Shown piece by piece: positions 1-64,000 of a DNA stretch of 64,000 nucleotides. Below the pieces are notes generated by a model. It was not told the origin of the DNA. It ran no database searches and saw only the letters and a program-made list of their open reading frames with translations. The position numbers and the translations under genes were made by a program. Numbering within the stretch: the stretch's first letter is position 1; every line of letters begins with the position of its first letter. The DNA is from Nitrospira sp. (GTDB lineage Bacteria; Nitrospirota; Nitrospiria; Nitrospirales; Nitrospiraceae): positions 12,621 through 76,620 of the forward strand of contig JAJONL010000002.1 of the NCBI GenBank assembly GCA_021323395.1. The letters run 5' to 3'.

Positions 1-1962
1 TTTGCCAATATCAACCACGAACTTCGCACACCCCTCACGCTCAGCCTCGGCGCGTTCACCACCCTGTTGAAAACTCCGTTGCCAAAAGAATCAGAGGCCG
101 TCGTGCGGTCGGGCCTGCGGAACACGTCGCGTTTGTTGTTCCTCATCAATGAGCTGCTGGAGCTCGCCCGGTTCGAAAGCGGGCGCGCCGATCTGCGCAC
201 TGCCTGCGTCGATCTGGCCGCCTTGATGAGAAACGTGGCGGCCAATTTTGAATCGTCTGAGCGGCAGCGAATCTTTATTGACGGGACGACCAGCCCCGTG
301 CCGGCGCTGGTCGATGTCCGCAAGATGACCAAGGTCCTCTCGAACTTGCTCATCAATGCCTTCAAATTCAGCGATCCTGAAGAGGGCAAGGTGTGGATGG
401 CGCTGGCGTCCGAGCACACAGAGGTCACCATCACCATCCGGGATAACGGAATCGGCATTCCCGAAAATCAGCTCGATCGTATTTTCGACCGATTTACTCA
501 AGTGGAGGGCCAGGCCACGAGACGATTTGAAGGCAGCGGAATCGGGTTGGCGCTGGCAAAGGAAATCGTGACGCTCCATGGCGGACGGATCGCCGCGCAG
601 AGCACGATCGGGGAAGGATCGACGTTTACCGTGACCCTGCCGCGAGGTGACGTGGAGGCCCTTCCCCTCGTTGCCATCGACGAAGCGGAGGCGCCGGTGC
701 CTCTTCCCTACGGGAAAGACCCGGCGACCGATGGAGAGCCGGAATCGATGCGAGACGCGGCAGATGGTGACCGGCCTATGGTTCTGGTGGTGGATGACAA
801 TGCCGATATGCGGGCCTATCTCACGCGCTTGTTGGCCGACGAGTATCGGGTGATCACCGCCGGTGACGGAGATGACGCATTACAGAAGGCCCGGCGGCTG
901 CCGCCGGCCCTGGTGGTGGCGGATATCATGATGCCCATCATGACCGGACATGATTTGTTGAAGGCGATTCGTTGCGATGACGTCCTGAGCGCGACGCCGG
1001 TTATTTTACTCACGGCTCGAGCGGGAACCGACGCACGCGTGGAGAGCCTGGAGGCGGGAGCGGACGACTATGTGAGCAAGCCCTTCAACGAGGAAGAACT
1101 CCTGGCCAGGATCAAAAATCAATTGCGGATTCATAGTCAGGAACGAGAACTCGAAGCCAAGGCGACTCAGCTGCAACAGCTCTATTCGAAGCTGGAAACC
1201 ACCAACAGGGAACTCCGCGAACTCAGCCTGCGGAAGTCCGAATTTGTGTCGATCGTCTCCCATGACCTGCGAACACCGCTGGCGGCCATCGGCGGCTTCG
1301 TCGACAATCTGCTGGACTGCATCGGCGGACCGCTCACCGACAAACAGCGGAGGTATCTCGACCGAATCAAGAGCAACATCGGTCGGCTGGTTCGGATGAT
1401 TAACGACCTGTTGGACCTGTCCAAAATCGAGGCCGGGACCATGCGGCTCGCCTCCAAGACAGTGGCGATCGCCGACTTGGCCGAAACGGTCGTGGACAAT
1501 CTTCACATGCTGGCACGAGAGAAACATCTTTCCCTACGAACGACCGCCGCGGACAAAGACCTATCGGTGTTCGGGGATCCGGACAAACTCATGCAGGTCC
1601 TGACCAACCTCATTCAGAATGCCTGCAAGTTCACACCTGCCGGCGGCGAGGTGCGGCTCGACATCGAGGCCGGGGAAGCCGGATTCGTCCGACTCTGCGT
1701 GGCCGATACGGGCTGCGGGATCCCGCCGGAAGAAGTACCGCACGTGTTTGAGAAGTTTTATCGGGGGACCTCGTCCCATGGCGATGTGCGCGGGGCCGGT
1801 CTGGGGCTGGCGATTGCGAAGCACTTTGTGGAGCTACAACAGGGCCGCATCTGGGTGGAGAGTGTGCTGGGACAGGGCAGCCGATTTTATCTCACCCTGC
1901 CGCTGGCTCAGCGCGTGAATGCCGAGTTGGAAGCGGTTACGGACCGGCATTGGCCTGTATGA
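1..1962 (+). CDS. Hybrid sensor histidine kinase, HisKA-HATPase-REC-HisKA-HATPase (5' end outside the window)
   Basis: Frame 1 is open from base 1 (FANINHELRTPLT, H-box). It carries N/G boxes (NAFKF, DNGIGI, GSGIGLA), a receiver (VVDDN..ADIMMP..SKPF), a second H-box SHDLRTPL and a second HATPase (NACKF, DTGCGI, GAGLGLA). Confidence 0.92.
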   Translation, partial: FANINHELRTPLTLSLGAFTTLLKTPLPKESEAVVRSGLRNTSRLLFLINELLELARFESGRADLRTACVDLAALMRNVAANFESSERQRIFIDGTTSPVPALVDVRKMTKVLSNLLINAFKFSDPEEGKVWMALASEHTEVTITIRDNGIGIPENQLDRIFDRFTQVEGQATRRFEGSGIGLALAKEIVTLHGGRIAAQSTIGEGSTFTVTLPRGDVEALPLVAIDEAEAPVPLPYGKDPATDGEPESMRDAADGDRPMVLVVDDNADMRAYLTRLLADEYRVITAGDGDDALQKARRLPPALVVADIMMPIMTGHDLLKAIRCDDVLSATPVILLTARAGTDARVESLEAGADDYVSKPFNEEELLARIKNQLRIHSQERELEAKATQLQQLYSKLETTNRELRELSLRKSEFVSIVSHDLRTPLAAIGGFVDNLLDCIGGPLTDKQRRYLDRIKSNIGRLVRMINDLLDLSKIEAGTMRLASKTVAIADLAETVVDNLHMLAREKHLSLRTTAADKDLSVFGDPDKLMQVLTNLIQNACKFTPAGGEVRLDIEAGEAGFVRLCVADTGCGIPPEEVPHVFEKFYRGTSSHGDVRGAGLGLAIAKHFVELQQGRIWVESVLGQGSRFYLTLPLAQRVNAELEAVTDRHWPV

Positions 1963-2539
1963 ACAGCGCCTGCTCCAGCGTGCGAAAGAACTGTTGGTAG
2001 GGCTCCGGCGATTCGATGGCCTTGAGATAATATTGCGCGCTGGCGCGGACCACGAGCTGTTTCTCTCCGCGCGGCCGAACGGTGGCGGTGAGGCGGACGA
2101 GATCGCTCCGGTGGTAGAAGGCTCCCCAACTGCGAAACTGCCTGGTGAGGATCAGCAGGCCGTCATCCCGGTACACATAATAAGAGGGGTCGCCCCATTG
2201 TGGCCCTTCATAATCGTCGAACTTCTTGCCGGAGACAATGCCGAGTTCTTCATCCAAGACTTCCACGGCGAACCCGAGATCTTGAAATGTCGCGACCACC
2301 GCCTGAATGGTTTTGGGGCGATCCGTCGTATCGAACACCCGGCTTTGAGCCGCACGCACCTTCACCTGACTGGCTTCGGACAACCAGATCTGGTCGCGCG
2401 ACTCCCATTGGTTCTCGTGGCGCCATTCATAGGGCGAGCAGCCGCTCGCTGCGCCTGCGAAGGCGAGGAGGCCGGCCAGGAACAGGCTCCTGGGAAAGCG
2501 GGACAACCGGCAGATGACCCGGACGGACCTCGTCGTCAC
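1937..2539 (-). CDS. Lipoprotein, paralogue 3 of the QDLGF family
   Basis: Lipobox AASGC; AQSRVFD..QDLGF and C-terminal IESPEPYQQFF..LF motifs shared with the two upstream genes. Confidence 0.8.
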   Translation of the reverse strand: MTTRSVRVICRLSRFPRSLFLAGLLAFAGAASGCSPYEWRHENQWESRDQIWLSEASQVKVRAAQSRVFDTTDRPKTIQAVVATFQDLGFAVEVLDEELGIVSGKKFDDYEGPQWGDPSYYVYRDDGLLILTRQFRSWGAFYHRSDLVRLTATVRPRGEKQLVVRASAQYYLKAIESPEPYQQFFRTLEQALFIQANAGP

Positions 2540-2542
2540 GCC

Positions 2543-2977
2543 CTAATCCTTCGTCAGAAACAATGAGCGTTCCACCGATGCAAAAAAGTTCTGATAGACC
2601 TTGGGGTCTTCGATGGGCTTGTTGTTATAGATGGCATTCGCCCGAATCAGCGTCTTCCCCTCCTCTTGTGGACGCACGGTGACCGTCACGCCGAGCACGT
2701 CATAGTAGTTCGGCTCGGCGAACCTGGCCGCGGTCACCAGTCCCAGCGGTTCATTGGCGCGCTCGATGATGAACCCCAAGTCTTGCAGCGCCGCAATCAC
2801 GCCGCGCATGGCGACCGTGCGGTCCTTGACTTCGAAGGCGCGGCTTTGGGCGCTTCGGATTTTCATCTGGGCATCGGTCGGAGTAAAGAGTTCTTTGCGC
2901 GGTTCCGGCGCCGTGCAGCCGTACAGCATCAGGCACAGCAGAAACACTCCAGTCCCAGACACTTGTGTCAGACTCAT
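2543..2977 (-). CDS. Lipoprotein, paralogue 2 of the QDLGF family
   Basis: Lipobox LYGC; AQSRAFE..ALQDLGF; IEDPKVYQNFF..LF; 3-nt gap to the next gene. Confidence 0.82.
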   Translation of the reverse strand: MSLTQVSGTGVFLLCLMLYGCTAPEPRKELFTPTDAQMKIRSAQSRAFEVKDRTVAMRGVIAALQDLGFIIERANEPLGLVTAARFAEPNYYDVLGVTVTVRPQEEGKTLIRANAIYNNKPIEDPKVYQNFFASVERSLFLTKD

Positions 2978-2989
2978 GGTTCCTCGCAG

Positions 2990-3637
2990 TTAAATCGTGT
3001 GCGGCTCCAAGAACACGGCCTTCGACAGCTTCGCGAAAAATTGCTGGTAAATTTCCGGATCGCGGATCATTTCCATTTTTTGTTCGCCCGGCGGGATATA
3101 ATTGCGATCGGCCTGCCCTTCCCCCTTCCAGAGCGCCCGATAAAACATGATCCGAACCTCCCGACGGGTGCCGTCCTGGTTCAACGGACGTGTCACAATC
3201 GTCGCGGCAACCTTCTGATGCAAGTCCACCGGCATGATGAGGTGTCCGAGCGAGAGGAGCCAGACAAAAATCCGGTTGAGATATTGACCATACTCGCGCG
3301 CGCTGCGTTCCTTGGCGGCGCGAAGAAAACCAACTTCCCGCACACTTTCCTCCACTTGAAAGCCCAGATCCTGCAACGCGGCCGCCGATGCCGACAACAG
3401 CTCCTTATCATTGGCCGTGTCAAAAAACCGGGTTTGCATCGCCCGGTTGGCAGTACTCTCCGGCGTCAGCTGGAATAACTCCGCCGGCTGTGTCGGCTGC
3501 CGCAGGCAGCCGGTCGCGAGAAGAGGCAATGCCAGACTCAGCACAATGCCCACGAGCAGGTCCGTCGCCGGTCGATCCGGCCTGTCAGAATTGTGTGGAA
3601 TTATAGGCAAAGTCCCGGACCTTCTTCTCTTCGTCAT
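2990..3637 (-). CDS. Lipoprotein, paralogue 1 of the QDLGF family (start uncertain)
   Basis: Lipobox LATGC; MQTRFFD..ALQDLGF; IRDPEIYQQFF..VF. Start set at ATG 3637, which overlaps the upstream gene by about 50 nt. Confidence 0.78.
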   Translation of the reverse strand: MTKRRRSGTLPIIPHNSDRPDRPATDLLVGIVLSLALPLLATGCLRQPTQPAELFQLTPESTANRAMQTRFFDTANDKELLSASAAALQDLGFQVEESVREVGFLRAAKERSAREYGQYLNRIFVWLLSLGHLIMPVDLHQKVAATIVTRPLNQDGTRREVRIMFYRALWKGEGQADRNYIPPGEQKMEMIRDPEIYQQFFAKLSKAVFLEPHTI

Positions 3638-3986
3638 ATTTGATGATGATGGTGAGGGTGCGCTGCCGCTGGGAACTTGAACGGTCGCTGGCATTGGTTC
3701 CCAGGATGATCAGGCCGGCATAGGAGGAACTTGCTGTATCGACGCGATCAGTGGATACCTTATCGTAAATCCAGACTTCACGGCGTTTATCGTCGGTGGT
3801 CACGATATTCGGAGAGCCCAGGAGTTCCGCCACATGCGCGGCCGACATCCCCACTTTGACTTCGCCTTGCACACGGCCGACGGTCAACCGTTCTTCCTTG
3901 ATTTCTGCTTGTTTCCCACCGCAACCGTTCCACCCCATCACCATACAGAGTCCCGCCAGCATCAGTCCGCGCCGCATCTGTGTCAT
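3585..3986 (-). CDS. SmpA/OmlA (BamE-like) outer-membrane lipoprotein
   Basis: Lipobox WNGC; VKVGMSAAHVAELLGSP..EVWIY..IIIKYDEEKKVRDF matches the BamE/SmpA pattern; RBS GGAGA upstream. Confidence 0.72.
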   Translation of the reverse strand: MTQMRRGLMLAGLCMVMGWNGCGGKQAEIKEERLTVGRVQGEVKVGMSAAHVAELLGSPNIVTTDDKRREVWIYDKVSTDRVDTASSSYAGLIILGTNASDRSSSQRQRTLTIIIKYDEEKKVRDFAYNSTQF

Positions 3987-4184
3987 TGTGTGTCTCCCTT
4001 TCTATCCGTCTCCCGGCCATGCTCCAACGTGGGCCCATGTTACCTTGTCGCTCCGCTCGACGCAAAGGCCGAATCGTCCGGCCGGAGGATTGAACCCCGG
4101 CGGTCGATGCGACACATGAGGTTGGGACCGTGAAGTCTGGACAATTACCGAAGAGCCGCTACAATGTCCTTACGCGGAGAGTGT

Positions 4185-4697
4185 ATGTCCCTATCGGATG
4201 ACCTGTCGGATGAAGAGGTCCGGGCGGCTTGGAAAAAGTTGGCTGATGAGGTACGCACAGGCGTCTTACTGACCCTGCGGGACGGCCATCCGTTTGGCTC
4301 TCATGTTCCCTATCTATTCGGGAACGACTGGTCACGCGTGTATCTTCATCTCAGTCGGTTGGCATTGCACACGCAACACCTCACGGCGGATCCACGCGTC
4401 AGCCTGTTTATTGCCGAGCCGGACAAGCCGGCCAAGAATCCGTTGGCGTTGCAACGTTTCAATTTGCAAGGCGACGCCCTGATTCTGTCGCCCACCGATG
4501 CCTCCTACGAATCCGTTAAACAGCGTTACGTGGCGAAGTTTCCACAGTCACAAATGATGTTCGGATTCGGGGATTTCTCCCTGTGGGAACTACGCATGCG
4601 GGATGCCCACCTCGTACTGGGATTCGGTCAGGCTTATCAAGCTCACTCATCCGTTCCGGAACAGTGGCGACACCAGAAACCCGAAAAAAAGACGTGA
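4185..4697 (+). CDS. Pyridoxamine 5'-phosphate oxidase-like split-barrel protein (HugZ/HutZ-like, FMN or heme binding)
   Basis: GHPFGSHVPY, LSRLALHTQHL..DPRVSL, FGDFSLW, LVLGFGQAY; GGAGAG RBS before ATG 4185. Confidence 0.8.
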   Translation: MSLSDDLSDEEVRAAWKKLADEVRTGVLLTLRDGHPFGSHVPYLFGNDWSRVYLHLSRLALHTQHLTADPRVSLFIAEPDKPAKNPLALQRFNLQGDALILSPTDASYESVKQRYVAKFPQSQMMFGFGDFSLWELRMRDAHLVLGFGQAYQAHSSVPEQWRHQKPEKKT

Positions 4698-4861
4698 TCA
4701 TCTGCCGGCCTTCCGGCTGCGTGTTCCCCGCCGATCCCCATCAGAAACTCCCACGGCCCCTCAAAAGCACTAGCCCCTCGACCGAATGACGAATGGCGGC
4801 TCTGAAACGGGGCGCAGTACTCTGCGCAAGGTCACAGGGTCCCACCGAAAGGATCTCATAC

Positions 4862-5302
4862 ATGGTTCTCGCGGTCTCAGCCATTCTCGGCTACATGCTC
4901 TTGCTGACCGGTCTCGCCGTCGCGTCTCCGGGCGCCGGATTTGCCGGCGCGCTGATCTCGTTCGTGCCGGAGAGCTGGCGGGATTGGGCGCACGTACCCG
5001 CCTATGGGATGCTGACGTGGTTGGCCATTCACGGCTTCTGTCGGCGCGGTTGGCCCCTCCGCTATGCCCTGCTGTGCGGCATCCTGCTGACGACGGTGTT
5101 TGGGTTGTGGACGGAAGTGGCACAAGGATTCGCCCCGGGTCGCGAAACCTCGCTGCAAGATCTCTTAAGCGATACGGCCGGGGGGATGATGGCCGGCGTC
5201 ATGGTATTGGCACAATACAGGCAGTTCCGTGGCGCCTCACTTTACAAATGGCCGCGGGCCACCGGCCTTCGAGAGCTGATGAAAGGAACCCCGTCACGAT
5301 GA
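4862..5302 (+). CDS. VanZ-like membrane protein
   Basis: Hydrophobic segments; AHVPAYG and TEVAQGFAPGRETSLQDLLSD match the VanZ H..Y / E..Q....R.....D pattern. Confidence 0.78.
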   Translation: MVLAVSAILGYMLLLTGLAVASPGAGFAGALISFVPESWRDWAHVPAYGMLTWLAIHGFCRRGWPLRYALLCGILLTTVFGLWTEVAQGFAPGRETSLQDLLSDTAGGMMAGVMVLAQYRQFRGASLYKWPRATGLRELMKGTPSR

Positions 5303-5640
5303 ATTCAGCCTATCGTGAGCGTGAAGCCCGCCGCATTCCGGCGCAATGCCCCATTTATTATTCCAATGGAACCTTTCAAACGATTGGCGTCACCGAAGAT
5401 ATCACGACCTCAGGCGGGCGTATTCGAGGTCCAGAGCTGGTCACGGTCGGGATGGAACTGGTCGTCATTGTCATTCAACCAGCGCCGGACATTCCCATGA
5501 TGATTCGACGAGGCACCGTACGATGGGCGAAAGGTAAAGAATTCGGCATCGCGCTGGCAGACGTGCCTCCGCAATCGGAATCCGAACTCAAAGCCATGGC
5601 GAAGGTCATGCTTCCCGGGTTGTGGTCCTGTCTGAACTAA
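5299..5640 (+). CDS. Stand-alone PilZ domain protein
   Basis: RxxxR (REARR) and DxT/SxxG (DITTSG) motifs, VRW..EFGI; ATGA overlap with the VanZ stop. Confidence 0.82.
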   Translation: MNSAYREREARRIPAQCPIYYSNGTFQTIGVTEDITTSGGRIRGPELVTVGMELVVIVIQPAPDIPMMIRRGTVRWAKGKEFGIALADVPPQSESELKAMAKVMLPGLWSCLN

Positions 5641-5673
5641 GCCTTCAATCGCGAGACTCGCTCGCCGACCCTC

Positions 5674-5796
5674 TTATTTTCGATGTGAATGGTCTATCGG
5701 ATGTCGCCCCCCCGCAAAGAACAACTCCATCAACACGAAGAACATCATGAGAAGGGCGCCGAGCCCGATTGCCACGACCCAGTTTTCCCAGGACAT
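5674..5796 (-). CDS. 40-aa single-pass membrane protein
   Basis: AGGAGG 7 nt before ATG 5796; MSWENWVVAIGLGALLMMFFVLMELFFAGGRHPIDHSHRK. Confidence 0.6.
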   Translation of the reverse strand: MSWENWVVAIGLGALLMMFFVLMELFFAGGRHPIDHSHRK

Positions 5797-5852
5797 GATC
5801 GACCTCCTATGACGGCCCTGGGAGTCACCCACTCGACTCCCAGGGTGGTCGG

Positions 5853-6803
5853 TTATCTGCCGGAACGATGCAACTGCAAGAGTGTCTCGAGTTTCCAAAT
5901 CGGAATGCTCTCGACGTCGCTCCTTCGGGTGCCGAACGCCAGGCCACCGAAGAACAGAGTAATCAACGCCAGACAGGCCAGGATCAAGGATCCCCGAGAG
6001 ACATCGGCCGACGCGGTCGTGTGATATGCGACTCGGGGGCGTTCAGCCGGCATCTCCTCTAACCGGGCTAACTGTTGTTCTGTCGAGGCTTCTGTCCGGA
6101 GCGCCGCCATGGCCGCACTGGCGAGTTGAGCCTGCTCTGTAGCTTTCGCAACTCCATAAAATTCCTGCGCCCGCGTGACCTGCACGACCGCCCTGCCGAT
6201 CCGCTCCTGCACGGCGGTCGCGAGACGATCCTCCTCTTGGGACGCTTCGACAATAGACCGGCCGAGCGTCCCCTGCCTGGTCGCCTCGAATTGATCATGC
6301 ATGCGTTGCCCCATCAGTTCGGCAGTGCGGATCAGATTGCTGTTGAAATCGCTGGCATACTGATCAGCAGAAAGAATTCCGTTCCGGATGCCGCGGCGGG
6401 TTTGATTCACAACGGCTTTGCCCATGACGAACTGCATACGAGCCTGGTGGTCGGCTTCCTGTCCAAACGCCGATAATTCCGCCAACACCAGCGGACTCAA
6501 CAGGTCGGAAGATATCCGCTGATATTCACCGACGGCGCGATTCAGTTCCATCGCGGAGGCTGATACTGCTGTCCCCGCATGGCGATCGAGCAGAATATCT
6601 TGAAGAATGGCCTGACCCAGCACCGGTTGTAAGTACTCCATCCCGTTGGATGGCTCGCTGCTGACTGTGGCAGTGGTCATGACGCCGACTGAAGAAATCT
6701 GCCAAAATCCGTCCGCGGCACTGACAATGAGATATCCTCCAAACAAGGTGGCGACCAATCCGACGGCCGTCATGACATCAACGTGGTCAAATTTTCGTCC
6801 CAT
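5853..6803 (-). CDS. Hypothetical protein with N- and C-terminal membrane helices and an Ala/Gln-rich helical core
   Basis: Long ORF; GGAGGAGG RBS before ATG 6803; hydrophobic stretches at both ends. Confidence 0.75.
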   Translation of the reverse strand: MGRKFDHVDVMTAVGLVATLFGGYLIVSAADGFWQISSVGVMTTATVSSEPSNGMEYLQPVLGQAILQDILLDRHAGTAVSASAMELNRAVGEYQRISSDLLSPLVLAELSAFGQEADHQARMQFVMGKAVVNQTRRGIRNGILSADQYASDFNSNLIRTAELMGQRMHDQFEATRQGTLGRSIVEASQEEDRLATAVQERIGRAVVQVTRAQEFYGVAKATEQAQLASAAMAALRTEASTEQQLARLEEMPAERPRVAYHTTASADVSRGSLILACLALITLFFGGLAFGTRRSDVESIPIWKLETLLQLHRSGR

Positions 6804-7558
6804 TACGCCCTCCTCCCTGCCTCGGGTAGTTCGGCGCGCGGCAAACAGGCAGGGTGCCATCGCGTCTGAATCCGTCACTACAACCTTCCTGACGTCTGTT
6901 CATAAAGACGACCTCCTCTGGCGTAAGATGAACGGACAACGGTGAGCAGGATCGTGAGAAAGCCCACCGAGGCTGACTGTCCGGATACCGCTCGCGCTCT
7001 GACGCATAGGACGTGCGGGCGCGCTTTTACCCGGATCGTTTGGCGTTGCTACGGGGAGGGAAGAGGAATGTGTTGAGTTTCGCTTATGTGGGTGCTGAGG
7101 AGTCGAACATATGGCAACTGAACAGGCAAGACTGGCTTGGTCGGAGCGGCGGTCATATTCGCCACGGAAGACCATGCGACCACCTGCGTAAAGGACGGCA
7201 CCGAGTCCTGAATCAGTCTACGCTTCGGTCAAAATGCGGTCAATACAGGAAGAGATGAATGTGGGCGCGGGATGCCGCCGATCGTCCATTCGGCAGCGAA
7301 GGAGAATGCTGTTCGCTGTGGCCGATCCAACCGAAAGGCATGGCCACGCCGCAACCCCGATCACGCGCTGCTTCCGGCGCGTCCAGCGGAAGCGGTTCCT
7401 TCGGCGGACCTCCCGCAAGAAGATAGGTAAGTGCTGCCGACCTTTCCAGCGAATTCGCTCGATTGAGCCACGAAACGTGATCTGACTCTCCACCGGCGCC
7501 GCGGCAGTTCGGCAGGGCACGGTTGAATCTCTTCCGATCTTTCGTTAAGTTACGAGCA

Positions 7559-9193
7559 ATGACCATCTGCCGCGCACGCCTCATCCTGCTTGCCTGCGCG
7601 AGCGGTCTCCTCTATCCCCTGTCATTTCCGGCCTTCGACCTCGGCGCACTGGCATGGGTCGCGCTGGTGCCGCTCCACATTGCGGTGGAATATGTCGCGC
7701 CTGGTCGCGCCTTCCGCTTTGGATGGCTTGCGGGGACTCTCGCCTTCACCGGTTCCATGTTCTGGGTCATTACTGCCATGAACATGTACGGCAAGGTGCC
7801 ACTCCCGATCGCGGCGCTGGTCATGCTGTTGTTGACGGTGTATCTGGGTCTTTATGTAGCTATCTACGCCGGCGGACTCTCCTGGATCAGAACCGCCTTC
7901 CCGACGCTCGGGTTTCTTCCCGCGCCCTTTCTCTGGGTCACGTTGGAACTGATCCGTACCTACTTTCTCTCGGGCCTGCCCTGGGCGCTATTTGGATATT
8001 CCCAATACCAGTGGCTGCCGATCATTCAGCTGGCCGACCATTTCGGGGTGTACGGCGTTTCTTTTCTGCTCGTGCTCGTGAATGCGGCGCTCGCGGAAAC
8101 GATCATCTGGAGCATCAAAGCCTATCGCGGGTTCCAAATTCGCTCGTTTCCCTGGCCTTCTTTCGTTGCCGCCGGGGCAGGATTCGGCGTGGCGCTGCTG
8201 TATGGCACCACGTTATTGGCGACCGCCGACCATACTCCCACCCGGACCCTGTCCATTGGCGTCGTCCAACCCAACGTCGAACAGGCACAAAAATGGGATG
8301 TCGCCTTCCGGCAGGAAACAATGGCACGCTACGATCGTCTCACCGCCGGATTGGGCGATGACCTGGATCTCATCATCTGGCCGGAAGCGGCGACACCCTT
8401 CGTCTTTGAAATGGAACCACAGTATCGCGCGGTCGTGAACGGTATGGCACACCGTGCCGGCGCACCCCTGCTCTTTGGCAGCCCGGCCTTGCGTCGGCAT
8501 CCCGACGGGCGCCCCTTCCTGCTGAACAGTGCCTATCTCCTCGCCACGGACGGTCAGATTCTCGGGCGTTACGACAAGCAACATCTCGTCCCGTTCGGCG
8601 AATACATTCCCTTCCATCACTCCCTCTTGTTCTTCCTCGATAAGCTGGTGGAGGGGATCGGCGACTTTGAGGCGGGTCCCGGATCGACCTTGTTGATGTA
8701 CAAACCGCGCGAGAAGGCGCCCCCGATGGTGGCGGCCGCGACCGTCCCGGATTTTCATGTGAAGTTCGGCGTGGTCATTTGCTACGAAGTCATTTTCCCG
8801 AATCTGGTACGGCAGTTCGCTGCGAACGGCGCGGACTTCATGGTCACGATCACCAATGATGCCTGGTTCGGACCTTCGTCCGCGCCCTATCAGCATTTCG
8901 GCATGGTGGTCTTTCGCGCAGTGGAAAATCGCGTCGCGTTCGCGCGGGCGGCCAACACAGGCATTTCCGGTTTCATCGATCCCTATGGCCGCATCTTGCA
9001 ACAGTCTTCCATCTTCACGCAGGAAGCCCTGACGCAGACCATCACCGTCGGCCATCAACCGACCTTTTACGCGCGATACGGTGATCTCTTTGCTTATGCC
9101 TGTGTTATACTCACCGCGCTTTTGTGCCTGACCGGGTTTTTTTCCCACGATACCGAACCGGCCGGAGGTGAACCGGCCGGTCGAGCAGCCTGA
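7559..9193 (+). CDS. lnt: Apolipoprotein N-acyltransferase
   Basis: Multi-TM N-terminus; nitrilase triad motifs WPEAA, YDKQHLVPFGEY, ICYEVIFP; TNDAWFG; RAANTGIS. Confidence 0.95.
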   Translation: MTICRARLILLACASGLLYPLSFPAFDLGALAWVALVPLHIAVEYVAPGRAFRFGWLAGTLAFTGSMFWVITAMNMYGKVPLPIAALVMLLLTVYLGLYVAIYAGGLSWIRTAFPTLGFLPAPFLWVTLELIRTYFLSGLPWALFGYSQYQWLPIIQLADHFGVYGVSFLLVLVNAALAETIIWSIKAYRGFQIRSFPWPSFVAAGAGFGVALLYGTTLLATADHTPTRTLSIGVVQPNVEQAQKWDVAFRQETMARYDRLTAGLGDDLDLIIWPEAATPFVFEMEPQYRAVVNGMAHRAGAPLLFGSPALRRHPDGRPFLLNSAYLLATDGQILGRYDKQHLVPFGEYIPFHHSLLFFLDKLVEGIGDFEAGPGSTLLMYKPREKAPPMVAAATVPDFHVKFGVVICYEVIFPNLVRQFAANGADFMVTITNDAWFGPSSAPYQHFGMVVFRAVENRVAFARAANTGISGFIDPYGRILQQSSIFTQEALTQTITVGHQPTFYARYGDLFAYACVILTALLCLTGFFSHDTEPAGGEPAGRAA

Positions 9194-9211
9194 TAGAGAA
9201 AGGAACGCGCC

Positions 9212-10355
9212 ATGATGGAAGATGTCCCGACCCGTGTACGCAGTCTCGGAGAGCAGTTGGCTCACTTACGGGGGCACCTTTGACCTGGCTCGGATGACCG
9301 CTGAACTCAATGACATCGAGGCGAAGACCTCCCAACCGGACTTCTGGAAAGATACGCAGGCTGCCGCCAAAGTGAATCGCCGCAAGGCGACCCTCGATCG
9401 GGAATTGAACCGCTGGCGAGAGACCGAACGTCGACAGAGCGACATTGAGGCCCTGCTCGATCTCGCCATGGAATCAGGCGACGCGGGGTTCGAACAGGAA
9501 CTGACCGGCGAACTCGCGCAATTCGAAAAGGCCGTCGCGCAGTTCCGCATTGAACTGCTGCTGTCCGGTGAGTTGGATGCCAGCAATGCGATCTTTGCGA
9601 TTCATCCGGGCGCCGGCGGAACGGAGTCGCAGGATTGGGCGCAGATGCTCCTGCGCATGTATGTGCGGTGGGCCGAGCGAAAGGGCTTCAAAGTCGAAAC
9701 GCTCGATCTCCTCGCGGGAGATGAAGCCGGTATCAAGAGCGCCACTCTGTCCGTGACCGGCCCCTATGCCTACGGTTTCCTCAAGGCGGAAGCCGGGGTT
9801 CACCGGCTCGTGCGCATCTCCCCGTTTGATGCCAATAAGCGGCGACATACCTCTTTCGCCTCGGTCTTCGTGTATCCGGAATTGGATGATGATGTCCAGG
9901 TGGTAATCGACGAGAAAGATCTCCGGATCGATACCTTTCGCGCCGGCGGCGCCGGTGGTCAGAACGTGAACAAGGTCGAGACTGCGATTCGCATCACCCA
10001 CATTCCGACGAATATCGTGGTGCAATGTCAGAACGAACGGTCGCAACTACAGAATCGCAATGGCGCCATGAAGATTTTGAAGGCCCGCCTGTTCGAAGTA
10101 GAACAGCGAAAAAAAGAAGCCGAATTCAATGCCATTGTCGGCGAGAAAAAAGACATCGCCTGGGGCAGTCAAATCCGCTCGTACGTCTTCCAGCCTTACC
10201 AGTTGGTCAAAGATCACCGGACAGGATATGAAGTCGGCCAGGTGTCCGCCGTGATGGACGGCGACCTGGACGGTTTCATCGAAGCCTATCTCCAGAAAAA
10301 ACTGACCGGCGGGAAAGCCCCGGAAGCGGACGCCCTGAAAGACGACGACCTGTAA
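9212..10355 (+). CDS. prfB: Peptide chain release factor 2 with programmed +1 frameshift
   Basis: ATG 9212 reads [23 protein letters not shown] to CTT TGA C (9278-9284). The +1 frame continues with GGTESQDW, the SPF anticodon loop (RISPFD) and GGAGGQ. Confidence 0.96.
9268..9284 (+). promoter_or_regulatory. prfB autoregulatory frameshift site
   Basis: ACGGGGG internal SD-like element, 3-nt spacer, then CTT TGA C; same layout as E. coli AGGGGG TAT CTT TGA C. Confidence 0.93.
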
Positions 10356-10362
10356 GGAAAGG

Positions 10363-10548
10363 GAGCTGATGGCGTATGGCAGATGATGGAGGGAAAGTGA
10401 GAGCTGATAGCTGATGGAGGGGAGCAAGAGTGTTTGGCCCGGAATGAGCAGGGTCACCGGTCTCCGGCTCCGAACTATCAGCCATCGGTCATAAGCCATT
10501 GGCTCTTATATCTCTCGCTATCAGCTATTCGCCATTAGCCATACGCTC
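10363..10548. repeat. Heptamer-built imperfect inverted repeat in the prfB-lysS spacer
   Basis: Left arm of GCTGATG/GCTGATA-type units and right arm of CTATCAG/GCCATTA-type units; 10363-10384 is the exact reverse complement of 23069-23090. Confidence 0.75.
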
Positions 10549-10551
10549 CGC

Positions 10552-12039
10552 ATGATCATGGATGAACTCAACGATCAACGCCAACAACGCATCAAGAAAC
10601 TCGATCAGCTCAAGCAGCAAGGGGTGCAGCCGTATGGCACACGCTTTGAGGTCAAAGATCGCGCCGGAGAGCTGACCCGCCTGCACGGGGACAAAACCAA
10701 AGAGATGCTCGAGCAGGAGAAGATCGGCTGCACCATCGCAGGGCGCGTGGTCGGCCTGCGCCGATTCGGGAAGGCGGCCTTCGCGGTCCTGCAAGATGGG
10801 TCGGACCGCCTGCAGGTCTACCTCAAGAAGGATACACTCGGCGAACAGGCCCATCAGATTTCCGAGGGGTTGGATCTCGGGGACTGGATCGGGATCACCG
10901 GCATTCTGTTTCGCACGAAGACCAACGAGTTTACGGTCGATGTCAAAACCCTCACGTTCCTCAGCAAAGCGCTCCGTCCCCTTCCGGAAAAGTGGCATGG
11001 GCTCACCGACGTCGAGACCCGGTACCGGCAGCGCTATGTGGATCTCATCGCCAATCCGCAGGTCCACCAGATTTTTGCCCTGAGGAGTCGGATCATTTCG
11101 GGCATCCGCGCGTTTTTGATCGAACGCGGGTTTCTGGAAGTGGAAACTCCCATGATGCACCCGATTCCCGGCGGGGCGGCGGCGAAGCCCTTCGTGACCC
11201 ATCACAATGCATTGGCGACCGATCTCTATCTCCGCATCGCGCCGGAGCTCTATCTCAAGCGGCTGATCGTGGGCGGCTTTCCGCGCGTATTCGAGATCAA
11301 CCGTAACTTCCGCAACGAAGGCATCTCGACGATTCACAATCCCGAGTTCACGATGTTGGAGTTCTACGTCGCCTATGCCGACTATCAGGACCTCATTCGG
11401 TTAACGGAAACCCTCATCAGCCGGCTGGCGCGGGACATTCTCGGTACGACCACCATCGACTATCAGGGTATGCAGATCAATCTCGCTTCGCCCTGGCGCT
11501 GCTGGTCGTACCATCAAGCGATTCTGGAAGTGAATAACCTGCCGCCTTCCGTCCTCACGAATCGGGATGAAGCACTGGCTGCGGCCCAGCGCCTGGGCGT
11601 CGAAGTCGCCCCCCACGATTCGTTGGTGAACATTCTCAACGAGATCTTCGAGGAAACCGTCGAGCCGCATTTGCAGCAACCGACGTTCATCACGGACTAT
11701 CCGATCGAGATTTCGCCGCTCGCGCGCCGGAAGGATGCCGATCCTTCGCTGACCGATCGCTTCGAACTCTACATTGCGGGCCGTGAAATCGCCAACGCCT
11801 TCTCCGAGTTGAATGATCCGCTCGATCAGCGCGAGCGCTTCGAGGCCCAAGCGGCGCAGCATGAAGCGGGCGACGAAGAGGCCCACCGGGTCGACGAAGA
11901 TTTTTTGCGCGCCCTTGAATACGGCATGCCGCCGACCGCCGGTGAAGGCATCGGGATCGATCGCCTCGTCATGCTCTTCACGAATCAGGCCTCCATCCGG
12001 GATGTCATTCTCTTCCCGCAGCTCAGGCCGGAGAAGTAG
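10552..12039 (+). CDS. lysS: Lysyl-tRNA synthetase, class II
   Basis: OB-fold N-terminus, RYRQRYVDL, LRIAPELYLKRLIVGG, FRNEG, HNPEFTMLEFY, GIGIDRL. Confidence 0.98.
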   Translation: MIMDELNDQRQQRIKKLDQLKQQGVQPYGTRFEVKDRAGELTRLHGDKTKEMLEQEKIGCTIAGRVVGLRRFGKAAFAVLQDGSDRLQVYLKKDTLGEQAHQISEGLDLGDWIGITGILFRTKTNEFTVDVKTLTFLSKALRPLPEKWHGLTDVETRYRQRYVDLIANPQVHQIFALRSRIISGIRAFLIERGFLEVETPMMHPIPGGAAAKPFVTHHNALATDLYLRIAPELYLKRLIVGGFPRVFEINRNFRNEGISTIHNPEFTMLEFYVAYADYQDLIRLTETLISRLARDILGTTTIDYQGMQINLASPWRCWSYHQAILEVNNLPPSVLTNRDEALAAAQRLGVEVAPHDSLVNILNEIFEETVEPHLQQPTFITDYPIEISPLARRKDADPSLTDRFELYIAGREIANAFSELNDPLDQRERFEAQAAQHEAGDEEAHRVDEDFLRALEYGMPPTAGEGIGIDRLVMLFTNQASIRDVILFPQLRPEK

Positions 12040-12041
12040 GC

Positions 12042-13319
12042 GTGGCGCTTCCCTATGAGATTTTCATCGGTTTGCGCTACCTGCGCGCCAAACGGCGCAA
12101 CCGCACCATTTCCTTCAATACGATCGTGTCCATCGCCGGCATTACGCTCGGCGTCGCGGCCTTGATCGGCACGGTCGGCATCATGACCGGATTCAAGGAA
12201 GATATTCAGGCCAAGATTCTCGGCACGACGGCGCACATCTTGGTGAATGACCGTATGAAAGAGACGATGGTGGACTACGAGGAGCAGGTGAAAAAGGTCA
12301 CGGGCGTTCCCGATGTCGTGGCCGCCACCCCCTTCATCTTCCGCCAGGTACTTCTGACGTCTTCATCGGGCGTGCAGGGCATTATTCTTCGAGGAATCGA
12401 TCCGGCCCGTGAAGGCACCGTGACGGAGCTGGCACATAACCTCGTGGGTGGAAACCTGGATGACTTGTCACGGCCGGTCAAGGTCACCATTCCCGAAAAG
12501 GAACGCGAGCCCAACGGACCCGACCAGGCCATGCGGCCGGGCATCATTTTGGGAAAAGAACTGTCCATGCGGCTGGGCGTCTTCACCGGCGACACATTGA
12601 ATGTGGTGTCCCCGGTCGGCCCGGTGACGGGCGCCAGCATGACGCCGAAAATCCGGCAGTTCGTCGTGGTGGGTCTTTTTCAATCCGGCATGTATGAGTA
12701 CGACTCTTCCCTCGCGTACATCGAGTTGGGCGAAGCGCAGAAATTCTTTAATATGGGCGCCGGCGTCACCGGTATCGAGGTCAAGGTGACCGATGTGTTC
12801 CGCGCGGCGGACATTGCCCGCACGATCGAACAGAGCCTCGGGTTTTCCTTTTGGGCCAGGGACTGGATGCAGATGAATCGGAACCTCTTCTCCGCGCTGA
12901 AACTTGAAAAGACCATGATGTTCCTCTTGCTGGTGCTGATCACGATCGTAGCCTCCTTCAATATCGTCAGTACGCTCACCATGATCGTGACCGAAAAACA
13001 GCGCGAGATCGCCATTCTCAAGGCCATGGGAGCGACCCGCAAAGGCATCATGCGTATTTTCATGCTCAACGGACTGATCATCGGCTGTTCCGGCGCCGCG
13101 ATCGGGGTCCCGCTGGGTTATGCGTTCCTCTGGCTGATCCAGACGTTTTGGACGTTCGATCCGACCGTCTATTACATTTCCCGGATCCCGGTCCACGTGA
13201 TGGGGTCTGATGTATTGCTGGTGGCAGGATCGGCCATTCTGATCAGCTTTGTCGCGACCCTCTACCCGTCGCTCCAGGCAGCCAAACTCGACCCGGCTGC
13301 GGCCTTGCGATACGAGTAA
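12042..13319 (+). CDS. lolC/E: Lipoprotein-releasing ABC transporter permease (LolC/LolE)
   Basis: IGLRYLRAKRR, GITLGVAALI, EKQREIAILKAMGAT, YPSLQAAKLDPAAALRYE. Confidence 0.93.
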   Translation: MALPYEIFIGLRYLRAKRRNRTISFNTIVSIAGITLGVAALIGTVGIMTGFKEDIQAKILGTTAHILVNDRMKETMVDYEEQVKKVTGVPDVVAATPFIFRQVLLTSSSGVQGIILRGIDPAREGTVTELAHNLVGGNLDDLSRPVKVTIPEKEREPNGPDQAMRPGIILGKELSMRLGVFTGDTLNVVSPVGPVTGASMTPKIRQFVVVGLFQSGMYEYDSSLAYIELGEAQKFFNMGAGVTGIEVKVTDVFRAADIARTIEQSLGFSFWARDWMQMNRNLFSALKLEKTMMFLLLVLITIVASFNIVSTLTMIVTEKQREIAILKAMGATRKGIMRIFMLNGLIIGCSGAAIGVPLGYAFLWLIQTFWTFDPTVYYISRIPVHVMGSDVLLVAGSAILISFVATLYPSLQAAKLDPAAALRYE

Positions 13320-13323
13320 CGAA

Positions 13324-13372
13324 ACCTGAAGACTGAAACACTCCGAGCATTGAAAAGTGAACACTGATTACC
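13324..13372. repeat. Short degenerate heptamer tract (TGAA core)
   Basis: AACCTGA AGACTGA AACACTC ... AGCATTG AAAAGTG AACACTG, period 7, between lolC/E and lolD. Confidence 0.4.
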
Positions 13373-13390
13373 CCACATTGCGGTTCACAC

Positions 13391-14059
13391 ATGATTGACG
13401 TCACCGGCCTCCACAAGTCCTTCCCCATGGGGGGGCGTGAATTGGTGGTGCTCAACAACATCAACCTCCGCATTCAGCGCGGCGAACTGATCGCCATCAT
13501 GGGAGCGTCCGGAGCCGGTAAAAGCACCCTGCTCCAGATTCTCGGCACATTGGATCGTCCGACGAAGGGCACGGTGTCGTTCGAAGGGCAGGATCTTTTT
13601 CAACTCAATGAACAACAGCAGGCGGAGTTCCGGAATAAACGGGTCGGATTCGTATTTCAATTTCACCATCTGCTTCCGGAATTCACGGCCCTGGAAAACG
13701 CCTGTCTGCCCGCTATGATTCAGAAACGGGATTTGGCGGATGTCGCAGGCGAAGCCACGAAGCTGCTGCGGGAGGTGGGCCTGGGCGAACGCCTGCACCA
13801 CAAGCCCGGCGAGCTCTCCGGAGGCGAGCAACAACGAGTGTCGGTCGCGCGCGCGTTGATGCAGCAACCGGACCTCGTGCTGGCCGATGAGCCGACCGGC
13901 AACCTCGATAGCCACACGGGAGATGCCCTCTTCACTCTTCTCCGCCAGCTCAACCGCTCCCGAGGCACCACCTTCGTCATCGTGACCCACAACGACAAGC
14001 TCTCTGCCCATGCCGACCGGATTGTGTCCATGCAGGACGGAATGATCGTGTCTCAATAG
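13391..14059 (+). CDS. lolD: Lipoprotein-releasing ABC transporter ATPase
   Basis: Walker A GASGAGKST, GFVFQFHHLLPEFTALEN, LSGGEQQR, LADEPTGNLD. Confidence 0.95.
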   Translation: MIDVTGLHKSFPMGGRELVVLNNINLRIQRGELIAIMGASGAGKSTLLQILGTLDRPTKGTVSFEGQDLFQLNEQQQAEFRNKRVGFVFQFHHLLPEFTALENACLPAMIQKRDLADVAGEATKLLREVGLGERLHHKPGELSGGEQQRVSVARALMQQPDLVLADEPTGNLDSHTGDALFTLLRQLNRSRGTTFVIVTHNDKLSAHADRIVSMQDGMIVSQ

Positions 14060-14129
14060 TCGCCGGCCGAGGAGACTGTACAGCCCGCTCGAGCGACCTG
14101 CGCGCGGCGGGAACCATGACCGCGATTTC

Positions 14130-14158
14130 TTGACGCCTCTCGAATCTTTCCGTAGACT
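14130..14158 (+). promoter_or_regulatory. Candidate sigma70 promoter
   Basis: TTGACG, 17-bp spacer, TAGACT, about 40 nt before ATG 14198. Confidence 0.5.
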
Positions 14159-14197
14159 GGCCCCTCGACGGCGCTGACTTGGCATCAGGCACCCCCT

Positions 14198-15340
14198 ATG
14201 AAGAAGATGATGTTCTGCATTCGAACCGTCGCTGCGTTTCTGGCCGTTCTCGTCCCACTCCAAGCGGCTGCCGTGGAGTTCGTCTTTGTCGGCTCACGCC
14301 AGATGGGCATGGGCGGAGCCGGCGTGGCGACCACCACCGATTCACTCGCGACCTACTGGAATCCCGCCGGCATGGCCATGAGCAAGAAGTTCGACATTCG
14401 TATCCAGGGGAGCGGTCAGGTGGTCGATCGCGGCGATGTCTTCGACGCGCTCAAGGACATCAACAATCTGAATTTGAACGACACCTCCGCCGGCAACCTC
14501 GCCCGCGTTCAGCAGTTGGTCGATCGGATCAACCGGCCGGGAACCAACTTGACGGCCGCCGCCTCCGGCGGCTTCTACGTAAAGGGCAACTTCGGCGAAC
14601 ATGCGTTGGGATTCAACGTGTCCGATGTCGCCACGTCCGGTGGATTTCTTCGCAGTCCTGTCGGATTCACGAATAACGGCGCCAACCTGACCGTCAACGG
14701 ACAATTCGCCATGAACGGCTTGGAGGCTCGTCAGGCCGCCCTGTCTTACGCGTACGCGTTCATGGACCGGATGTTCTCCATCGGCGTAACCGGCAAGGTC
14801 ATCCAAGGCGCGGCCTACACGGGGGCCACGAACATTCGTGGCGCCAGCGACGACGTGAGAGTCTTTGAAGATCTGGGCCGGGCGAAAATTTCCACGGCCC
14901 TCGGGATCGACGTGGGAGCCATGTTCAGGCCTTCCTCCTGGTTGAAAATGGGCATCGTGGCCAAAGACATCAACGCGCCCACCTTCGATGCGCCCAACGG
15001 AGATAAATTCAAACTGCTTCCCCAAGTGAGGACCGGGCTCGCCGTCAACCCGTACAACTCCTTAACACTGACTGCAGATGTGGACATTACGAAGAACAAT
15101 ACGCTCACCCCCGGCGTCTACAGCCAGGTCTTGAGCCTCGGCGCCGAGCAAACCATCTTGTCCGAGCTCCTGTCATTCAGGCTCGGAGCCTTTAAAAACA
15201 TGCAGGATGCCAAGACCCCGTTCATTCCCACGGCGGGCTTCGGTCTCCGCATCCTTGACTTGCGGATCGACATCGCCGGCGGGTATGATTTCAAGGACCA
15301 AGCCGCCCTGGCGTCCGGGTCCATAGCCTTGACCTTCTAG
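14198..15340 (+). CDS. Outer-membrane beta-barrel, TraF_2/FadL-like
   Basis: Signal peptide; GSRQMGMGGAGVA..ATYWNPAG N-terminal motif; alternating strands; terminal Phe. Confidence 0.75.
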   Translation: MKKMMFCIRTVAAFLAVLVPLQAAAVEFVFVGSRQMGMGGAGVATTTDSLATYWNPAGMAMSKKFDIRIQGSGQVVDRGDVFDALKDINNLNLNDTSAGNLARVQQLVDRINRPGTNLTAAASGGFYVKGNFGEHALGFNVSDVATSGGFLRSPVGFTNNGANLTVNGQFAMNGLEARQAALSYAYAFMDRMFSIGVTGKVIQGAAYTGATNIRGASDDVRVFEDLGRAKISTALGIDVGAMFRPSSWLKMGIVAKDINAPTFDAPNGDKFKLLPQVRTGLAVNPYNSLTLTADVDITKNNTLTPGVYSQVLSLGAEQTILSELLSFRLGAFKNMQDAKTPFIPTAGFGLRILDLRIDIAGGYDFKDQAALASGSIALTF

Positions 15341-15387
15341 GTATTCTTTCAATTTTGATTCAATCTGCTACATTCCCTGTACGAGCC

Positions 15388-15993
15388 ATGACCAACCGCC
15401 CATTCCCCATCGTCACCGTCATCTTCGGGCTCTTTCTATCCGCTTTCCTGGCCGGTTGCGGCGGGTTACAAGAAATGTGGGAAGGGCCGGCGGCGCGGGG
15501 ATTCTATCCGAAGACCATGGCCATTCTTCCCATTTCCGGGAATTACGATAGCGCCCGGGAAGACGTAGAAGAAGTCGTGGCGAAAGTGCTGATCAAGAGC
15601 CGACGCGTCGAAAAAGTCGTCCCCCCGGATCAAGTCACCGACACCTTTCAGACGACTAAAGACGCCTTCGATGCGCTGGTGACCTACTTCTCTCGCATGG
15701 AAACGACCGGGCAATCGGACAAGGCTTCCGCCGTCAAGATCGGCCAAGCCTTGGGAGCCGATTCACTGCTGGTGGTGAAGGTCAATGCGTGGGAATATAC
15801 GAGAGAGGAAGGCGATAATATCGCCCGCGTGGGCCTGACCATGCGGCTCGTCGATGCGGTCAATGGCGCCATCGTGTGGAAAGCCCGGCATCAAGTACAT
15901 GAAAGTTACCTCTTCATCCGCCCGGACATGCGGGATCTGGCAACAAAGCTGGCCTCCGATATGATCAAATATATGCCGCCGGAAAAACGCTAG
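15388..15993 (+). CDS. Lipoprotein with CsgG/LpoB/DUF799-like alpha/beta fold
   Basis: Lipobox LAGC; MAILP, IGQALGADSLL, VGLTMRLVDAVNGAIVW. Confidence 0.72.
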   Translation: MTNRPFPIVTVIFGLFLSAFLAGCGGLQEMWEGPAARGFYPKTMAILPISGNYDSAREDVEEVVAKVLIKSRRVEKVVPPDQVTDTFQTTKDAFDALVTYFSRMETTGQSDKASAVKIGQALGADSLLVVKVNAWEYTREEGDNIARVGLTMRLVDAVNGAIVWKARHQVHESYLFIRPDMRDLATKLASDMIKYMPPEKR

Positions 15994-16014
15994 TCCTGTC
16001 CCGCCTATTTCGAA

Positions 16015-17067
16015 TCAGTCTCCCGCTACTCCTCGGCGAAAGCTTTCGATGGCGAGCCCGAACTGATTGGACAGGCTGGCCAGCTCCAGCACGTCCCAGT
16101 TGCTGAACGGCTTGCCGCCGCGTCTGTTGACGACCTCCAGCACACCTGCGCCACCGATTCCTGCTCGAATCGGGACGGACACGAGCGAGGCCACAGGGAT
16201 GACGGCCTGCCACCCCTGCCCGGATACCAAGCGCGGATCCTGAGCTCCTTTGCTGATCAACACCGGTTGCCCCGTCCGATGCACCATGGCGGCAATCGGC
16301 GATTGGAGCGCGGGCAAGGAACCGGCTTGCTCTCCACTCACCGAACACAGTTTCAAAGTTCCATCGTCGGCTTTGAGAAAGAGCGCACCCGCCTCCGCTT
16401 CAACCAGCCTGACGGCGGCGTCCAACGCCCGTCGCAACTTCTCCTCTTCGCCTAGCGAGGAGTTCAGCACATCGCTGACCTGTTCCATGTGCTGGATGCG
16501 CAAGATCTTCGCGGCATATTTGACCGTCAGCCTGGCATGGTCCAAGGCCACGGCCAACCAAGGTTCGACTGTCCTCAGCACCGTCAGGAGCCTGCGCGCG
16601 GGCAATGGTTGGGACGCTCCGGTTTGGACTATGACGAGCCCTTCCATCCGGCCGATTCGATGCAAGTGGAAGGCGTGCACGTCGCCGCTCGCGACCCGAG
16701 CCTCCTTCTCTGCTCTCATGAGGACCTTACGCCATTCCGCGGCCACGGACGCATCACCACGCCCGGCCTCGGCCAAGCAGGCCATGTCCCGCGTCTGTTC
16801 ATCACGCACGTAGATGGCGATCGCCTCGACCTTCGTCAATTGCCAGAACCATTGCACGAATGCCGCCGACACCCCGATAGGCGAACGGCATTTTTCTTCA
16901 GAGCTGCTCACCATCTCGAGCAGTCGTTGTTGGAGGGTTCGGATCAGGCGATCCTCGGATGCGGCCGCAACCTTACCTGTCGGCGTTTTGCGCAGGGGAA
17001 CATGGTCGGCGGGTTTCGGAGTTTTTTCGCGACTCGCACGGCTGATCTTTTGACGCACAGCGGCCAT
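16015..17067 (-). CDS. GAF-domain protein with no recognisable output domain
   Basis: GAGGAG RBS; C-terminal GAF (LDAAVRLVEAEAGALFL..SLVSVPI..GVLEVVNRR..FSNWD..LASL); degenerate upstream GAF-like segment. Confidence 0.75.
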   Translation of the reverse strand: MAAVRQKISRASREKTPKPADHVPLRKTPTGKVAAASEDRLIRTLQQRLLEMVSSSEEKCRSPIGVSAAFVQWFWQLTKVEAIAIYVRDEQTRDMACLAEAGRGDASVAAEWRKVLMRAEKEARVASGDVHAFHLHRIGRMEGLVIVQTGASQPLPARRLLTVLRTVEPWLAVALDHARLTVKYAAKILRIQHMEQVSDVLNSSLGEEEKLRRALDAAVRLVEAEAGALFLKADDGTLKLCSVSGEQAGSLPALQSPIAAMVHRTGQPVLISKGAQDPRLVSGQGWQAVIPVASLVSVPIRAGIGGAGVLEVVNRRGGKPFSNWDVLELASLSNQFGLAIESFRRGVAGD

Positions 17068-17273
17068 AACGTCTCCTCGTTAAACCGTCAATCGCGGCTT
17101 AGTAGGTGTCGATGCCGCGAAGGGCATCTCATGTGAGTACACGATAGGCTGACCGGCAGTATTTTCGGAAGGGAAAAGTGATTTCGAGAAGTTGCCCGGA
17201 GGTAACGTTTCGATTCCGCCACGGAAAGGAAATACGCAAACAGTAGGATATAGAGCCGGTCTTCTCTCTGCCG

Positions 17274-18074
17274 TTAGGCAGGTTGCATGGCCGCCTTGAG
17301 GGAGCGAACGAATCCGCCCACTTCCTGAATGAGCCGGCCATCTTGTCCATGTTCTCCCACCCGATGGACAATGGCGCTGCCCACGATGACGCCGTCGGCG
17401 ACCTTCGATACCCGGGCTGCATCCTCCGCAGTGGCGACGCCGAACCCCACGGCCACAGGCCGCTTCGTGTGCTTCCTGATTTTTGCGACATTTGCACGCA
17501 CTCCCGCGATGTCGCTCAGCTTGGCGCCCGTGATGCCGGTGATGGAAACATAATACACAAATCCGCCGGACTCCTTTGCGACGTAGGCCCGTCGAGCAGA
17601 AGTGCTGGTGGGGGCCAACAGAAAAATGATATGCAGGCCGGCTTCGTCCGCGGGCCCACGCAATGGCCCCCCCTCGTCCGGCGGCATATCTGGAACGATC
17701 ACTCCATCGACGCCGGCCTCAACGGCCTTCCGGCAAAATTCCGCCTCCCCGAAGGCATGGATGTTGTTGTAATAGGCCATCAACACAATAGGAATTTGTG
17801 TGGTGCCCCGTAGATGCCGAACAGATTCCAATATCATTCGCAGAGATGTCCCGCTGCGAAGCCCACGTTCCGCCGCCTTTTGAATCACCGGCCCATCGGC
17901 AATCGGATCCGAAAAGGGTACGCCCAGTTCGATGACGTCGGCCCCGGCGCGCTCCAATTCAAGTACCAGTTCTTCGGTGTCCTGAAGCGACGGATCACCC
18001 GCCATGATGTACGTAATGAGCGCTTTCTCGCCCTTTTCTCTCAGCCGACTGAATGTCTGATCCAAGCGATTCAT
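17274..18074 (-). CDS. trpA: Tryptophan synthase alpha chain
   Basis: ELGVPFSDPIADGPVIQ, LMAYYN, FLLAPTS, VGFGV, DGVIVGSA; start moved to ATG 18074 (MNRLDQTF). Confidence 0.97.
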   Translation of the reverse strand: MNRLDQTFSRLREKGEKALITYIMAGDPSLQDTEELVLELERAGADVIELGVPFSDPIADGPVIQKAAERGLRSGTSLRMILESVRHLRGTTQIPIVLMAYYNNIHAFGEAEFCRKAVEAGVDGVIVPDMPPDEGGPLRGPADEAGLHIIFLLAPTSTSARRAYVAKESGGFVYYVSITGITGAKLSDIAGVRANVAKIRKHTKRPVAVGFGVATAEDAARVSKVADGVIVGSAIVHRVGEHGQDGRLIQEVGGFVRSLKAAMQPA

Positions 18075-18117
18075 ATCGATAGACCCAATCCTTTCGCTAG
18101 TCCCTCCGCTCATCTTT

Positions 18118-18358
18118 GCAGGATGTTCAAAACGGCCGTCCAGCGCGGCCGCAGCAAGCGAAGAGGTGAGGCGTACTCCCTTCTTACCCGCCCACCCTGA
18201 GCCTGCCGAGACAGGCTCTTTTCCCATGGCCGTACGTCGATCCTCTGAGGTTCACGACGCGCTGAATAAAGCGCGTCACGTTTGTGAACGCCGGCGAGTG
18301 AATGAGCCGGGAGTGTCTTGCGAGAACAAAGCTGGAGGCCATTTTCAACATCCTGCTA
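18118..18358. mobile_element. MITE-like element between trpB and trpA
   Basis: TIRs GCAGGATGTTCAAAA (18118-18132) and TTTTCAACATCCTGC (18342-18356), 14/15 complementary; non-coding; internal hairpins. Confidence 0.72.
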
Positions 18359-19546
18359 CAGCAACACGCCCTTCATCCGGGCCACCTGTTGCACATCCTT
18401 GTCCCCGCGCCCGGATAAGTTGACGATCAAGACTTGGCTTTTCTTCATCTTGGGAGCAGATCTCACCACCTCGGCAATGGCGTGGGCACTTTCGAGGGCC
18501 GGCATGATTCCTTCTTCTCGCGCGAGCAAATCGAACGCCGCCAACGCTTCATCATCGGTTACAGATGTGTAGTGAGCACGATTCGTTTCCTTATGGTAGC
18601 TATGTTCCGGACCGACCGCCGCATAGTCCAAACCGGCCGATACGGAATGGGTCAGATTCACCTGGCCATTGTCGTCTTGAAGCAAATAGGTCATCGTACC
18701 CTGAAGCACGCCGGGTCGGCCGCCCGCAAAGCGGGCCGCGTGTTTCCCACTCTCGATGCCAAGACCGCCCGCTTCGACACCCACCAGCTTCACCTTCTTA
18801 TCCGGAACAAAGGCGTGGAACAATCCGATGGCGTTGCTTCCGCCGCCCACACAGGCGACGAGGCCATCGGGAAGGCGGCCTTCCGCAGCCAGAATCTGCT
18901 TGCGAGCTTCACGCCCGATCACCGACTGAAAATCTCGGATCATCATCGGATAGGGATGCGCGCCGAGCACGGAGCCCAGTACGTAATGGGTCGTCCGCAC
19001 GTTGGTCGTCCAATCTCGCATGGCCTCACTGATGGCATCCTTCAGCGTTCGGCTGCCCGCATCGACCCCCGTGACCGTGGCGCCGAGCAGCCTCATTCGG
19101 AAGACGTTCAATGCCTGCCGCTGCATATCCTCGGTGCCCATGTAAATTTCACATTCGAGACCGAACATGGCCGCCACCGTCGCCGTCGCCACGCCATGCT
19201 GCCCCGCGCCCGTCTCGGCAATGAGGCGCGGTTTCTTCATGCGTTTCGCCAGGAGGGCCTGGCCGATGGCATTGTTGATCTTGTGGGCGCCGGTGTGGCA
19301 GAGGTCCTCGCGCTTCAGATAGATCTTCGCTCCGCCCAAGCATTTCGTCAGACGCTGGGCGAAATAGAGCGGCGTCGGCCGCCCGACATATTCTTTCAAG
19401 TAATGCTTGAACTCAGTTTGAAACTTCTTGTCACGACGCGTGCGCTGGTAGACTTCTTCCAATTCCAGCAACGCCGGCATCAGAGTCTCAGGCACATACC
19501 GCCCCCCGTAGGGTCCGAACCGCCCATGTCGATCTGGTATCGCCAT
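18356..19546 (-). CDS. trpB: Tryptophan synthase beta chain
   Basis: [61 protein letters not shown]; start at ATG 19546 after a GAAGGA RBS. Confidence 0.98.
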
Positions 19547-19592
19547 ATCAGTTCCTTCAGCTATTCGTAAAAATAAAAGTATAAACGCTGAA

Positions 19593-20225
19593 CTATGATG
19601 AAACAAGCCTGACGGCCTGCACGAAGGCGCGCATCTTCTCGTGATGTTTCTTGCCCGGACTTGCTTCGACTCCGCTGCTGACATCCACCCCGTAGGGATG
19701 AACCCTGTTGATCGCTTGGGAGACATTTTCAGGCGTGAGACCCCCGGCCAGCAGAATGGTGGCGGCTGATACGGCCTCGGCGGCCAGCGACCAATCGGCC
19801 ACCAGGCCCGTGCCTCCATAGGCTTCGGGAGAAAATGCATCGAGGAGAAATCCCCGCACGCCGGCCCGGCCTTGAAACTCAGCCAGGGCGAGAAACGATC
19901 GGCGATCCTTAAGACGAATGGCCTTGAGCACCGGCCGCCCGAGAGCCTCACAGTAGGCCGCAGTTTCATCGCCATGGAGTTGCGCCAAGACCAGTCCGCA
20001 CCCGTCCATCACATCCCGGACCACTTTGGAATCTTCATTGACGAATACCCCAATCGGCAGCACAAACGGAGGGAGCGTCTTCACGATCGCCCTGACGACC
20101 GCCGCCTCCGCGCAACGCGGGCTTTGTTTATGGAACACAAACCCCACCGCATCGGCGCCGGCTTCGACCGCCACCGCCGCATCCTCGGCGTTCGTCAGGC
20201 CGCAAATCTTGACCTTGACCATCAT
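19593..20225 (-). CDS. trpF: Phosphoribosylanthranilate isomerase
   Basis: [41 protein letters not shown]. Confidence 0.97.
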
Positions 20226-20229
20226 GGCC

Positions 20230-20544
20230 TCAGCAGCTCTGCTTGCTTTTCTGCATGCCGTAAAATCCGCGATAGGACCAGGCACAGACCTGGCCCTTAT
20301 CGTTGAAGGTCAGTCCGATCAGGTCCTGCCGCCCGTCCTGCTGAGGAACCGACCATTCGCAGACTTCGCCACCGTCCTTGAAGGAATGGCACCTGGTGGG
20401 AATGCCCATTTCCTTGATGCGGTCGTCTTTGCTGCTCCCCATCCAGGAGTCCCACTTGGGCGAGTATTCATGAATTTCCTGGTTGAGGCAGCCCGCGATC
20501 GCCAGCAATACCGCCCCCACAATGACCGCGACCCGATGCGTCAT
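20230..20544 (-). CDS. Small Cys-containing lipoprotein inside the trp operon
   Basis: Lipobox IAGC; ATGA overlap with the trpC stop and 4 nt from the trpF start. Confidence 0.75.
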   Translation of the reverse strand: MTHRVAVIVGAVLLAIAGCLNQEIHEYSPKWDSWMGSSKDDRIKEMGIPTRCHSFKDGGEVCEWSVPQQDGRQDLIGLTFNDKGQVCAWSYRGFYGMQKSKQSC

Positions 20545-21365
20545 GGCTTTTCCTTTTCTGTGTCGTCGCCCAGCAACTCACGCATCTTTGTTCCGATATC
20601 TTGGGCTCTGATGAGCGACTCTCCGATCAACATGGCATGGACGCCGGCCTCCAGCAGGCGCAGGACGTCGTCCCGCTTGCGAATGCCGCTCTCACTCACA
20701 ATTAACTTGTCGCCGGGGATGCGTTTCGCCAGTCGGAACGTGACCGCGAGGTCGGTGGCGAACGTCTTGAGGTCCCGATTGTTGATGCCGATCATCCGTA
20801 TGTCGGGTAACCATTCCAGCACCGTATCCAATTCTCGCTCGTGATGCGTCTCCACGAGCACGTCCAGCGAGAGTTCCCTGGCCAGCGCCGCGAAGTCGAT
20901 CAATTGCCGTCGCTCCAAACCGGCCACAATCAACAAGACGGCATCCGCGCCAAAGGCGCGGGCTTCGTAGAACTGAATGTCTGCTACCATGAACTCTTTG
21001 TTCAGCGCCGGCAGCCCCACCTTCCGCTTGACCTCGGCCAGGTCGTCGAGACTTCCCTGAAAAAAATCCTTATCCGTCAGCACAGAGACCGCGGCGGCGC
21101 CATGCGTCCGGTACCCCTCCGCGATGGTGACCGGCTCGAACCGCTGCGCGAACTCAGGCCGCAAAAGCCCCAGGCTTGGCGAAGCTTTTTTTACTTCCGC
21201 GATGAGGGCAGGTTTCGTGGCCGTGCGGCGCGCATCGAGACTCACGGCAAAGCCCATCGTGGGTCCGGCATCCCGGATTTTGTTCTTGAGATCCGCGAGG
21301 TACCCGCGGCTGTTTTTGTGCCGAAGTTCAGCCTTTTTATGTTCGAGGATTTGATCGAGAATCAC
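20541..21365 (-). CDS. trpC: Indole-3-glycerol phosphate synthase
   Basis: LIAEVKKASPS, SVLTDKDFFQGS, GADAVLLI, IGINNRDL, VSESGI. Confidence 0.97.
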   Translation of the reverse strand: MILDQILEHKKAELRHKNSRGYLADLKNKIRDAGPTMGFAVSLDARRTATKPALIAEVKKASPSLGLLRPEFAQRFEPVTIAEGYRTHGAAAVSVLTDKDFFQGSLDDLAEVKRKVGLPALNKEFMVADIQFYEARAFGADAVLLIVAGLERRQLIDFAALARELSLDVLVETHHERELDTVLEWLPDIRMIGINNRDLKTFATDLAVTFRLAKRIPGDKLIVSESGIRKRDDVLRLLEAGVHAMLIGESLIRAQDIGTKMRELLGDDTEKEKP

Positions 21366-21372
21366 GATGACA

Positions 21373-22386
21373 CTATGCCTTGTTTGTAAAGTCGATGAGC
21401 GCGTCCAATTTATCCATTGCTGCTCCTGTCTCGATTGTTCGTTGGGCCAGCTGAAATCCTTCCTGCAGGGTCTTCACCTTGCGTCCGGCTACCAGCGCCG
21501 GCGCCGCGTTCAGGCACACGATGTCGCGTTTAGGCCCCTTCCGTCCACGAAGAATATCGCGGGTGATGACCGCATTGTCTTCCGCTGTACCGCCCACCAG
21601 TTCCTTCGGATTGACCCGCTGCAAGCCGAACTCCGATGGTTCGACAAGGTATGTGGAAACGACACCGGCCTTACCTTCTGAGATCCTGGTTCGATCCGTC
21701 ACGGTGATCTCGTCCAGCCCATCCATGCCGTGGACCACGAAACAATGTTGAGCCCCCACCCTGAGCAGTACTTGGGCCAACAACTCCGTCAGTCCCGCAT
21801 CAAATACTCCGACGACCTGCAGCCGAGCCCCTGCGGGATTCGTCAGCGGCCCGAGGATATTCAACAGGGTGCGGATTCCCAACTCCCTCCTGGGCGCGGC
21901 GCAATGTTTCATGGCGCTGTGATAGAGCGGGGCAAAGAGAAACCCAATCCCGACCTCATTCACGCAATCCGCCACGCGCTCAGGTGAGAGATCGATCTGA
22001 ACACCCAGCGCCGCCAACACGTCGGCACTGCCGCACCTGGACGACACCGAGCGATTACCATGCTTCGCCACTGTTAAACCGGCCCCTGCCACGACAAATG
22101 CCGCCGTGGTCGAAATATTGAAGGTATGGGCGCCATCGCCGCCGGTCCCGCAGGTATCCACTACCTGAGCATCGCCTACCCGAATCTTAACGGCACGAGC
22201 CCGCATGGCCTGCACGGAACCGGCAATTTCCTCGACCGTTTCGCCCTTCATCCGCAGGCCCATGAGGTAGGCCGCGATCTGCGCGGGACTCGCCGTGCCG
22301 TCCATGATTTCACCCATGACGGTGTCGGCTTCCTGTTCGGTGAGATTGGCCCGGTCGGCCAGTTTTTGGAGCGCGTCTTTGATCAT
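21373..22386 (-). CDS. trpD: Anthranilate phosphoribosyltransferase
   Basis: DTCGTGGD, FNISTT, AKHGNRSVSS, GSADVL, NILGPLTNP, GLDEI. Confidence 0.97.
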   Translation of the reverse strand: MIKDALQKLADRANLTEQEADTVMGEIMDGTASPAQIAAYLMGLRMKGETVEEIAGSVQAMRARAVKIRVGDAQVVDTCGTGGDGAHTFNISTTAAFVVAGAGLTVAKHGNRSVSSRCGSADVLAALGVQIDLSPERVADCVNEVGIGFLFAPLYHSAMKHCAAPRRELGIRTLLNILGPLTNPAGARLQVVGVFDAGLTELLAQVLLRVGAQHCFVVHGMDGLDEITVTDRTRISEGKAGVVSTYLVEPSEFGLQRVNPKELVGGTAEDNAVITRDILRGRKGPKRDIVCLNAAPALVAGRKVKTLQEGFQLAQRTIETGAAMDKLDALIDFTNKA

Positions 22387-22392
22387 TCCGGG

Positions 22393-22423
22393 AACCGATG
22401 ACCGGCGACCGCTGGTCGATGGT
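22393..22423. repeat. Heptamer-period imperfect hairpin in the trpG-trpD spacer
   Basis: CGATGAC CGGCGAC CGCTGGT CGATGGT; self-complementary ends. Confidence 0.45.
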
Positions 22424-22428
22424 TGCGG

Positions 22429-22992
22429 CTACAACTTGAGGAAGTTTCGCAGCAGCTCCTTGCCAGCAGTGGTGAGGATCGACTCAGGATGGAATTGCAC
22501 CCCTTCGATACCCAGGGTCTTGTGCCGCATCCCCATAATCTCGCCCTCGGCCGTTTCGGCGCTGATCTGAAAACAATCCGGCAGCGTCTTACGATTCACG
22601 ATGAGCGAATGGTAGCGTGTGGCCTCGAAGGGATTGGGCAGATTGCGAAAGATCGTGCGGCCGTCGTGGCGAACCATCGACGTCTTGCCGTGCATGAGAC
22701 GCTCGGCCCGGATCACTTCACCGCCGAAGGCGACCGCGAGGGATTGATGACCAAGGCAGACTCCCAACAATGGCAACTTGCCGCCGAAATATTGGATGGC
22801 CTCCACCGAGATACCGGCTTCCTTCGGCGTGCAGGGCCCTGGTGAAATGACCAGGCGGCGTGGCTTCAGCGCTTCGATGTCCGACAGGGAAATCTTGTCA
22901 TTGCGATACACCTGAACATCTTCGCCTAGTTCACCGAAATACTGGACGAGGTTGTAGGTAAACGAGTCGTAATTATCGATCATTACCAACAT
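22429..22992 (-). CDS. trpG: Anthranilate synthase component II (glutamine amidotransferase)
   Basis: [37 protein letters not shown]; start at ATG 22992. Confidence 0.95.
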
Positions 22993-23000
22993 AAGGAACC

Positions 23001-23090
23001 TCAAGAGCCGATAGCTAATGGCTGATAGCTGAGAATCATGCGATTTTCCGATCCGCCTTCCATCGGCCATCTGCCATACGCCATCAGCTC
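23001..23090. repeat. Heptamer-built inverted repeat in the trpE-trpG spacer
   Basis: GCCGATAGCTAATGGCTGATAGCTGA arm against GCCATCTGCCATACGCCATCAGCTC arm; 22-bp identity with 10363-10384. Confidence 0.75.
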
Positions 23091-23095
23091 TTCCT

Positions 23096-24592
23096 TCATT
23101 CCAGCCCCTGCTCCGCCAGCTCGATCGCTTTCATCATCGCCCGCGCCTTGTTGCAGGTCTCCTCGTACTCATGCTCGGGAATCGAATCGGCCACGATGCC
23201 CGCTCCGGCCTGGATATAGGCCTGTCGCCCTTTGATCACGACGGTTCGAATGTTGATACAGAGATCCATGTTGCCGGAGAATCCGAAATACCCCACCGCG
23301 CCGGCATAGGGTCCCCGTCGCGCCGGCTCCAATTCCTCGATGATCTGCATGGCGCGGATTTTGGGAGCGCCGGAGACGGTCCCGGCGGGAAAGCAGGCCC
23401 GCATGACATCGTACACCGACTTGCCCCTTTCCAGTTCCCCCGTCACTTGTGACACGATATGCATGACATGGGAATAGCGTTCGACCTGCATCAGCGACTC
23501 CACCTTCACTGAGCCCCGCGCCGCCACCCGCCCCATATCATTCCGTCCCAGGTCCACCAGCATGACATGCTCGGCGCGCTCTTTGTCGTCGGCCAATAGC
23601 TGTCGAGCGAGTTCCTGATCTTCTTCCGAGGTCTGGCCGCGACGACGGGTGCCGGCAATGGGGCGCAACGAAATGTGTCCGTCCTCGCAGCGAACCAACG
23701 TCTCGGGCGAAGACCCCACCAGTTCCACCCCGGCCACACGCAAGTAATACATATAGGGCGAGGGATTGATCACCCGCAGCGCCCGGTAGAGCTGAAACGG
23801 CGCCGTATGAATTTGCGTTTCCCACCGCTGAGACAGCACCGCCTGCACGATGTCGCCGGCGCGGATATATTCCTTCGTTCGCACGACCATCTTTTCGAAG
23901 TCCGCCCTGTTCATGTTCGGCGTGAAGGTAATGGGCTTTCGACGTCGTTTCTGACGAGGTTGCCGCACCGGCCGTTTCAAGCGCGCGATCATCTTTTCGA
24001 TGCGCGCCGTAGCATGGCGGTAGGCGTCGCGTATGTCGCGTTCCTTGGTCGATTCCACATAGGCATTGGCGACGACCTTGATCTTCTGGGCCACATTGTC
24101 GAAGATCAGCAGCGTATCGGTCAGCAGAAAGGCGAAGTCCGGCAGGCCAAGGCTGTCCTTGCGTAGAGCGGGGAGCGCTTCGAACGTCCTGACCATATCG
24201 TAGCTAAAGTACCCGACGGCCCCCCCCACGAACCGTGGCAGTCCCGGCACGGTCACCGGGCGGTATTCCTCCATCAATTCGCGCAAGCGCTCCAGCGGGT
24301 TACCGCGGCTTTGAAGCAACAGGCTTTTCTTCCCGCTGGTCAGTCGCAGGTCGCCATTTTCTTCATGAATGACCGTTGAAGAGCCGCTGCCTAAAAATGA
24401 ATAGCGCGCCCAATTCTCTCCGCCCTCGACACTCTCCAACAGGTAGGCGGTCGGTCCATGGTCGATCTTGGCGAAGGCCGACACGGGCGTTTCATAGTCC
24501 GCCAAAATTTCCCGATACAGCGGAATCAGGTTGCCGTCCGCCGCCAGGTCGCGAAATGTATCCAACGTCAGAGAATAGCGAGGTCTGTTCAT
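23096..24592 (-). CDS. trpE: Anthranilate synthase component I
   Basis: [75 protein letters not shown]. Confidence 0.95.
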
Positions 24593-24612
24593 TCCGTCAC
24601 AGGGCGAGAGAA

Positions 24613-25296
24613 CTATGGTTTACCGACGATCAACTTCTGCCCGACTTCGATGTTGTCCTTCGTCAGGTTATTCCACTTGCGTAACTTGTCGAGCCCGACA
24701 TGATACTTCTGACCGATACGATAGAGAGTGTCGCCCGCTCGAACCGTATGGGTATTGCCGGCCTCGGCAGATTGGTCGGCGATGAAGGCATCCAGGGCTG
24801 TGGACTCCTGGCCGAGAAGATCTTTGGGGGATTCCATCTTCGAATCTGAGGACGCATCGCTCTTCAACACCTCGTCGACGGCGGTTGAAAAATCCCTTTT
24901 CGGCGCCTGCGCAGCCTTTTTCCCCTTTGATGGAACGGTGGTCAGACGCTTCATGTCTTCATGCGCGCGCTTCTCCAGCAGCGTGGCTTCCTTCATCGCC
25001 TGAGCTTCTTCTTGAATCTGGGCCGCCTGCTGACGCACCGCTTCCACCTGGGCGCCGAGTTCGCGATTGCGCGCTTCGTAATCGGAGAGCTCCCGTTTGG
25101 TTCGTTTCACTTCGCTATCGAGTTCTGAGCTCCGCTTTTCCTCCTGCGCCAGGAGACGCTGGAAGTTCAAGCTTCGCGCCTTCTCGGCTTCGTACTTTTC
25201 CGACATCACGCATCCGCCCAGGGTCAGGCTGCCTAGGACCAGCAACCCGATGGGAACTCCTGCTGCGCGTCTCACCTGTCCGTTACGATCGCTCAT
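24613..25296 (-). CDS. Lipoprotein with coiled coil and C-terminal LysM domain
   Basis: Lipobox LGGC; E/Q/K/A-rich heptads; [32 protein letters not shown]. Confidence 0.85.
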
Positions 25297-25531
25297 TATG
25301 TCGCTCCTTGGCTGCTTCGATAGTGAGGCTCGGCTCCGAAGAGTGTCAAAGGGACAATGGGGGTTCGCCCGCCCCGCCGGCACGACCGGAGAAAGTGGTA
25401 AGAATACGGTCCAAGGCAGCGAAAGTCAAAGTGAAATAGGCCGAGGTTCGTTTGACCCTCTCCCCACCCCTATGCTACGGTCGCAAAAGATTTTCGGTCC
25501 GCCCATTATCCAAACGGCAAGTACGAAGACC

Positions 25532-26484
25532 ATGTCATCCAACGCACCACCGGCGGCATCTCGAACGCTCACCATCGAGGGCATCACCCTGCACCTCGCG
25601 CAACCCATGACCATGGGCCAAGATTGGATCGGAAACCGGGAAATTCTCAAACAATTGCTGGCCTGTTGGCTGGTCATCGACGAACGCGACTTGCCCCTGT
25701 CTCCACGGATCACCGGGCAACCAGGCATCGGCAAGACCACCCTGGCAATGGCCGGAGCCCACGAGCGCAAACAAAGTCTGTATATCTTTCAATGTACGGC
25801 GGATACGCGCCCCGAAGACTTGCTGATCACGCCTGTGTTGGCTGAATCCGGCGCCATCACCTACCATGCTTCTCCCTTGGTGACCGCGGTGCTCACCGGC
25901 AGCATCTGCGTGCTGGACGAAGGCAACCGGATGAATGAGAAGAGTTGGGCCTCCCTGGCTCCCCTGTTGGACCATCGGCGCTGCGTAGAATCGATCATCG
26001 CCGGAATCCTGATCAGGGCCCATGCGGATTTTCGCTGCTGTGTGACGATGAACGAGGATGCCTCGACCTATGAGGTGCCGGACTATATTTTATCGCGCTT
26101 GCAGCCGACGCTGGGCATGGGATTCCCCGCCCGTGAGGATGAGTTGGCGATTCTACGCTACCACCTGCCATTCGCTCCGGCGGAGATGCTGGCCATGACC
26201 GTCGAATTCCTCCAGGAAGCGCACCAGCTCAGTCTCGACTATTCGGTGCGCGATGGGATTCACCTGCTGCAATATGCCCTGAAACGTCGCGCGCAAGATC
26301 CGACCGATCCGCTCTCGGCCGATGCCGCCTGGCGAGAATCCCTGATCAAGGTCCTCGGTGAGGAAGCCCTCGATTTACCGACCCAGTCGCGTCGGCGGAA
26401 ACGCGCCCTCGGTGATCAGGCCTTGCCGCAAGGCTTGGGCGATTTTTTCTTCGAAAGCGATGACCCTCTACATCCCGGCCGATA

Positions 26485-26485
<1 letters not shown>
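25532..26485 (+). CDS. MoxR/CbbQ/NorQ-type AAA+ ATPase
   Basis: Walker [21 protein letters not shown], Walker [21 protein letters not shown]. Confidence 0.88.
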
Positions 26486-31688
<5,203 letters not shown>

Positions 31689-31951
31689 AAGACCTATCGA
31701 GGGTAAAAGGACCGGACAAAGTTATGGCTGTGAATAGTGGGCTCTTGGATCAGTTCGGAGCCCGTGGTCCGAACTGCAAGACTTGCTTTCAGGCGTGAGA
31801 AGATGACCGGATACGGTCCTCTCGGGTCACTGTCGTCCATCACCTATACAATTAGCACAGGCAGACAGACGCATCAAGGGTTAGCATGTTTGCCCTCTCG
31901 GCGCTCTCCATGACCATGCCTCATGGTCGGACTCCGTTTCGGCATCGGTCG

Positions 31952-32647
31952 TTACGGATTCGCAATGGGCAAGGACGACGTGTCATCACGGATGATGAAG
32001 GGATCGCTGTCCAACCAGCTTCTCAGATATGCCGCAGCCTGTTCCGCCGCAGGCTCCGACTGGAAGCGACCGGCATAGACCCGATAGCGACGGCCCTCGG
32101 GCAGATCGATGGCCGTCACCTTGGAACCGGGATACCGCGCCTTAAGCCGGTCGGCCAGAAGATGGGCGTTCGCAGGGTCCGCAAAGGAGCCTACTTGCAC
32201 CCGTAACACTCCGGCTTCGCCGATTCTTCCTTGATACTGGACGACTCGCAGCTCAACGTCGTCGGTGCCGCGTCCGAGCATTCCCATTGCCTGGGCGCCG
32301 GCGAACGACAAATCGAGAATCCTTCCGCGCGCGAATGGACCCCGGTCGTTGATCCGCACGGTGACCTGACGGCCGGTGGTCAAAGATCGCACTTCAGCCA
32401 CGGACCCGAGCGGTAATGTCCGATGGGCGGCCGTCAGCTGGTGCATGTCGTACACCTCACCGTTCGCGGTGCGATTGCCGTGGAAACCCGGTCCGTACCA
32501 GGAAGCGCTTCCCCGTTCGACAAATCCCAGCGGATACCCAGGCGGATAGGACGGGCGTAGCGCGGTCGGACCGGAACAGCCGCTGACCCACGCGGTGAGA
32601 AAAAGAAGGAGAAGAAGACCGGTGGTTTCTGTTCCCTTCCTCTCCAT
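31952..32647 (-). CDS. rlpA: Septal ring lytic transglycosylase with SPOR domain
   Basis: Lipobox VSGC; GSASWYG, TANGEVYD, TAAHRTLP, VRINDRGPF, ILDLS; SPOR VQVGSF. Confidence 0.93.
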   Translation of the reverse strand: MERKGTETTGLLLLLFLTAWVSGCSGPTALRPSYPPGYPLGFVERGSASWYGPGFHGNRTANGEVYDMHQLTAAHRTLPLGSVAEVRSLTTGRQVTVRINDRGPFARGRILDLSFAGAQAMGMLGRGTDDVELRVVQYQGRIGEAGVLRVQVGSFADPANAHLLADRLKARYPGSKVTAIDLPEGRRYRVYAGRFQSEPAAEQAAAYLRSWLDSDPFIIRDDTSSLPIANP

Positions 32648-32657
32648 GAAGAAATCG

Positions 32658-33068
32658 TTAAAATTCGTCGAGTGACTGGGTGCGGAGAACGCCGAGCGCC
32701 TTGGTGGTATTCGACACGGTCAACACCACGATGGCGCGTTTGCCCTCCCGTGACGGGGTGCAGTATCCACACTTCACATTGATGCGGGCTCTGGTCAATG
32801 AATCCGCCACCTGCTTCAATGCTCCGGGCTTGTTCTCCAGGCTCAAAATGAGCGCCGTCTCTTCACGGAACTTGATTTTGGATTTTCTCAGCGCGATCCG
32901 AGCGGCGTCCACATCCGCCACGATGAGCCGAAGCTTTCCCGTTCCCGTGACCTCCGGCGCGGAAAACGCTTTGATATTGACCCCTGCTGCCCCCAGCACT
33001 GCCGCGACCTGCGCCAGAACGCCGGGTTTACTCTGTCCGCTCACCACAAATTGCGTCGTTGTCGGCAT
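32658..33068 (-). CDS. Tandem ACT-domain protein
   Basis: Two repeats: KPGVLAQVAAVLGAAGVNI and NKPGALKQVADSLTRARINV; GGAG RBS. Confidence 0.85.
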   Translation of the reverse strand: MPTTTQFVVSGQSKPGVLAQVAAVLGAAGVNIKAFSAPEVTGTGKLRLIVADVDAARIALRKSKIKFREETALILSLENKPGALKQVADSLTRARINVKCGYCTPSREGKRAIVVLTVSNTTKALGVLRTQSLDEF

Positions 33069-33490
33069 AGGCTCCTCTCCCTCCGAGTCATACTATCGGC
33101 CGGTATGATGTCAGCCCTCTCTCCAGCCATTCGGCGATCATGTTTGAGAACCTGAGCCCGATTTGAGCGATCGCTTCAGGATAGACGCAGGGCTATCGAA
33201 CTGTGCGGCAATCCTCCCACACTTGACCGAATGGATCAACCCAAAGATCGAGTCAATCCGTCACCCGCACGGCCGGCGAGGGGCTCGCGACCGTGATCGA
33301 GGACCATTCATCGATCCCCTGATGAGAACCGCGCAGACGCCGGAAGGCGGGGCGCGGGCGACCAGGTTTTCTCACTACGTAATGGGGCTTTCCCATTATC
33401 ATCGCGCTGACTGTAAATTCTCTCCCTCTCTACTGCCCTCGAATTAAGAGATCCGTTCAACCGAACCTCTCTCCAGAGGTCAATTGCGTT

Positions 33491-33514
33491 CTAACTAGGG
33501 CCTTGCCTAGTTAG
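33491..33514. promoter_or_regulatory. Palindromic operator candidate, copy 1 of an 18-bp motif
   Basis: CTAACTAGG-GCCTTG-CCTAGTTAG, a perfect 9-bp inverted repeat; core CTAGGGCCTTGCCTAGTT at 33495-33512, 128 nt before the YtxH start. Confidence 0.55.
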
Positions 33515-33622
33515 AGATTCGCCTGAGCTTGTTAGACTCATCACTGCAGCAGCCAGCGTCCGCAGCAGACGTATGGCCGTCACATTTCCTGTATTCATAC
33601 GTAAAACGAAGGAGGTTGAGAC

Positions 33623-33949
33623 ATGTTCAATGAAGAATCTTCCAACTGGTCGGCGTTCGTCGCAGGCGCGTTCATCGGTGCCGGAGTCGCCTTATTATTG
33701 GCTCCTCAATCGGGATCGGAGCTGCGGTCCTCCCTGCGTGACTACGCATCAAGGGCGAAGGACGAACTCGACGAGGCCACCGAACAGGGGCGAGCGGCGT
33801 GGGACACGGCCGTCGAGCGGGGACAGGAATACGTCGAAGGCGGAAAGCAGGCCCTGCGGAACGCCGGTCGCGCCGCACGCGAGTTCGTCGACGAGACCGC
33901 GCAGACGGCGGAAAAGGCAGCCGCCGAGGCTACGTCCCGACGAGGATAA
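33623..33949 (+). CDS. YtxH-domain (general-stress) protein
   Basis: AFVAGAFIGAGVALLLAPQSGSELR; AAGGAGG RBS. Confidence 0.88.
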   Translation: MFNEESSNWSAFVAGAFIGAGVALLLAPQSGSELRSSLRDYASRAKDELDEATEQGRAAWDTAVERGQEYVEGGKQALRNAGRAAREFVDETAQTAEKAAAEATSRRG

Positions 33950-34010
33950 AGCTCATTGTGTCGCATATCGGCTTTACGTCCTTCACAAGGAGTAAGGCCA
34001 TAACTGGAGG

Positions 34011-34325
34011 ATGACTATTATGATCAGCCGTCTCGCTTGCATTGCGCTCGCATTCACCTTTCTTTCCGTAGTGGGTTGCCAGTCCACCACGGGAAAGACC
34101 GCCGGACAAACGATCGATGACGCGACCATTACGGCCTCGGTGCAGTCCAAACTCTCTTCCGATCGTCTCTCCAATTTCTCTCGGATTGACGTCGACACGG
34201 AACGCGGGGTCGTGACGCTCAACGGCGTCGTAAAATCGGCGGATCAAAAAGTCCGGGTCGCGGAAATGGCCCGGGGAGTGAACGGCGTCAGGAGCGTCAA
34301 CAACAACTTGCAGGTCCAACCATAA
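34011..34325 (+). CDS. BON-domain (OsmY-like) lipoprotein
   Basis: Lipobox VVGC; DDATITASVQSKL..IDVDTERGVVTLNGVV..VNGVRSVNNNLQV. Confidence 0.92.
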   Translation: MTIMISRLACIALAFTFLSVVGCQSTTGKTAGQTIDDATITASVQSKLSSDRLSNFSRIDVDTERGVVTLNGVVKSADQKVRVAEMARGVNGVRSVNNNLQVQP

Positions 34326-34351
34326 CGGTCCCTCAACCAAGGACGCGTTCG

Positions 34352-34404
34352 AGCATCGTTGCAGACGCCGGCCGCGCCAGGGCCGGCGTCTCGACGAAGA
34401 TGCT
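34352..34404. other. Strong intergenic hairpin without a U-tract
   Basis: AGACGCCGGCC (34363-34373) and GGCCGGCGTCT (34381-34391) form a perfect 11-bp stem, extended by AGCATC/GATGCT. Confidence 0.6.
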
Positions 34405-34448
34405 TCTGAGAAACGCCGTATGAGGATTGTGATTAGCCAAGGAGGCTT

Positions 34449-35924
34449 GTGATGCAACACCATTCTCGATTTATGACGGCGTTACTGCCCGTTTTACTAC
34501 TCGGCGCCGCCTGCAGCCATACGATTCCTCAGTCGTCGACCAAGCCGGTTCCCCCTCCCATCAATAGCGCCGTGCCCTCATTCACCGCGATGAATAAGGA
34601 GGAGCCGAAGGCGCCGCTTTCCCACATGCCGCTGCTTATCAAGACGGACCTCACGCCCGTGCAAAACGCCCTTCGTGACGCGATACCAGAACGATTCACC
34701 GAAGCAGGGCATCCGTTGGGAAACGATTTCCGTTGGACCTTCGTTCGAACCGGTCCGGCCCAAGTCCGCATACAGGATGGTCTCGTAGCGATACATGCCG
34801 ACTACAAGGGCGACATCGAAATGCGAGGCGGGGCACGGGCCTGCCGACTTGAGCCGGTCTATACGACATTGGATGCGACAGGAAAACTGGTGTTGCTGCA
34901 GAATCGTGAGTCCGTCGCATTCGGATTCGAGCCGACCCAGGTGACGTCCGGACTCAAGCCGGACAGCGACGCGCGCTGTAACATGTTCAACATTCCCGTT
35001 AAGGATCAGCTGGCGGAATTGCTGGCCATCTCCGAGGTCAAGACGGCTCTTGCGGAGGCCGTGCAACCTGATACCTTCGCCATCCCGTTCCAACGCCTGT
35101 GGGATGATCTCAAGGGCCCGCTGTCGGTACCGGTCGCGGCCCTCAATACCCGGGCCTGCTACTACGGGAATCCACGAGAATTGACCTTAGGGCAGCAGAA
35201 GGGGACGACCCAGGACACGACCATCACCGGAGTCGCTAGGCAAATGCCGGCCGTCACCTTCGAGCAAGCCTGTTCAGAAGCGCCACCGACCACGGCGCTC
35301 ATCAACCTGGGCAATGCGCCTCAGGACTCGAAGCCCTTCACGATGCTGGCCCGGATTCCCGTGACCTATGCAAATCTGAGTCATCAATTGCAAAGCAAAC
35401 TCTTTCATCAGCCCATCCCACTGGATGGGGGCGGTACGGAGTCCGCCGTCATTGACCGCGTCACCGCTACGGACGCGAATGGACGCGTCTTGCTGGCAGT
35501 GGAGACCAGCGGCGACTTGAAGGGAACGATCTACTATTGGGGAACGCCGCATGTGGACGAGGGAGGAAAAAGCCTCTCGATTCCCGATCTTCAAATGGCG
35601 AATGAATCGAGGACCGCTCTCGATTCCATTCGCATAGGCTACTGGCAAATGGTCGATCGCGAGTTAAAAAACAAGCTTCGACAAGCTGCCATCACCGATT
35701 TTTCGGCTCAAATCGAGCGCATGCGGCAGGCCCTGACAGGAAAACACACGTCAGGGAATATGACGATGGACGTCCTTGTCACGGGGCAACAGCCGGACCA
35801 GGCCCATTCGACTCCCCAGGCGCTGATCGCCATCATCTTGCTGCAAGGCACGGCCAGTGCGAACGGTCAAGTAGTCGTCGGTGACCATGTCGCGAAGGCC
35901 CCATTGAAACAGGAAGCTCGATAA
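34449..35924 (+). CDS. DUF4403-like lipoprotein
   Basis: Lipobox LGAAC; AGGAGG RBS; two-part beta-rich protein (DLTPVQNALRDAIPERF; GRVLLAVETSG..GTIYYWGTP). Confidence 0.7.
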   Translation: MMQHHSRFMTALLPVLLLGAACSHTIPQSSTKPVPPPINSAVPSFTAMNKEEPKAPLSHMPLLIKTDLTPVQNALRDAIPERFTEAGHPLGNDFRWTFVRTGPAQVRIQDGLVAIHADYKGDIEMRGGARACRLEPVYTTLDATGKLVLLQNRESVAFGFEPTQVTSGLKPDSDARCNMFNIPVKDQLAELLAISEVKTALAEAVQPDTFAIPFQRLWDDLKGPLSVPVAALNTRACYYGNPRELTLGQQKGTTQDTTITGVARQMPAVTFEQACSEAPPTTALINLGNAPQDSKPFTMLARIPVTYANLSHQLQSKLFHQPIPLDGGGTESAVIDRVTATDANGRVLLAVETSGDLKGTIYYWGTPHVDEGGKSLSIPDLQMANESRTALDSIRIGYWQMVDRELKNKLRQAAITDFSAQIERMRQALTGKHTSGNMTMDVLVTGQQPDQAHSTPQALIAIILLQGTASANGQVVVGDHVAKAPLKQEAR

Positions 35925-36144
35925 GCATTTCAAGAGAGCGGGGCATTCGCATGAATGCCCCGCTCTCTCCGTTCTGTAAGCCTCGTCCGCCGACGCCACG
36001 TCAATTCCCGCGACTCTTATCGACGCCTCCCCTGCTCGAATCACCGCCCGCGAAATGGGCCGGCGATCAAGGCGCCGCGTTCAGGCGCCTTCTGCGCTCC
36101 GATGGTTTGTCCGAAGCCGGCGTCACTCCACACCGACGGGCGAT

Positions 36145-36162
36145 TTAGGGTCTTGCCCAGTT
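36145..36162. promoter_or_regulatory. Copy 2 of the 18-bp motif
   Basis: TTAGGGTCTTGCCCAGTT, 96 nt before the hemerythrin start. Confidence 0.5.
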
Positions 36163-36240
36163 CGCACGGTCGATGCCGCCTGATAAGGTACTTTTACGAA
36201 GACACACTTAGCCACTCTGGACCAGAAGGGAGGCGGCATT

Positions 36241-36663
36241 ATGACCCCCAACAATAATGCGGGGAGCTCCGTGCAAGCCGGCGACATCAAGAAAACCCTG
36301 CGTGATGCTCATCGGCATATTTTGGCATTATTCCAGCTCTACCTGAACGCTCCGGCCGATTCGAGGCAGACCATCGTCGATCAAATTCTCCATCAGCTTG
36401 CCTCTCACTTGCAGATGGAAGAGGAGCAGATGTATGCCGACATCCGAAACGGGAGCGAAGAGGGTCGGCGGATGGTTGAAGCGGCTCTCCTCGAACACGA
36501 TGAAGTCAAGGCGATGATGACTGAATTGCAACAGTCGGAAAACGACGACGACCAGGCCATGGATGAATTCTTTGAAGACATGATGCAGTCCGTCCGCGCC
36601 CACTTCCTGGCAGAGGAACGCGACATGTTTCCGCTGATCGAAGAGCTGGCCCCGCGGCAATAA
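36241..36663 (+). CDS. Hemerythrin (HHE) domain protein
   Basis: DAHRHI, SHLQMEE, EHDEVK, AHFLAEE..FP; GGGAGG RBS. Confidence 0.9.
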   Translation: MTPNNNAGSSVQAGDIKKTLRDAHRHILALFQLYLNAPADSRQTIVDQILHQLASHLQMEEEQMYADIRNGSEEGRRMVEAALLEHDEVKAMMTELQQSENDDDQAMDEFFEDMMQSVRAHFLAEERDMFPLIEELAPRQ

Positions 36664-36666
36664 ACT

Positions 36667-36745
36667 TAGCAGGATGCGGAAAAAATCCGCCAGCAGCGTT
36701 CTCGCATGGCTCAGAGGCTCAATTGCGTTTTTCCGCAGTCTATTA
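36667..36745. mobile_element. Short MITE-like element, same family as 18118-18358
   Basis: Left end TAGCAGGATGCGGAAAAA, right end 14/18 complementary; the first 40 nt align without gaps (31/40) to the trpB-side end of the 18 kb copy; shared CTCAGAGG. Confidence 0.65.
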
Positions 36746-36820
36746 GGAAGTCGCGCGGCACTGAAGAGGACTGCACTGCGTATCGATTGAATCGGACGCA
36801 TGGGTCTCTTCGTTCAATGT

Positions 36821-36838
36821 CTAGGGCTTTGCCCAGTT
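36821..36838. promoter_or_regulatory. Copy 3 of the 18-bp motif
   Basis: CTAGGGCTTTGCCCAGTT, 129 nt before ATG 36950. Confidence 0.5.
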
Positions 36839-36949
36839 CATCGACCTGAGCCGGCGCGCTAATCTCAGCCAGGCCTAGGCTGACGCTCGCAAGTTGGGCT
36901 TGTCGGTATGGATTTTTTTAAACCACCTGTTTTCAAGGGGAGGCCCCAA

Positions 36950-37288
36950 ATGGAGCGCGACACACGGATCGTGGAAGAAACGGGATCGAAGATCAAACAG
37001 GCCGCCGGAGAAGCCGTCGACTCTGCACAACGATTCGCTGAGAATGCCGGAGAGGCGCTGGGATCGACCGGCGAACGTTTGAGTCAGAGTCTGCGAGGGA
37101 GCGGCAAAATCGGCGAGGCGGCAGAGGCCGTGTCACGCGGAGTCAAGCACACCGCCGAATACCTGCAAGAAGAAGGCATGAGGGGAATCGTCGAGGATCT
37201 TGAAGTGCTGATCCGTCGTTATCCGCTTCAAACGCTGGCGCTGGGCGTGGGTTGCGGATACCTTCTTTCACGCCTCCGGTCGGACTAG
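36950..37288 (+). CDS. ElaB/YqjD/DUF883-like tail-anchored protein
   Basis: Ala/Glu-rich helices ending in IRRYPLQTLALGVGCGYLL; GGGAGG RBS. Confidence 0.75.
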   Translation: MERDTRIVEETGSKIKQAAGEAVDSAQRFAENAGEALGSTGERLSQSLRGSGKIGEAAEAVSRGVKHTAEYLQEEGMRGIVEDLEVLIRRYPLQTLALGVGCGYLLSRLRSD

Positions 37289-37303
37289 CGGAGAGGAGTC
37301 GTC

Positions 37304-37711
37304 ATGGAAAATCCCTATCCCATTTCCATCGCCGCGTTGGCGACCGGCCTCGTGGCCGATCTGCGCCGTCTCTGTACGCAGGAGATTCGACTCGCTCAGC
37401 ACGAAATGCAGCTTGAGTTGCGGAAGGTGATCATGGGTCTGCTGCATGCCGCCCTCGGGACCATTTTGAGCTTTATTGCCGTCACGTTTTTTCTGATCAT
37501 GCTGGTACATGTCCTCAATACGTACGCCGGTCTGCCCCTGTGGGCCTGTTACGGAGTGGTGGGGCTCATCGCTGCCGCATTGAGCGGCGTCTTTTTGTAC
37601 AACCTGGCGAAAGTGGGGTCCAGTCTCAGACTGTGGCCCTTCCGCACCGTACACTCTATAAAGGAAGATGCCCGATGGATCAAAGAACAACTGCTATCGA
37701 CCAAGACCTGA
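37304..37711 (+). CDS. Phage holin family (YqjE-like) membrane protein
   Basis: LVADLRRLCTQEIRLAQHEM, two TMs, RTVHSIKEDARW. Confidence 0.8.
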   Translation: MENPYPISIAALATGLVADLRRLCTQEIRLAQHEMQLELRKVIMGLLHAALGTILSFIAVTFFLIMLVHVLNTYAGLPLWACYGVVGLIAAALSGVFLYNLAKVGSSLRLWPFRTVHSIKEDARWIKEQLLSTKT

Positions 37712-38388
37712 AGGACATTGTCAATACGCGGGTCGCAATTGCCGAGAAGCTTGAACTGCTGGAAAAACGGATCATCGATACGGCGGAGGGAGCGACAATG
37801 AAATTTTCGCGCATGTTGGATGAGACGACTCAGACGGTCAACCAGATGGTCGATAATACTAAAGCGGCGCTGGATCCTGTTCGCAAAGTCGACGAGTACC
37901 CCTGGCTCATGCTCGGGGGAGCCATCTGCGCAGGTTTCGCCATAGGGTTGCTGGAATCACGTACCGGCGGGCGGCGAAGCGGAGTGTACCCCTATTACCC
38001 CGCCGGCGCCCGAGCATCTCGGGTCATGCCGGATTCCGCTCGGCAGACCGGCGCGGCGAGCGATAAGGCAGAGGGGGTGTATGAATATTATCCCACCGGC
38101 CCCCGGTCGTATGCGGCGCCGTCGGATCGCGCACGCACGAGCGTGTGGGACAACCTGTCGCGAGAATTCGGTCAGGAGGCTGAGGAAGCGAAAGCGGTCA
38201 TCCTGCAGGTGGGTCGTTCGCTGTTGATGGAGTTAGCGCGCAAGATGATGCCGGAAGTCGCCCGTTCCTTCGGGATCAATCTCTCCTCGCCGAACGAAGC
38301 TCAGAAGGATGTATCCGGCGGCCGCCGCTCGTCCACGGCCGAATCCCGCGGCCAATCGCGTGATCGCGAGACCACCATGGCGACATGA
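37675..38388 (+). CDS. DUF3618/YqjK-like protein
   Basis: IDQDLKDIVNTRVAIAEKLELLE; EYPWLMLGGAICAGFAIG; overlaps the holin-like gene; AAGGAAG RBS. Confidence 0.68.
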   Translation: MDQRTTAIDQDLKDIVNTRVAIAEKLELLEKRIIDTAEGATMKFSRMLDETTQTVNQMVDNTKAALDPVRKVDEYPWLMLGGAICAGFAIGLLESRTGGRRSGVYPYYPAGARASRVMPDSARQTGAASDKAEGVYEYYPTGPRSYAAPSDRARTSVWDNLSREFGQEAEEAKAVILQVGRSLLMELARKMMPEVARSFGINLSSPNEAQKDVSGGRRSSTAESRGQSRDRETTMAT

Positions 38389-38574
38389 GGTCCGGACCGC
38401 GGGCCCCCGGTGCATGATCATCAAGCGTACCCACAGGGAGGGCGGGAAGACTGACCTGTGCCGCCGACACCCCTGTGTTCACGGATAAATGGTGACGCCT
38501 CTGTTTTTCTGATCAGTTCCGACGGGTTAAATATCTCCATCCCATCGCCTGCAAGTCTCCGGAGAGAGGACCTG

Positions 38575-39519
38575 GTGCCCGCTTCACTGACAAGTCCTTC
38601 GCCGCGCTGGAACCCTTGGAAGCTCGGCGGCCTGGGCTGGAAAGACTTGGGACAGCGTCTGTGGCAGGAAAGCCAGAAAGACGAGATTCTGGGTCGTGCC
38701 GCGCAGCTGGCCTATTATTTTTTATTGGCGCTGTTCCCGGCCCTGTTATTCCTGACCGCCCTCCTGGGATTGTTTCCCCTCGAAAAGGTGATGCCGGAAC
38801 TCCTGACATACCTTCGCACCGTCCTGCCGTCCGACGCGCTCTCATTGCTGCAGCGGTATCTGGACAATGTGGTCAAGGGCAGCGGAGGAGACATTCTTTC
38901 TCTCGGTTTGCTGGGGGCGCTCTGGGCCTCGTCGAGCGGCGTAACCGCCATCATGGAAGCGCTCAACGTGGTCTATGGGGCGGAGGAAACCAGACCCTTC
39001 TGGAAGGTGCGGCTGGTCGCGACCCTCCTCACCATTGGGCTGGCCGGCTTTATCATCGTTTCCATGACGCTGATTCTGTACGGAGCCCGTATCGGTGAAT
39101 GGATCACCGATTTCGTCGGTCTGGGGTGGCTGTTTCTCATCGCCTGGCATGTGTTGCAGTGGCCGGTCGCGGTGCTGCTCATGCTGCTGGCGCTGGCAAT
39201 CATCTACTTCGTCTGTCCCAATGTTGAACATGATTGGCGCTGGGTGACGCCCGGCTCCGTCTTCGCCGTCTCGTTATGGGTCGGGGTGTCGCTCGGCTTT
39301 AAGGCCTATGTCGACCATTTCGGAAACTATAACGCCGCCTATGGGTCCATTGCGGGCGTCATCGTGCTCATGCTGTGGCTCTATTTGACGGGGGTCGTGA
39401 TGTTGCTCGGGGGAGAGATCAACGCCGAGATCGAGCATGCCGCCGCAGCGTTGCGGTCTTCCCGCCTTCGACTCGCGCCATCGAGAGATGACGAGACGAT
39501 TCAGCACATCACTTCATGA
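38575..39519 (+). CDS. YihY/virulence factor BrkB-family membrane protein
   Basis: AAQLAYYFLLALFP, ALWASSSG..ALNVVY, YNAAYGSIAGVIVLMLWLYL..GGEIN; GAGAGGA before GTG 38575. Confidence 0.92.
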   Translation: MPASLTSPSPRWNPWKLGGLGWKDLGQRLWQESQKDEILGRAAQLAYYFLLALFPALLFLTALLGLFPLEKVMPELLTYLRTVLPSDALSLLQRYLDNVVKGSGGDILSLGLLGALWASSSGVTAIMEALNVVYGAEETRPFWKVRLVATLLTIGLAGFIIVSMTLILYGARIGEWITDFVGLGWLFLIAWHVLQWPVAVLLMLLALAIIYFVCPNVEHDWRWVTPGSVFAVSLWVGVSLGFKAYVDHFGNYNAAYGSIAGVIVLMLWLYLTGVVMLLGGEINAEIEHAAAALRSSRLRLAPSRDDETIQHITS

Positions 39520-39534
39520 GCAGGTAACACCGAG

Positions 39535-40722
39535 ATGAAATCCGATTACCCCGAGGCGCTGGCTGAACATTCTCCCTCGCTTCCACGCGAACGAATCTCA
39601 TCGGTGTCCGCGACCGATCGTCACCTCTGGAACATCACGCCGATCAGAGATCTGCTGTGGGCGGGGGGTGCCGGATTCCTCCTGTGGTTCGGGTATTACC
39701 TCCGCGGCGTATTCACTCCGGTTCTCATCGCGCTGCTGTTGGCCTATCTTTGTAATCCCTTGATACGGCATGCGGAGAAACAGTGGAAAGTGCCCCGTCC
39801 CGCGACCATTTCCATCGTGCTTTTCCTCTCCGCCCTCATCCTCGGGGGGCTGGTGACCTGGTTGGGGCCATTACTCGCCGAGCAGGTGCAATCCTTCTCG
39901 GAACGGGTGCCGGGATACCTGAAAAGCATCGCGCAACGGTACCACGTGAGCCTCGGCGACTTCTCGGAGCCCCTGTCGACGATCGCCACGACTCTCAAGG
40001 AAGATCCCCTGTCGATCCTCAGGCCTGTGTTCTCCGGCACGGGACAGGCGATGGGCATGCTGGGAGCGGTCCTCGGAACGACCACGGCCATCTTCCTGGC
40101 GCTCGCGCTGATCCCGATATATTTTTTCTTTTTCGCCTGGCGCCTCGACAGCGCCCTCACCGAACTTAAACGGTATATTCCCGCGCGCTATCGGCCGCGG
40201 GTCGGACACATTATGCGACGGATGGATGAAGCGGTGAGCGGGTTCTTCCGCGGCCGCCTCACCATTGCCCTCGCCTCCGCCATGCTCTATTCGCTCGGAT
40301 GGGCGCTCACAGGAATACGGTACTGGTTTCTACTCGGCCTCATCACCGGCGTGCTGACCATCATCCCCTATGCCTCGTTGATCGGCTGGCCGTTGGCCGT
40401 ACTCCTGAAATACCTCGACGTCTTGTCCGGAGGAACGGGCGGCTTCGATCTTATGGCGATCGTGGTGTGGCCTTCCCTCGCCTATCTCGCCGTTCAGTTC
40501 ATTGAAAGCTGGCTGCTCACGCCCTGGGTACAAAGCCAATCGATGGATATGAATGCCGTGACCGTCCTGATCGTCGTGTTCATCGGCGGCGCGCTCGGCG
40601 GCTTCTATGGCCTCTTACTCGCGATTCCGATTGCCGCCTGCCTGAAGATTCTCGTTCAAGAACTGCTGCTTCCTCGGCTGGCGCGCCAGGCCGCGGACAC
40701 ATCATCCTCAACTCAATCGTAA
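39535..40722 (+). CDS. AI-2E (PerM) family transporter
   Basis: LLAYLCNPL, FFRGRL, IIPYASLIG, QFIESWLLTP, GGFYGLLLAIP. Confidence 0.9.
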   Translation: MKSDYPEALAEHSPSLPRERISSVSATDRHLWNITPIRDLLWAGGAGFLLWFGYYLRGVFTPVLIALLLAYLCNPLIRHAEKQWKVPRPATISIVLFLSALILGGLVTWLGPLLAEQVQSFSERVPGYLKSIAQRYHVSLGDFSEPLSTIATTLKEDPLSILRPVFSGTGQAMGMLGAVLGTTTAIFLALALIPIYFFFFAWRLDSALTELKRYIPARYRPRVGHIMRRMDEAVSGFFRGRLTIALASAMLYSLGWALTGIRYWFLLGLITGVLTIIPYASLIGWPLAVLLKYLDVLSGGTGGFDLMAIVVWPSLAYLAVQFIESWLLTPWVQSQSMDMNAVTVLIVVFIGGALGGFYGLLLAIPIAACLKILVQELLLPRLARQAADTSSSTQS

Positions 40723-40731
40723 GGGAGTCTT

Positions 40732-42483
40732 ATGTCGCACACGGTGGCCGATATCTTGATAGACCGATTGATCGCATGGGGCGTGGATACCGTCTTCAGT
40801 TTGCCGGGGGACGGCATCAACGGGATCTATGAAGCCCTGCGCACGCGGCAGGAGAAAATCAAGCTGATTCTGGTGCGGCACGAAGAATCCGCCGCGCTCG
40901 CGGCCTGCGGATATGCCAAGTTTACCCGTCGACTCGGAGTCTGCCTGGCCACATCCGGACCGGGCGGCATTCATCTGCTGAACGGCCTGTACGACGCCAA
41001 ATGCGACGGGCAGCCGGTATTGGCGATCACGGGACACACCTTTCACGATTTAAGCGGCACGCATTACCAGCAGGATGTGGATTTGAATAAGCTGTTCAGC
41101 GATGTCGCCGCCTACAGCGAACGAGTCATGGGGCCGGCCCATGTCTGCAATGTGGTCGATACCGCGGTCAAGACGGCCATCTCCCGGCGTACGGTCGCGC
41201 ACCTGACCATTCCGAAAGACATCCAGGAGTGGAGCGCGGAGGATCAGCGTTCGAAGGCCAACATTCCTCAACACAGCGGTGATCTATACAGCGACCCGCT
41301 CCCGCTCCCGTCCCGCGCGTTGCTCGACAAGGCGGCCGCCATCATCCAGGCCGGATCGAAAATCGCTATCCTCGCCGGACGGGGGTGTCTCAGCGCCAAA
41401 GCGGAGATCATTCAGCTCGCCGAACTGCTCGGCGCTCCCATCGTCAAACCACTCCTCGGGAAAGGCTTGGTACCCGATGACCACCCCCTGACCACCGGCG
41501 GCATCGGTCTGCTCGGCACCGCTCCTTCGCAAGAGGCGTTGGAGGAATGCGATACGCTCATCATCGCCGGCACGAGTTTCCCCTATTTGGAATTTTATCC
41601 CAAGCCCGGTCAGGCCCGGGCCATACAAATCGATCTCGACCCCGCTCGCATCGGCCTTCGGTACCCGGTGGAAGTCGGACTCGTGGGACATTGCTGGGAT
41701 GTGCTCCGCGCCTTGATGCCTCTCTTGCAGAAAAAATCTGATCGCCGTTTCCTTGACACCGCGCAACAGAGGATGCGGCAGTGGAACGAGCTGATGGAAG
41801 AGCGCGGCTCCCGCATGGATTCCCCATTGAAACCTCAAGTGGTGGTGCGCGCCCTGAATGAGTTTCTCACGGACGATGCGCTCGTATGCTGTGATACGGG
41901 CACCGTCACGACCTGGGCGGCTCGCCACATCCGCATGAAGGGGAATATGGAATTTTCCGTCTCCGGCACCTTGGCGTCCATGGGAAACGGCCTTCCCTAC
42001 AGTCTCGCGGCGGCCCTGGCCTATCCTGGCCGCCAGGTCCTGTGCATCGCCGGCGACGGCGGCTTCACGATGCTGATGGGAGAATTGGCCACGCTCGTGA
42101 AGTACGCCCTCCCCGTCAAAATTATCGTGCTGAAGAACAACCTGCTCGGGATGATCAAGTGGGAACAACTGGCGTTTGAGGGAAATCCTCAGTATGGAGT
42201 GGAGCTTCAGCCGATCGATTTCGCCGCGTTTGCCCGATCCTGCGGCGCGGCTGGGCTGACGGTCGACGACCCCAGGCAGGTTCGAACGGTGCTACAACAG
42301 GCCTTTTCCATGCCCGGTCCCGTCGTGGTTGAAGCCGTGATCGATCCCTTCGAACCTCCGCTCCCGGGAAAAATCACGACAGCGCAGGCCTGGCAGTTTG
42401 CAAAAGCCATCGCCAAAGGAACCGAGGATCGGTGGGCGCTGATGAAAACCGTCGTGGAAAACAAAATTCGGGAGGTGGTATAA
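40732..42483 (+). CDS. poxB: ThDP- and FAD-dependent pyruvate oxidase / pyruvate:quinone oxidoreductase (PoxB/YdaP/CidC-like)
   Basis: PGDGIN, RHEESAALAA, SGPG, ThDP motif GDGGF...NN, IDLDPARIG. Confidence 0.85.
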   Translation: MSHTVADILIDRLIAWGVDTVFSLPGDGINGIYEALRTRQEKIKLILVRHEESAALAACGYAKFTRRLGVCLATSGPGGIHLLNGLYDAKCDGQPVLAITGHTFHDLSGTHYQQDVDLNKLFSDVAAYSERVMGPAHVCNVVDTAVKTAISRRTVAHLTIPKDIQEWSAEDQRSKANIPQHSGDLYSDPLPLPSRALLDKAAAIIQAGSKIAILAGRGCLSAKAEIIQLAELLGAPIVKPLLGKGLVPDDHPLTTGGIGLLGTAPSQEALEECDTLIIAGTSFPYLEFYPKPGQARAIQIDLDPARIGLRYPVEVGLVGHCWDVLRALMPLLQKKSDRRFLDTAQQRMRQWNELMEERGSRMDSPLKPQVVVRALNEFLTDDALVCCDTGTVTTWAARHIRMKGNMEFSVSGTLASMGNGLPYSLAAALAYPGRQVLCIAGDGGFTMLMGELATLVKYALPVKIIVLKNNLLGMIKWEQLAFEGNPQYGVELQPIDFAAFARSCGAAGLTVDDPRQVRTVLQQAFSMPGPVVVEAVIDPFEPPLPGKITTAQAWQFAKAIAKGTEDRWALMKTVVENKIREVV

Positions 42484-42510
42484 AAAACGCGAAGAGCCTC
42501 TGCTTCGCCG
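42482..42510 (-). terminator. Intrinsic terminator for the minus-strand transcript
   Basis: GCGAAG/CTTCGC stem followed by TTTTTT on the minus strand; convergent with the poxB stop. Confidence 0.55.
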
Positions 42511-42649
42511 TTGGGTCTAGACGACTTATGAGGCATGACGCCTCGCACGCCCCGCAGCTTGCCTCGCGAATCCTCCGATAGGCCGAAACCCCTGGCCGAT
42601 GAAGCGACCATCAGACTAGGTGAACCGCCGACAGGCTGAAACGCCTTGG

Positions 42650-42835
42650 TCAATACCGTGGTTTTCCTCGTCTGAGCCATTCGCTTCGCACGAGAATTCC
42701 TGATTGAGTGTGCCGCCTCACGACAAACCAGCGCCAGATGCGGGACCAAAACCCCGGTCGCGACTTCGTGGCCGCGGTTCGTCCGCAAGACCACACCGCT
42801 CCCGACCGAATGAGCGGGTCCATATATGGCGCCAT
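42650..42835 (-). CDS. 61-aa basic, Trp/Arg-rich small protein
   Basis: AAGGAGG RBS 4 nt before ATG 42835; lies directly downstream of the Cys-rich gene. Confidence 0.45.
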   Translation of the reverse strand: MAPYMDPLIRSGAVWSCGRTAATKSRPGFWSRIWRWFVVRRHTQSGILVRSEWLRRGKPRY

Positions 42836-42878
42836 AACGCCTCCTTCTTGAAGACAGGGCGCGGCCACAAGGATGTAT

Positions 42879-43139
42879 TCAGGCGGCGCGCACCACTTCT
42901 TGAGCTGTCACGAGATGCGCGTAGCGATTCCGCAAGATCACTTCGTCGACGAGGTCCCCACACTGGACGCAGCGCATGGCCATGAACCAGTAACCTCCCA
43001 GGCTTTCACCGATATCCATGCAGCGTTCCTCCACCATCAACCCTCCGCAACGCGAGCAGCAGGGAGATTCGCAGGGAATGAACCCGGACATCGGTCTGTT
43101 TCGCTTGACCTGTGGGCTGGAGATTGGCGTGGCATTCAT
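42879..43139 (-). CDS. Small Zn-ribbon-like protein (CxxC-x22-CxxC)
   Basis: CSRCGGLMV..MRCVQCGDLVD; AAGGAG RBS. Confidence 0.75.
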   Translation of the reverse strand: MNATPISSPQVKRNRPMSGFIPCESPCCSRCGGLMVEERCMDIGESLGGYWFMAMRCVQCGDLVDEVILRNRYAHLVTAQEVVRAA

Positions 43140-43271
43140 ACGGTTCTCCTTTCAATGTGATGCAGTGAATCCGACGCTTGTCATGCTCACTGATATCAGG
43201 ACCGCTTGAATGGCTCTACTAGCACTCCCCCCAGGTGCCCCATCAAAGCACCCTGGCGATGAGGTCCGATT

Positions 43272-45893
43272 TCACGCCAAGGCCGTCATCATCTTGCGGG
43301 TGATTCGCTGCTTCGTCGAAAAGTACTCTCTCCACGGGTCGTGCTTCAGCCGGCTGAGTCGGTCCCCGAGATTGCCAAGGGTGAACTGGTCGGATCGCAC
43401 GTCCGCCGACAACTCGTCCCACGATAATGGAACCGACACCGGGGCGCCCGGTCTGGCCCGCGTGGAGTAGGCGGCCACGGCCGTCGCGCCCTTGGCGTTG
43501 CGCAAATAATCGACATAGATTTTCCCTTTCCGTTTCTGCTTGGACATGTTCGCCAGAAAACGTTCGGGAATCATATGCTCCAGATGGTCGGCGAGCGACT
43601 TCGAGAAAGCCTTGACCTCATCCCAGGTATGGACGCGTTGCAGCGGCACCACGACATGAAGACCCTTCCCGCCGGTCGTCTTGACGAAGGACGCGAGGTT
43701 CAATTCGCTCAGCAGCGTGCGCAACAATTGCGCGCCTTCAACGACCGATGCCCATGCGACCGCAGGGTCGGGATCGAGGTCGAGAATCATGCGGTCCGGA
43801 TTGTCGAGCCGATCCCGTTTCGACCCCCATGTATGCAGCTCCAGGACGCCCATCTGCACCAGCCCCGCCAGAGCGGCGAGCGAATCGGCCACCATATAAC
43901 AAGCCGTCCCGTCATCCTCGGGAATCTCCACTCGTCCGACCGCCTCAGGAATGCGATCGTTGGCGTGCTTTTGATAGAAACATTCCTTGTCGTATCCCTC
44001 GGGACAACGGACGAGCGTCAGGGGCCGGTCCTGGACATGCGGGAGGATCCACTCACTGACGGTTTCGTAATATTGCGCCAGCGCTAATTTGGTGACGCTC
44101 TGTTCGGGAAACAAGACGCGGTCGGGATGACTGAGCGTCACGCCGCCGATGATCGCCGGCCCCTTCGGAAAGGGCACGCTAGGAACCGGGTCGCGGGGTG
44201 ATGAGTTTTTGCGCCGCGTGCGATGCGATGAGGCAGGGCGAGGCGTCTTGTCTGCGATCGGACGAGAAGCCTCCGGGGCTGGCCGTTCATGCATCACCGA
44301 CCGCGCGTCCTTGTCTTCTCGCAGACCTTGAAACGAGGCCTGCCTCAACTGGCCTTCGTGGGTCCATTCGGCAAAGGCCACCTCGGCAACCAATGCCGGG
44401 CGCAGCCAATGCACCCCGCGAGCTTCGCTGCCGCGAGGCGGATTCATGAAGGGAGCCGTCGGCTGCTCCAGTTTTTTGAGGCGCGCATGAAGTTCCTTGA
44501 GCGAGCGCTCAGAAAAGCCCGTGCCGGTGCGTCCTGCATATTGGAGACGACCCTGCGCATCGTAGACACCCAGCAGCAAGGCACCGAAGGATGATCGCGA
44601 ACCCGACGGGTCGGTAAAGCCGCCGATGACGAATTCCTGCCGACGACTGCATTTGACCTTGACCCAGTTGCGGTTCCGTCCGGCCACATAAGCGGCATCC
44701 GCACGTTTGGCGATCAGTCCCTCCATTCCGCTGCGGCAGGCTTCGGCAAAGGCGACGTCGCCCTGTCCGGTTATATGATCGCTATATCGGAGCAAGGACG
44801 AGGGCGGGCTCTTCTTGAACAGGGCGGCCAGGCATTGTTTGCGCTCAATCAGTGGAGCAGGCCGCAAATCGTACCCGTCGACGTAGAGCAGGTCGAACAG
44901 GAAATAGACCAAGTTGCTGTCTGAATGGGCATCGAATGCATTCTGCAGCGTTTGGAAACTTATCCGTCCATCCGGAAGCAGCGCCACCACTTCGCCATCG
45001 AACCAAGCCTGCTCTACGGGCAGGCCGGCCGCGGCGGAGGCGATGCGCGGTAATTTTGCCGTCCACTCATTGCCGTTTCTGGTCCACAGGGTGGCTTGGC
45101 TGTTGTTCACCCGGCACAAAATTCGATAACCGTCATACTTGAGTTCATGCACCCATTCCTCGCCTTCGGGGGAAGCCGTCACCAGGGTCGCCAGTTGCGG
45201 GGCCACCCATTGTTCCTGGGGAGCTTTGCGGGCTCCGGGCATCGGGGCATTCTTAAGCAGCCGCCGGGCTGGAGCTGGCCGGCTGGGTTTGTCGGACGCC
45301 CTATTCGATTCCCACACCGCAGGCTGACCCGCGGCAATTTGCTCGATGCTCTTGCCGCTCGCCACGCTCGCGGTGAGCCGCTGCGTCACATCGCTCTGTT
45401 TTCCGCTGCGCGCTTCCTCGTCTTGTTCCTTGATCAAGAGCCAGTTTTCTTTCCCCGTTTCCTGTCGGCCGCCCATGCGGACCAGATTCCAGATGCCGTG
45501 TAATTTTTCTCCCTGCAGGGTGAATTTCAGTCGTCCCCGGCGGTAACTCGAACCGGGATCGCCGATGGGCTCCCAGTAGCCCCGATCCCACAGCAGCACC
45601 GTGCCGCCGCCGTACTGCTCGGCGGGAATGATGCCCTCGAAGCCGGCGTAATCGAGGGGATGGTCTTCGACATGCACGGCCAGGCGCTTTTGTTTCGGGT
45701 CCAGGCTGGGTCCCTTAGGGACCGCCCAGCTCTTCAAGGTGCCATCCAATTCCAAACGAAAGTCGTAATGGAGGCGACTCGCGGCATGTTTTTGAATGAC
45801 GAATTGCAGCCGTCCCGTATGGGGGACCGATTTCCCGCGCGGCTCGGGCGTCTTATTGAAATTTCGCTTTTTCCAATATTGCCGAAGACCCAT
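43272..45893 (-). CDS. ligD: Multifunctional NHEJ DNA ligase D (phosphoesterase-ligase-polymerase)
   Basis: PE: FVIQKHAASRLHYDFRLE. Ligase: ELKYDGYR, EGLIAKR, WVKVK. Pol: DLDP, KTTGGKGLHV, VDYLRN. Confidence 0.97.
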   Translation of the reverse strand: MGLRQYWKKRNFNKTPEPRGKSVPHTGRLQFVIQKHAASRLHYDFRLELDGTLKSWAVPKGPSLDPKQKRLAVHVEDHPLDYAGFEGIIPAEQYGGGTVLLWDRGYWEPIGDPGSSYRRGRLKFTLQGEKLHGIWNLVRMGGRQETGKENWLLIKEQDEEARSGKQSDVTQRLTASVASGKSIEQIAAGQPAVWESNRASDKPSRPAPARRLLKNAPMPGARKAPQEQWVAPQLATLVTASPEGEEWVHELKYDGYRILCRVNNSQATLWTRNGNEWTAKLPRIASAAAGLPVEQAWFDGEVVALLPDGRISFQTLQNAFDAHSDSNLVYFLFDLLYVDGYDLRPAPLIERKQCLAALFKKSPPSSLLRYSDHITGQGDVAFAEACRSGMEGLIAKRADAAYVAGRNRNWVKVKCSRRQEFVIGGFTDPSGSRSSFGALLLGVYDAQGRLQYAGRTGTGFSERSLKELHARLKKLEQPTAPFMNPPRGSEARGVHWLRPALVAEVAFAEWTHEGQLRQASFQGLREDKDARSVMHERPAPEASRPIADKTPRPASSHRTRRKNSSPRDPVPSVPFPKGPAIIGGVTLSHPDRVLFPEQSVTKLALAQYYETVSEWILPHVQDRPLTLVRCPEGYDKECFYQKHANDRIPEAVGRVEIPEDDGTACYMVADSLAALAGLVQMGVLELHTWGSKRDRLDNPDRMILDLDPDPAVAWASVVEGAQLLRTLLSELNLASFVKTTGGKGLHVVVPLQRVHTWDEVKAFSKSLADHLEHMIPERFLANMSKQKRKGKIYVDYLRNAKGATAVAAYSTRARPGAPVSVPLSWDELSADVRSDQFTLGNLGDRLSRLKHDPWREYFSTKQRITRKMMTALA

Positions 45894-45928
45894 GCGGCTT
45901 CTCCGCCCTGAGGACAATGCCTCTCAGG

Positions 45929-46639
45929 TCACTTATGAAACTGCGGCGGCGCGGATGCCGGAGGTGGGCCGGCGGGAGCCGACGACCCGCCCCCGAACCC
46001 GAAGAAAGGGCCGCCATAATATGGATATCCATAATATCCTGGGTAGCCGCCGTACCAACCGCCCAATCCGCCGTAAGGCCCCCAGTACGAGTAGGGATAG
46101 GCGTACATCGATCGGCCATAGGGATAGGCGTAGGGGGCGGAGCGTATTTGAGGATTCACCTCATCCCAGTCCACGAGGTGTTTGACTTCCAGGACCGGAT
46201 AGGTGTATTCGCCCTCATCCATGCCTCGAGTCACCGCCGGCCTCACCTCCCCGACCACAGTCACCGGTGTTCCGGCGTCGACCACCGCGGGATCGAGAAA
46301 CTCCCCGCTCTTAACCGCCAGAAATCGGCCTTGCGATCTCGCCCGATCCTTGGCCGGCGCGGCACCGGAGCCGGTTGGAATCTGCAACACTTCGATCTCG
46401 GTGCGATCCTTCACCCGTTTGCTCTTCAGCACGATGCCGCTCACCATGACGGTCCTGCCTTGATAGGCTCCGGGATCGGCCTTCAAGTCCGCGAAAGAGA
46501 CCGACTGGTCCACTTGTTGTTGCACCTGGTCGGGCAGAATCCGATCGAGCAGATCGCGGCCGGACTGATGCGCGCTTTGCGCGCAGGCGGTCGACCAATA
46601 CAAGAGCAGACAGAGTCCCGCCGTGACCAACGGCTTCAC
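45929..46639 (-). CDS. Slp-family outer-membrane lipoprotein with a Tyr/Gly/Pro-rich tail
   Basis: Lipobox STAC; VMVSGIV, TEIEVLQIP, SQGRFL, FLDPAV, VTVVGEV, YTYPVL; start set at GTG 46639. Confidence 0.85.
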   Translation of the reverse strand: MKPLVTAGLCLLLYWSTACAQSAHQSGRDLLDRILPDQVQQQVDQSVSFADLKADPGAYQGRTVMVSGIVLKSKRVKDRTEIEVLQIPTGSGAAPAKDRARSQGRFLAVKSGEFLDPAVVDAGTPVTVVGEVRPAVTRGMDEGEYTYPVLEVKHLVDWDEVNPQIRSAPYAYPYGRSMYAYPYSYWGPYGGLGGWYGGYPGYYGYPYYGGPFFGFGGGSSAPAGPPPASAPPQFHK

Positions 46640-46652
46640 CGGCGCCCGCTGC

Positions 46653-47282
46653 TTAAAAATGATAGGACAGGCCCGTGACCAAGATCTGTGCGTCATAATT
46701 TCCATTGAACCCGCTCGATGGGCCGAAGGCACCATTGAACTCGAAGGTAGCTTGACTATATTTGTACTCGGTGTACACAGCGATGTAGGGCGTGATGAAG
46801 GCTCTGATGCCCACCAGCAGATTCAAGGCGGATGAAACGTCGGTACTGCCGCGGGTCGTCGCCGAATCTCCGATGCGCGCAATGGCGGCGCCTGCGCCGA
46901 TGCCAGCATAGGGTTGAAAGGTGACGCCGGGATAACGCGCCAGCAAGTTCACCCCGACATTGGTTACCCGCATGTGAATGCCGGGAACATCATCGAGATT
47001 CTTGATGTGCGGTGTGCTGTGGAACACATCGAGCTCCACGCCGAACCAGCCGTTACCGGGAAACGTCCCGACCTTGCCTCCATAGACGAATGAATTCTGC
47101 AAGTCGAAATCCGGCGCACGAAATCCGCTGAGACCGCCGGTCCCCCGAATATCGCTGAGCTGATCCGCAAAATTCGCCCCAAATTGACCGGCCACGTACC
47201 ATTCCGCTGAGGCCGTGCGGACCGGAAGCGTCGAAGCCAAGACGCCCAACAAAATGGCGACTGAATACCACATGCGCCCCAT
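46653..47282 (-). CDS. Small outer-membrane beta-barrel (OmpA-like 8-strand family)
   Basis: Signal peptide (ASA-E), amphipathic strands, FQPYAGIGAG, terminal GLSYHF. Confidence 0.85.
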   Translation of the reverse strand: MGRMWYSVAILLGVLASTLPVRTASAEWYVAGQFGANFADQLSDIRGTGGLSGFRAPDFDLQNSFVYGGKVGTFPGNGWFGVELDVFHSTPHIKNLDDVPGIHMRVTNVGVNLLARYPGVTFQPYAGIGAGAAIARIGDSATTRGSTDVSSALNLLVGIRAFITPYIAVYTEYKYSQATFEFNGAFGPSSGFNGNYDAQILVTGLSYHF

Positions 47283-47520
47283 CACTCTCGTCTCCTTCGA
47301 ATGCATCCCGCGGCTTCCAACCGCCGACAGGCCTGTCGCGCAGCATAGGTACTGTACGCGGATGCGGATATGAGGGGGAGCTAGTAGGTACCCTAGGCGT
47401 CTGTCATCCTTTGGAGGACGCCTGTCCAGGAGGTTTGCCTAGTAGAAGGGACGCTCAATTTGAGGATAGATGAGCGTAAATCGAGGACGCATGGCACCGC
47501 CTCCGCAGAGCCATCGGCAC

Positions 47521-48039
47521 ATGAAGCGTTCTGTGTTGCACAGCGTGAGTCTTCTCTCCGTGGTCGGCCTCGTGGCATTGGCCGTGGGCCTTCTCTATTC
47601 GAAGGGCACCGCAGATTTGGCCGCTCAGGACCGTCAACCCATTCCCTTCAGCCACGAATTCCATGCCGGGCGGCTCGGTCTGGATTGTCTCTATTGTCAT
47701 CGCGCGGCGCATCAATCTCCAACCGCCGGCGTGCCCAGCCTACAACTTTGCATGGGATGCCATCGGAATATGGACGCGAATCAACCGGGCATCCAGACTC
47801 TCCTCGATCATTGGACGCGTCGACAGCCTGTCGCGTGGGTGCGTCTGCAGCGCCTGCCGGACTTTGTGTACTTCACGCACGAGCGTCACCTCGCCAATCA
47901 GGTGCAGTGCCTGGACTGCCACGGACAGGTCGAGTCCACACCTTACACGCCGCGCGCCGCGACGTACGAGATGGGCTGGTGCTTGGCCTGTCATCAGCAA
48001 CGGGGCGCGTCTCGCGATTGCATCACGTGCCACAAATAA
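47521..48039 (+). CDS. actA: Membrane-anchored pentaheme cytochrome c (ActA-like)
   Basis: Five CxxCH motifs (CLYCH, CMGCH, CLDCH, CLACH, CITCH); QPIPFSHEFH; RLPDFVYFTHERH; MGWC; N-terminal TM. Confidence 0.88.
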   Translation: MKRSVLHSVSLLSVVGLVALAVGLLYSKGTADLAAQDRQPIPFSHEFHAGRLGLDCLYCHRAAHQSPTAGVPSLQLCMGCHRNMDANQPGIQTLLDHWTRRQPVAWVRLQRLPDFVYFTHERHLANQVQCLDCHGQVESTPYTPRAATYEMGWCLACHQQRGASRDCITCHK

Positions 48040-48109
48040 GGCTGCTCATCCGAAACGACGAGCGGATCGTGACGCGGCCAGGACCTTCTGCTCGTAGTGT
48101 GACGAGTCG

Positions 48110-50299
48110 ATGAAACTGAAACGGCGAACCTTCATCAAAGCGTTGGGACTCGCGGCAGCCGGTTCATTCCTGCCCGGCTGCGAGCGCGAAGTGCACCACC
48201 TCGTGCCGTATGTCTTACCCGACGACGAAATCGTGCCGGGTGTCGCCGACTGGTATGCCTCGACCTGTCGTGAATGTCAGGCCGGATGTGGGGTTGTGGT
48301 TCGCGTGATGGAGGGACGGGCGAAGAAAATCGAAGGCAATTCGGAGCATCCTCTCAATCAAGGCAAGCTCTGCGCCAAGGGGCAGGCGGCCTTGCAGGGC
48401 CTCTACAATCCGGACCGCATCCGGGAGCCATTGCGACGGCCGGAACGAGAGGGTCGCCGCCCCTTCGAGCCGCTGGCATGGGAAGAGGCTCTGACCCAGC
48501 TGACCGAACGACTCCGCAAGGTGCAGGGCCCGGTTATCATGATTAGCCGCCCCCTGTCCGGAACCTTGGCCGAGTTGGTCTCGACCTTCATGCGCGCGAT
48601 CGACGGCGAGCTGTATTTCTACGAACCCGGCGCAGACCTCCCGCTTCGCGCCGCCTCCCGTGCAGCCTTCGGCATGGACGCCTGGCCCCACATCGACTTG
48701 GCCGGAAGCGATTATGTGCTTTCCTTCGGTGCTCCGTTTCTCGAAGGGTGGCTGTCTCCCGTCTCCCTCGGCATCGCCTACGGACAGATGCGCCAGGGTC
48801 GACCCCTGACCCGGGGGCGGTTCGTCCAGGTCGAACCTCGGCTCTCACTGACCGGCGCCAGCGCCGATCGGTGGATCCCTATCCGCCCGGGCACCGCCGG
48901 CCTCCTCGCCATGGGCATCGGTCAGATCCTTCTGGCGGAGAGACCATCGGCATTGCCTGAAACCCAGCGCAGGACGTACGAGCGGATCTACGGAGACATC
49001 CCGCTTGATCGGATTGCCGCCCTCACCGACATCCCGCGCGAGGAGCTGGTCCGCACGGCGCGGGAATTCGGCTCAGCCGGCGCTCCCCTCGCGATCGGCG
49101 GCGGCGCCGCTTGCGCCCATACCAACGCGACCGAATCCCTGGCGGCGATCCAGGGGCTCAACGTCGTCACAGGCAGAATCGGCAGGCCCGGAGGCCTGCG
49201 CTTTTATGAACCGGCCCTGTTTTCCGGAACGCAGAGCATCCCCTGGCTCACGGAGCGCTCCCTGGGAGAACTGGCGCAGCGGGCCCTGTCCGTCGTGCTC
49301 CTGTACGACAGCAACCCCTTGCATACGGCGCCGCCCTCGATCCCGCTTCGGCGCCTGTTCGAACAGGCGGATTTCGTCGCCAGCTTCAGTCCCTTCATGG
49401 ACGACTCTACCTCCGCGGCCGACCTGATTCTTCCCGACCATTCCCCGCTCGAGTCCTGGGGCGATCATGTTCAACCGACCTCCTTTCCGACCGCCATCGT
49501 GAGCCTGAGCCAGCCGGTGGTCACACCGCTCTATGATACGCGGGCAGTAGGAGATACGTTTCTGTCGCTGGCCCATCGACTCGGGCTGAGCGGATTTCCC
49601 AGAGAGACTTTCCACGCGTTCCTCCAAGATCGCTGGCGGCGTTTGTTGAGTGAGCAAGCCGGGACTCACGGCGAAGAGGCGTTCGCGGCGGCCTGGGCTC
49701 ATCACGTTCAGCAGGGCGGCTGGTGGGGTCGGCCGGGACGCGAATTGACCGTGACGGCTGCCCCTCCTCCACTTCCTCATGTCCCCGCGACCTTCGACGG
49801 AGACGACCAGAATTGGCCGCTGTATTTCCATCCTTACCCATCCCCGTCGCTCGGACAGGGTCGAGGCGCCAATTTGCCCTGGCTTCAGGAACTACCCGAT
49901 GCCTTGACGTCCGCCATGTGGGGAACCTGGGCGGAAATCAATCCACATACCGCGCAGGCGCATGGAATCAGGCAGGGAGATATCGTGCGCATTGTTTCGC
50001 GCTACGGCAGCATCGAAGTCCCGGCCCTGTACTATCCTGCAATCAGGCCGGACGTCATTGCCGTGCCGATGGGACAGGGTCATCAGGAGTACGGCCGTTA
50101 TGCGAGCCGGCGTGGCGTCAATCCACAGTCCATCCTCGCTCCCCTCTTCGATCACCGCACCGGAGTTCTCGCGAGCGCCGCCACGAGGGTACGGATAGAG
50201 GCAACCGGCAGGCCGGGACGACCGGTCCTGCTGGAGCCGTCCGCCCTGGATCCCGGTCACGAATTACTGACCATCGGAAAGGCTCGCTCGAGCCCGTGA
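48110..50299 (+). CDS. actB1: Molybdopterin-oxidoreductase-like subunit (ActB1/QrcB-like), Tat lipoprotein
   Basis: KRRTFIK Tat motif plus LPGC lipobox; CRECQAGC-x27-C; KIEGNSEHP; SFGAPFLEGW; ADLILP..LESWGD. Confidence 0.85.
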   Translation: MKLKRRTFIKALGLAAAGSFLPGCEREVHHLVPYVLPDDEIVPGVADWYASTCRECQAGCGVVVRVMEGRAKKIEGNSEHPLNQGKLCAKGQAALQGLYNPDRIREPLRRPEREGRRPFEPLAWEEALTQLTERLRKVQGPVIMISRPLSGTLAELVSTFMRAIDGELYFYEPGADLPLRAASRAAFGMDAWPHIDLAGSDYVLSFGAPFLEGWLSPVSLGIAYGQMRQGRPLTRGRFVQVEPRLSLTGASADRWIPIRPGTAGLLAMGIGQILLAERPSALPETQRRTYERIYGDIPLDRIAALTDIPREELVRTAREFGSAGAPLAIGGGAACAHTNATESLAAIQGLNVVTGRIGRPGGLRFYEPALFSGTQSIPWLTERSLGELAQRALSVVLLYDSNPLHTAPPSIPLRRLFEQADFVASFSPFMDDSTSAADLILPDHSPLESWGDHVQPTSFPTAIVSLSQPVVTPLYDTRAVGDTFLSLAHRLGLSGFPRETFHAFLQDRWRRLLSEQAGTHGEEAFAAAWAHHVQQGGWWGRPGRELTVTAAPPPLPHVPATFDGDDQNWPLYFHPYPSPSLGQGRGANLPWLQELPDALTSAMWGTWAEINPHTAQAHGIRQGDIVRIVSRYGSIEVPALYYPAIRPDVIAVPMGQGHQEYGRYASRRGVNPQSILAPLFDHRTGVLASAATRVRIEATGRPGRPVLLEPSALDPGHELLTIGKARSSP

Positions 50300-50372
50300 G
50301 GATGAGGAAGGGGAGCGATGAAGTCGAGGGAATGACAGTCGGTTATGAGTGCAAACGTATGGGAGGGAGCAC

Positions 50373-51092
50373 ATGAGCGAGCACAAGGAGGAGCCTCAGG
50401 ACGGCCGTCCCTACAAATGGGAGATGGTCATCGATCTCGATCGATGCACCGGTTGCGAGGCCTGCGTGGTGGCCTGTCATGCGGAAAACAATATTCGTAT
50501 TTCCGGCGAGCAAGAAGCCGCGGACGGCCGGGCCATCAATTGGATCCGCATCGAGCGCTATTGGGAAGGCGAGTATCCCAATGTCAAGGCGAGGTTCATG
50601 CCCGTGCTCTGCCAGCATTGCGGGAACGCCCCATGCGAGCCGGTCTGTCCGGTCTATGCCTCCTACCACACGCCGGATGGCTTGAACGCGCAGGTGTACA
50701 ACCGCTGCATCGGAGTGCGGTACTGCGGCAACAATTGCCCCTACACGGTCAGGCAATTCAACTGGTTCGACCCGCATTGGGACGCGCCCTTGGCGGAGCA
50801 ACTGAACCCGGACGTGACCGTCCGTCAAAACGGCATCATGGAAAAGTGCACCTTCTGTGTGCAGCGCATCAGACAGGGAAAGGAGCAGGCGGAGAAGGAG
50901 GGCCGGCGCGTACGCGACGGGGAAGTCGTACCGGCCTGCGTGCAATCCTGTCCGACTTCCGCGCTCCTGTTCGGCGATCGGAACGACCCTACCAGCCGAG
51001 TCTCGCAATCAGCCGCCAGTGACCGGGGATTTCACCTCCTGGAGGAGTTAGGCACTCATCCGGCCATTACCTATTTGAAGCGGTTACCATGA
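50373..51092 (+). CDS. actB2: Four-cluster ferredoxin-like subunit (ActB2; three 4Fe-4S plus one 3Fe-4S pattern)
   Basis: CTGCEACVVAC, CQHCGNAPCEPVC, CIGVRYCGNNC (one Cys replaced, as in ACIII), MEKCTFC, ACVQSCP. Confidence 0.9.
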   Translation: MSEHKEEPQDGRPYKWEMVIDLDRCTGCEACVVACHAENNIRISGEQEAADGRAINWIRIERYWEGEYPNVKARFMPVLCQHCGNAPCEPVCPVYASYHTPDGLNAQVYNRCIGVRYCGNNCPYTVRQFNWFDPHWDAPLAEQLNPDVTVRQNGIMEKCTFCVQRIRQGKEQAEKEGRRVRDGEVVPACVQSCPTSALLFGDRNDPTSRVSQSAASDRGFHLLEELGTHPAITYLKRLP

Positions 51093-52423
51093 CGACACCG
51101 GCACCGGCAGAGGAGCACCAGATTCCGAAAATCAATCGGGACCTCCTGGCCCCGCTCGTGACGACCCATTGGAGCTACTTTCTCCTGGTGGGAGCGTTGG
51201 CCTGTCTCGTGGCCGCCGGCGCCGGGGCCTGGTCCTATCAGTTCCGCACCGGCATCGGCCGGACCAATCTTCATCCTCCGGTGTTCTGGGGCGTGTACAT
51301 CGCGTCGTTTATTTTCTGGGTCGGCGCGAGCCATTCGGGCACGTTCATTTCAGGGGTGCTTCGGCTCACCAAGGCGGAGTGGCGACGGCCGATCACCAGG
51401 ATTGCCGAACTGATGACGTCTATTTCCTTGATGATCGCGACCCTGTTCGTCTTTTATCACCTGGGGCGGGTCTGGCGATGGTACTACCTGATTCCCTATC
51501 CCAATCAGCGTGAGATCTGGCCGAATTTCCGTTCCCCCCTCATGTGGGATGCGATGGCGGTGTTCACTTATGCGACCGCCAGCACCATCTATCTGTACCT
51601 GCCGCTCATACCCGACTTCGCCTTGATGCGCGACCGGATCGAGGGCTGGAGAAAGCCGCTGTATCGCGCGCTTTCTCTGGGATGGCAGGGCACGCAGCAG
51701 CAATGGCAGGTCTTGGAGACCGCCATGCGGATCATCACCCCCTTGATCGTCATGGTGATGGTGTCGGTCCATTCGATCGTGGGATGGGATTTCGGGGTCT
51801 CGCTGGTTCCGGCATGGCATTCGACGATTTTCGCTCCCTATTTCGTGGTGGGTGCGGTGCACTCCGGAGTCGGGCTGGTGGTCATCGGGATGTACGTACT
51901 TCGAAAAATCTATCACTTGGAAGACTATATCGGACGGGAGCATTTCGACAAAATGGGAAAGCTCCTCCTCCTCACGACCCTCGGCCTGGCCTATCTGTAT
52001 TTTGCCGAACTGCTCACCATTTGGTACGGAAATATCCCCGACCATCGGTGGGTGGTCGACGCTCTCCTGACCGGTGCGTTCGCCGGGCCGTTCTGGTTCA
52101 TGGTGGGCTGCATCTATGTCATTCCCCTGATCACGCTCACCCTCCCGGCCTTTCGACATTGGCCCTTGGGCGTCATGTTCATCGGGCTGCTGATCAACAT
52201 CGGAATGTACATCGAACGCGTGTTGCTCATCGTCCCGCCGCTGGCCTATCCCCGGTTGCCCTTCAATTGGGACAGCTACGCCCCCTCCTGGGTCGAGATG
52301 ACCATCGTCGTCGGGTCGCTGGCTCTCGCGGTGCTGCTTTATGTCCTGGCCGTCAAATTCGTGCCCATCATTTCCATATGGGAGGAGAAGGAGGGATTGG
52401 TTCATGGCGGACGTCAGCAATGA
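51089..52423 (+). CDS. actC: NrfD/PsrC-family quinol-interacting membrane subunit (ActC)
   Basis: FIFWVGASHSG, WRRPITRIAE, HLGRVW, PNFRSPLMWD, VSVHSIV, WHSTIFAPYFV. Confidence 0.92.
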   Translation: MTTPAPAEEHQIPKINRDLLAPLVTTHWSYFLLVGALACLVAAGAGAWSYQFRTGIGRTNLHPPVFWGVYIASFIFWVGASHSGTFISGVLRLTKAEWRRPITRIAELMTSISLMIATLFVFYHLGRVWRWYYLIPYPNQREIWPNFRSPLMWDAMAVFTYATASTIYLYLPLIPDFALMRDRIEGWRKPLYRALSLGWQGTQQQWQVLETAMRIITPLIVMVMVSVHSIVGWDFGVSLVPAWHSTIFAPYFVVGAVHSGVGLVVIGMYVLRKIYHLEDYIGREHFDKMGKLLLLTTLGLAYLYFAELLTIWYGNIPDHRWVVDALLTGAFAGPFWFMVGCIYVIPLITLTLPAFRHWPLGVMFIGLLINIGMYIERVLLIVPPLAYPRLPFNWDSYAPSWVEMTIVVGSLALAVLLYVLAVKFVPIISIWEEKEGLVHGGRQQ

Positions 52424-53444
52424 CGACGCGACGCTTGTCGCACTCTTCGCACTCTCGACTCCCCTGAAGCCGGTCCTCGAACAGCTCCAGCGAGCCGGCG
52501 TGCCCATGGGGAGTATCGAGGTCATCTCGCCGTTACCGTTACAGGGGATCGAGATGAGCCGCCCTCCCCGCATGCCGCTCTATGGGCTGACGATACTCGG
52601 CGGGCTCGCGGGCATCGGGCTCGGCGTATTTTTTACGGTGGGCACGGCCCTCTTTTATCCGCTGATGACGGGGGGAAAACCGATCGTCGCGCCGCCCGTG
52701 GTGGGCATCATCGCATTTGAGAACATGATGCTGTTGGCCATCGTCACGACGTTCGTTACCCTGGTCCTTCGACTCAGGGTGACAGGGCGGCCGCCGCCTC
52801 GCGACCCGCGGATCGACGACGGAGCAGTGGCCCTGTCCATCGACATGGACGCCAGGGCTGCGCAGTCGGCGGTCGTTCAGACTCTGCTCAACGAAGCCGG
52901 TGCGTTGAAGATCACGTCGCTCTTGAAAGAACGAGCCCGACCGCCGGCACCCGTCGCGGCGAAGCAGAGCGAGACTGGGATCTGGTTGTGGCTTGGCTGT
53001 GCCCTTGCCACCCTCTGTTCCCTCAACGCCTGTTCTCAAGATATGGAAACTCAAGCCTCGTATCAATCCCAAGAAGCGCCTCGCAGGCATTCGCCACCCG
53101 GCAGCATCCCCCTGCAGAGCCGAGCCGCCCACCCCGCCTCTCCAGTCATGCCGGCCGACCAACGAGTGGCGGGGCAACGGGTATTTCAGATTAACTGCGT
53201 GCCTTGTCATGGTCCAAGCGGCGGCGGGGATGGGCCGGTCGCAGGATATTTACGGGACATGCCGAAGAATTTGCAGGCGTCGCATGTCCAACGACGGTCG
53301 GCAGAAGACCTCTATGCCGTGGTGACGGAAGGGAAAGATTCGATGCCTCCATTCAGAGGGGAGCTCTCGGCCGCGGAACGATGGGCGGTCGTCGCCTATG
53401 TCAAAACCCTGCGGGCGCCGGACAACCCTACAGGTCAGCCGTAA
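52404..53444 (+). CDS. actD/E: ActD (DUF3341)-ActE (monoheme cytochrome c) fusion
   Basis: N-terminal two-TM DUF3341-like part (GGKP..FENMML..DPRIDDG); C-terminal LNACSQDMETQ, CVPCH and SMPPF in one reading frame. Confidence 0.82.
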   Translation: MADVSNDDATLVALFALSTPLKPVLEQLQRAGVPMGSIEVISPLPLQGIEMSRPPRMPLYGLTILGGLAGIGLGVFFTVGTALFYPLMTGGKPIVAPPVVGIIAFENMMLLAIVTTFVTLVLRLRVTGRPPPRDPRIDDGAVALSIDMDARAAQSAVVQTLLNEAGALKITSLLKERARPPAPVAAKQSETGIWLWLGCALATLCSLNACSQDMETQASYQSQEAPRRHSPPGSIPLQSRAAHPASPVMPADQRVAGQRVFQINCVPCHGPSGGGDGPVAGYLRDMPKNLQASHVQRRSAEDLYAVVTEGKDSMPPFRGELSAAERWAVVAYVKTLRAPDNPTGQP

Positions 53445-53462
53445 CGCCGAACCACCGATGGG

Positions 53463-54689
53463 GTGACCGTGCCTGCACTCGGACAAGATCTTGACGCGAT
53501 CAGCTTCCCGCTGATCGGAAACAGCCTGGTCATCGGACTATTCAGCCTGCTGCACATTGCGATTGCCGGGCTGACAGTGGGCTTCATGGTGCTGGCGCCG
53601 CTGTTCGAAACAGCAGACCGGATCAATCCTTATTATGCGGACTTTTCCCGCAGCATGACGCGATTCACGATCGTGACCTTCAGCATCAGCACCGTGCTGG
53701 CGGTCTTTATGGTCGAATTGTCCATCGGGCTCTTTCCCCTAACCACCATGTGGGTATGGAACCAGTTTCGATGGCCCATCCTGACGGCCGTCGCCTCATT
53801 CATCCTGATGCTCGCCATGCTGTACCCCTACTACCACTATTGGGATTATTTCAGGCGAGAGAGCCGGCAACTTCACATCCTCATGGGATTTCTTGCCGCC
53901 TTCTTCCTGTTGGTCTGGGTCGTCATCCTCGACGGCATGGGATCGGCCATGCTCACGCCGAGAACGAACGGAGGCCCCTGGGAACGGCTCCTCAATCCAA
54001 CCTGGATACCGTTGGTCCTCCATCGATTCATCGGCAACCTCGTGCTGGCCGGCTTTGTGATAGCCGGCTATGCGGGGTGGCGCCTCAGAAAACAGGCGGG
54101 GCGGCCGGATGAAGCGTACTATGCGCATGTCCTGCAAACGGGGCTCTGGATCGGCCTGCTGTCGCTGATCCTCCAACCGGCGACGGGCCTGCTCTATGCG
54201 TGGCGGATCGAAGACACCGTGCCGCTTGCGTATGCTCAACTGACGCAGGGAGCCTACCGAGGGTATCTCTATGCCCAATTTTTCCTGATCGCAGGGCTCT
54301 TTCTGGGCGGCCTGGCCATGCTGCGGCTCACAATGCCCGCGCGCCCGCCCTTGACGGGAGGACTCATGTCCGTTGCGGTCGGCATCGCGTTGTCGATCGT
54401 CGTCACGGCCGCCTCGCCGAGCCTGCGTCGACCTCTGACGTTTGTGTTGGCCGGATTGGTCATCTGGTGTGTCTATCACTCACGCGCCTGCTTCAGGGAC
54501 GGCTCCCCCGCCCAGCTCAATCGGCCGATCGTTCGGCGCACGGCCATCATGATGGGCATCGTATCTTTACTGACGTATTTGACGATGGGTACCATCCGGG
54601 AAACCGCCCGGCGGCCTGATACCGTGCGCGGCATCATCTCCCTTCAGGACGAACTGCTGCAACCGGCGGCCGACCGGCGAGAGCCGTAA
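53463..54689 (+). CDS. Cytochrome bd subunit I (CydA)-like membrane protein, copy 1
   Basis: LHIAIAG (His), SAMLTP, LNPTW..LHRFIGN, MGTIRETARRP; many TMs; no Q-loop seen. Confidence 0.75.
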   Translation: MTVPALGQDLDAISFPLIGNSLVIGLFSLLHIAIAGLTVGFMVLAPLFETADRINPYYADFSRSMTRFTIVTFSISTVLAVFMVELSIGLFPLTTMWVWNQFRWPILTAVASFILMLAMLYPYYHYWDYFRRESRQLHILMGFLAAFFLLVWVVILDGMGSAMLTPRTNGGPWERLLNPTWIPLVLHRFIGNLVLAGFVIAGYAGWRLRKQAGRPDEAYYAHVLQTGLWIGLLSLILQPATGLLYAWRIEDTVPLAYAQLTQGAYRGYLYAQFFLIAGLFLGGLAMLRLTMPARPPLTGGLMSVAVGIALSIVVTAASPSLRRPLTFVLAGLVIWCVYHSRACFRDGSPAQLNRPIVRRTAIMMGIVSLLTYLTMGTIRETARRPDTVRGIISLQDELLQPAADRREP

Positions 54690-54731
54690 CCAAGTTGTCG
54701 CGGCACGGCGCGGCATTCGAATGGAACGACG

Positions 54732-56054
54732 ATGACTTTGGAAGCCCTCGACATTCCGATGCACTACGGCAAACTCGCCATCGGCGTGGTGGCATTGACC
54801 CATGCACTCTTTGCGACGTTCATTGTCGGATCCTCTCTCATCGGGGTGGCGACGGAAACGGTCGGGTGGATGACGCGCAAAACACGGTACGACCGGCTGG
54901 CTCGCACGATCGCCTTCACCTTGATCTTCACCACGGCGGCCGTGTCGTTTTTGGGGGTCACGCTCATCTTTGCGCTCAATATTTTTTGGCCGCGCTTTTG
55001 GTCCACGCTGTTCCGCATCATGTTCTGGCCTCTCTTGCTCGAAGCCGCGATGTTCCTGGGAGAAGCCATTTTTGCCTATGCCTGGTTTTATTCCTGGGAC
55101 TGGGCGGCAACCAGTCCTGGGCGCAAACGGCTGCACCTCCTCTTCGGATGGCTCGCGGCGGGATGCGCGCTGACGGCGATGTTCGTCATCGACATGGTCG
55201 CATCCTATATGCTGACGCCCCGTCCCCCGGAACTGGTGTGGGATCGGCTGTTCAATCCCACGATGATCCACTTGCACCTGCATCGTTGGTTCGGGAATTT
55301 AACCTGGACGGGATTCGGTCTCTCAGCCCTCTGCGCCGTGGGGTTCCTGCGCGCCAAGACAGCGGAGGACCGGCGACATTATGATTGGGCAGGGGGCTAT
55401 TGCTTCACCATCGGTTTTGGCGCGCTGCTGCTCATGCCCGTAATCGGTTATGAATATCTCCTGCGGATTCGTTATGAACAGCCGCAGGCCTTCCACACGC
55501 TCATGCTCGGAGGCCGCTCGTGGCTCTTCGATCTCGTGGCGCTTTTCTACAGCCTGCTGATCGTCCTCGGCACCGTCTACATTTTACGCGGACTGACACG
55601 TCCCCCGCGCAACGGCTCATCGCGGATCGTGCTGCCGGCCTCCTTGGCAGTCGTGATCTTGGCCGGCATCCTGTTTTCCATCCCCTATCACCTTCAGCAT
55701 ATTCCCGGCCTGCATTCCCTGACAGACCGCGCCATTCTTCCCCTCGGCAAGATGCAGCCCAACAAATACTTCGCCATGGCATTCCTCGTCATGTTCGGCC
55801 TCATGAACTGGCTGTACTTCTTCCGGTCGTTTCACGACCGGCTGCCCTGGTGGGACACCAAGGCGGAGAGCGGCAAGGATCGGCTGTCCCCTCTGTTGCT
55901 CGTCGCCTTGTCGCTCTGCGCGATGCTCATGATGCTGACGATGGGGTGGGCCAGGGAAACGGCGCGCGCCTACAACGGCTATTTGATTTATGGCGTGATG
56001 AGCTTCGAACAGGAAGCCGCCCTCTATCAGCCGGCGCCGACTGAGCAGAAATGA
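54732..56054 (+). CDS. Cytochrome bd subunit I (CydA)-like membrane protein, copy 2
   Basis: THALFA (His), LLEAAMFLGE, SYMLTP, FNPT..LHRWFGN, MGWARETAR; many TMs. Confidence 0.8.
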   Translation: MTLEALDIPMHYGKLAIGVVALTHALFATFIVGSSLIGVATETVGWMTRKTRYDRLARTIAFTLIFTTAAVSFLGVTLIFALNIFWPRFWSTLFRIMFWPLLLEAAMFLGEAIFAYAWFYSWDWAATSPGRKRLHLLFGWLAAGCALTAMFVIDMVASYMLTPRPPELVWDRLFNPTMIHLHLHRWFGNLTWTGFGLSALCAVGFLRAKTAEDRRHYDWAGGYCFTIGFGALLLMPVIGYEYLLRIRYEQPQAFHTLMLGGRSWLFDLVALFYSLLIVLGTVYILRGLTRPPRNGSSRIVLPASLAVVILAGILFSIPYHLQHIPGLHSLTDRAILPLGKMQPNKYFAMAFLVMFGLMNWLYFFRSFHDRLPWWDTKAESGKDRLSPLLLVALSLCAMLMMLTMGWARETARAYNGYLIYGVMSFEQEAALYQPAPTEQK

Positions 56055-56083
56055 ATGATCGAATGAGTCGCGAGACGAGAATC

Positions 56084-56171
56084 TAGCAGGCTGCAGAAAA
56101 ACTCGTTTTTGCACAATACGCCGCGGGCAGCGTAAGTGGCCTGTTGATATCAGAATAGGGCGCATCCTGCT
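56084..56171. mobile_element. Degenerate MITE-like remnant
   Basis: Left end TAGCAGGCTGCAGAAAAA and right end GCATCCTGCT; interior unlike the other two copies. Confidence 0.4.
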
Positions 56172-56213
56172 GGAGTCGAACCATGATCAATGACGCAGTA
56201 GGGAGAGGTCCGC

Positions 56214-57614
56214 ATGGCTCAACGGCCTGACCATTCGACGGTGGAAGGGTTCCAACACACCGTCGCACAGACCTGGCGACGGGTCAGCACGAACTTCTGG
56301 TTCCTTCCGACGGTTCTCACCTTGGCGGCGCTCGTGATCGCCCCGACGTTGGTGCAACTGGACGAGCGGTTGCAGGCGACCGGTCGATCCCCGGACTGGC
56401 TGAACTGGATCTATGGAGGAGGTCTGTCGGGGGCGCGCCGATTGCTCTCCGCCATCGCGACGGCGATGATGGCCATCGCCACGGTCATGTTTTCGAGCCA
56501 AACGACTGCCCTCACCTTCATCGGCCAGGAATACGGCTCGTGGCTGCTGCGAAATTTTCTTGGGGACGCGCGCAACCAACTCGCATTCGGCACCTACATC
56601 TCCACGTTCGTCTATGCGCTGATGGTGTTGCGAACGATCCACAAGGAACCGGATGGCGCTCCGGTTCCGCATCTTGCGCTGTCATTCGCTATTTTTCTCG
56701 CGATGGCGGGCTTGGGCGTGCTGATCTACTCCATGTACCACACGTCGAGATTCCTTCAATCCTCTACCATCATCAACTATGCCGCGAAGGACCTGACGGA
56801 CACGATCCGACGACTCACCACCCCGTCCGGCGGCCAGACATCACCGCCGGCGGAATGGTTTCCTCCTGACTGCACCGGCCTGCCGGTGCCGGCTCCGTCC
56901 GACGGGTACGTTCAATATGTGAAGGAGCGCCGGCTCATCACGCTGTGCCGGCAGAGCCGTGGCCGTATCATTCTGAACCGGCAAGCCGGAGATTTCGTCA
57001 TGGCAGGTGCGCCGCTCGCGGTCTTCTTCGCTCAGCCGGCCCCCGCCGATTCTCTCCTGGCGCAGATCGCGGGCACCATCGTGCTCGGGCCGCAGCCCGA
57101 CATCGAGCAGGACCTTCGATACGCGTTCAATCAACTCGTCCAAATCGCGCTCCGCGCCGCGTCTCCGGACCGCAACGATGTCCTGACGGCGAACATGTGC
57201 GTCGATCGCATGGGAGCGGCGTTGTGTCTGCTCGCGCAGCGCGACCCGGCTCAGGAAGTACGGTGCGATGACGCAGGCGCCCCGCGGGTCTTAGCCCGAC
57301 GCATCGGTTTCCCCGAAGCGGTGGACTGTTGCGTGAGCCCGCTCCGCGATTCGCGCGAGCCGAGCGGCCCGCTGCTGCTCCACATCCTGGAGGTCCTCGG
57401 TGTCATCGGAGGTTGTGTGCGGCGGGAAGAGGATCGTCCGGTCTTGCGCAGGGAAGCTGAGTTCCTCGCCGAAACGGCCGCCGCGCTGGCTCCGACCGAG
57501 TCGGCTCGCGAGCGCATTGTCCAGAGGTATGAGGATGTGTGCCGGGCGCTGGGATGCTCGCCGCGCAACCTCGCGGCGCCCCAATCGAGCGGGGGTCATG
57601 CGGCCGCGCTCTGA
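56214..57614 (+). CDS. DUF2254-family membrane protein
   Basis: FWFLPT, GARRLLSAIATAM, LLRNF, FGTYISTFVYAL, VPAPSDGYVQ, QLVQIALRAASP..ND..TA. Confidence 0.85.
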   Translation: MAQRPDHSTVEGFQHTVAQTWRRVSTNFWFLPTVLTLAALVIAPTLVQLDERLQATGRSPDWLNWIYGGGLSGARRLLSAIATAMMAIATVMFSSQTTALTFIGQEYGSWLLRNFLGDARNQLAFGTYISTFVYALMVLRTIHKEPDGAPVPHLALSFAIFLAMAGLGVLIYSMYHTSRFLQSSTIINYAAKDLTDTIRRLTTPSGGQTSPPAEWFPPDCTGLPVPAPSDGYVQYVKERRLITLCRQSRGRIILNRQAGDFVMAGAPLAVFFAQPAPADSLLAQIAGTIVLGPQPDIEQDLRYAFNQLVQIALRAASPDRNDVLTANMCVDRMGAALCLLAQRDPAQEVRCDDAGAPRVLARRIGFPEAVDCCVSPLRDSREPSGPLLLHILEVLGVIGGCVRREEDRPVLRREAEFLAETAAALAPTESARERIVQRYEDVCRALGCSPRNLAAPQSSGGHAAAL

Positions 57615-57623
57615 TCACGTCTG

Positions 57624-58352
57624 TCATCGAGCATCGAGCATACGACGCAGGTCGGCGGCGTTCTTGACGGCATAACCAGCCTGGTCATTGTCGAAATAGA
57701 CATATACGTCACGGTGTGAGCCGGTCCACCGGTCGATGTGGGCGGCCCAGGATTTCAGCGTTCTGGTCGAATAATCTCCTTGATATTTGTTTCCCGGACC
57801 GTGAAGCCGGACATAGACGAAATCAGCGGTCACTTCCCGAACCGAGCGGACCCCACCCAGTTCGTAGATGCAAAATGCGACGTGATGTTCCCGCAACAGG
57901 TCGAAAACCCGGCTGGTATGCCAACTCTGGTCCCTGAATTCAATGCTGTATCGAGGGCCTTTGGGAAGCGCGCAGAGAAAGTCTTTCAGCCGGTCCGGAT
58001 TGCAGCGCCAGTGGGGCGGCAGTTGAAACAGGATCGGACCCAACTTCGCCCCTAAGGCGCGCGTCGCCTCCAGCAGACGGTCGAGAGCCGGCTGGGGATC
58101 CAGCAGTTTTTTCCGATGGGTGAGGTAGCGGCTTCCCTTGACGGCAAAACAGAATCCGGCAGGTGTGGCCCGACGCCAGGCTTCAAACGTGGAGGGCAAA
58201 GGCAGACGATAGAAGCTGTTGTTGACCTCCACGGTCTCGAAATCTCGCGCGTAGTAGTTCAGCATGGCCCGAGCCGGAACGCTCGGTGGATAGTAGGGAC
58301 CGCGCCAATGTGGATAGTGCCACCCCGACGTTCCTACCAGCACATGAGGCAT
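57624..58352 (-). CDS. DUF72 (YecE-like) protein
   Basis: VGTSGWHY, VEVNNSFY, FAVKGSRYLTH, LFQLPP, EFRDQSW, YVRLHG, YVYFDND. Confidence 0.93.
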   Translation of the reverse strand: MPHVLVGTSGWHYPHWRGPYYPPSVPARAMLNYYARDFETVEVNNSFYRLPLPSTFEAWRRATPAGFCFAVKGSRYLTHRKKLLDPQPALDRLLEATRALGAKLGPILFQLPPHWRCNPDRLKDFLCALPKGPRYSIEFRDQSWHTSRVFDLLREHHVAFCIYELGGVRSVREVTADFVYVRLHGPGNKYQGDYSTRTLKSWAAHIDRWTGSHRDVYVYFDNDQAGYAVKNAADLRRMLDAR

Positions 58353-58403
58353 GTCCTGTCTTGTCCTCTGTCGGCGTCACGGTTGACAGCCGAGTCGATC
58401 CGC

Positions 58404-60452
58404 TCAGCGGGGTTCGGGGGCCGGTCTGGTCTTCCTGTACAGGCGCAGCACCTCTGCGACACTCCAGGCTTGGGCGATACAGCCGCGGGGATGGTACGGA
58501 GGTTCGGCGTCGAAGATCTCGCTCACCGTGCCGATGCCGTCTTCCAGCAGATGGGACCGGAAGCCCTCCAACATCAGGCGAGCCTTGGCCGGGTCCTTGT
58601 ACACCTTGAGCCAGGCATCGATGAAGGGTCCGATCAGCCAGGCCCAGACCGTTCCTTGATGGTAAGCGGCGTCTCTGGCCCGAAGATCCCCGAAGTACAT
58701 CGGCTTGTAGTCGCGATGGTCCCTGGAGAGGCTCCGGAGACCGACCGGCGTGAGTAATTTTTCCGCCACCGCATCCACGACTGCGCGCCACCGCGCTTCT
58801 TCGAGGATGGGGTGCGGAAGGGCTACGGCCATAATTTGATTCGGGCGAAAGCTGCCATCATCGCCCCGCTCACCGTCGATGACATCGAACAGATACCCGC
58901 CGTCCGGCTGCCAGAACCGCTCGTTGAACGAATGCCGGGCGCGCCTCGCCATCTCCTCCCAGGGATCCGGCTGTTCGCCGGCCATCTCCCCCCAGTGCGT
59001 CATGCAGCGGAGGGCGTTATACCAGAGGGCTTGGATTTCCACCGGTTTGCCGCGCCGAGGCGTGACGACCCATCCATCCACCTTCGCGTCCATCCAGGTG
59101 AGCTGATACCCTTCGGCGCCCGCGCGCAAGAGGCCATCGGCCGCATCCACACCGATGCCGAAATGGGTACCCTTCACATGGTGGTCGATGACGGATTTCA
59201 ACGTAGGCCAGAGCGCCATCACCGTCTCGCTGTCGCCGGTGACCCGCTGATATCGATCCAAGGCGTGAAAATACCAGAGTGTCGCATCCACCGTATGGTA
59301 CAGCCCCTTGCGCTGGCCTTCGGGAAACAGATTGGGGAGTAATCCATCCTTGATGTAGTTGGCGAAGGTGCGCAGGATCGACCGCGCTTCCGGATAGCGG
59401 CCGGTACAGAGGGTGAGACCTTCGAGACTGATCATGGTATCGCGACCCCAATCGGTGAACCAGTGGTAGCCGGCGATGACCGTACGCGCTTCATCACCCG
59501 ACGCTCGCGCCAGCGCCTGCTCCTCCAGGCGAGAGCCCGGATAGACGATGAACTGATCGGCCGCCAGCGTCAGCCATCCTTCGATGTCCTCTCCTCCCCG
59601 ATCTTGCAGGTGGGACAATAATTTGTTCAATCGCTGCGCTTCCGCCTCAAAGATCGCCTCGGGATTGAACTCGAGGAGTTCCCAGGACTCCGTGCTGGCG
59701 ACGAAGGCCATGGGCCGCTCCGCAGTCAGATCGACGCTGAAATACCCCGGACTCGCGAGATGCTCGATATGTTCAGAGCCTCGATCACGATCCACTCGGT
59801 AAGAGACAGCGGGGCTCATCACGGCCTCTGCGACGAATCGGCCGGCGTGGGGCCGCAGGCACATCTTGAGCGACGGGGCTCCTTCACCGAGATGCATCTC
59901 GTACCGCCCCTCGAGCACCGTAAGCGGGAAAGGAGGCTGTCTGGCCTCATGCAGGGGCGCATCCAGCATTCGAAAGGTCACGAACGGGCGGAGATGCAGC
60001 CGGACCGGATCACCTTCGAGCAATCGATACTCCACGTAGACCGAATTGTGGCCGTACGGCATGATGACCCGCTTTTCAAGGCGCCGTCCATTGAACAGGC
60101 AATGCCAGACCGGTGTTTGCCATTCGCGGGTAAAGCCGTCGAGCACGCGGGGAAGATCGCTCTGCAGGCGTCCGTCTTCAAATTCCACCCCGCTCAATGT
60201 GAAGGACTCCCCTTCGACAAAGACCTCCTCATCCAACCGCGGAATCATCACCGTCCGTCCCCAGGGTGACGGGAGATCGGGAACGAATATGCCGTGGTAC
60301 CGGCGAGTCGGCGCGCCGAGCAATGTCCCCGAGGCATAGCCGCCGAGACCGTTGGTCACCAGCCATTCTCTGGAAAGCAGATCATGGCTGTCTCGAAGAC
60401 GCTCACGGGGCGCCGAAAGAATCATATTCACGGTTTGCAATGTGGCCACCAC
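58404..60452 (-). CDS. Amylo-alpha-1,6-glucosidase (glycogen debranching enzyme, GDE_N + GDE_C)
   Basis: EWLVTNGLGGYASGT, IAGYHWFTDWGRDTMISLEGL, LTWMDAK, RPNQIMA, YHQGTVWAWL, EIFDAEPP, QAWSVAE. Confidence 0.93.
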   Translation of the reverse strand: MVATLQTVNMILSAPRERLRDSHDLLSREWLVTNGLGGYASGTLLGAPTRRYHGIFVPDLPSPWGRTVMIPRLDEEVFVEGESFTLSGVEFEDGRLQSDLPRVLDGFTREWQTPVWHCLFNGRRLEKRVIMPYGHNSVYVEYRLLEGDPVRLHLRPFVTFRMLDAPLHEARQPPFPLTVLEGRYEMHLGEGAPSLKMCLRPHAGRFVAEAVMSPAVSYRVDRDRGSEHIEHLASPGYFSVDLTAERPMAFVASTESWELLEFNPEAIFEAEAQRLNKLLSHLQDRGGEDIEGWLTLAADQFIVYPGSRLEEQALARASGDEARTVIAGYHWFTDWGRDTMISLEGLTLCTGRYPEARSILRTFANYIKDGLLPNLFPEGQRKGLYHTVDATLWYFHALDRYQRVTGDSETVMALWPTLKSVIDHHVKGTHFGIGVDAADGLLRAGAEGYQLTWMDAKVDGWVVTPRRGKPVEIQALWYNALRCMTHWGEMAGEQPDPWEEMARRARHSFNERFWQPDGGYLFDVIDGERGDDGSFRPNQIMAVALPHPILEEARWRAVVDAVAEKLLTPVGLRSLSRDHRDYKPMYFGDLRARDAAYHQGTVWAWLIGPFIDAWLKVYKDPAKARLMLEGFRSHLLEDGIGTVSEIFDAEPPYHPRGCIAQAWSVAEVLRLYRKTRPAPEPR

Positions 60453-60483
60453 CGCTCCTGCGTTGTCCGTTGTGTCTGTCGCT

Positions 60484-62403
<1,920 letters not shown>

Positions 62404-62405
62404 GA

Positions 62406-63542
62406 TCAATTTCCTTTGTTGGACAGGACCGACGGCAGGATACGTTCGCGCAGGAAACTGAGAACCGCCGCCTCTTCAGGCGGGAGGTGCCGCAACGTCC
62501 CGGGGGATTCCTGCCGCCTGGTCCGCTGGAGACTCTCCATCAAAGTTCCGTCCAAGTAGGCCTGCACAATCTCCGGATGGATGTAACACTTGCGGCAGAC
62601 GGCCTTCGTATTTCCCAATTGCTGGGCCACGACGCCGATCGCCGCGGCCACATTGCGTTTGGCCTTGCTGAAGGACTCGCACTGGCCTTCGTATTCCTTC
62701 AACGCGCGCGCCGCCAGCACCGTGCCGGCCCAGGTGCGGAAATCCTTCGCCGTGAAATCCTGGCCCGCGATGCGCTGCAGATATCCATTGACGTCGCTCG
62801 ACGTGATGGACCGGCGCGCTCCCTCCTCGTCGAGGTACTGAAAGAGTTCATACCCCGGAAGGTCTTGGCTCTGTTTGACGATGCGGGCCAAGCGGCGGTC
62901 GGTAATGTCCACATTATGCCGAATCCCGCTTTTGCCTTGGAACTGGAATCGCAACGTCGCGCCCTTCACTTTCACATGACGATCCCGCAACGTCGTCAGC
63001 CCGAAGGACTCGTTCGTGCGCGCATATTCTTCATTGCCGATACGGATCAACGTGGCTTCAAGGAGTCGCACCACGGTGGCGAGAATTTTTTCTCGGGGCA
63101 GGCCGGAACGTCTCAAGTCAGCGTTCACGCGCCTGCGTATGCGCGGCAACAGGCGGCCGAAGCTGAGGAGGCGGTCGTATTTGGTCTCGTTCCTGTGGAG
63201 ATTCCAGCGAGGATGATAGCGGTACTGTTTGCGGCCCCTGGCATCACGACCGGTCGCCTGCAGGTGTCCCTGGGGATCAGGACAAATCCAGATGTCGGTC
63301 CAGGCCGGTGGGATGACGAGTGAGCGAATTCTTTTCAGGACAACCTGCTCTCGGATGACGGCGCCGTTGGGTCGAATGTAAGAGGCTTTTTTCCCTTGCC
63401 CCTTGCGGGCGATACCCGGTGTGAGATCCAACACATAACGCAGGCCGGCGGCCTTGGCCGATCTCGCGGAATCCTCCGGTGATCGAGGCGAAAGGGTTTT
63501 AATCGTCGTACGGACGGCGGCAGATTTCATCGGTCGATTCAT
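62406..63542 (-). CDS. Bacterial DNA topoisomerase IB
   Basis: IPPAWTDIWIC, GRDARGRKQYRYH, RIGNEEY, FQGKSG, AKDFRTW, NTKAVCRKCY (catalytic Tyr). Confidence 0.93.
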   Translation of the reverse strand: MNRPMKSAAVRTTIKTLSPRSPEDSARSAKAAGLRYVLDLTPGIARKGQGKKASYIRPNGAVIREQVVLKRIRSLVIPPAWTDIWICPDPQGHLQATGRDARGRKQYRYHPRWNLHRNETKYDRLLSFGRLLPRIRRRVNADLRRSGLPREKILATVVRLLEATLIRIGNEEYARTNESFGLTTLRDRHVKVKGATLRFQFQGKSGIRHNVDITDRRLARIVKQSQDLPGYELFQYLDEEGARRSITSSDVNGYLQRIAGQDFTAKDFRTWAGTVLAARALKEYEGQCESFSKAKRNVAAAIGVVAQQLGNTKAVCRKCYIHPEIVQAYLDGTLMESLQRTRRQESPGTLRHLPPEEAAVLSFLRERILPSVLSNKGN

Positions 63543-64000
63543 GCGGTTTTGCGACCGGCCTGTCGTGCACTCTTGGGCGTCTGTCGTTTTGGCTTTCCTG
63601 ACTGCTGCACGCTGCGTTTGAGAAGGGCCATGAGGTCCACGACCTTGGCGCGGGCCGGCCGTTCCTCCTCGTCCTTGGCCGGGGTCGTGATGACTTCCGT
63701 TTTCCCGGCCTTGATCCGCTTATTGATCAGTCGCATGAGATCATCGTGATACGTGTCCTTGAACTGGGTCGGCTTCCAACGGTCGGACATTTCCTCGACC
63801 AGCTTGGTCGCCATCTCCAATTCGCGCGGCGTGACGCCGGCCGTCTTCAGGTTCTTGGCGGGAATCTCGAGGTCCTTGGCAGGCCGCAGCTCGTTTGCAT
63901 ACCGCAGTGTGTTCAGCACGATCATTTCGCTCCAGGGAAAGAGGGCGGCAATATACTGTCTCGTCCTGATCACGACCGTGGCGATGGCCGCCTTGCCGGT
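63539..64000 (-). CDS. ku: Ku protein (5' end outside the window)
   Basis: Open frame TGKAAIATVVIRTRQ..LNTLRYANELR..ELEMATKLVEEM..FKDTYHD..VVDLMALLKRSV with a basic tail. Confidence 0.93.
   Translation of the reverse strand, partial: TGKAAIATVVIRTRQYIAALFPWSEMIVLNTLRYANELRPAKDLEIPAKNLKTAGVTPRELEMATKLVEEMSDRWKPTQFKDTYHDDLMRLINKRIKAGKTEVITTPAKDEEERPARAKVVDLMALLKRSVQQSGKPKRQTPKSARQAGRKTA

Follow-up and report, generated by a model that had tools for sequence, protein, structure and literature searches.

The window, a 64,000-nucleotide stretch of a Nitrospira sp. contig (JAJONL010000002.1), carries seven co-oriented, closely packed genes on its plus strand at 47521-56054, coding for components of an alternative complex III (ACIII) and for two CydA-like proteins. 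The cluster and its downstream neighbor are as follows:

47521..48039, plus strand: actA, membrane-anchored pentaheme cytochrome c (five CXXCH motifs; frame 47401)
48110..50299, plus strand: actB1, Tat-exported molybdopterin-oxidoreductase-like subunit (PF04879, PF00384, PF01568)
50349..51092, plus strand: actB2, iron-sulfur subunit (15 Cys; three [4Fe-4S] and one [3Fe-4S] cluster predicted)
51089..52423, plus strand: actC, NrfD-type quinol-interacting membrane subunit (PF03916 at 87.7 bits)
52404..53444, plus strand: actD-actE fusion, one ORF (PF11821 at 80 bits, PF13442 at 58 bits)
53463..54689, plus strand: cydA', 'b' type, OR-N5b-like (PF01654 at 43.9 bits; no proton-channel glutamates)
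54732..56054, plus strand: cydA, 'a' type, OR-N5a-like (PF01654 at 67.7 bits)
56214..57614, plus strand: DUF2254 membrane protein (PF10011 at 290 bits), a variable neighbor outside the conserved cluster

The preliminary description had listed these seven tightly spaced genes and had found no actF, cydB, or heme-copper oxidase gene among them, and we confirm both points. The intergenic distances are 70, 49, -4, -20, 18, and 42 nt in gene order, and no convincing terminator was found inside the seven-gene cluster. A 217-aa ORF called by the ORF finder at 47460-48113 was rejected as an out-of-frame artifact. The proposed setting in a stress island fits only loosely, the neighbors coding for LigD, Slp, and OMP proteins and for DUF2254, DUF72, and glycogen debranching enzyme proteins. 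Apart from the window, the DUF2254 gene adjoins the cluster only in one related locus (L009); it is missing in five others (L008, L010, L024, L025, and L026) and is present without the seven-gene cluster in a congener (G198).

Two conserved elements lie upstream of actA:

47381..47396, plus strand: CTAG-N8-CTAG palindrome CTAGTAGGTACCCTAG, candidate operator 125 nt upstream of actA
47427..47444, plus strand: second conserved block CAGGAGGnnTnCCTAGT, with a core invariant in a six-locus alignment

The palindrome sits inside a longer block, GAGCTAGnnGGTnCCCTAG, that is invariant across six otherwise diverged actA upstream regions. CTAG pairs at a spacing of 8 occur 19 times genome-wide, whereas each of the other spacings between 0 and 36 is represented 1 to 7 times, and the window has two CTAG-N8-CTAG matches (0.10 expected). 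The seven genes are probably under a dedicated operator. A 9-mer of the second block, TTGCCTAGT, also occurs in a palindrome at 33495, and it shows no genome-wide enrichment.

The top structural-chain matches of all Act subunits are to solved ACIII, and the earlier reading of these proteins as true ACIII orthologues rather than Qrc, Psr, or Nrf relatives is borne out by matches of ActA, ActB2, ActC, and ActD-E to solved ACIII chains. ActA is closest to the Chloroflexus (8k9e_A, 119 bits) and Rhodothermus (6f0k_A, 117 bits) ActA proteins. ActB2 scores 266 bits against the C-terminal domain of Rhodothermus ActB versus 113 for ArrB and 103 for PsrB, and its motif CIGVRYCGNNCP, without the second Cys, aligns with CIGTRYCSNNCP of Rhodothermus ActB, in agreement with the ACIII-type 3Fe-4S motif noted previously. 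ActC matches four solved ActC chains at 294 (Rhodothermus), 276, 266, and 263 bits, versus 23 to 46 bits for four solved ActF chains, and the search against solved chains returned no PsrC match. In the fusion protein an ActD domain (22 bits to 6lod_D) is followed by an extra transmembrane segment with a lipobox-like LNAC and then by a monoheme cytochrome c domain with a single CVPCH (37 bits to ActE, 6f0k_E). Of the 14 genome-collection loci, 11 have a continuous actD-actE match, and the frames are split in the others.

ActB1 has an RRTF Tat motif and an FS0 four-Cys motif (CxxCxxxC-x27-C), both invariant in 13 orthologues, and its best PDB sequence match is ArrA (157 bits). The Tat signal and complete FS0 motif are shared with ArrA and PsrA, and would fit an active molybdoenzyme, with the complex oxidizing or reducing a periplasmic substrate instead of merely relaying quinol electrons. 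We regard this as highly improbable; the Mo-ligand Cys of ArrA and PsrA is replaced by Pro or a gap at the aligned ActB1 position, in a segment not conserved among orthologues, and ActB1 has full-length similarity to the noncatalytic QrcB and ActB. It is also the least conserved large subunit, with 52 to 61% identity compared to 83 to 89% for ActB2 at the same loci.

Both CydA-like proteins score above the PF01654 cutoff of 26.2 bits. Aligned with Geobacillus CydA (5doq_A), the downstream cydA product retains the His19, Glu99, Glu107, His186, and Glu445 equivalents; the residue assignments rely on MAFFT, with a single canonical CydA included, and on a single phmmer alignment. Its His24, Glu104, Glu111, His184, Met258, Glu409, and Arg412 are invariant among 25 sequences. 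The upstream cydA' product has invariant His31, His187, Glu380, and Arg383 residues and lacks the Glu pair. Its AF2 model (pLDDT 83.5) has 10 long helices, and its top 10 Foldseek matches are chains of subunit I of cytochrome bd (TM 0.50 to 0.68). The cydA model also has 10 long helices, with ∼13 residues between helices 6 and 7, and all of its top 10 matches are CydA chains. These features correspond to OR-N5a/b as defined in bioRxiv 10.1101/2021.01.16.426971, where the proteins have 10 helices and the glutamates are restricted to the 'a' type. The Q-loop is missing in both models and the pair has no heme c motif; therefore, it would not oxidize quinol alone and would be reliant on the ACIII module as its electron donor.

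The genome assembly is 99.7% complete and has a single NrfD-family gene, actC, and therefore no ActF; an actF elsewhere in the assembly, named in the preliminary description as evidence against its reading, was sought and none was found. The suggestion that the locus is a condition-specific second copy does not hold, as the genome has one ACIII locus, with only one NrfD-family gene and one ActD gene. Canonical cydAB is present in one copy on another contig, and there is no heme-copper O2 reductase genome-wide, the sole PF00115 match being qNOR. We consider it likely that the locus is the genome's only actA-actB1-actB2-actC-actDE-cydA'-cydA operon, coding for an ACIII without ActF and ActG together with an OR-N5-type CydAA' bd-like oxidase.

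All seven genes stand in this order at 21 related loci, 14 of them from genomes and 7 from metagenomes, and the actC/actDE-to-cydA part is also preserved on three shorter contigs, the CydA-like genes thus being conserved beside the act genes. The nearest public locus is in a Nitrospira metagenome-assembled genome with a 94% identical CydA2, and a Manganitrophaceae contig (L021) has orthologues of CydA1 and CydA2 at 51% and 57% identity, respectively. At the corresponding chromosomal site, two congeners carry the same genes on either side but lack all seven. The cluster is inherited as one block, and the block is probably lost as one unit. Among 301 sampled genomes of the phylum, all four Nitrospiraceae genomes with ActC have a same-strand CydA2 orthologue ∼2.3 kb downstream, and 34 Nitrospirota genomes outside the Nitrospiraceae have an ActC match without a CydA2 orthologue; judging by their ∼25% identity, some of these matches are probably other NrfD-family proteins.

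From gene position alone, it could be proposed that the CydA-like pair fills the ActF/ActG membrane position and docks to ActC/ActD, such that the seven products form a single quinol oxidase particle, an obligate physical supercomplex. The preliminary description read the locus in this way, and the naming of TO_3 as a complex in Candidatus Manganitrophus implies a similar idea. ActD contacts ActF in solved ACIII structures; here ActF is missing genome-wide, yet ActD is kept and fused to ActE, and the strict co-inheritance and co-loss of the block are also consistent with such a particle. An ACIII-aa3 supercomplex has been described from Flavobacterium (PMC8552683). However, PMC12342949 (citing Refojo 2013) records ACIII variants without ActF and ActG from other phyla, and the 34 genomes with ActC matches and no CydA2 may also argue against an obligate association. 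We think that the supercomplex is rather unlikely.

For the ACIII-CydAA' operon, we infer that it most likely serves as a quinol-to-O2 branch. ActC would oxidize menaquinol, and electrons would pass through the ActB2 [3Fe-4S]/[4Fe-4S] chain to the five ActA hemes and then to the ActE domain, a membrane-tethered monoheme cytochrome. ActE would in turn donate to the 'a' type CydA at its heme site (CydA keeps equivalents of the ligands His19, His186, and Glu445 and of the proton-channel pair Glu99/Glu107), and this CydA would partner the 'b' type CydA' instead of CydB, and O2 would be reduced. We know of no OR-N enzyme that has been purified or assayed, and O2 reduction by CydAA' is therefore an assumption. 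The Nitrospira marina counterparts are NMARINA_v1_2637-2644 (PMC8115632), and for these eight homologous proteins no spectral counts were recorded at either O2 level. The operon is probably idle during ordinary nitrite-oxidizing growth.

The Act part could instead act in reverse as a cytochrome c:menaquinone reductase, resembling QrcABCD, the menaquinone reductase of sulfate reducers, with the CydA pair serving, for example, in O2/NO scavenging or as a redox valve. Nitrite oxidizers require uphill electron flow to quinone, the molybdopterin-like and Fe-S subunits are separate both here and in Qrc, and ActB1 keeps the FS0 motif that is missing from all four solved canonical ActB chains. The reverse, quinone-reducing direction is also possible in that Qrc models score best in NCBIfam for ActB1 (QrcB, 288 bits) and ActB2 (QrcC, 245 bits). 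However, all Qrc model scores are below the equivalog cutoffs (440 for QrcB), and ActC is far nearer to ActC (294 bits to the solved chain) than to the QrcD model (43 bits versus a cutoff of 570). The cytochrome, with its five hemes, is matched by ActA chains, and ActD and ActE are both present, whereas to our knowledge Qrc has neither. The constant coupling to an oxidase-like module favors forward flow, and none of the homologous proteins was seen in N. marina grown on nitrite, a condition requiring reverse flow. Reverse function thus appears improbable, and we favor the quinol-to-O2 branch.

Canonical ACIII complexes (Rhodothermus marinus 6F0K, Flavobacterium johnsoniae 6BTM, Roseiflexus 6LOD, and Chloroflexus 8K9E) share with this locus homologous ActA, ActB Fe-S domain, ActC, ActD, and ActE components and the [3Fe-4S] motif. 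In contrast, ActF and ActG are lacking here, ActB is in two pieces, ActD is fused to ActE, and the partner is a bd-like pair rather than aa3, caa3, or auracyanin. Canonical CydAB and archaeal CydAA' (qOR4a/b) have the CydA fold, the His19/His186/Glu445-type ligands, and the Glu99/Glu107 pair in one subunit, as here, and in archaeal CydAA' a CydA paralogue likewise takes the place of CydB; they differ from the pair described here, which has 10 helices and no Q-loop, hence no quinol site, and for which no small CydX-like ORF was found. Four more distant metagenome loci (L056-L059, of which L056 was annotated; cf. TO_4 of Candidatus Manganitrophus) also tie a CydA pair of similar length to a quinol-oxidizing module, but with a Rieske/cytochrome b pair between the CydA-like genes instead of ACIII and with CydA identity of only ∼33%.

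The closest systems are already published, as the preliminary description had allowed. In Candidatus Manganitrophus noduliformans, from a different order of Nitrospirota, the locus goes under the name TO_3, a 'terminal oxidase complex'; TO_3 similarly combines ACIII components with two 'bd-like clade V' proteins, has a proposed electron route from the quinone pool to O2, and is moderately expressed (bioRxiv 10.1101/2021.11.15.468770), whereas the N. marina homologues are undetected. In N. marina actD and actE are annotated as separate genes, compared to one reading frame here, with no other distinction. The locus is the published Nitrospirales actAB1B2CDE plus OR-N5 CydAA' arrangement found in 47 Nitrospirales genomes (PMC12342949, ISME J 2025), with which it is identical in content, order, split ActB, lack of ActF/ActG, and adjacent CydA pair.

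Seven plus-strand genes lie between 47521 and 56054 of the window, with successive intergenic distances of 70, 49, -4, -20, 18, and 42 nt. Gene calls, motifs, and domain matches confirm the preliminary description of this cluster as a set of genes resembling alternative complex III (ACIII) joined to two CydA-like genes:

actA, 47521-48039, plus strand: five CXXCH motifs, readable solely in the frame that begins at 47401
actB1, 48110-50299, plus strand: three molybdopterin oxidoreductase domains
actB2, 50349-51092, plus strand: four-cluster ferredoxin-type protein with 15 cysteines
actC, 51089-52423, plus strand: NrfD family
actD-actE, 52404-53444, plus strand: ActD domain (PF11821, 80 bits) and monoheme cytochrome c domain (CVPCH) in a single ORF
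cydA' (CydA1), 53463-54689, plus strand: PF01654, 43.9 bits
cydA (CydA2), 54732-56054, plus strand: PF01654, 67.7 bits

The GC content of the cluster (0.60 to 0.64) is not distinct from that of the rest of the window, and there is thus no compositional sign of recent transfer. A consensus terminator scan of the cluster gave weak intragenic hairpins only, none of them credible, and predicted folding of the CydA2-DUF2254 spacer is no more stable than that of shuffled sequence (z = 0.56). No plus-strand ORF of at least 20 aa that might code for a small CydX-like subunit follows CydA2. We note that a 217-aa ORF with a TTG start (47460-48113) overlaps actA and risks misleading automatic annotation; it is in another frame, arginine rich, and without a family match, and we regard it as spurious.

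Judged by their sequences, the Act genes are ACIII genes. ActA is a membrane-anchored pentaheme cytochrome c, as in ACIII, and in a search against solved structures it scores 119 bits to 8k9e_A (Chloroflexus) and 117 bits to 6f0k_A (Rhodothermus marinus). Against the four solved ActC chains, ActC scores 294, 276, 266, and 263 bits, but only 23 to 46 bits against the four ActF chains, with no PsrC match at E <= 0.01 in the search against solved structures, and the NCBIfam models for DsrP and QrcD give 85 and 43 bits, respectively. These scores mark it as an ActC orthologue and not a PsrC, NrfD, or QrcD protein, so that the grouping with Qrc, Psr, or Nrf proteins, which the preliminary description had named as counting against its own reading, is not seen. 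ActB2 matches the Fe-S domain of R. marinus ActB (6f0k_B, residues 792-1025) with 266 bits, compared with 113 bits for ArrB and 103 bits for PsrB. Its third motif, CIGVRYCGNNCP (CxxVxxCxxxCP), is without the second cysteine, as expected for a [3Fe-4S] site, and lines up column for column with CIGTRYCSNNCP (CIGTRYC) of R. marinus ActB. The two halves of an ACIII ActB, a domain without the Mo ligand and a four-cluster Fe-S domain that includes one [3Fe-4S] cluster, are thus both present and are coded by two genes. ActD and the monoheme ActE are also present, as a fusion in one ORF; the ActE domain scores 37 bits to 6f0k_E and the ActD part 22 bits to 6lod_D (Roseiflexus), and the linker is a hydrophobic segment with a lipobox-like LNAC at its end.

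An alternative is a QrcABCD complex, and the top NCBIfam models are indeed QrcB for ActB1 and QrcC for ActB2, both well below cut-off. All three equivalog thresholds are missed, however, with 288 bits against 440 for QrcB, 245 against 400 for QrcC, and 43 against 570 for QrcD. Qrc has a hexaheme QrcA and is not known to have ActD or ActE; here, in contrast, there are five hemes in an ActA-like sequence, and ActD and ActE are both present.

The ACIII assignment departs from the canonical complex in the absence of ActF. Across the assembly (3.5 Mb in 234 contigs, 99.68% complete), PF03916 finds ActC alone, so there is exactly one NrfD-family gene; there is also one ActD gene. It follows that there is no actF anywhere and a single ACIII locus. 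The proposed lack of ActF is therefore borne out genome-wide, and the suggestion that this is a second ACIII copy is not. ActF-less ACIII variants are reported (PMC12342949, citing Refojo 2013), and we accordingly class the locus as an ACIII variant and not as canonical ACIII.

ActB1 has a complete FS0 [4Fe-4S] motif of four cysteines at residues 53-88 (CxxCxxxC-x27-C). The FS0 cysteines are lost in all four ActB chains of solved ACIII, whereas they are kept here, and the motif is invariant, together with the Tat motif, in 13 orthologues. This could be taken to suggest a catalytic molybdoenzyme, but we consider such a role unlikely because the Mo-ligand cysteine of ArrA and PsrA aligns to a proline or a gap, within a non-conserved stretch, and because ActB1 is the least conserved large subunit of the cluster.

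Both CydA-like proteins exceed the PF01654 cut-off of 26.2 bits. CydA2 aligns to Geobacillus CydA across helices 1-4 with the equivalents of His19, Glu99, and Glu107 in place, and a 25-sequence family alignment shows His24, Glu104, Glu111, His184, Met258, Glu409, and Arg412 to be invariant. CydA1 keeps His31, His187, Glu380, and Arg383. The His19 equivalent is thus kept and invariant in both paralogues (His31 in CydA1, His24 in CydA2), whereas the glutamate pair equivalent to Glu99 and Glu107 is present as Glu104 and Glu111 in the 'a' type CydA2 and absent in the adjacent 'b' type CydA1. AlphaFold (AF2) models of the two (pLDDT 76 and 84) each have ten long helices, and helices 6 and 7 are joined by a short link where canonical CydA has the Q-loop; the top ten Foldseek matches of both models are cytochrome bd subunit I chains, with CydB chains ranking lower. 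Neither protein has a CXXCH (heme c) motif. The pair matches the published description of the 'a' and 'b' subfamilies of the OR-N bd-like oxidases, which have 10 helices, glutamates in 'a' only, and no quinol site (bioRxiv 10.1101/2021.01.16.426971). Placement in clade N5, and not N3 or N4, would follow by analogy from PMC12342949, which assigns the CydAA' pair following ACIII in Nitrospirales to OR-N5.

The synteny that the preliminary description proposed to check, with CydA-like genes beside act genes, is conserved. The full order actA-B1-B2-C-DE-cydA'-cydA is found in every one of the 14 genome loci whose upstream DNA reaches far enough and in seven metagenome loci, and three shorter contigs keep the part from actC/actDE to cydA. 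The nearest public locus is in an uncultured Nitrospira MAG (94% identity in CydA2). All 21 matches in the genome collection come from Nitrospirales-type MAGs, including a Manganitrophaceae contig; one carries the label Nitrosospira, probably through mislabelling of the bin. Among 301 evenly sampled Nitrospirota genomes, only four of the Nitrospiraceae have ActC orthologues, and in each of the four a CydA2 orthologue follows on the same strand, ∼2.3 kb downstream; another genome of the sample, the fifth, has a CydA2 fragment at a contig end. Outside Nitrospiraceae, 34 genomes have an ActC match and no CydA2 orthologue. Most of these matches are at 40 to 48% identity, and a few near 25% are probably other NrfD-family proteins.

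Two congener genomes have empty sites with none of the seven genes. In G198 (locus L029, C2:30000-39000) the order is LigD-Slp-OMP-DUF2254-DUF72-GDE, and in G243 (locus L030, C32:144000-151000) it is LigD-Slp-OMP-DUF72 fragment-GDE, which argues that the seven-gene block was gained or lost as a unit. The independent presence or absence of DUF2254 points to a variable hotspot. Alignment of the G198 empty site with the window junctions gave no insertion breakpoints, because its intergenic sequence has diverged too far. The flanks of the cluster, LigD upstream (43272-45917, minus strand; full length, with phosphoesterase, ligase, and primase-polymerase domains) and a glycogen debranching enzyme with an alpha-amylase-family gene downstream (58404-62409, minus strand), are syntenic in related Nitrospira genomes.

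Four distant metagenome loci (L056-L059) have two CydA-like genes at ∼33% identity, some 2 kb apart. In the only annotated one, L056 (6734-11251), the two CydA-like genes enclose a Rieske gene followed by a cytochrome b gene, so that such a CydA pair is also wired to another quinol-oxidizing module; this distant counterpart has a bc-type module in place of ACIII. An ABC transporter and a Usp-domain protein are coded upstream of this set.

The assembly also has one canonical cydAB (contig C142) and four larger bd-like genes in two pairs, ∼5 kb apart, on C164 (3667-10542) and C56 (44559-50750). Their open frames of ∼590 to 690 aa are counted stop to stop and are upper bounds; OR-N1 and OR-N2 have 14 transmembrane helices, and by size these pairs appear OR-N1/N2-like. 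The C164 pair flanks a cytochrome b gene (PF00033). The sole heme-copper superfamily match, to PF00115 on C176 (47-1177), has no NCBIfam family, and the PDB sequence search identifies it as a quinol-dependent NO reductase (qNOR; 326 bits to 3AYF) and not an O2 reductase. This gene is cut by the contig start and contains the 15-aa stretch IFVLRQTSDEASWTS as two exact tandem copies, either a real duplication or an artefact of assembly.

The regions upstream of actA in six loci share two invariant blocks in an otherwise diverged spacer, and the first holds CTAGTAGGTACCCTAG (47381-47396). This is a 16-bp palindrome, CTAG-N8-CTAG (consensus CTAGG-N6-CCTAG), which is strongly over-represented, with 19 sites in the genome, compared with 1 to 7 for any other spacing, and is probably the operator of some regulator. 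Other sites include those on C83 (1345, 13007, 16098, and 17111) and C142 (689), and the 'stress' palindrome at 33495-33510 of the window is also one of the 19. Nearby genes code for a hemerythrin, an HAD phosphatase, a GT4 glycosyltransferase, an isochorismatase, a DUF5752 protein, and a Tll0287-like protein, and the element may tie the act operon to a wider regulon. The actA upstream and 'stress' palindromes share this architecture only; the full 18-mer 'stress' palindrome is not found upstream of actA even with 3 mismatches allowed. The half-site TTGCCYAGT was rejected as a regulon marker, with 27 genomic copies against ∼45 expected from a rough base-composition estimate. The element lends modest support to the condition-specific part of the proposed condition-specific second copy.

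From these parts we infer a path in which ActC would oxidize menaquinol and electrons would pass via the ActB2 Fe-S clusters, perhaps with a side branch through FS0 of ActB1, to the ActA hemes, the tethered ActE heme, and finally the heme groups of the 'a' type CydA, where O2 would be reduced. The ActD-ActE fusion is topologically sensible, in that the former ActE signal peptide would serve as a third helix carrying the heme domain to the periplasm. Caution is warranted, since no OR-N enzyme has been characterized so far (PMC10839748, PMC12342949), electron transfer to aa3 in Flavobacterium does not require ActE (PMC8552683), and proteomes of N. marina growing on nitrite showed none of the homologous proteins (NMARINA_v1_2637-2644) at either O2 level. 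It is conceivable, but in our view improbable, that the ActF-less ACIII and CydAA' form one obligate membrane particle, with the bd-like subunits at the ActF side of ActC/ActD, that is switched on by a regulator binding CTAGG-N6-CCTAG within a regulon for stress or dormancy and not during nitrite oxidation. Such a particle would be a new quinol oxidase architecture; no structure or biochemistry of an ACIII-CydAA' complex turned up in our literature search.

In Nitrospira, Nitrospina, and Manganitrophus, key organisms in nitrification and metal oxidation, the main terminal oxidases are believed to be bd-like enzymes of the OR-N type. The ACIII and OR-N5 operon is the clearest case in which the electron donor of an OR-N enzyme can be read from gene order, and is thus a good target for biochemistry. 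Taken together, the interpretation in the preliminary description is partly supported, in ACIII orthology, ActF absence, and linkage but not in the second copy, and its novelty is not sustained, as the locus has already been described. In 47 Nitrospirales genomes, actABCDE is present with a split ActB and without ActF or ActG, almost always with OR-N5 CydAA' directly downstream (PMC12342949), and the same eight genes are listed for N. marina (PMC8115632). The TO_3 complex of Ca. Manganitrophus likewise combines ACIII with two clade V bd-like proteins, from the quinone pool to O2 (bioRxiv 10.1101/2021.11.15.468770). Beyond this published comparative genomics, the window adds small details: the FS0 motif of ActB1, the empty sites for the seven-gene unit, and the conserved CTAG-N8-CTAG upstream of actA.
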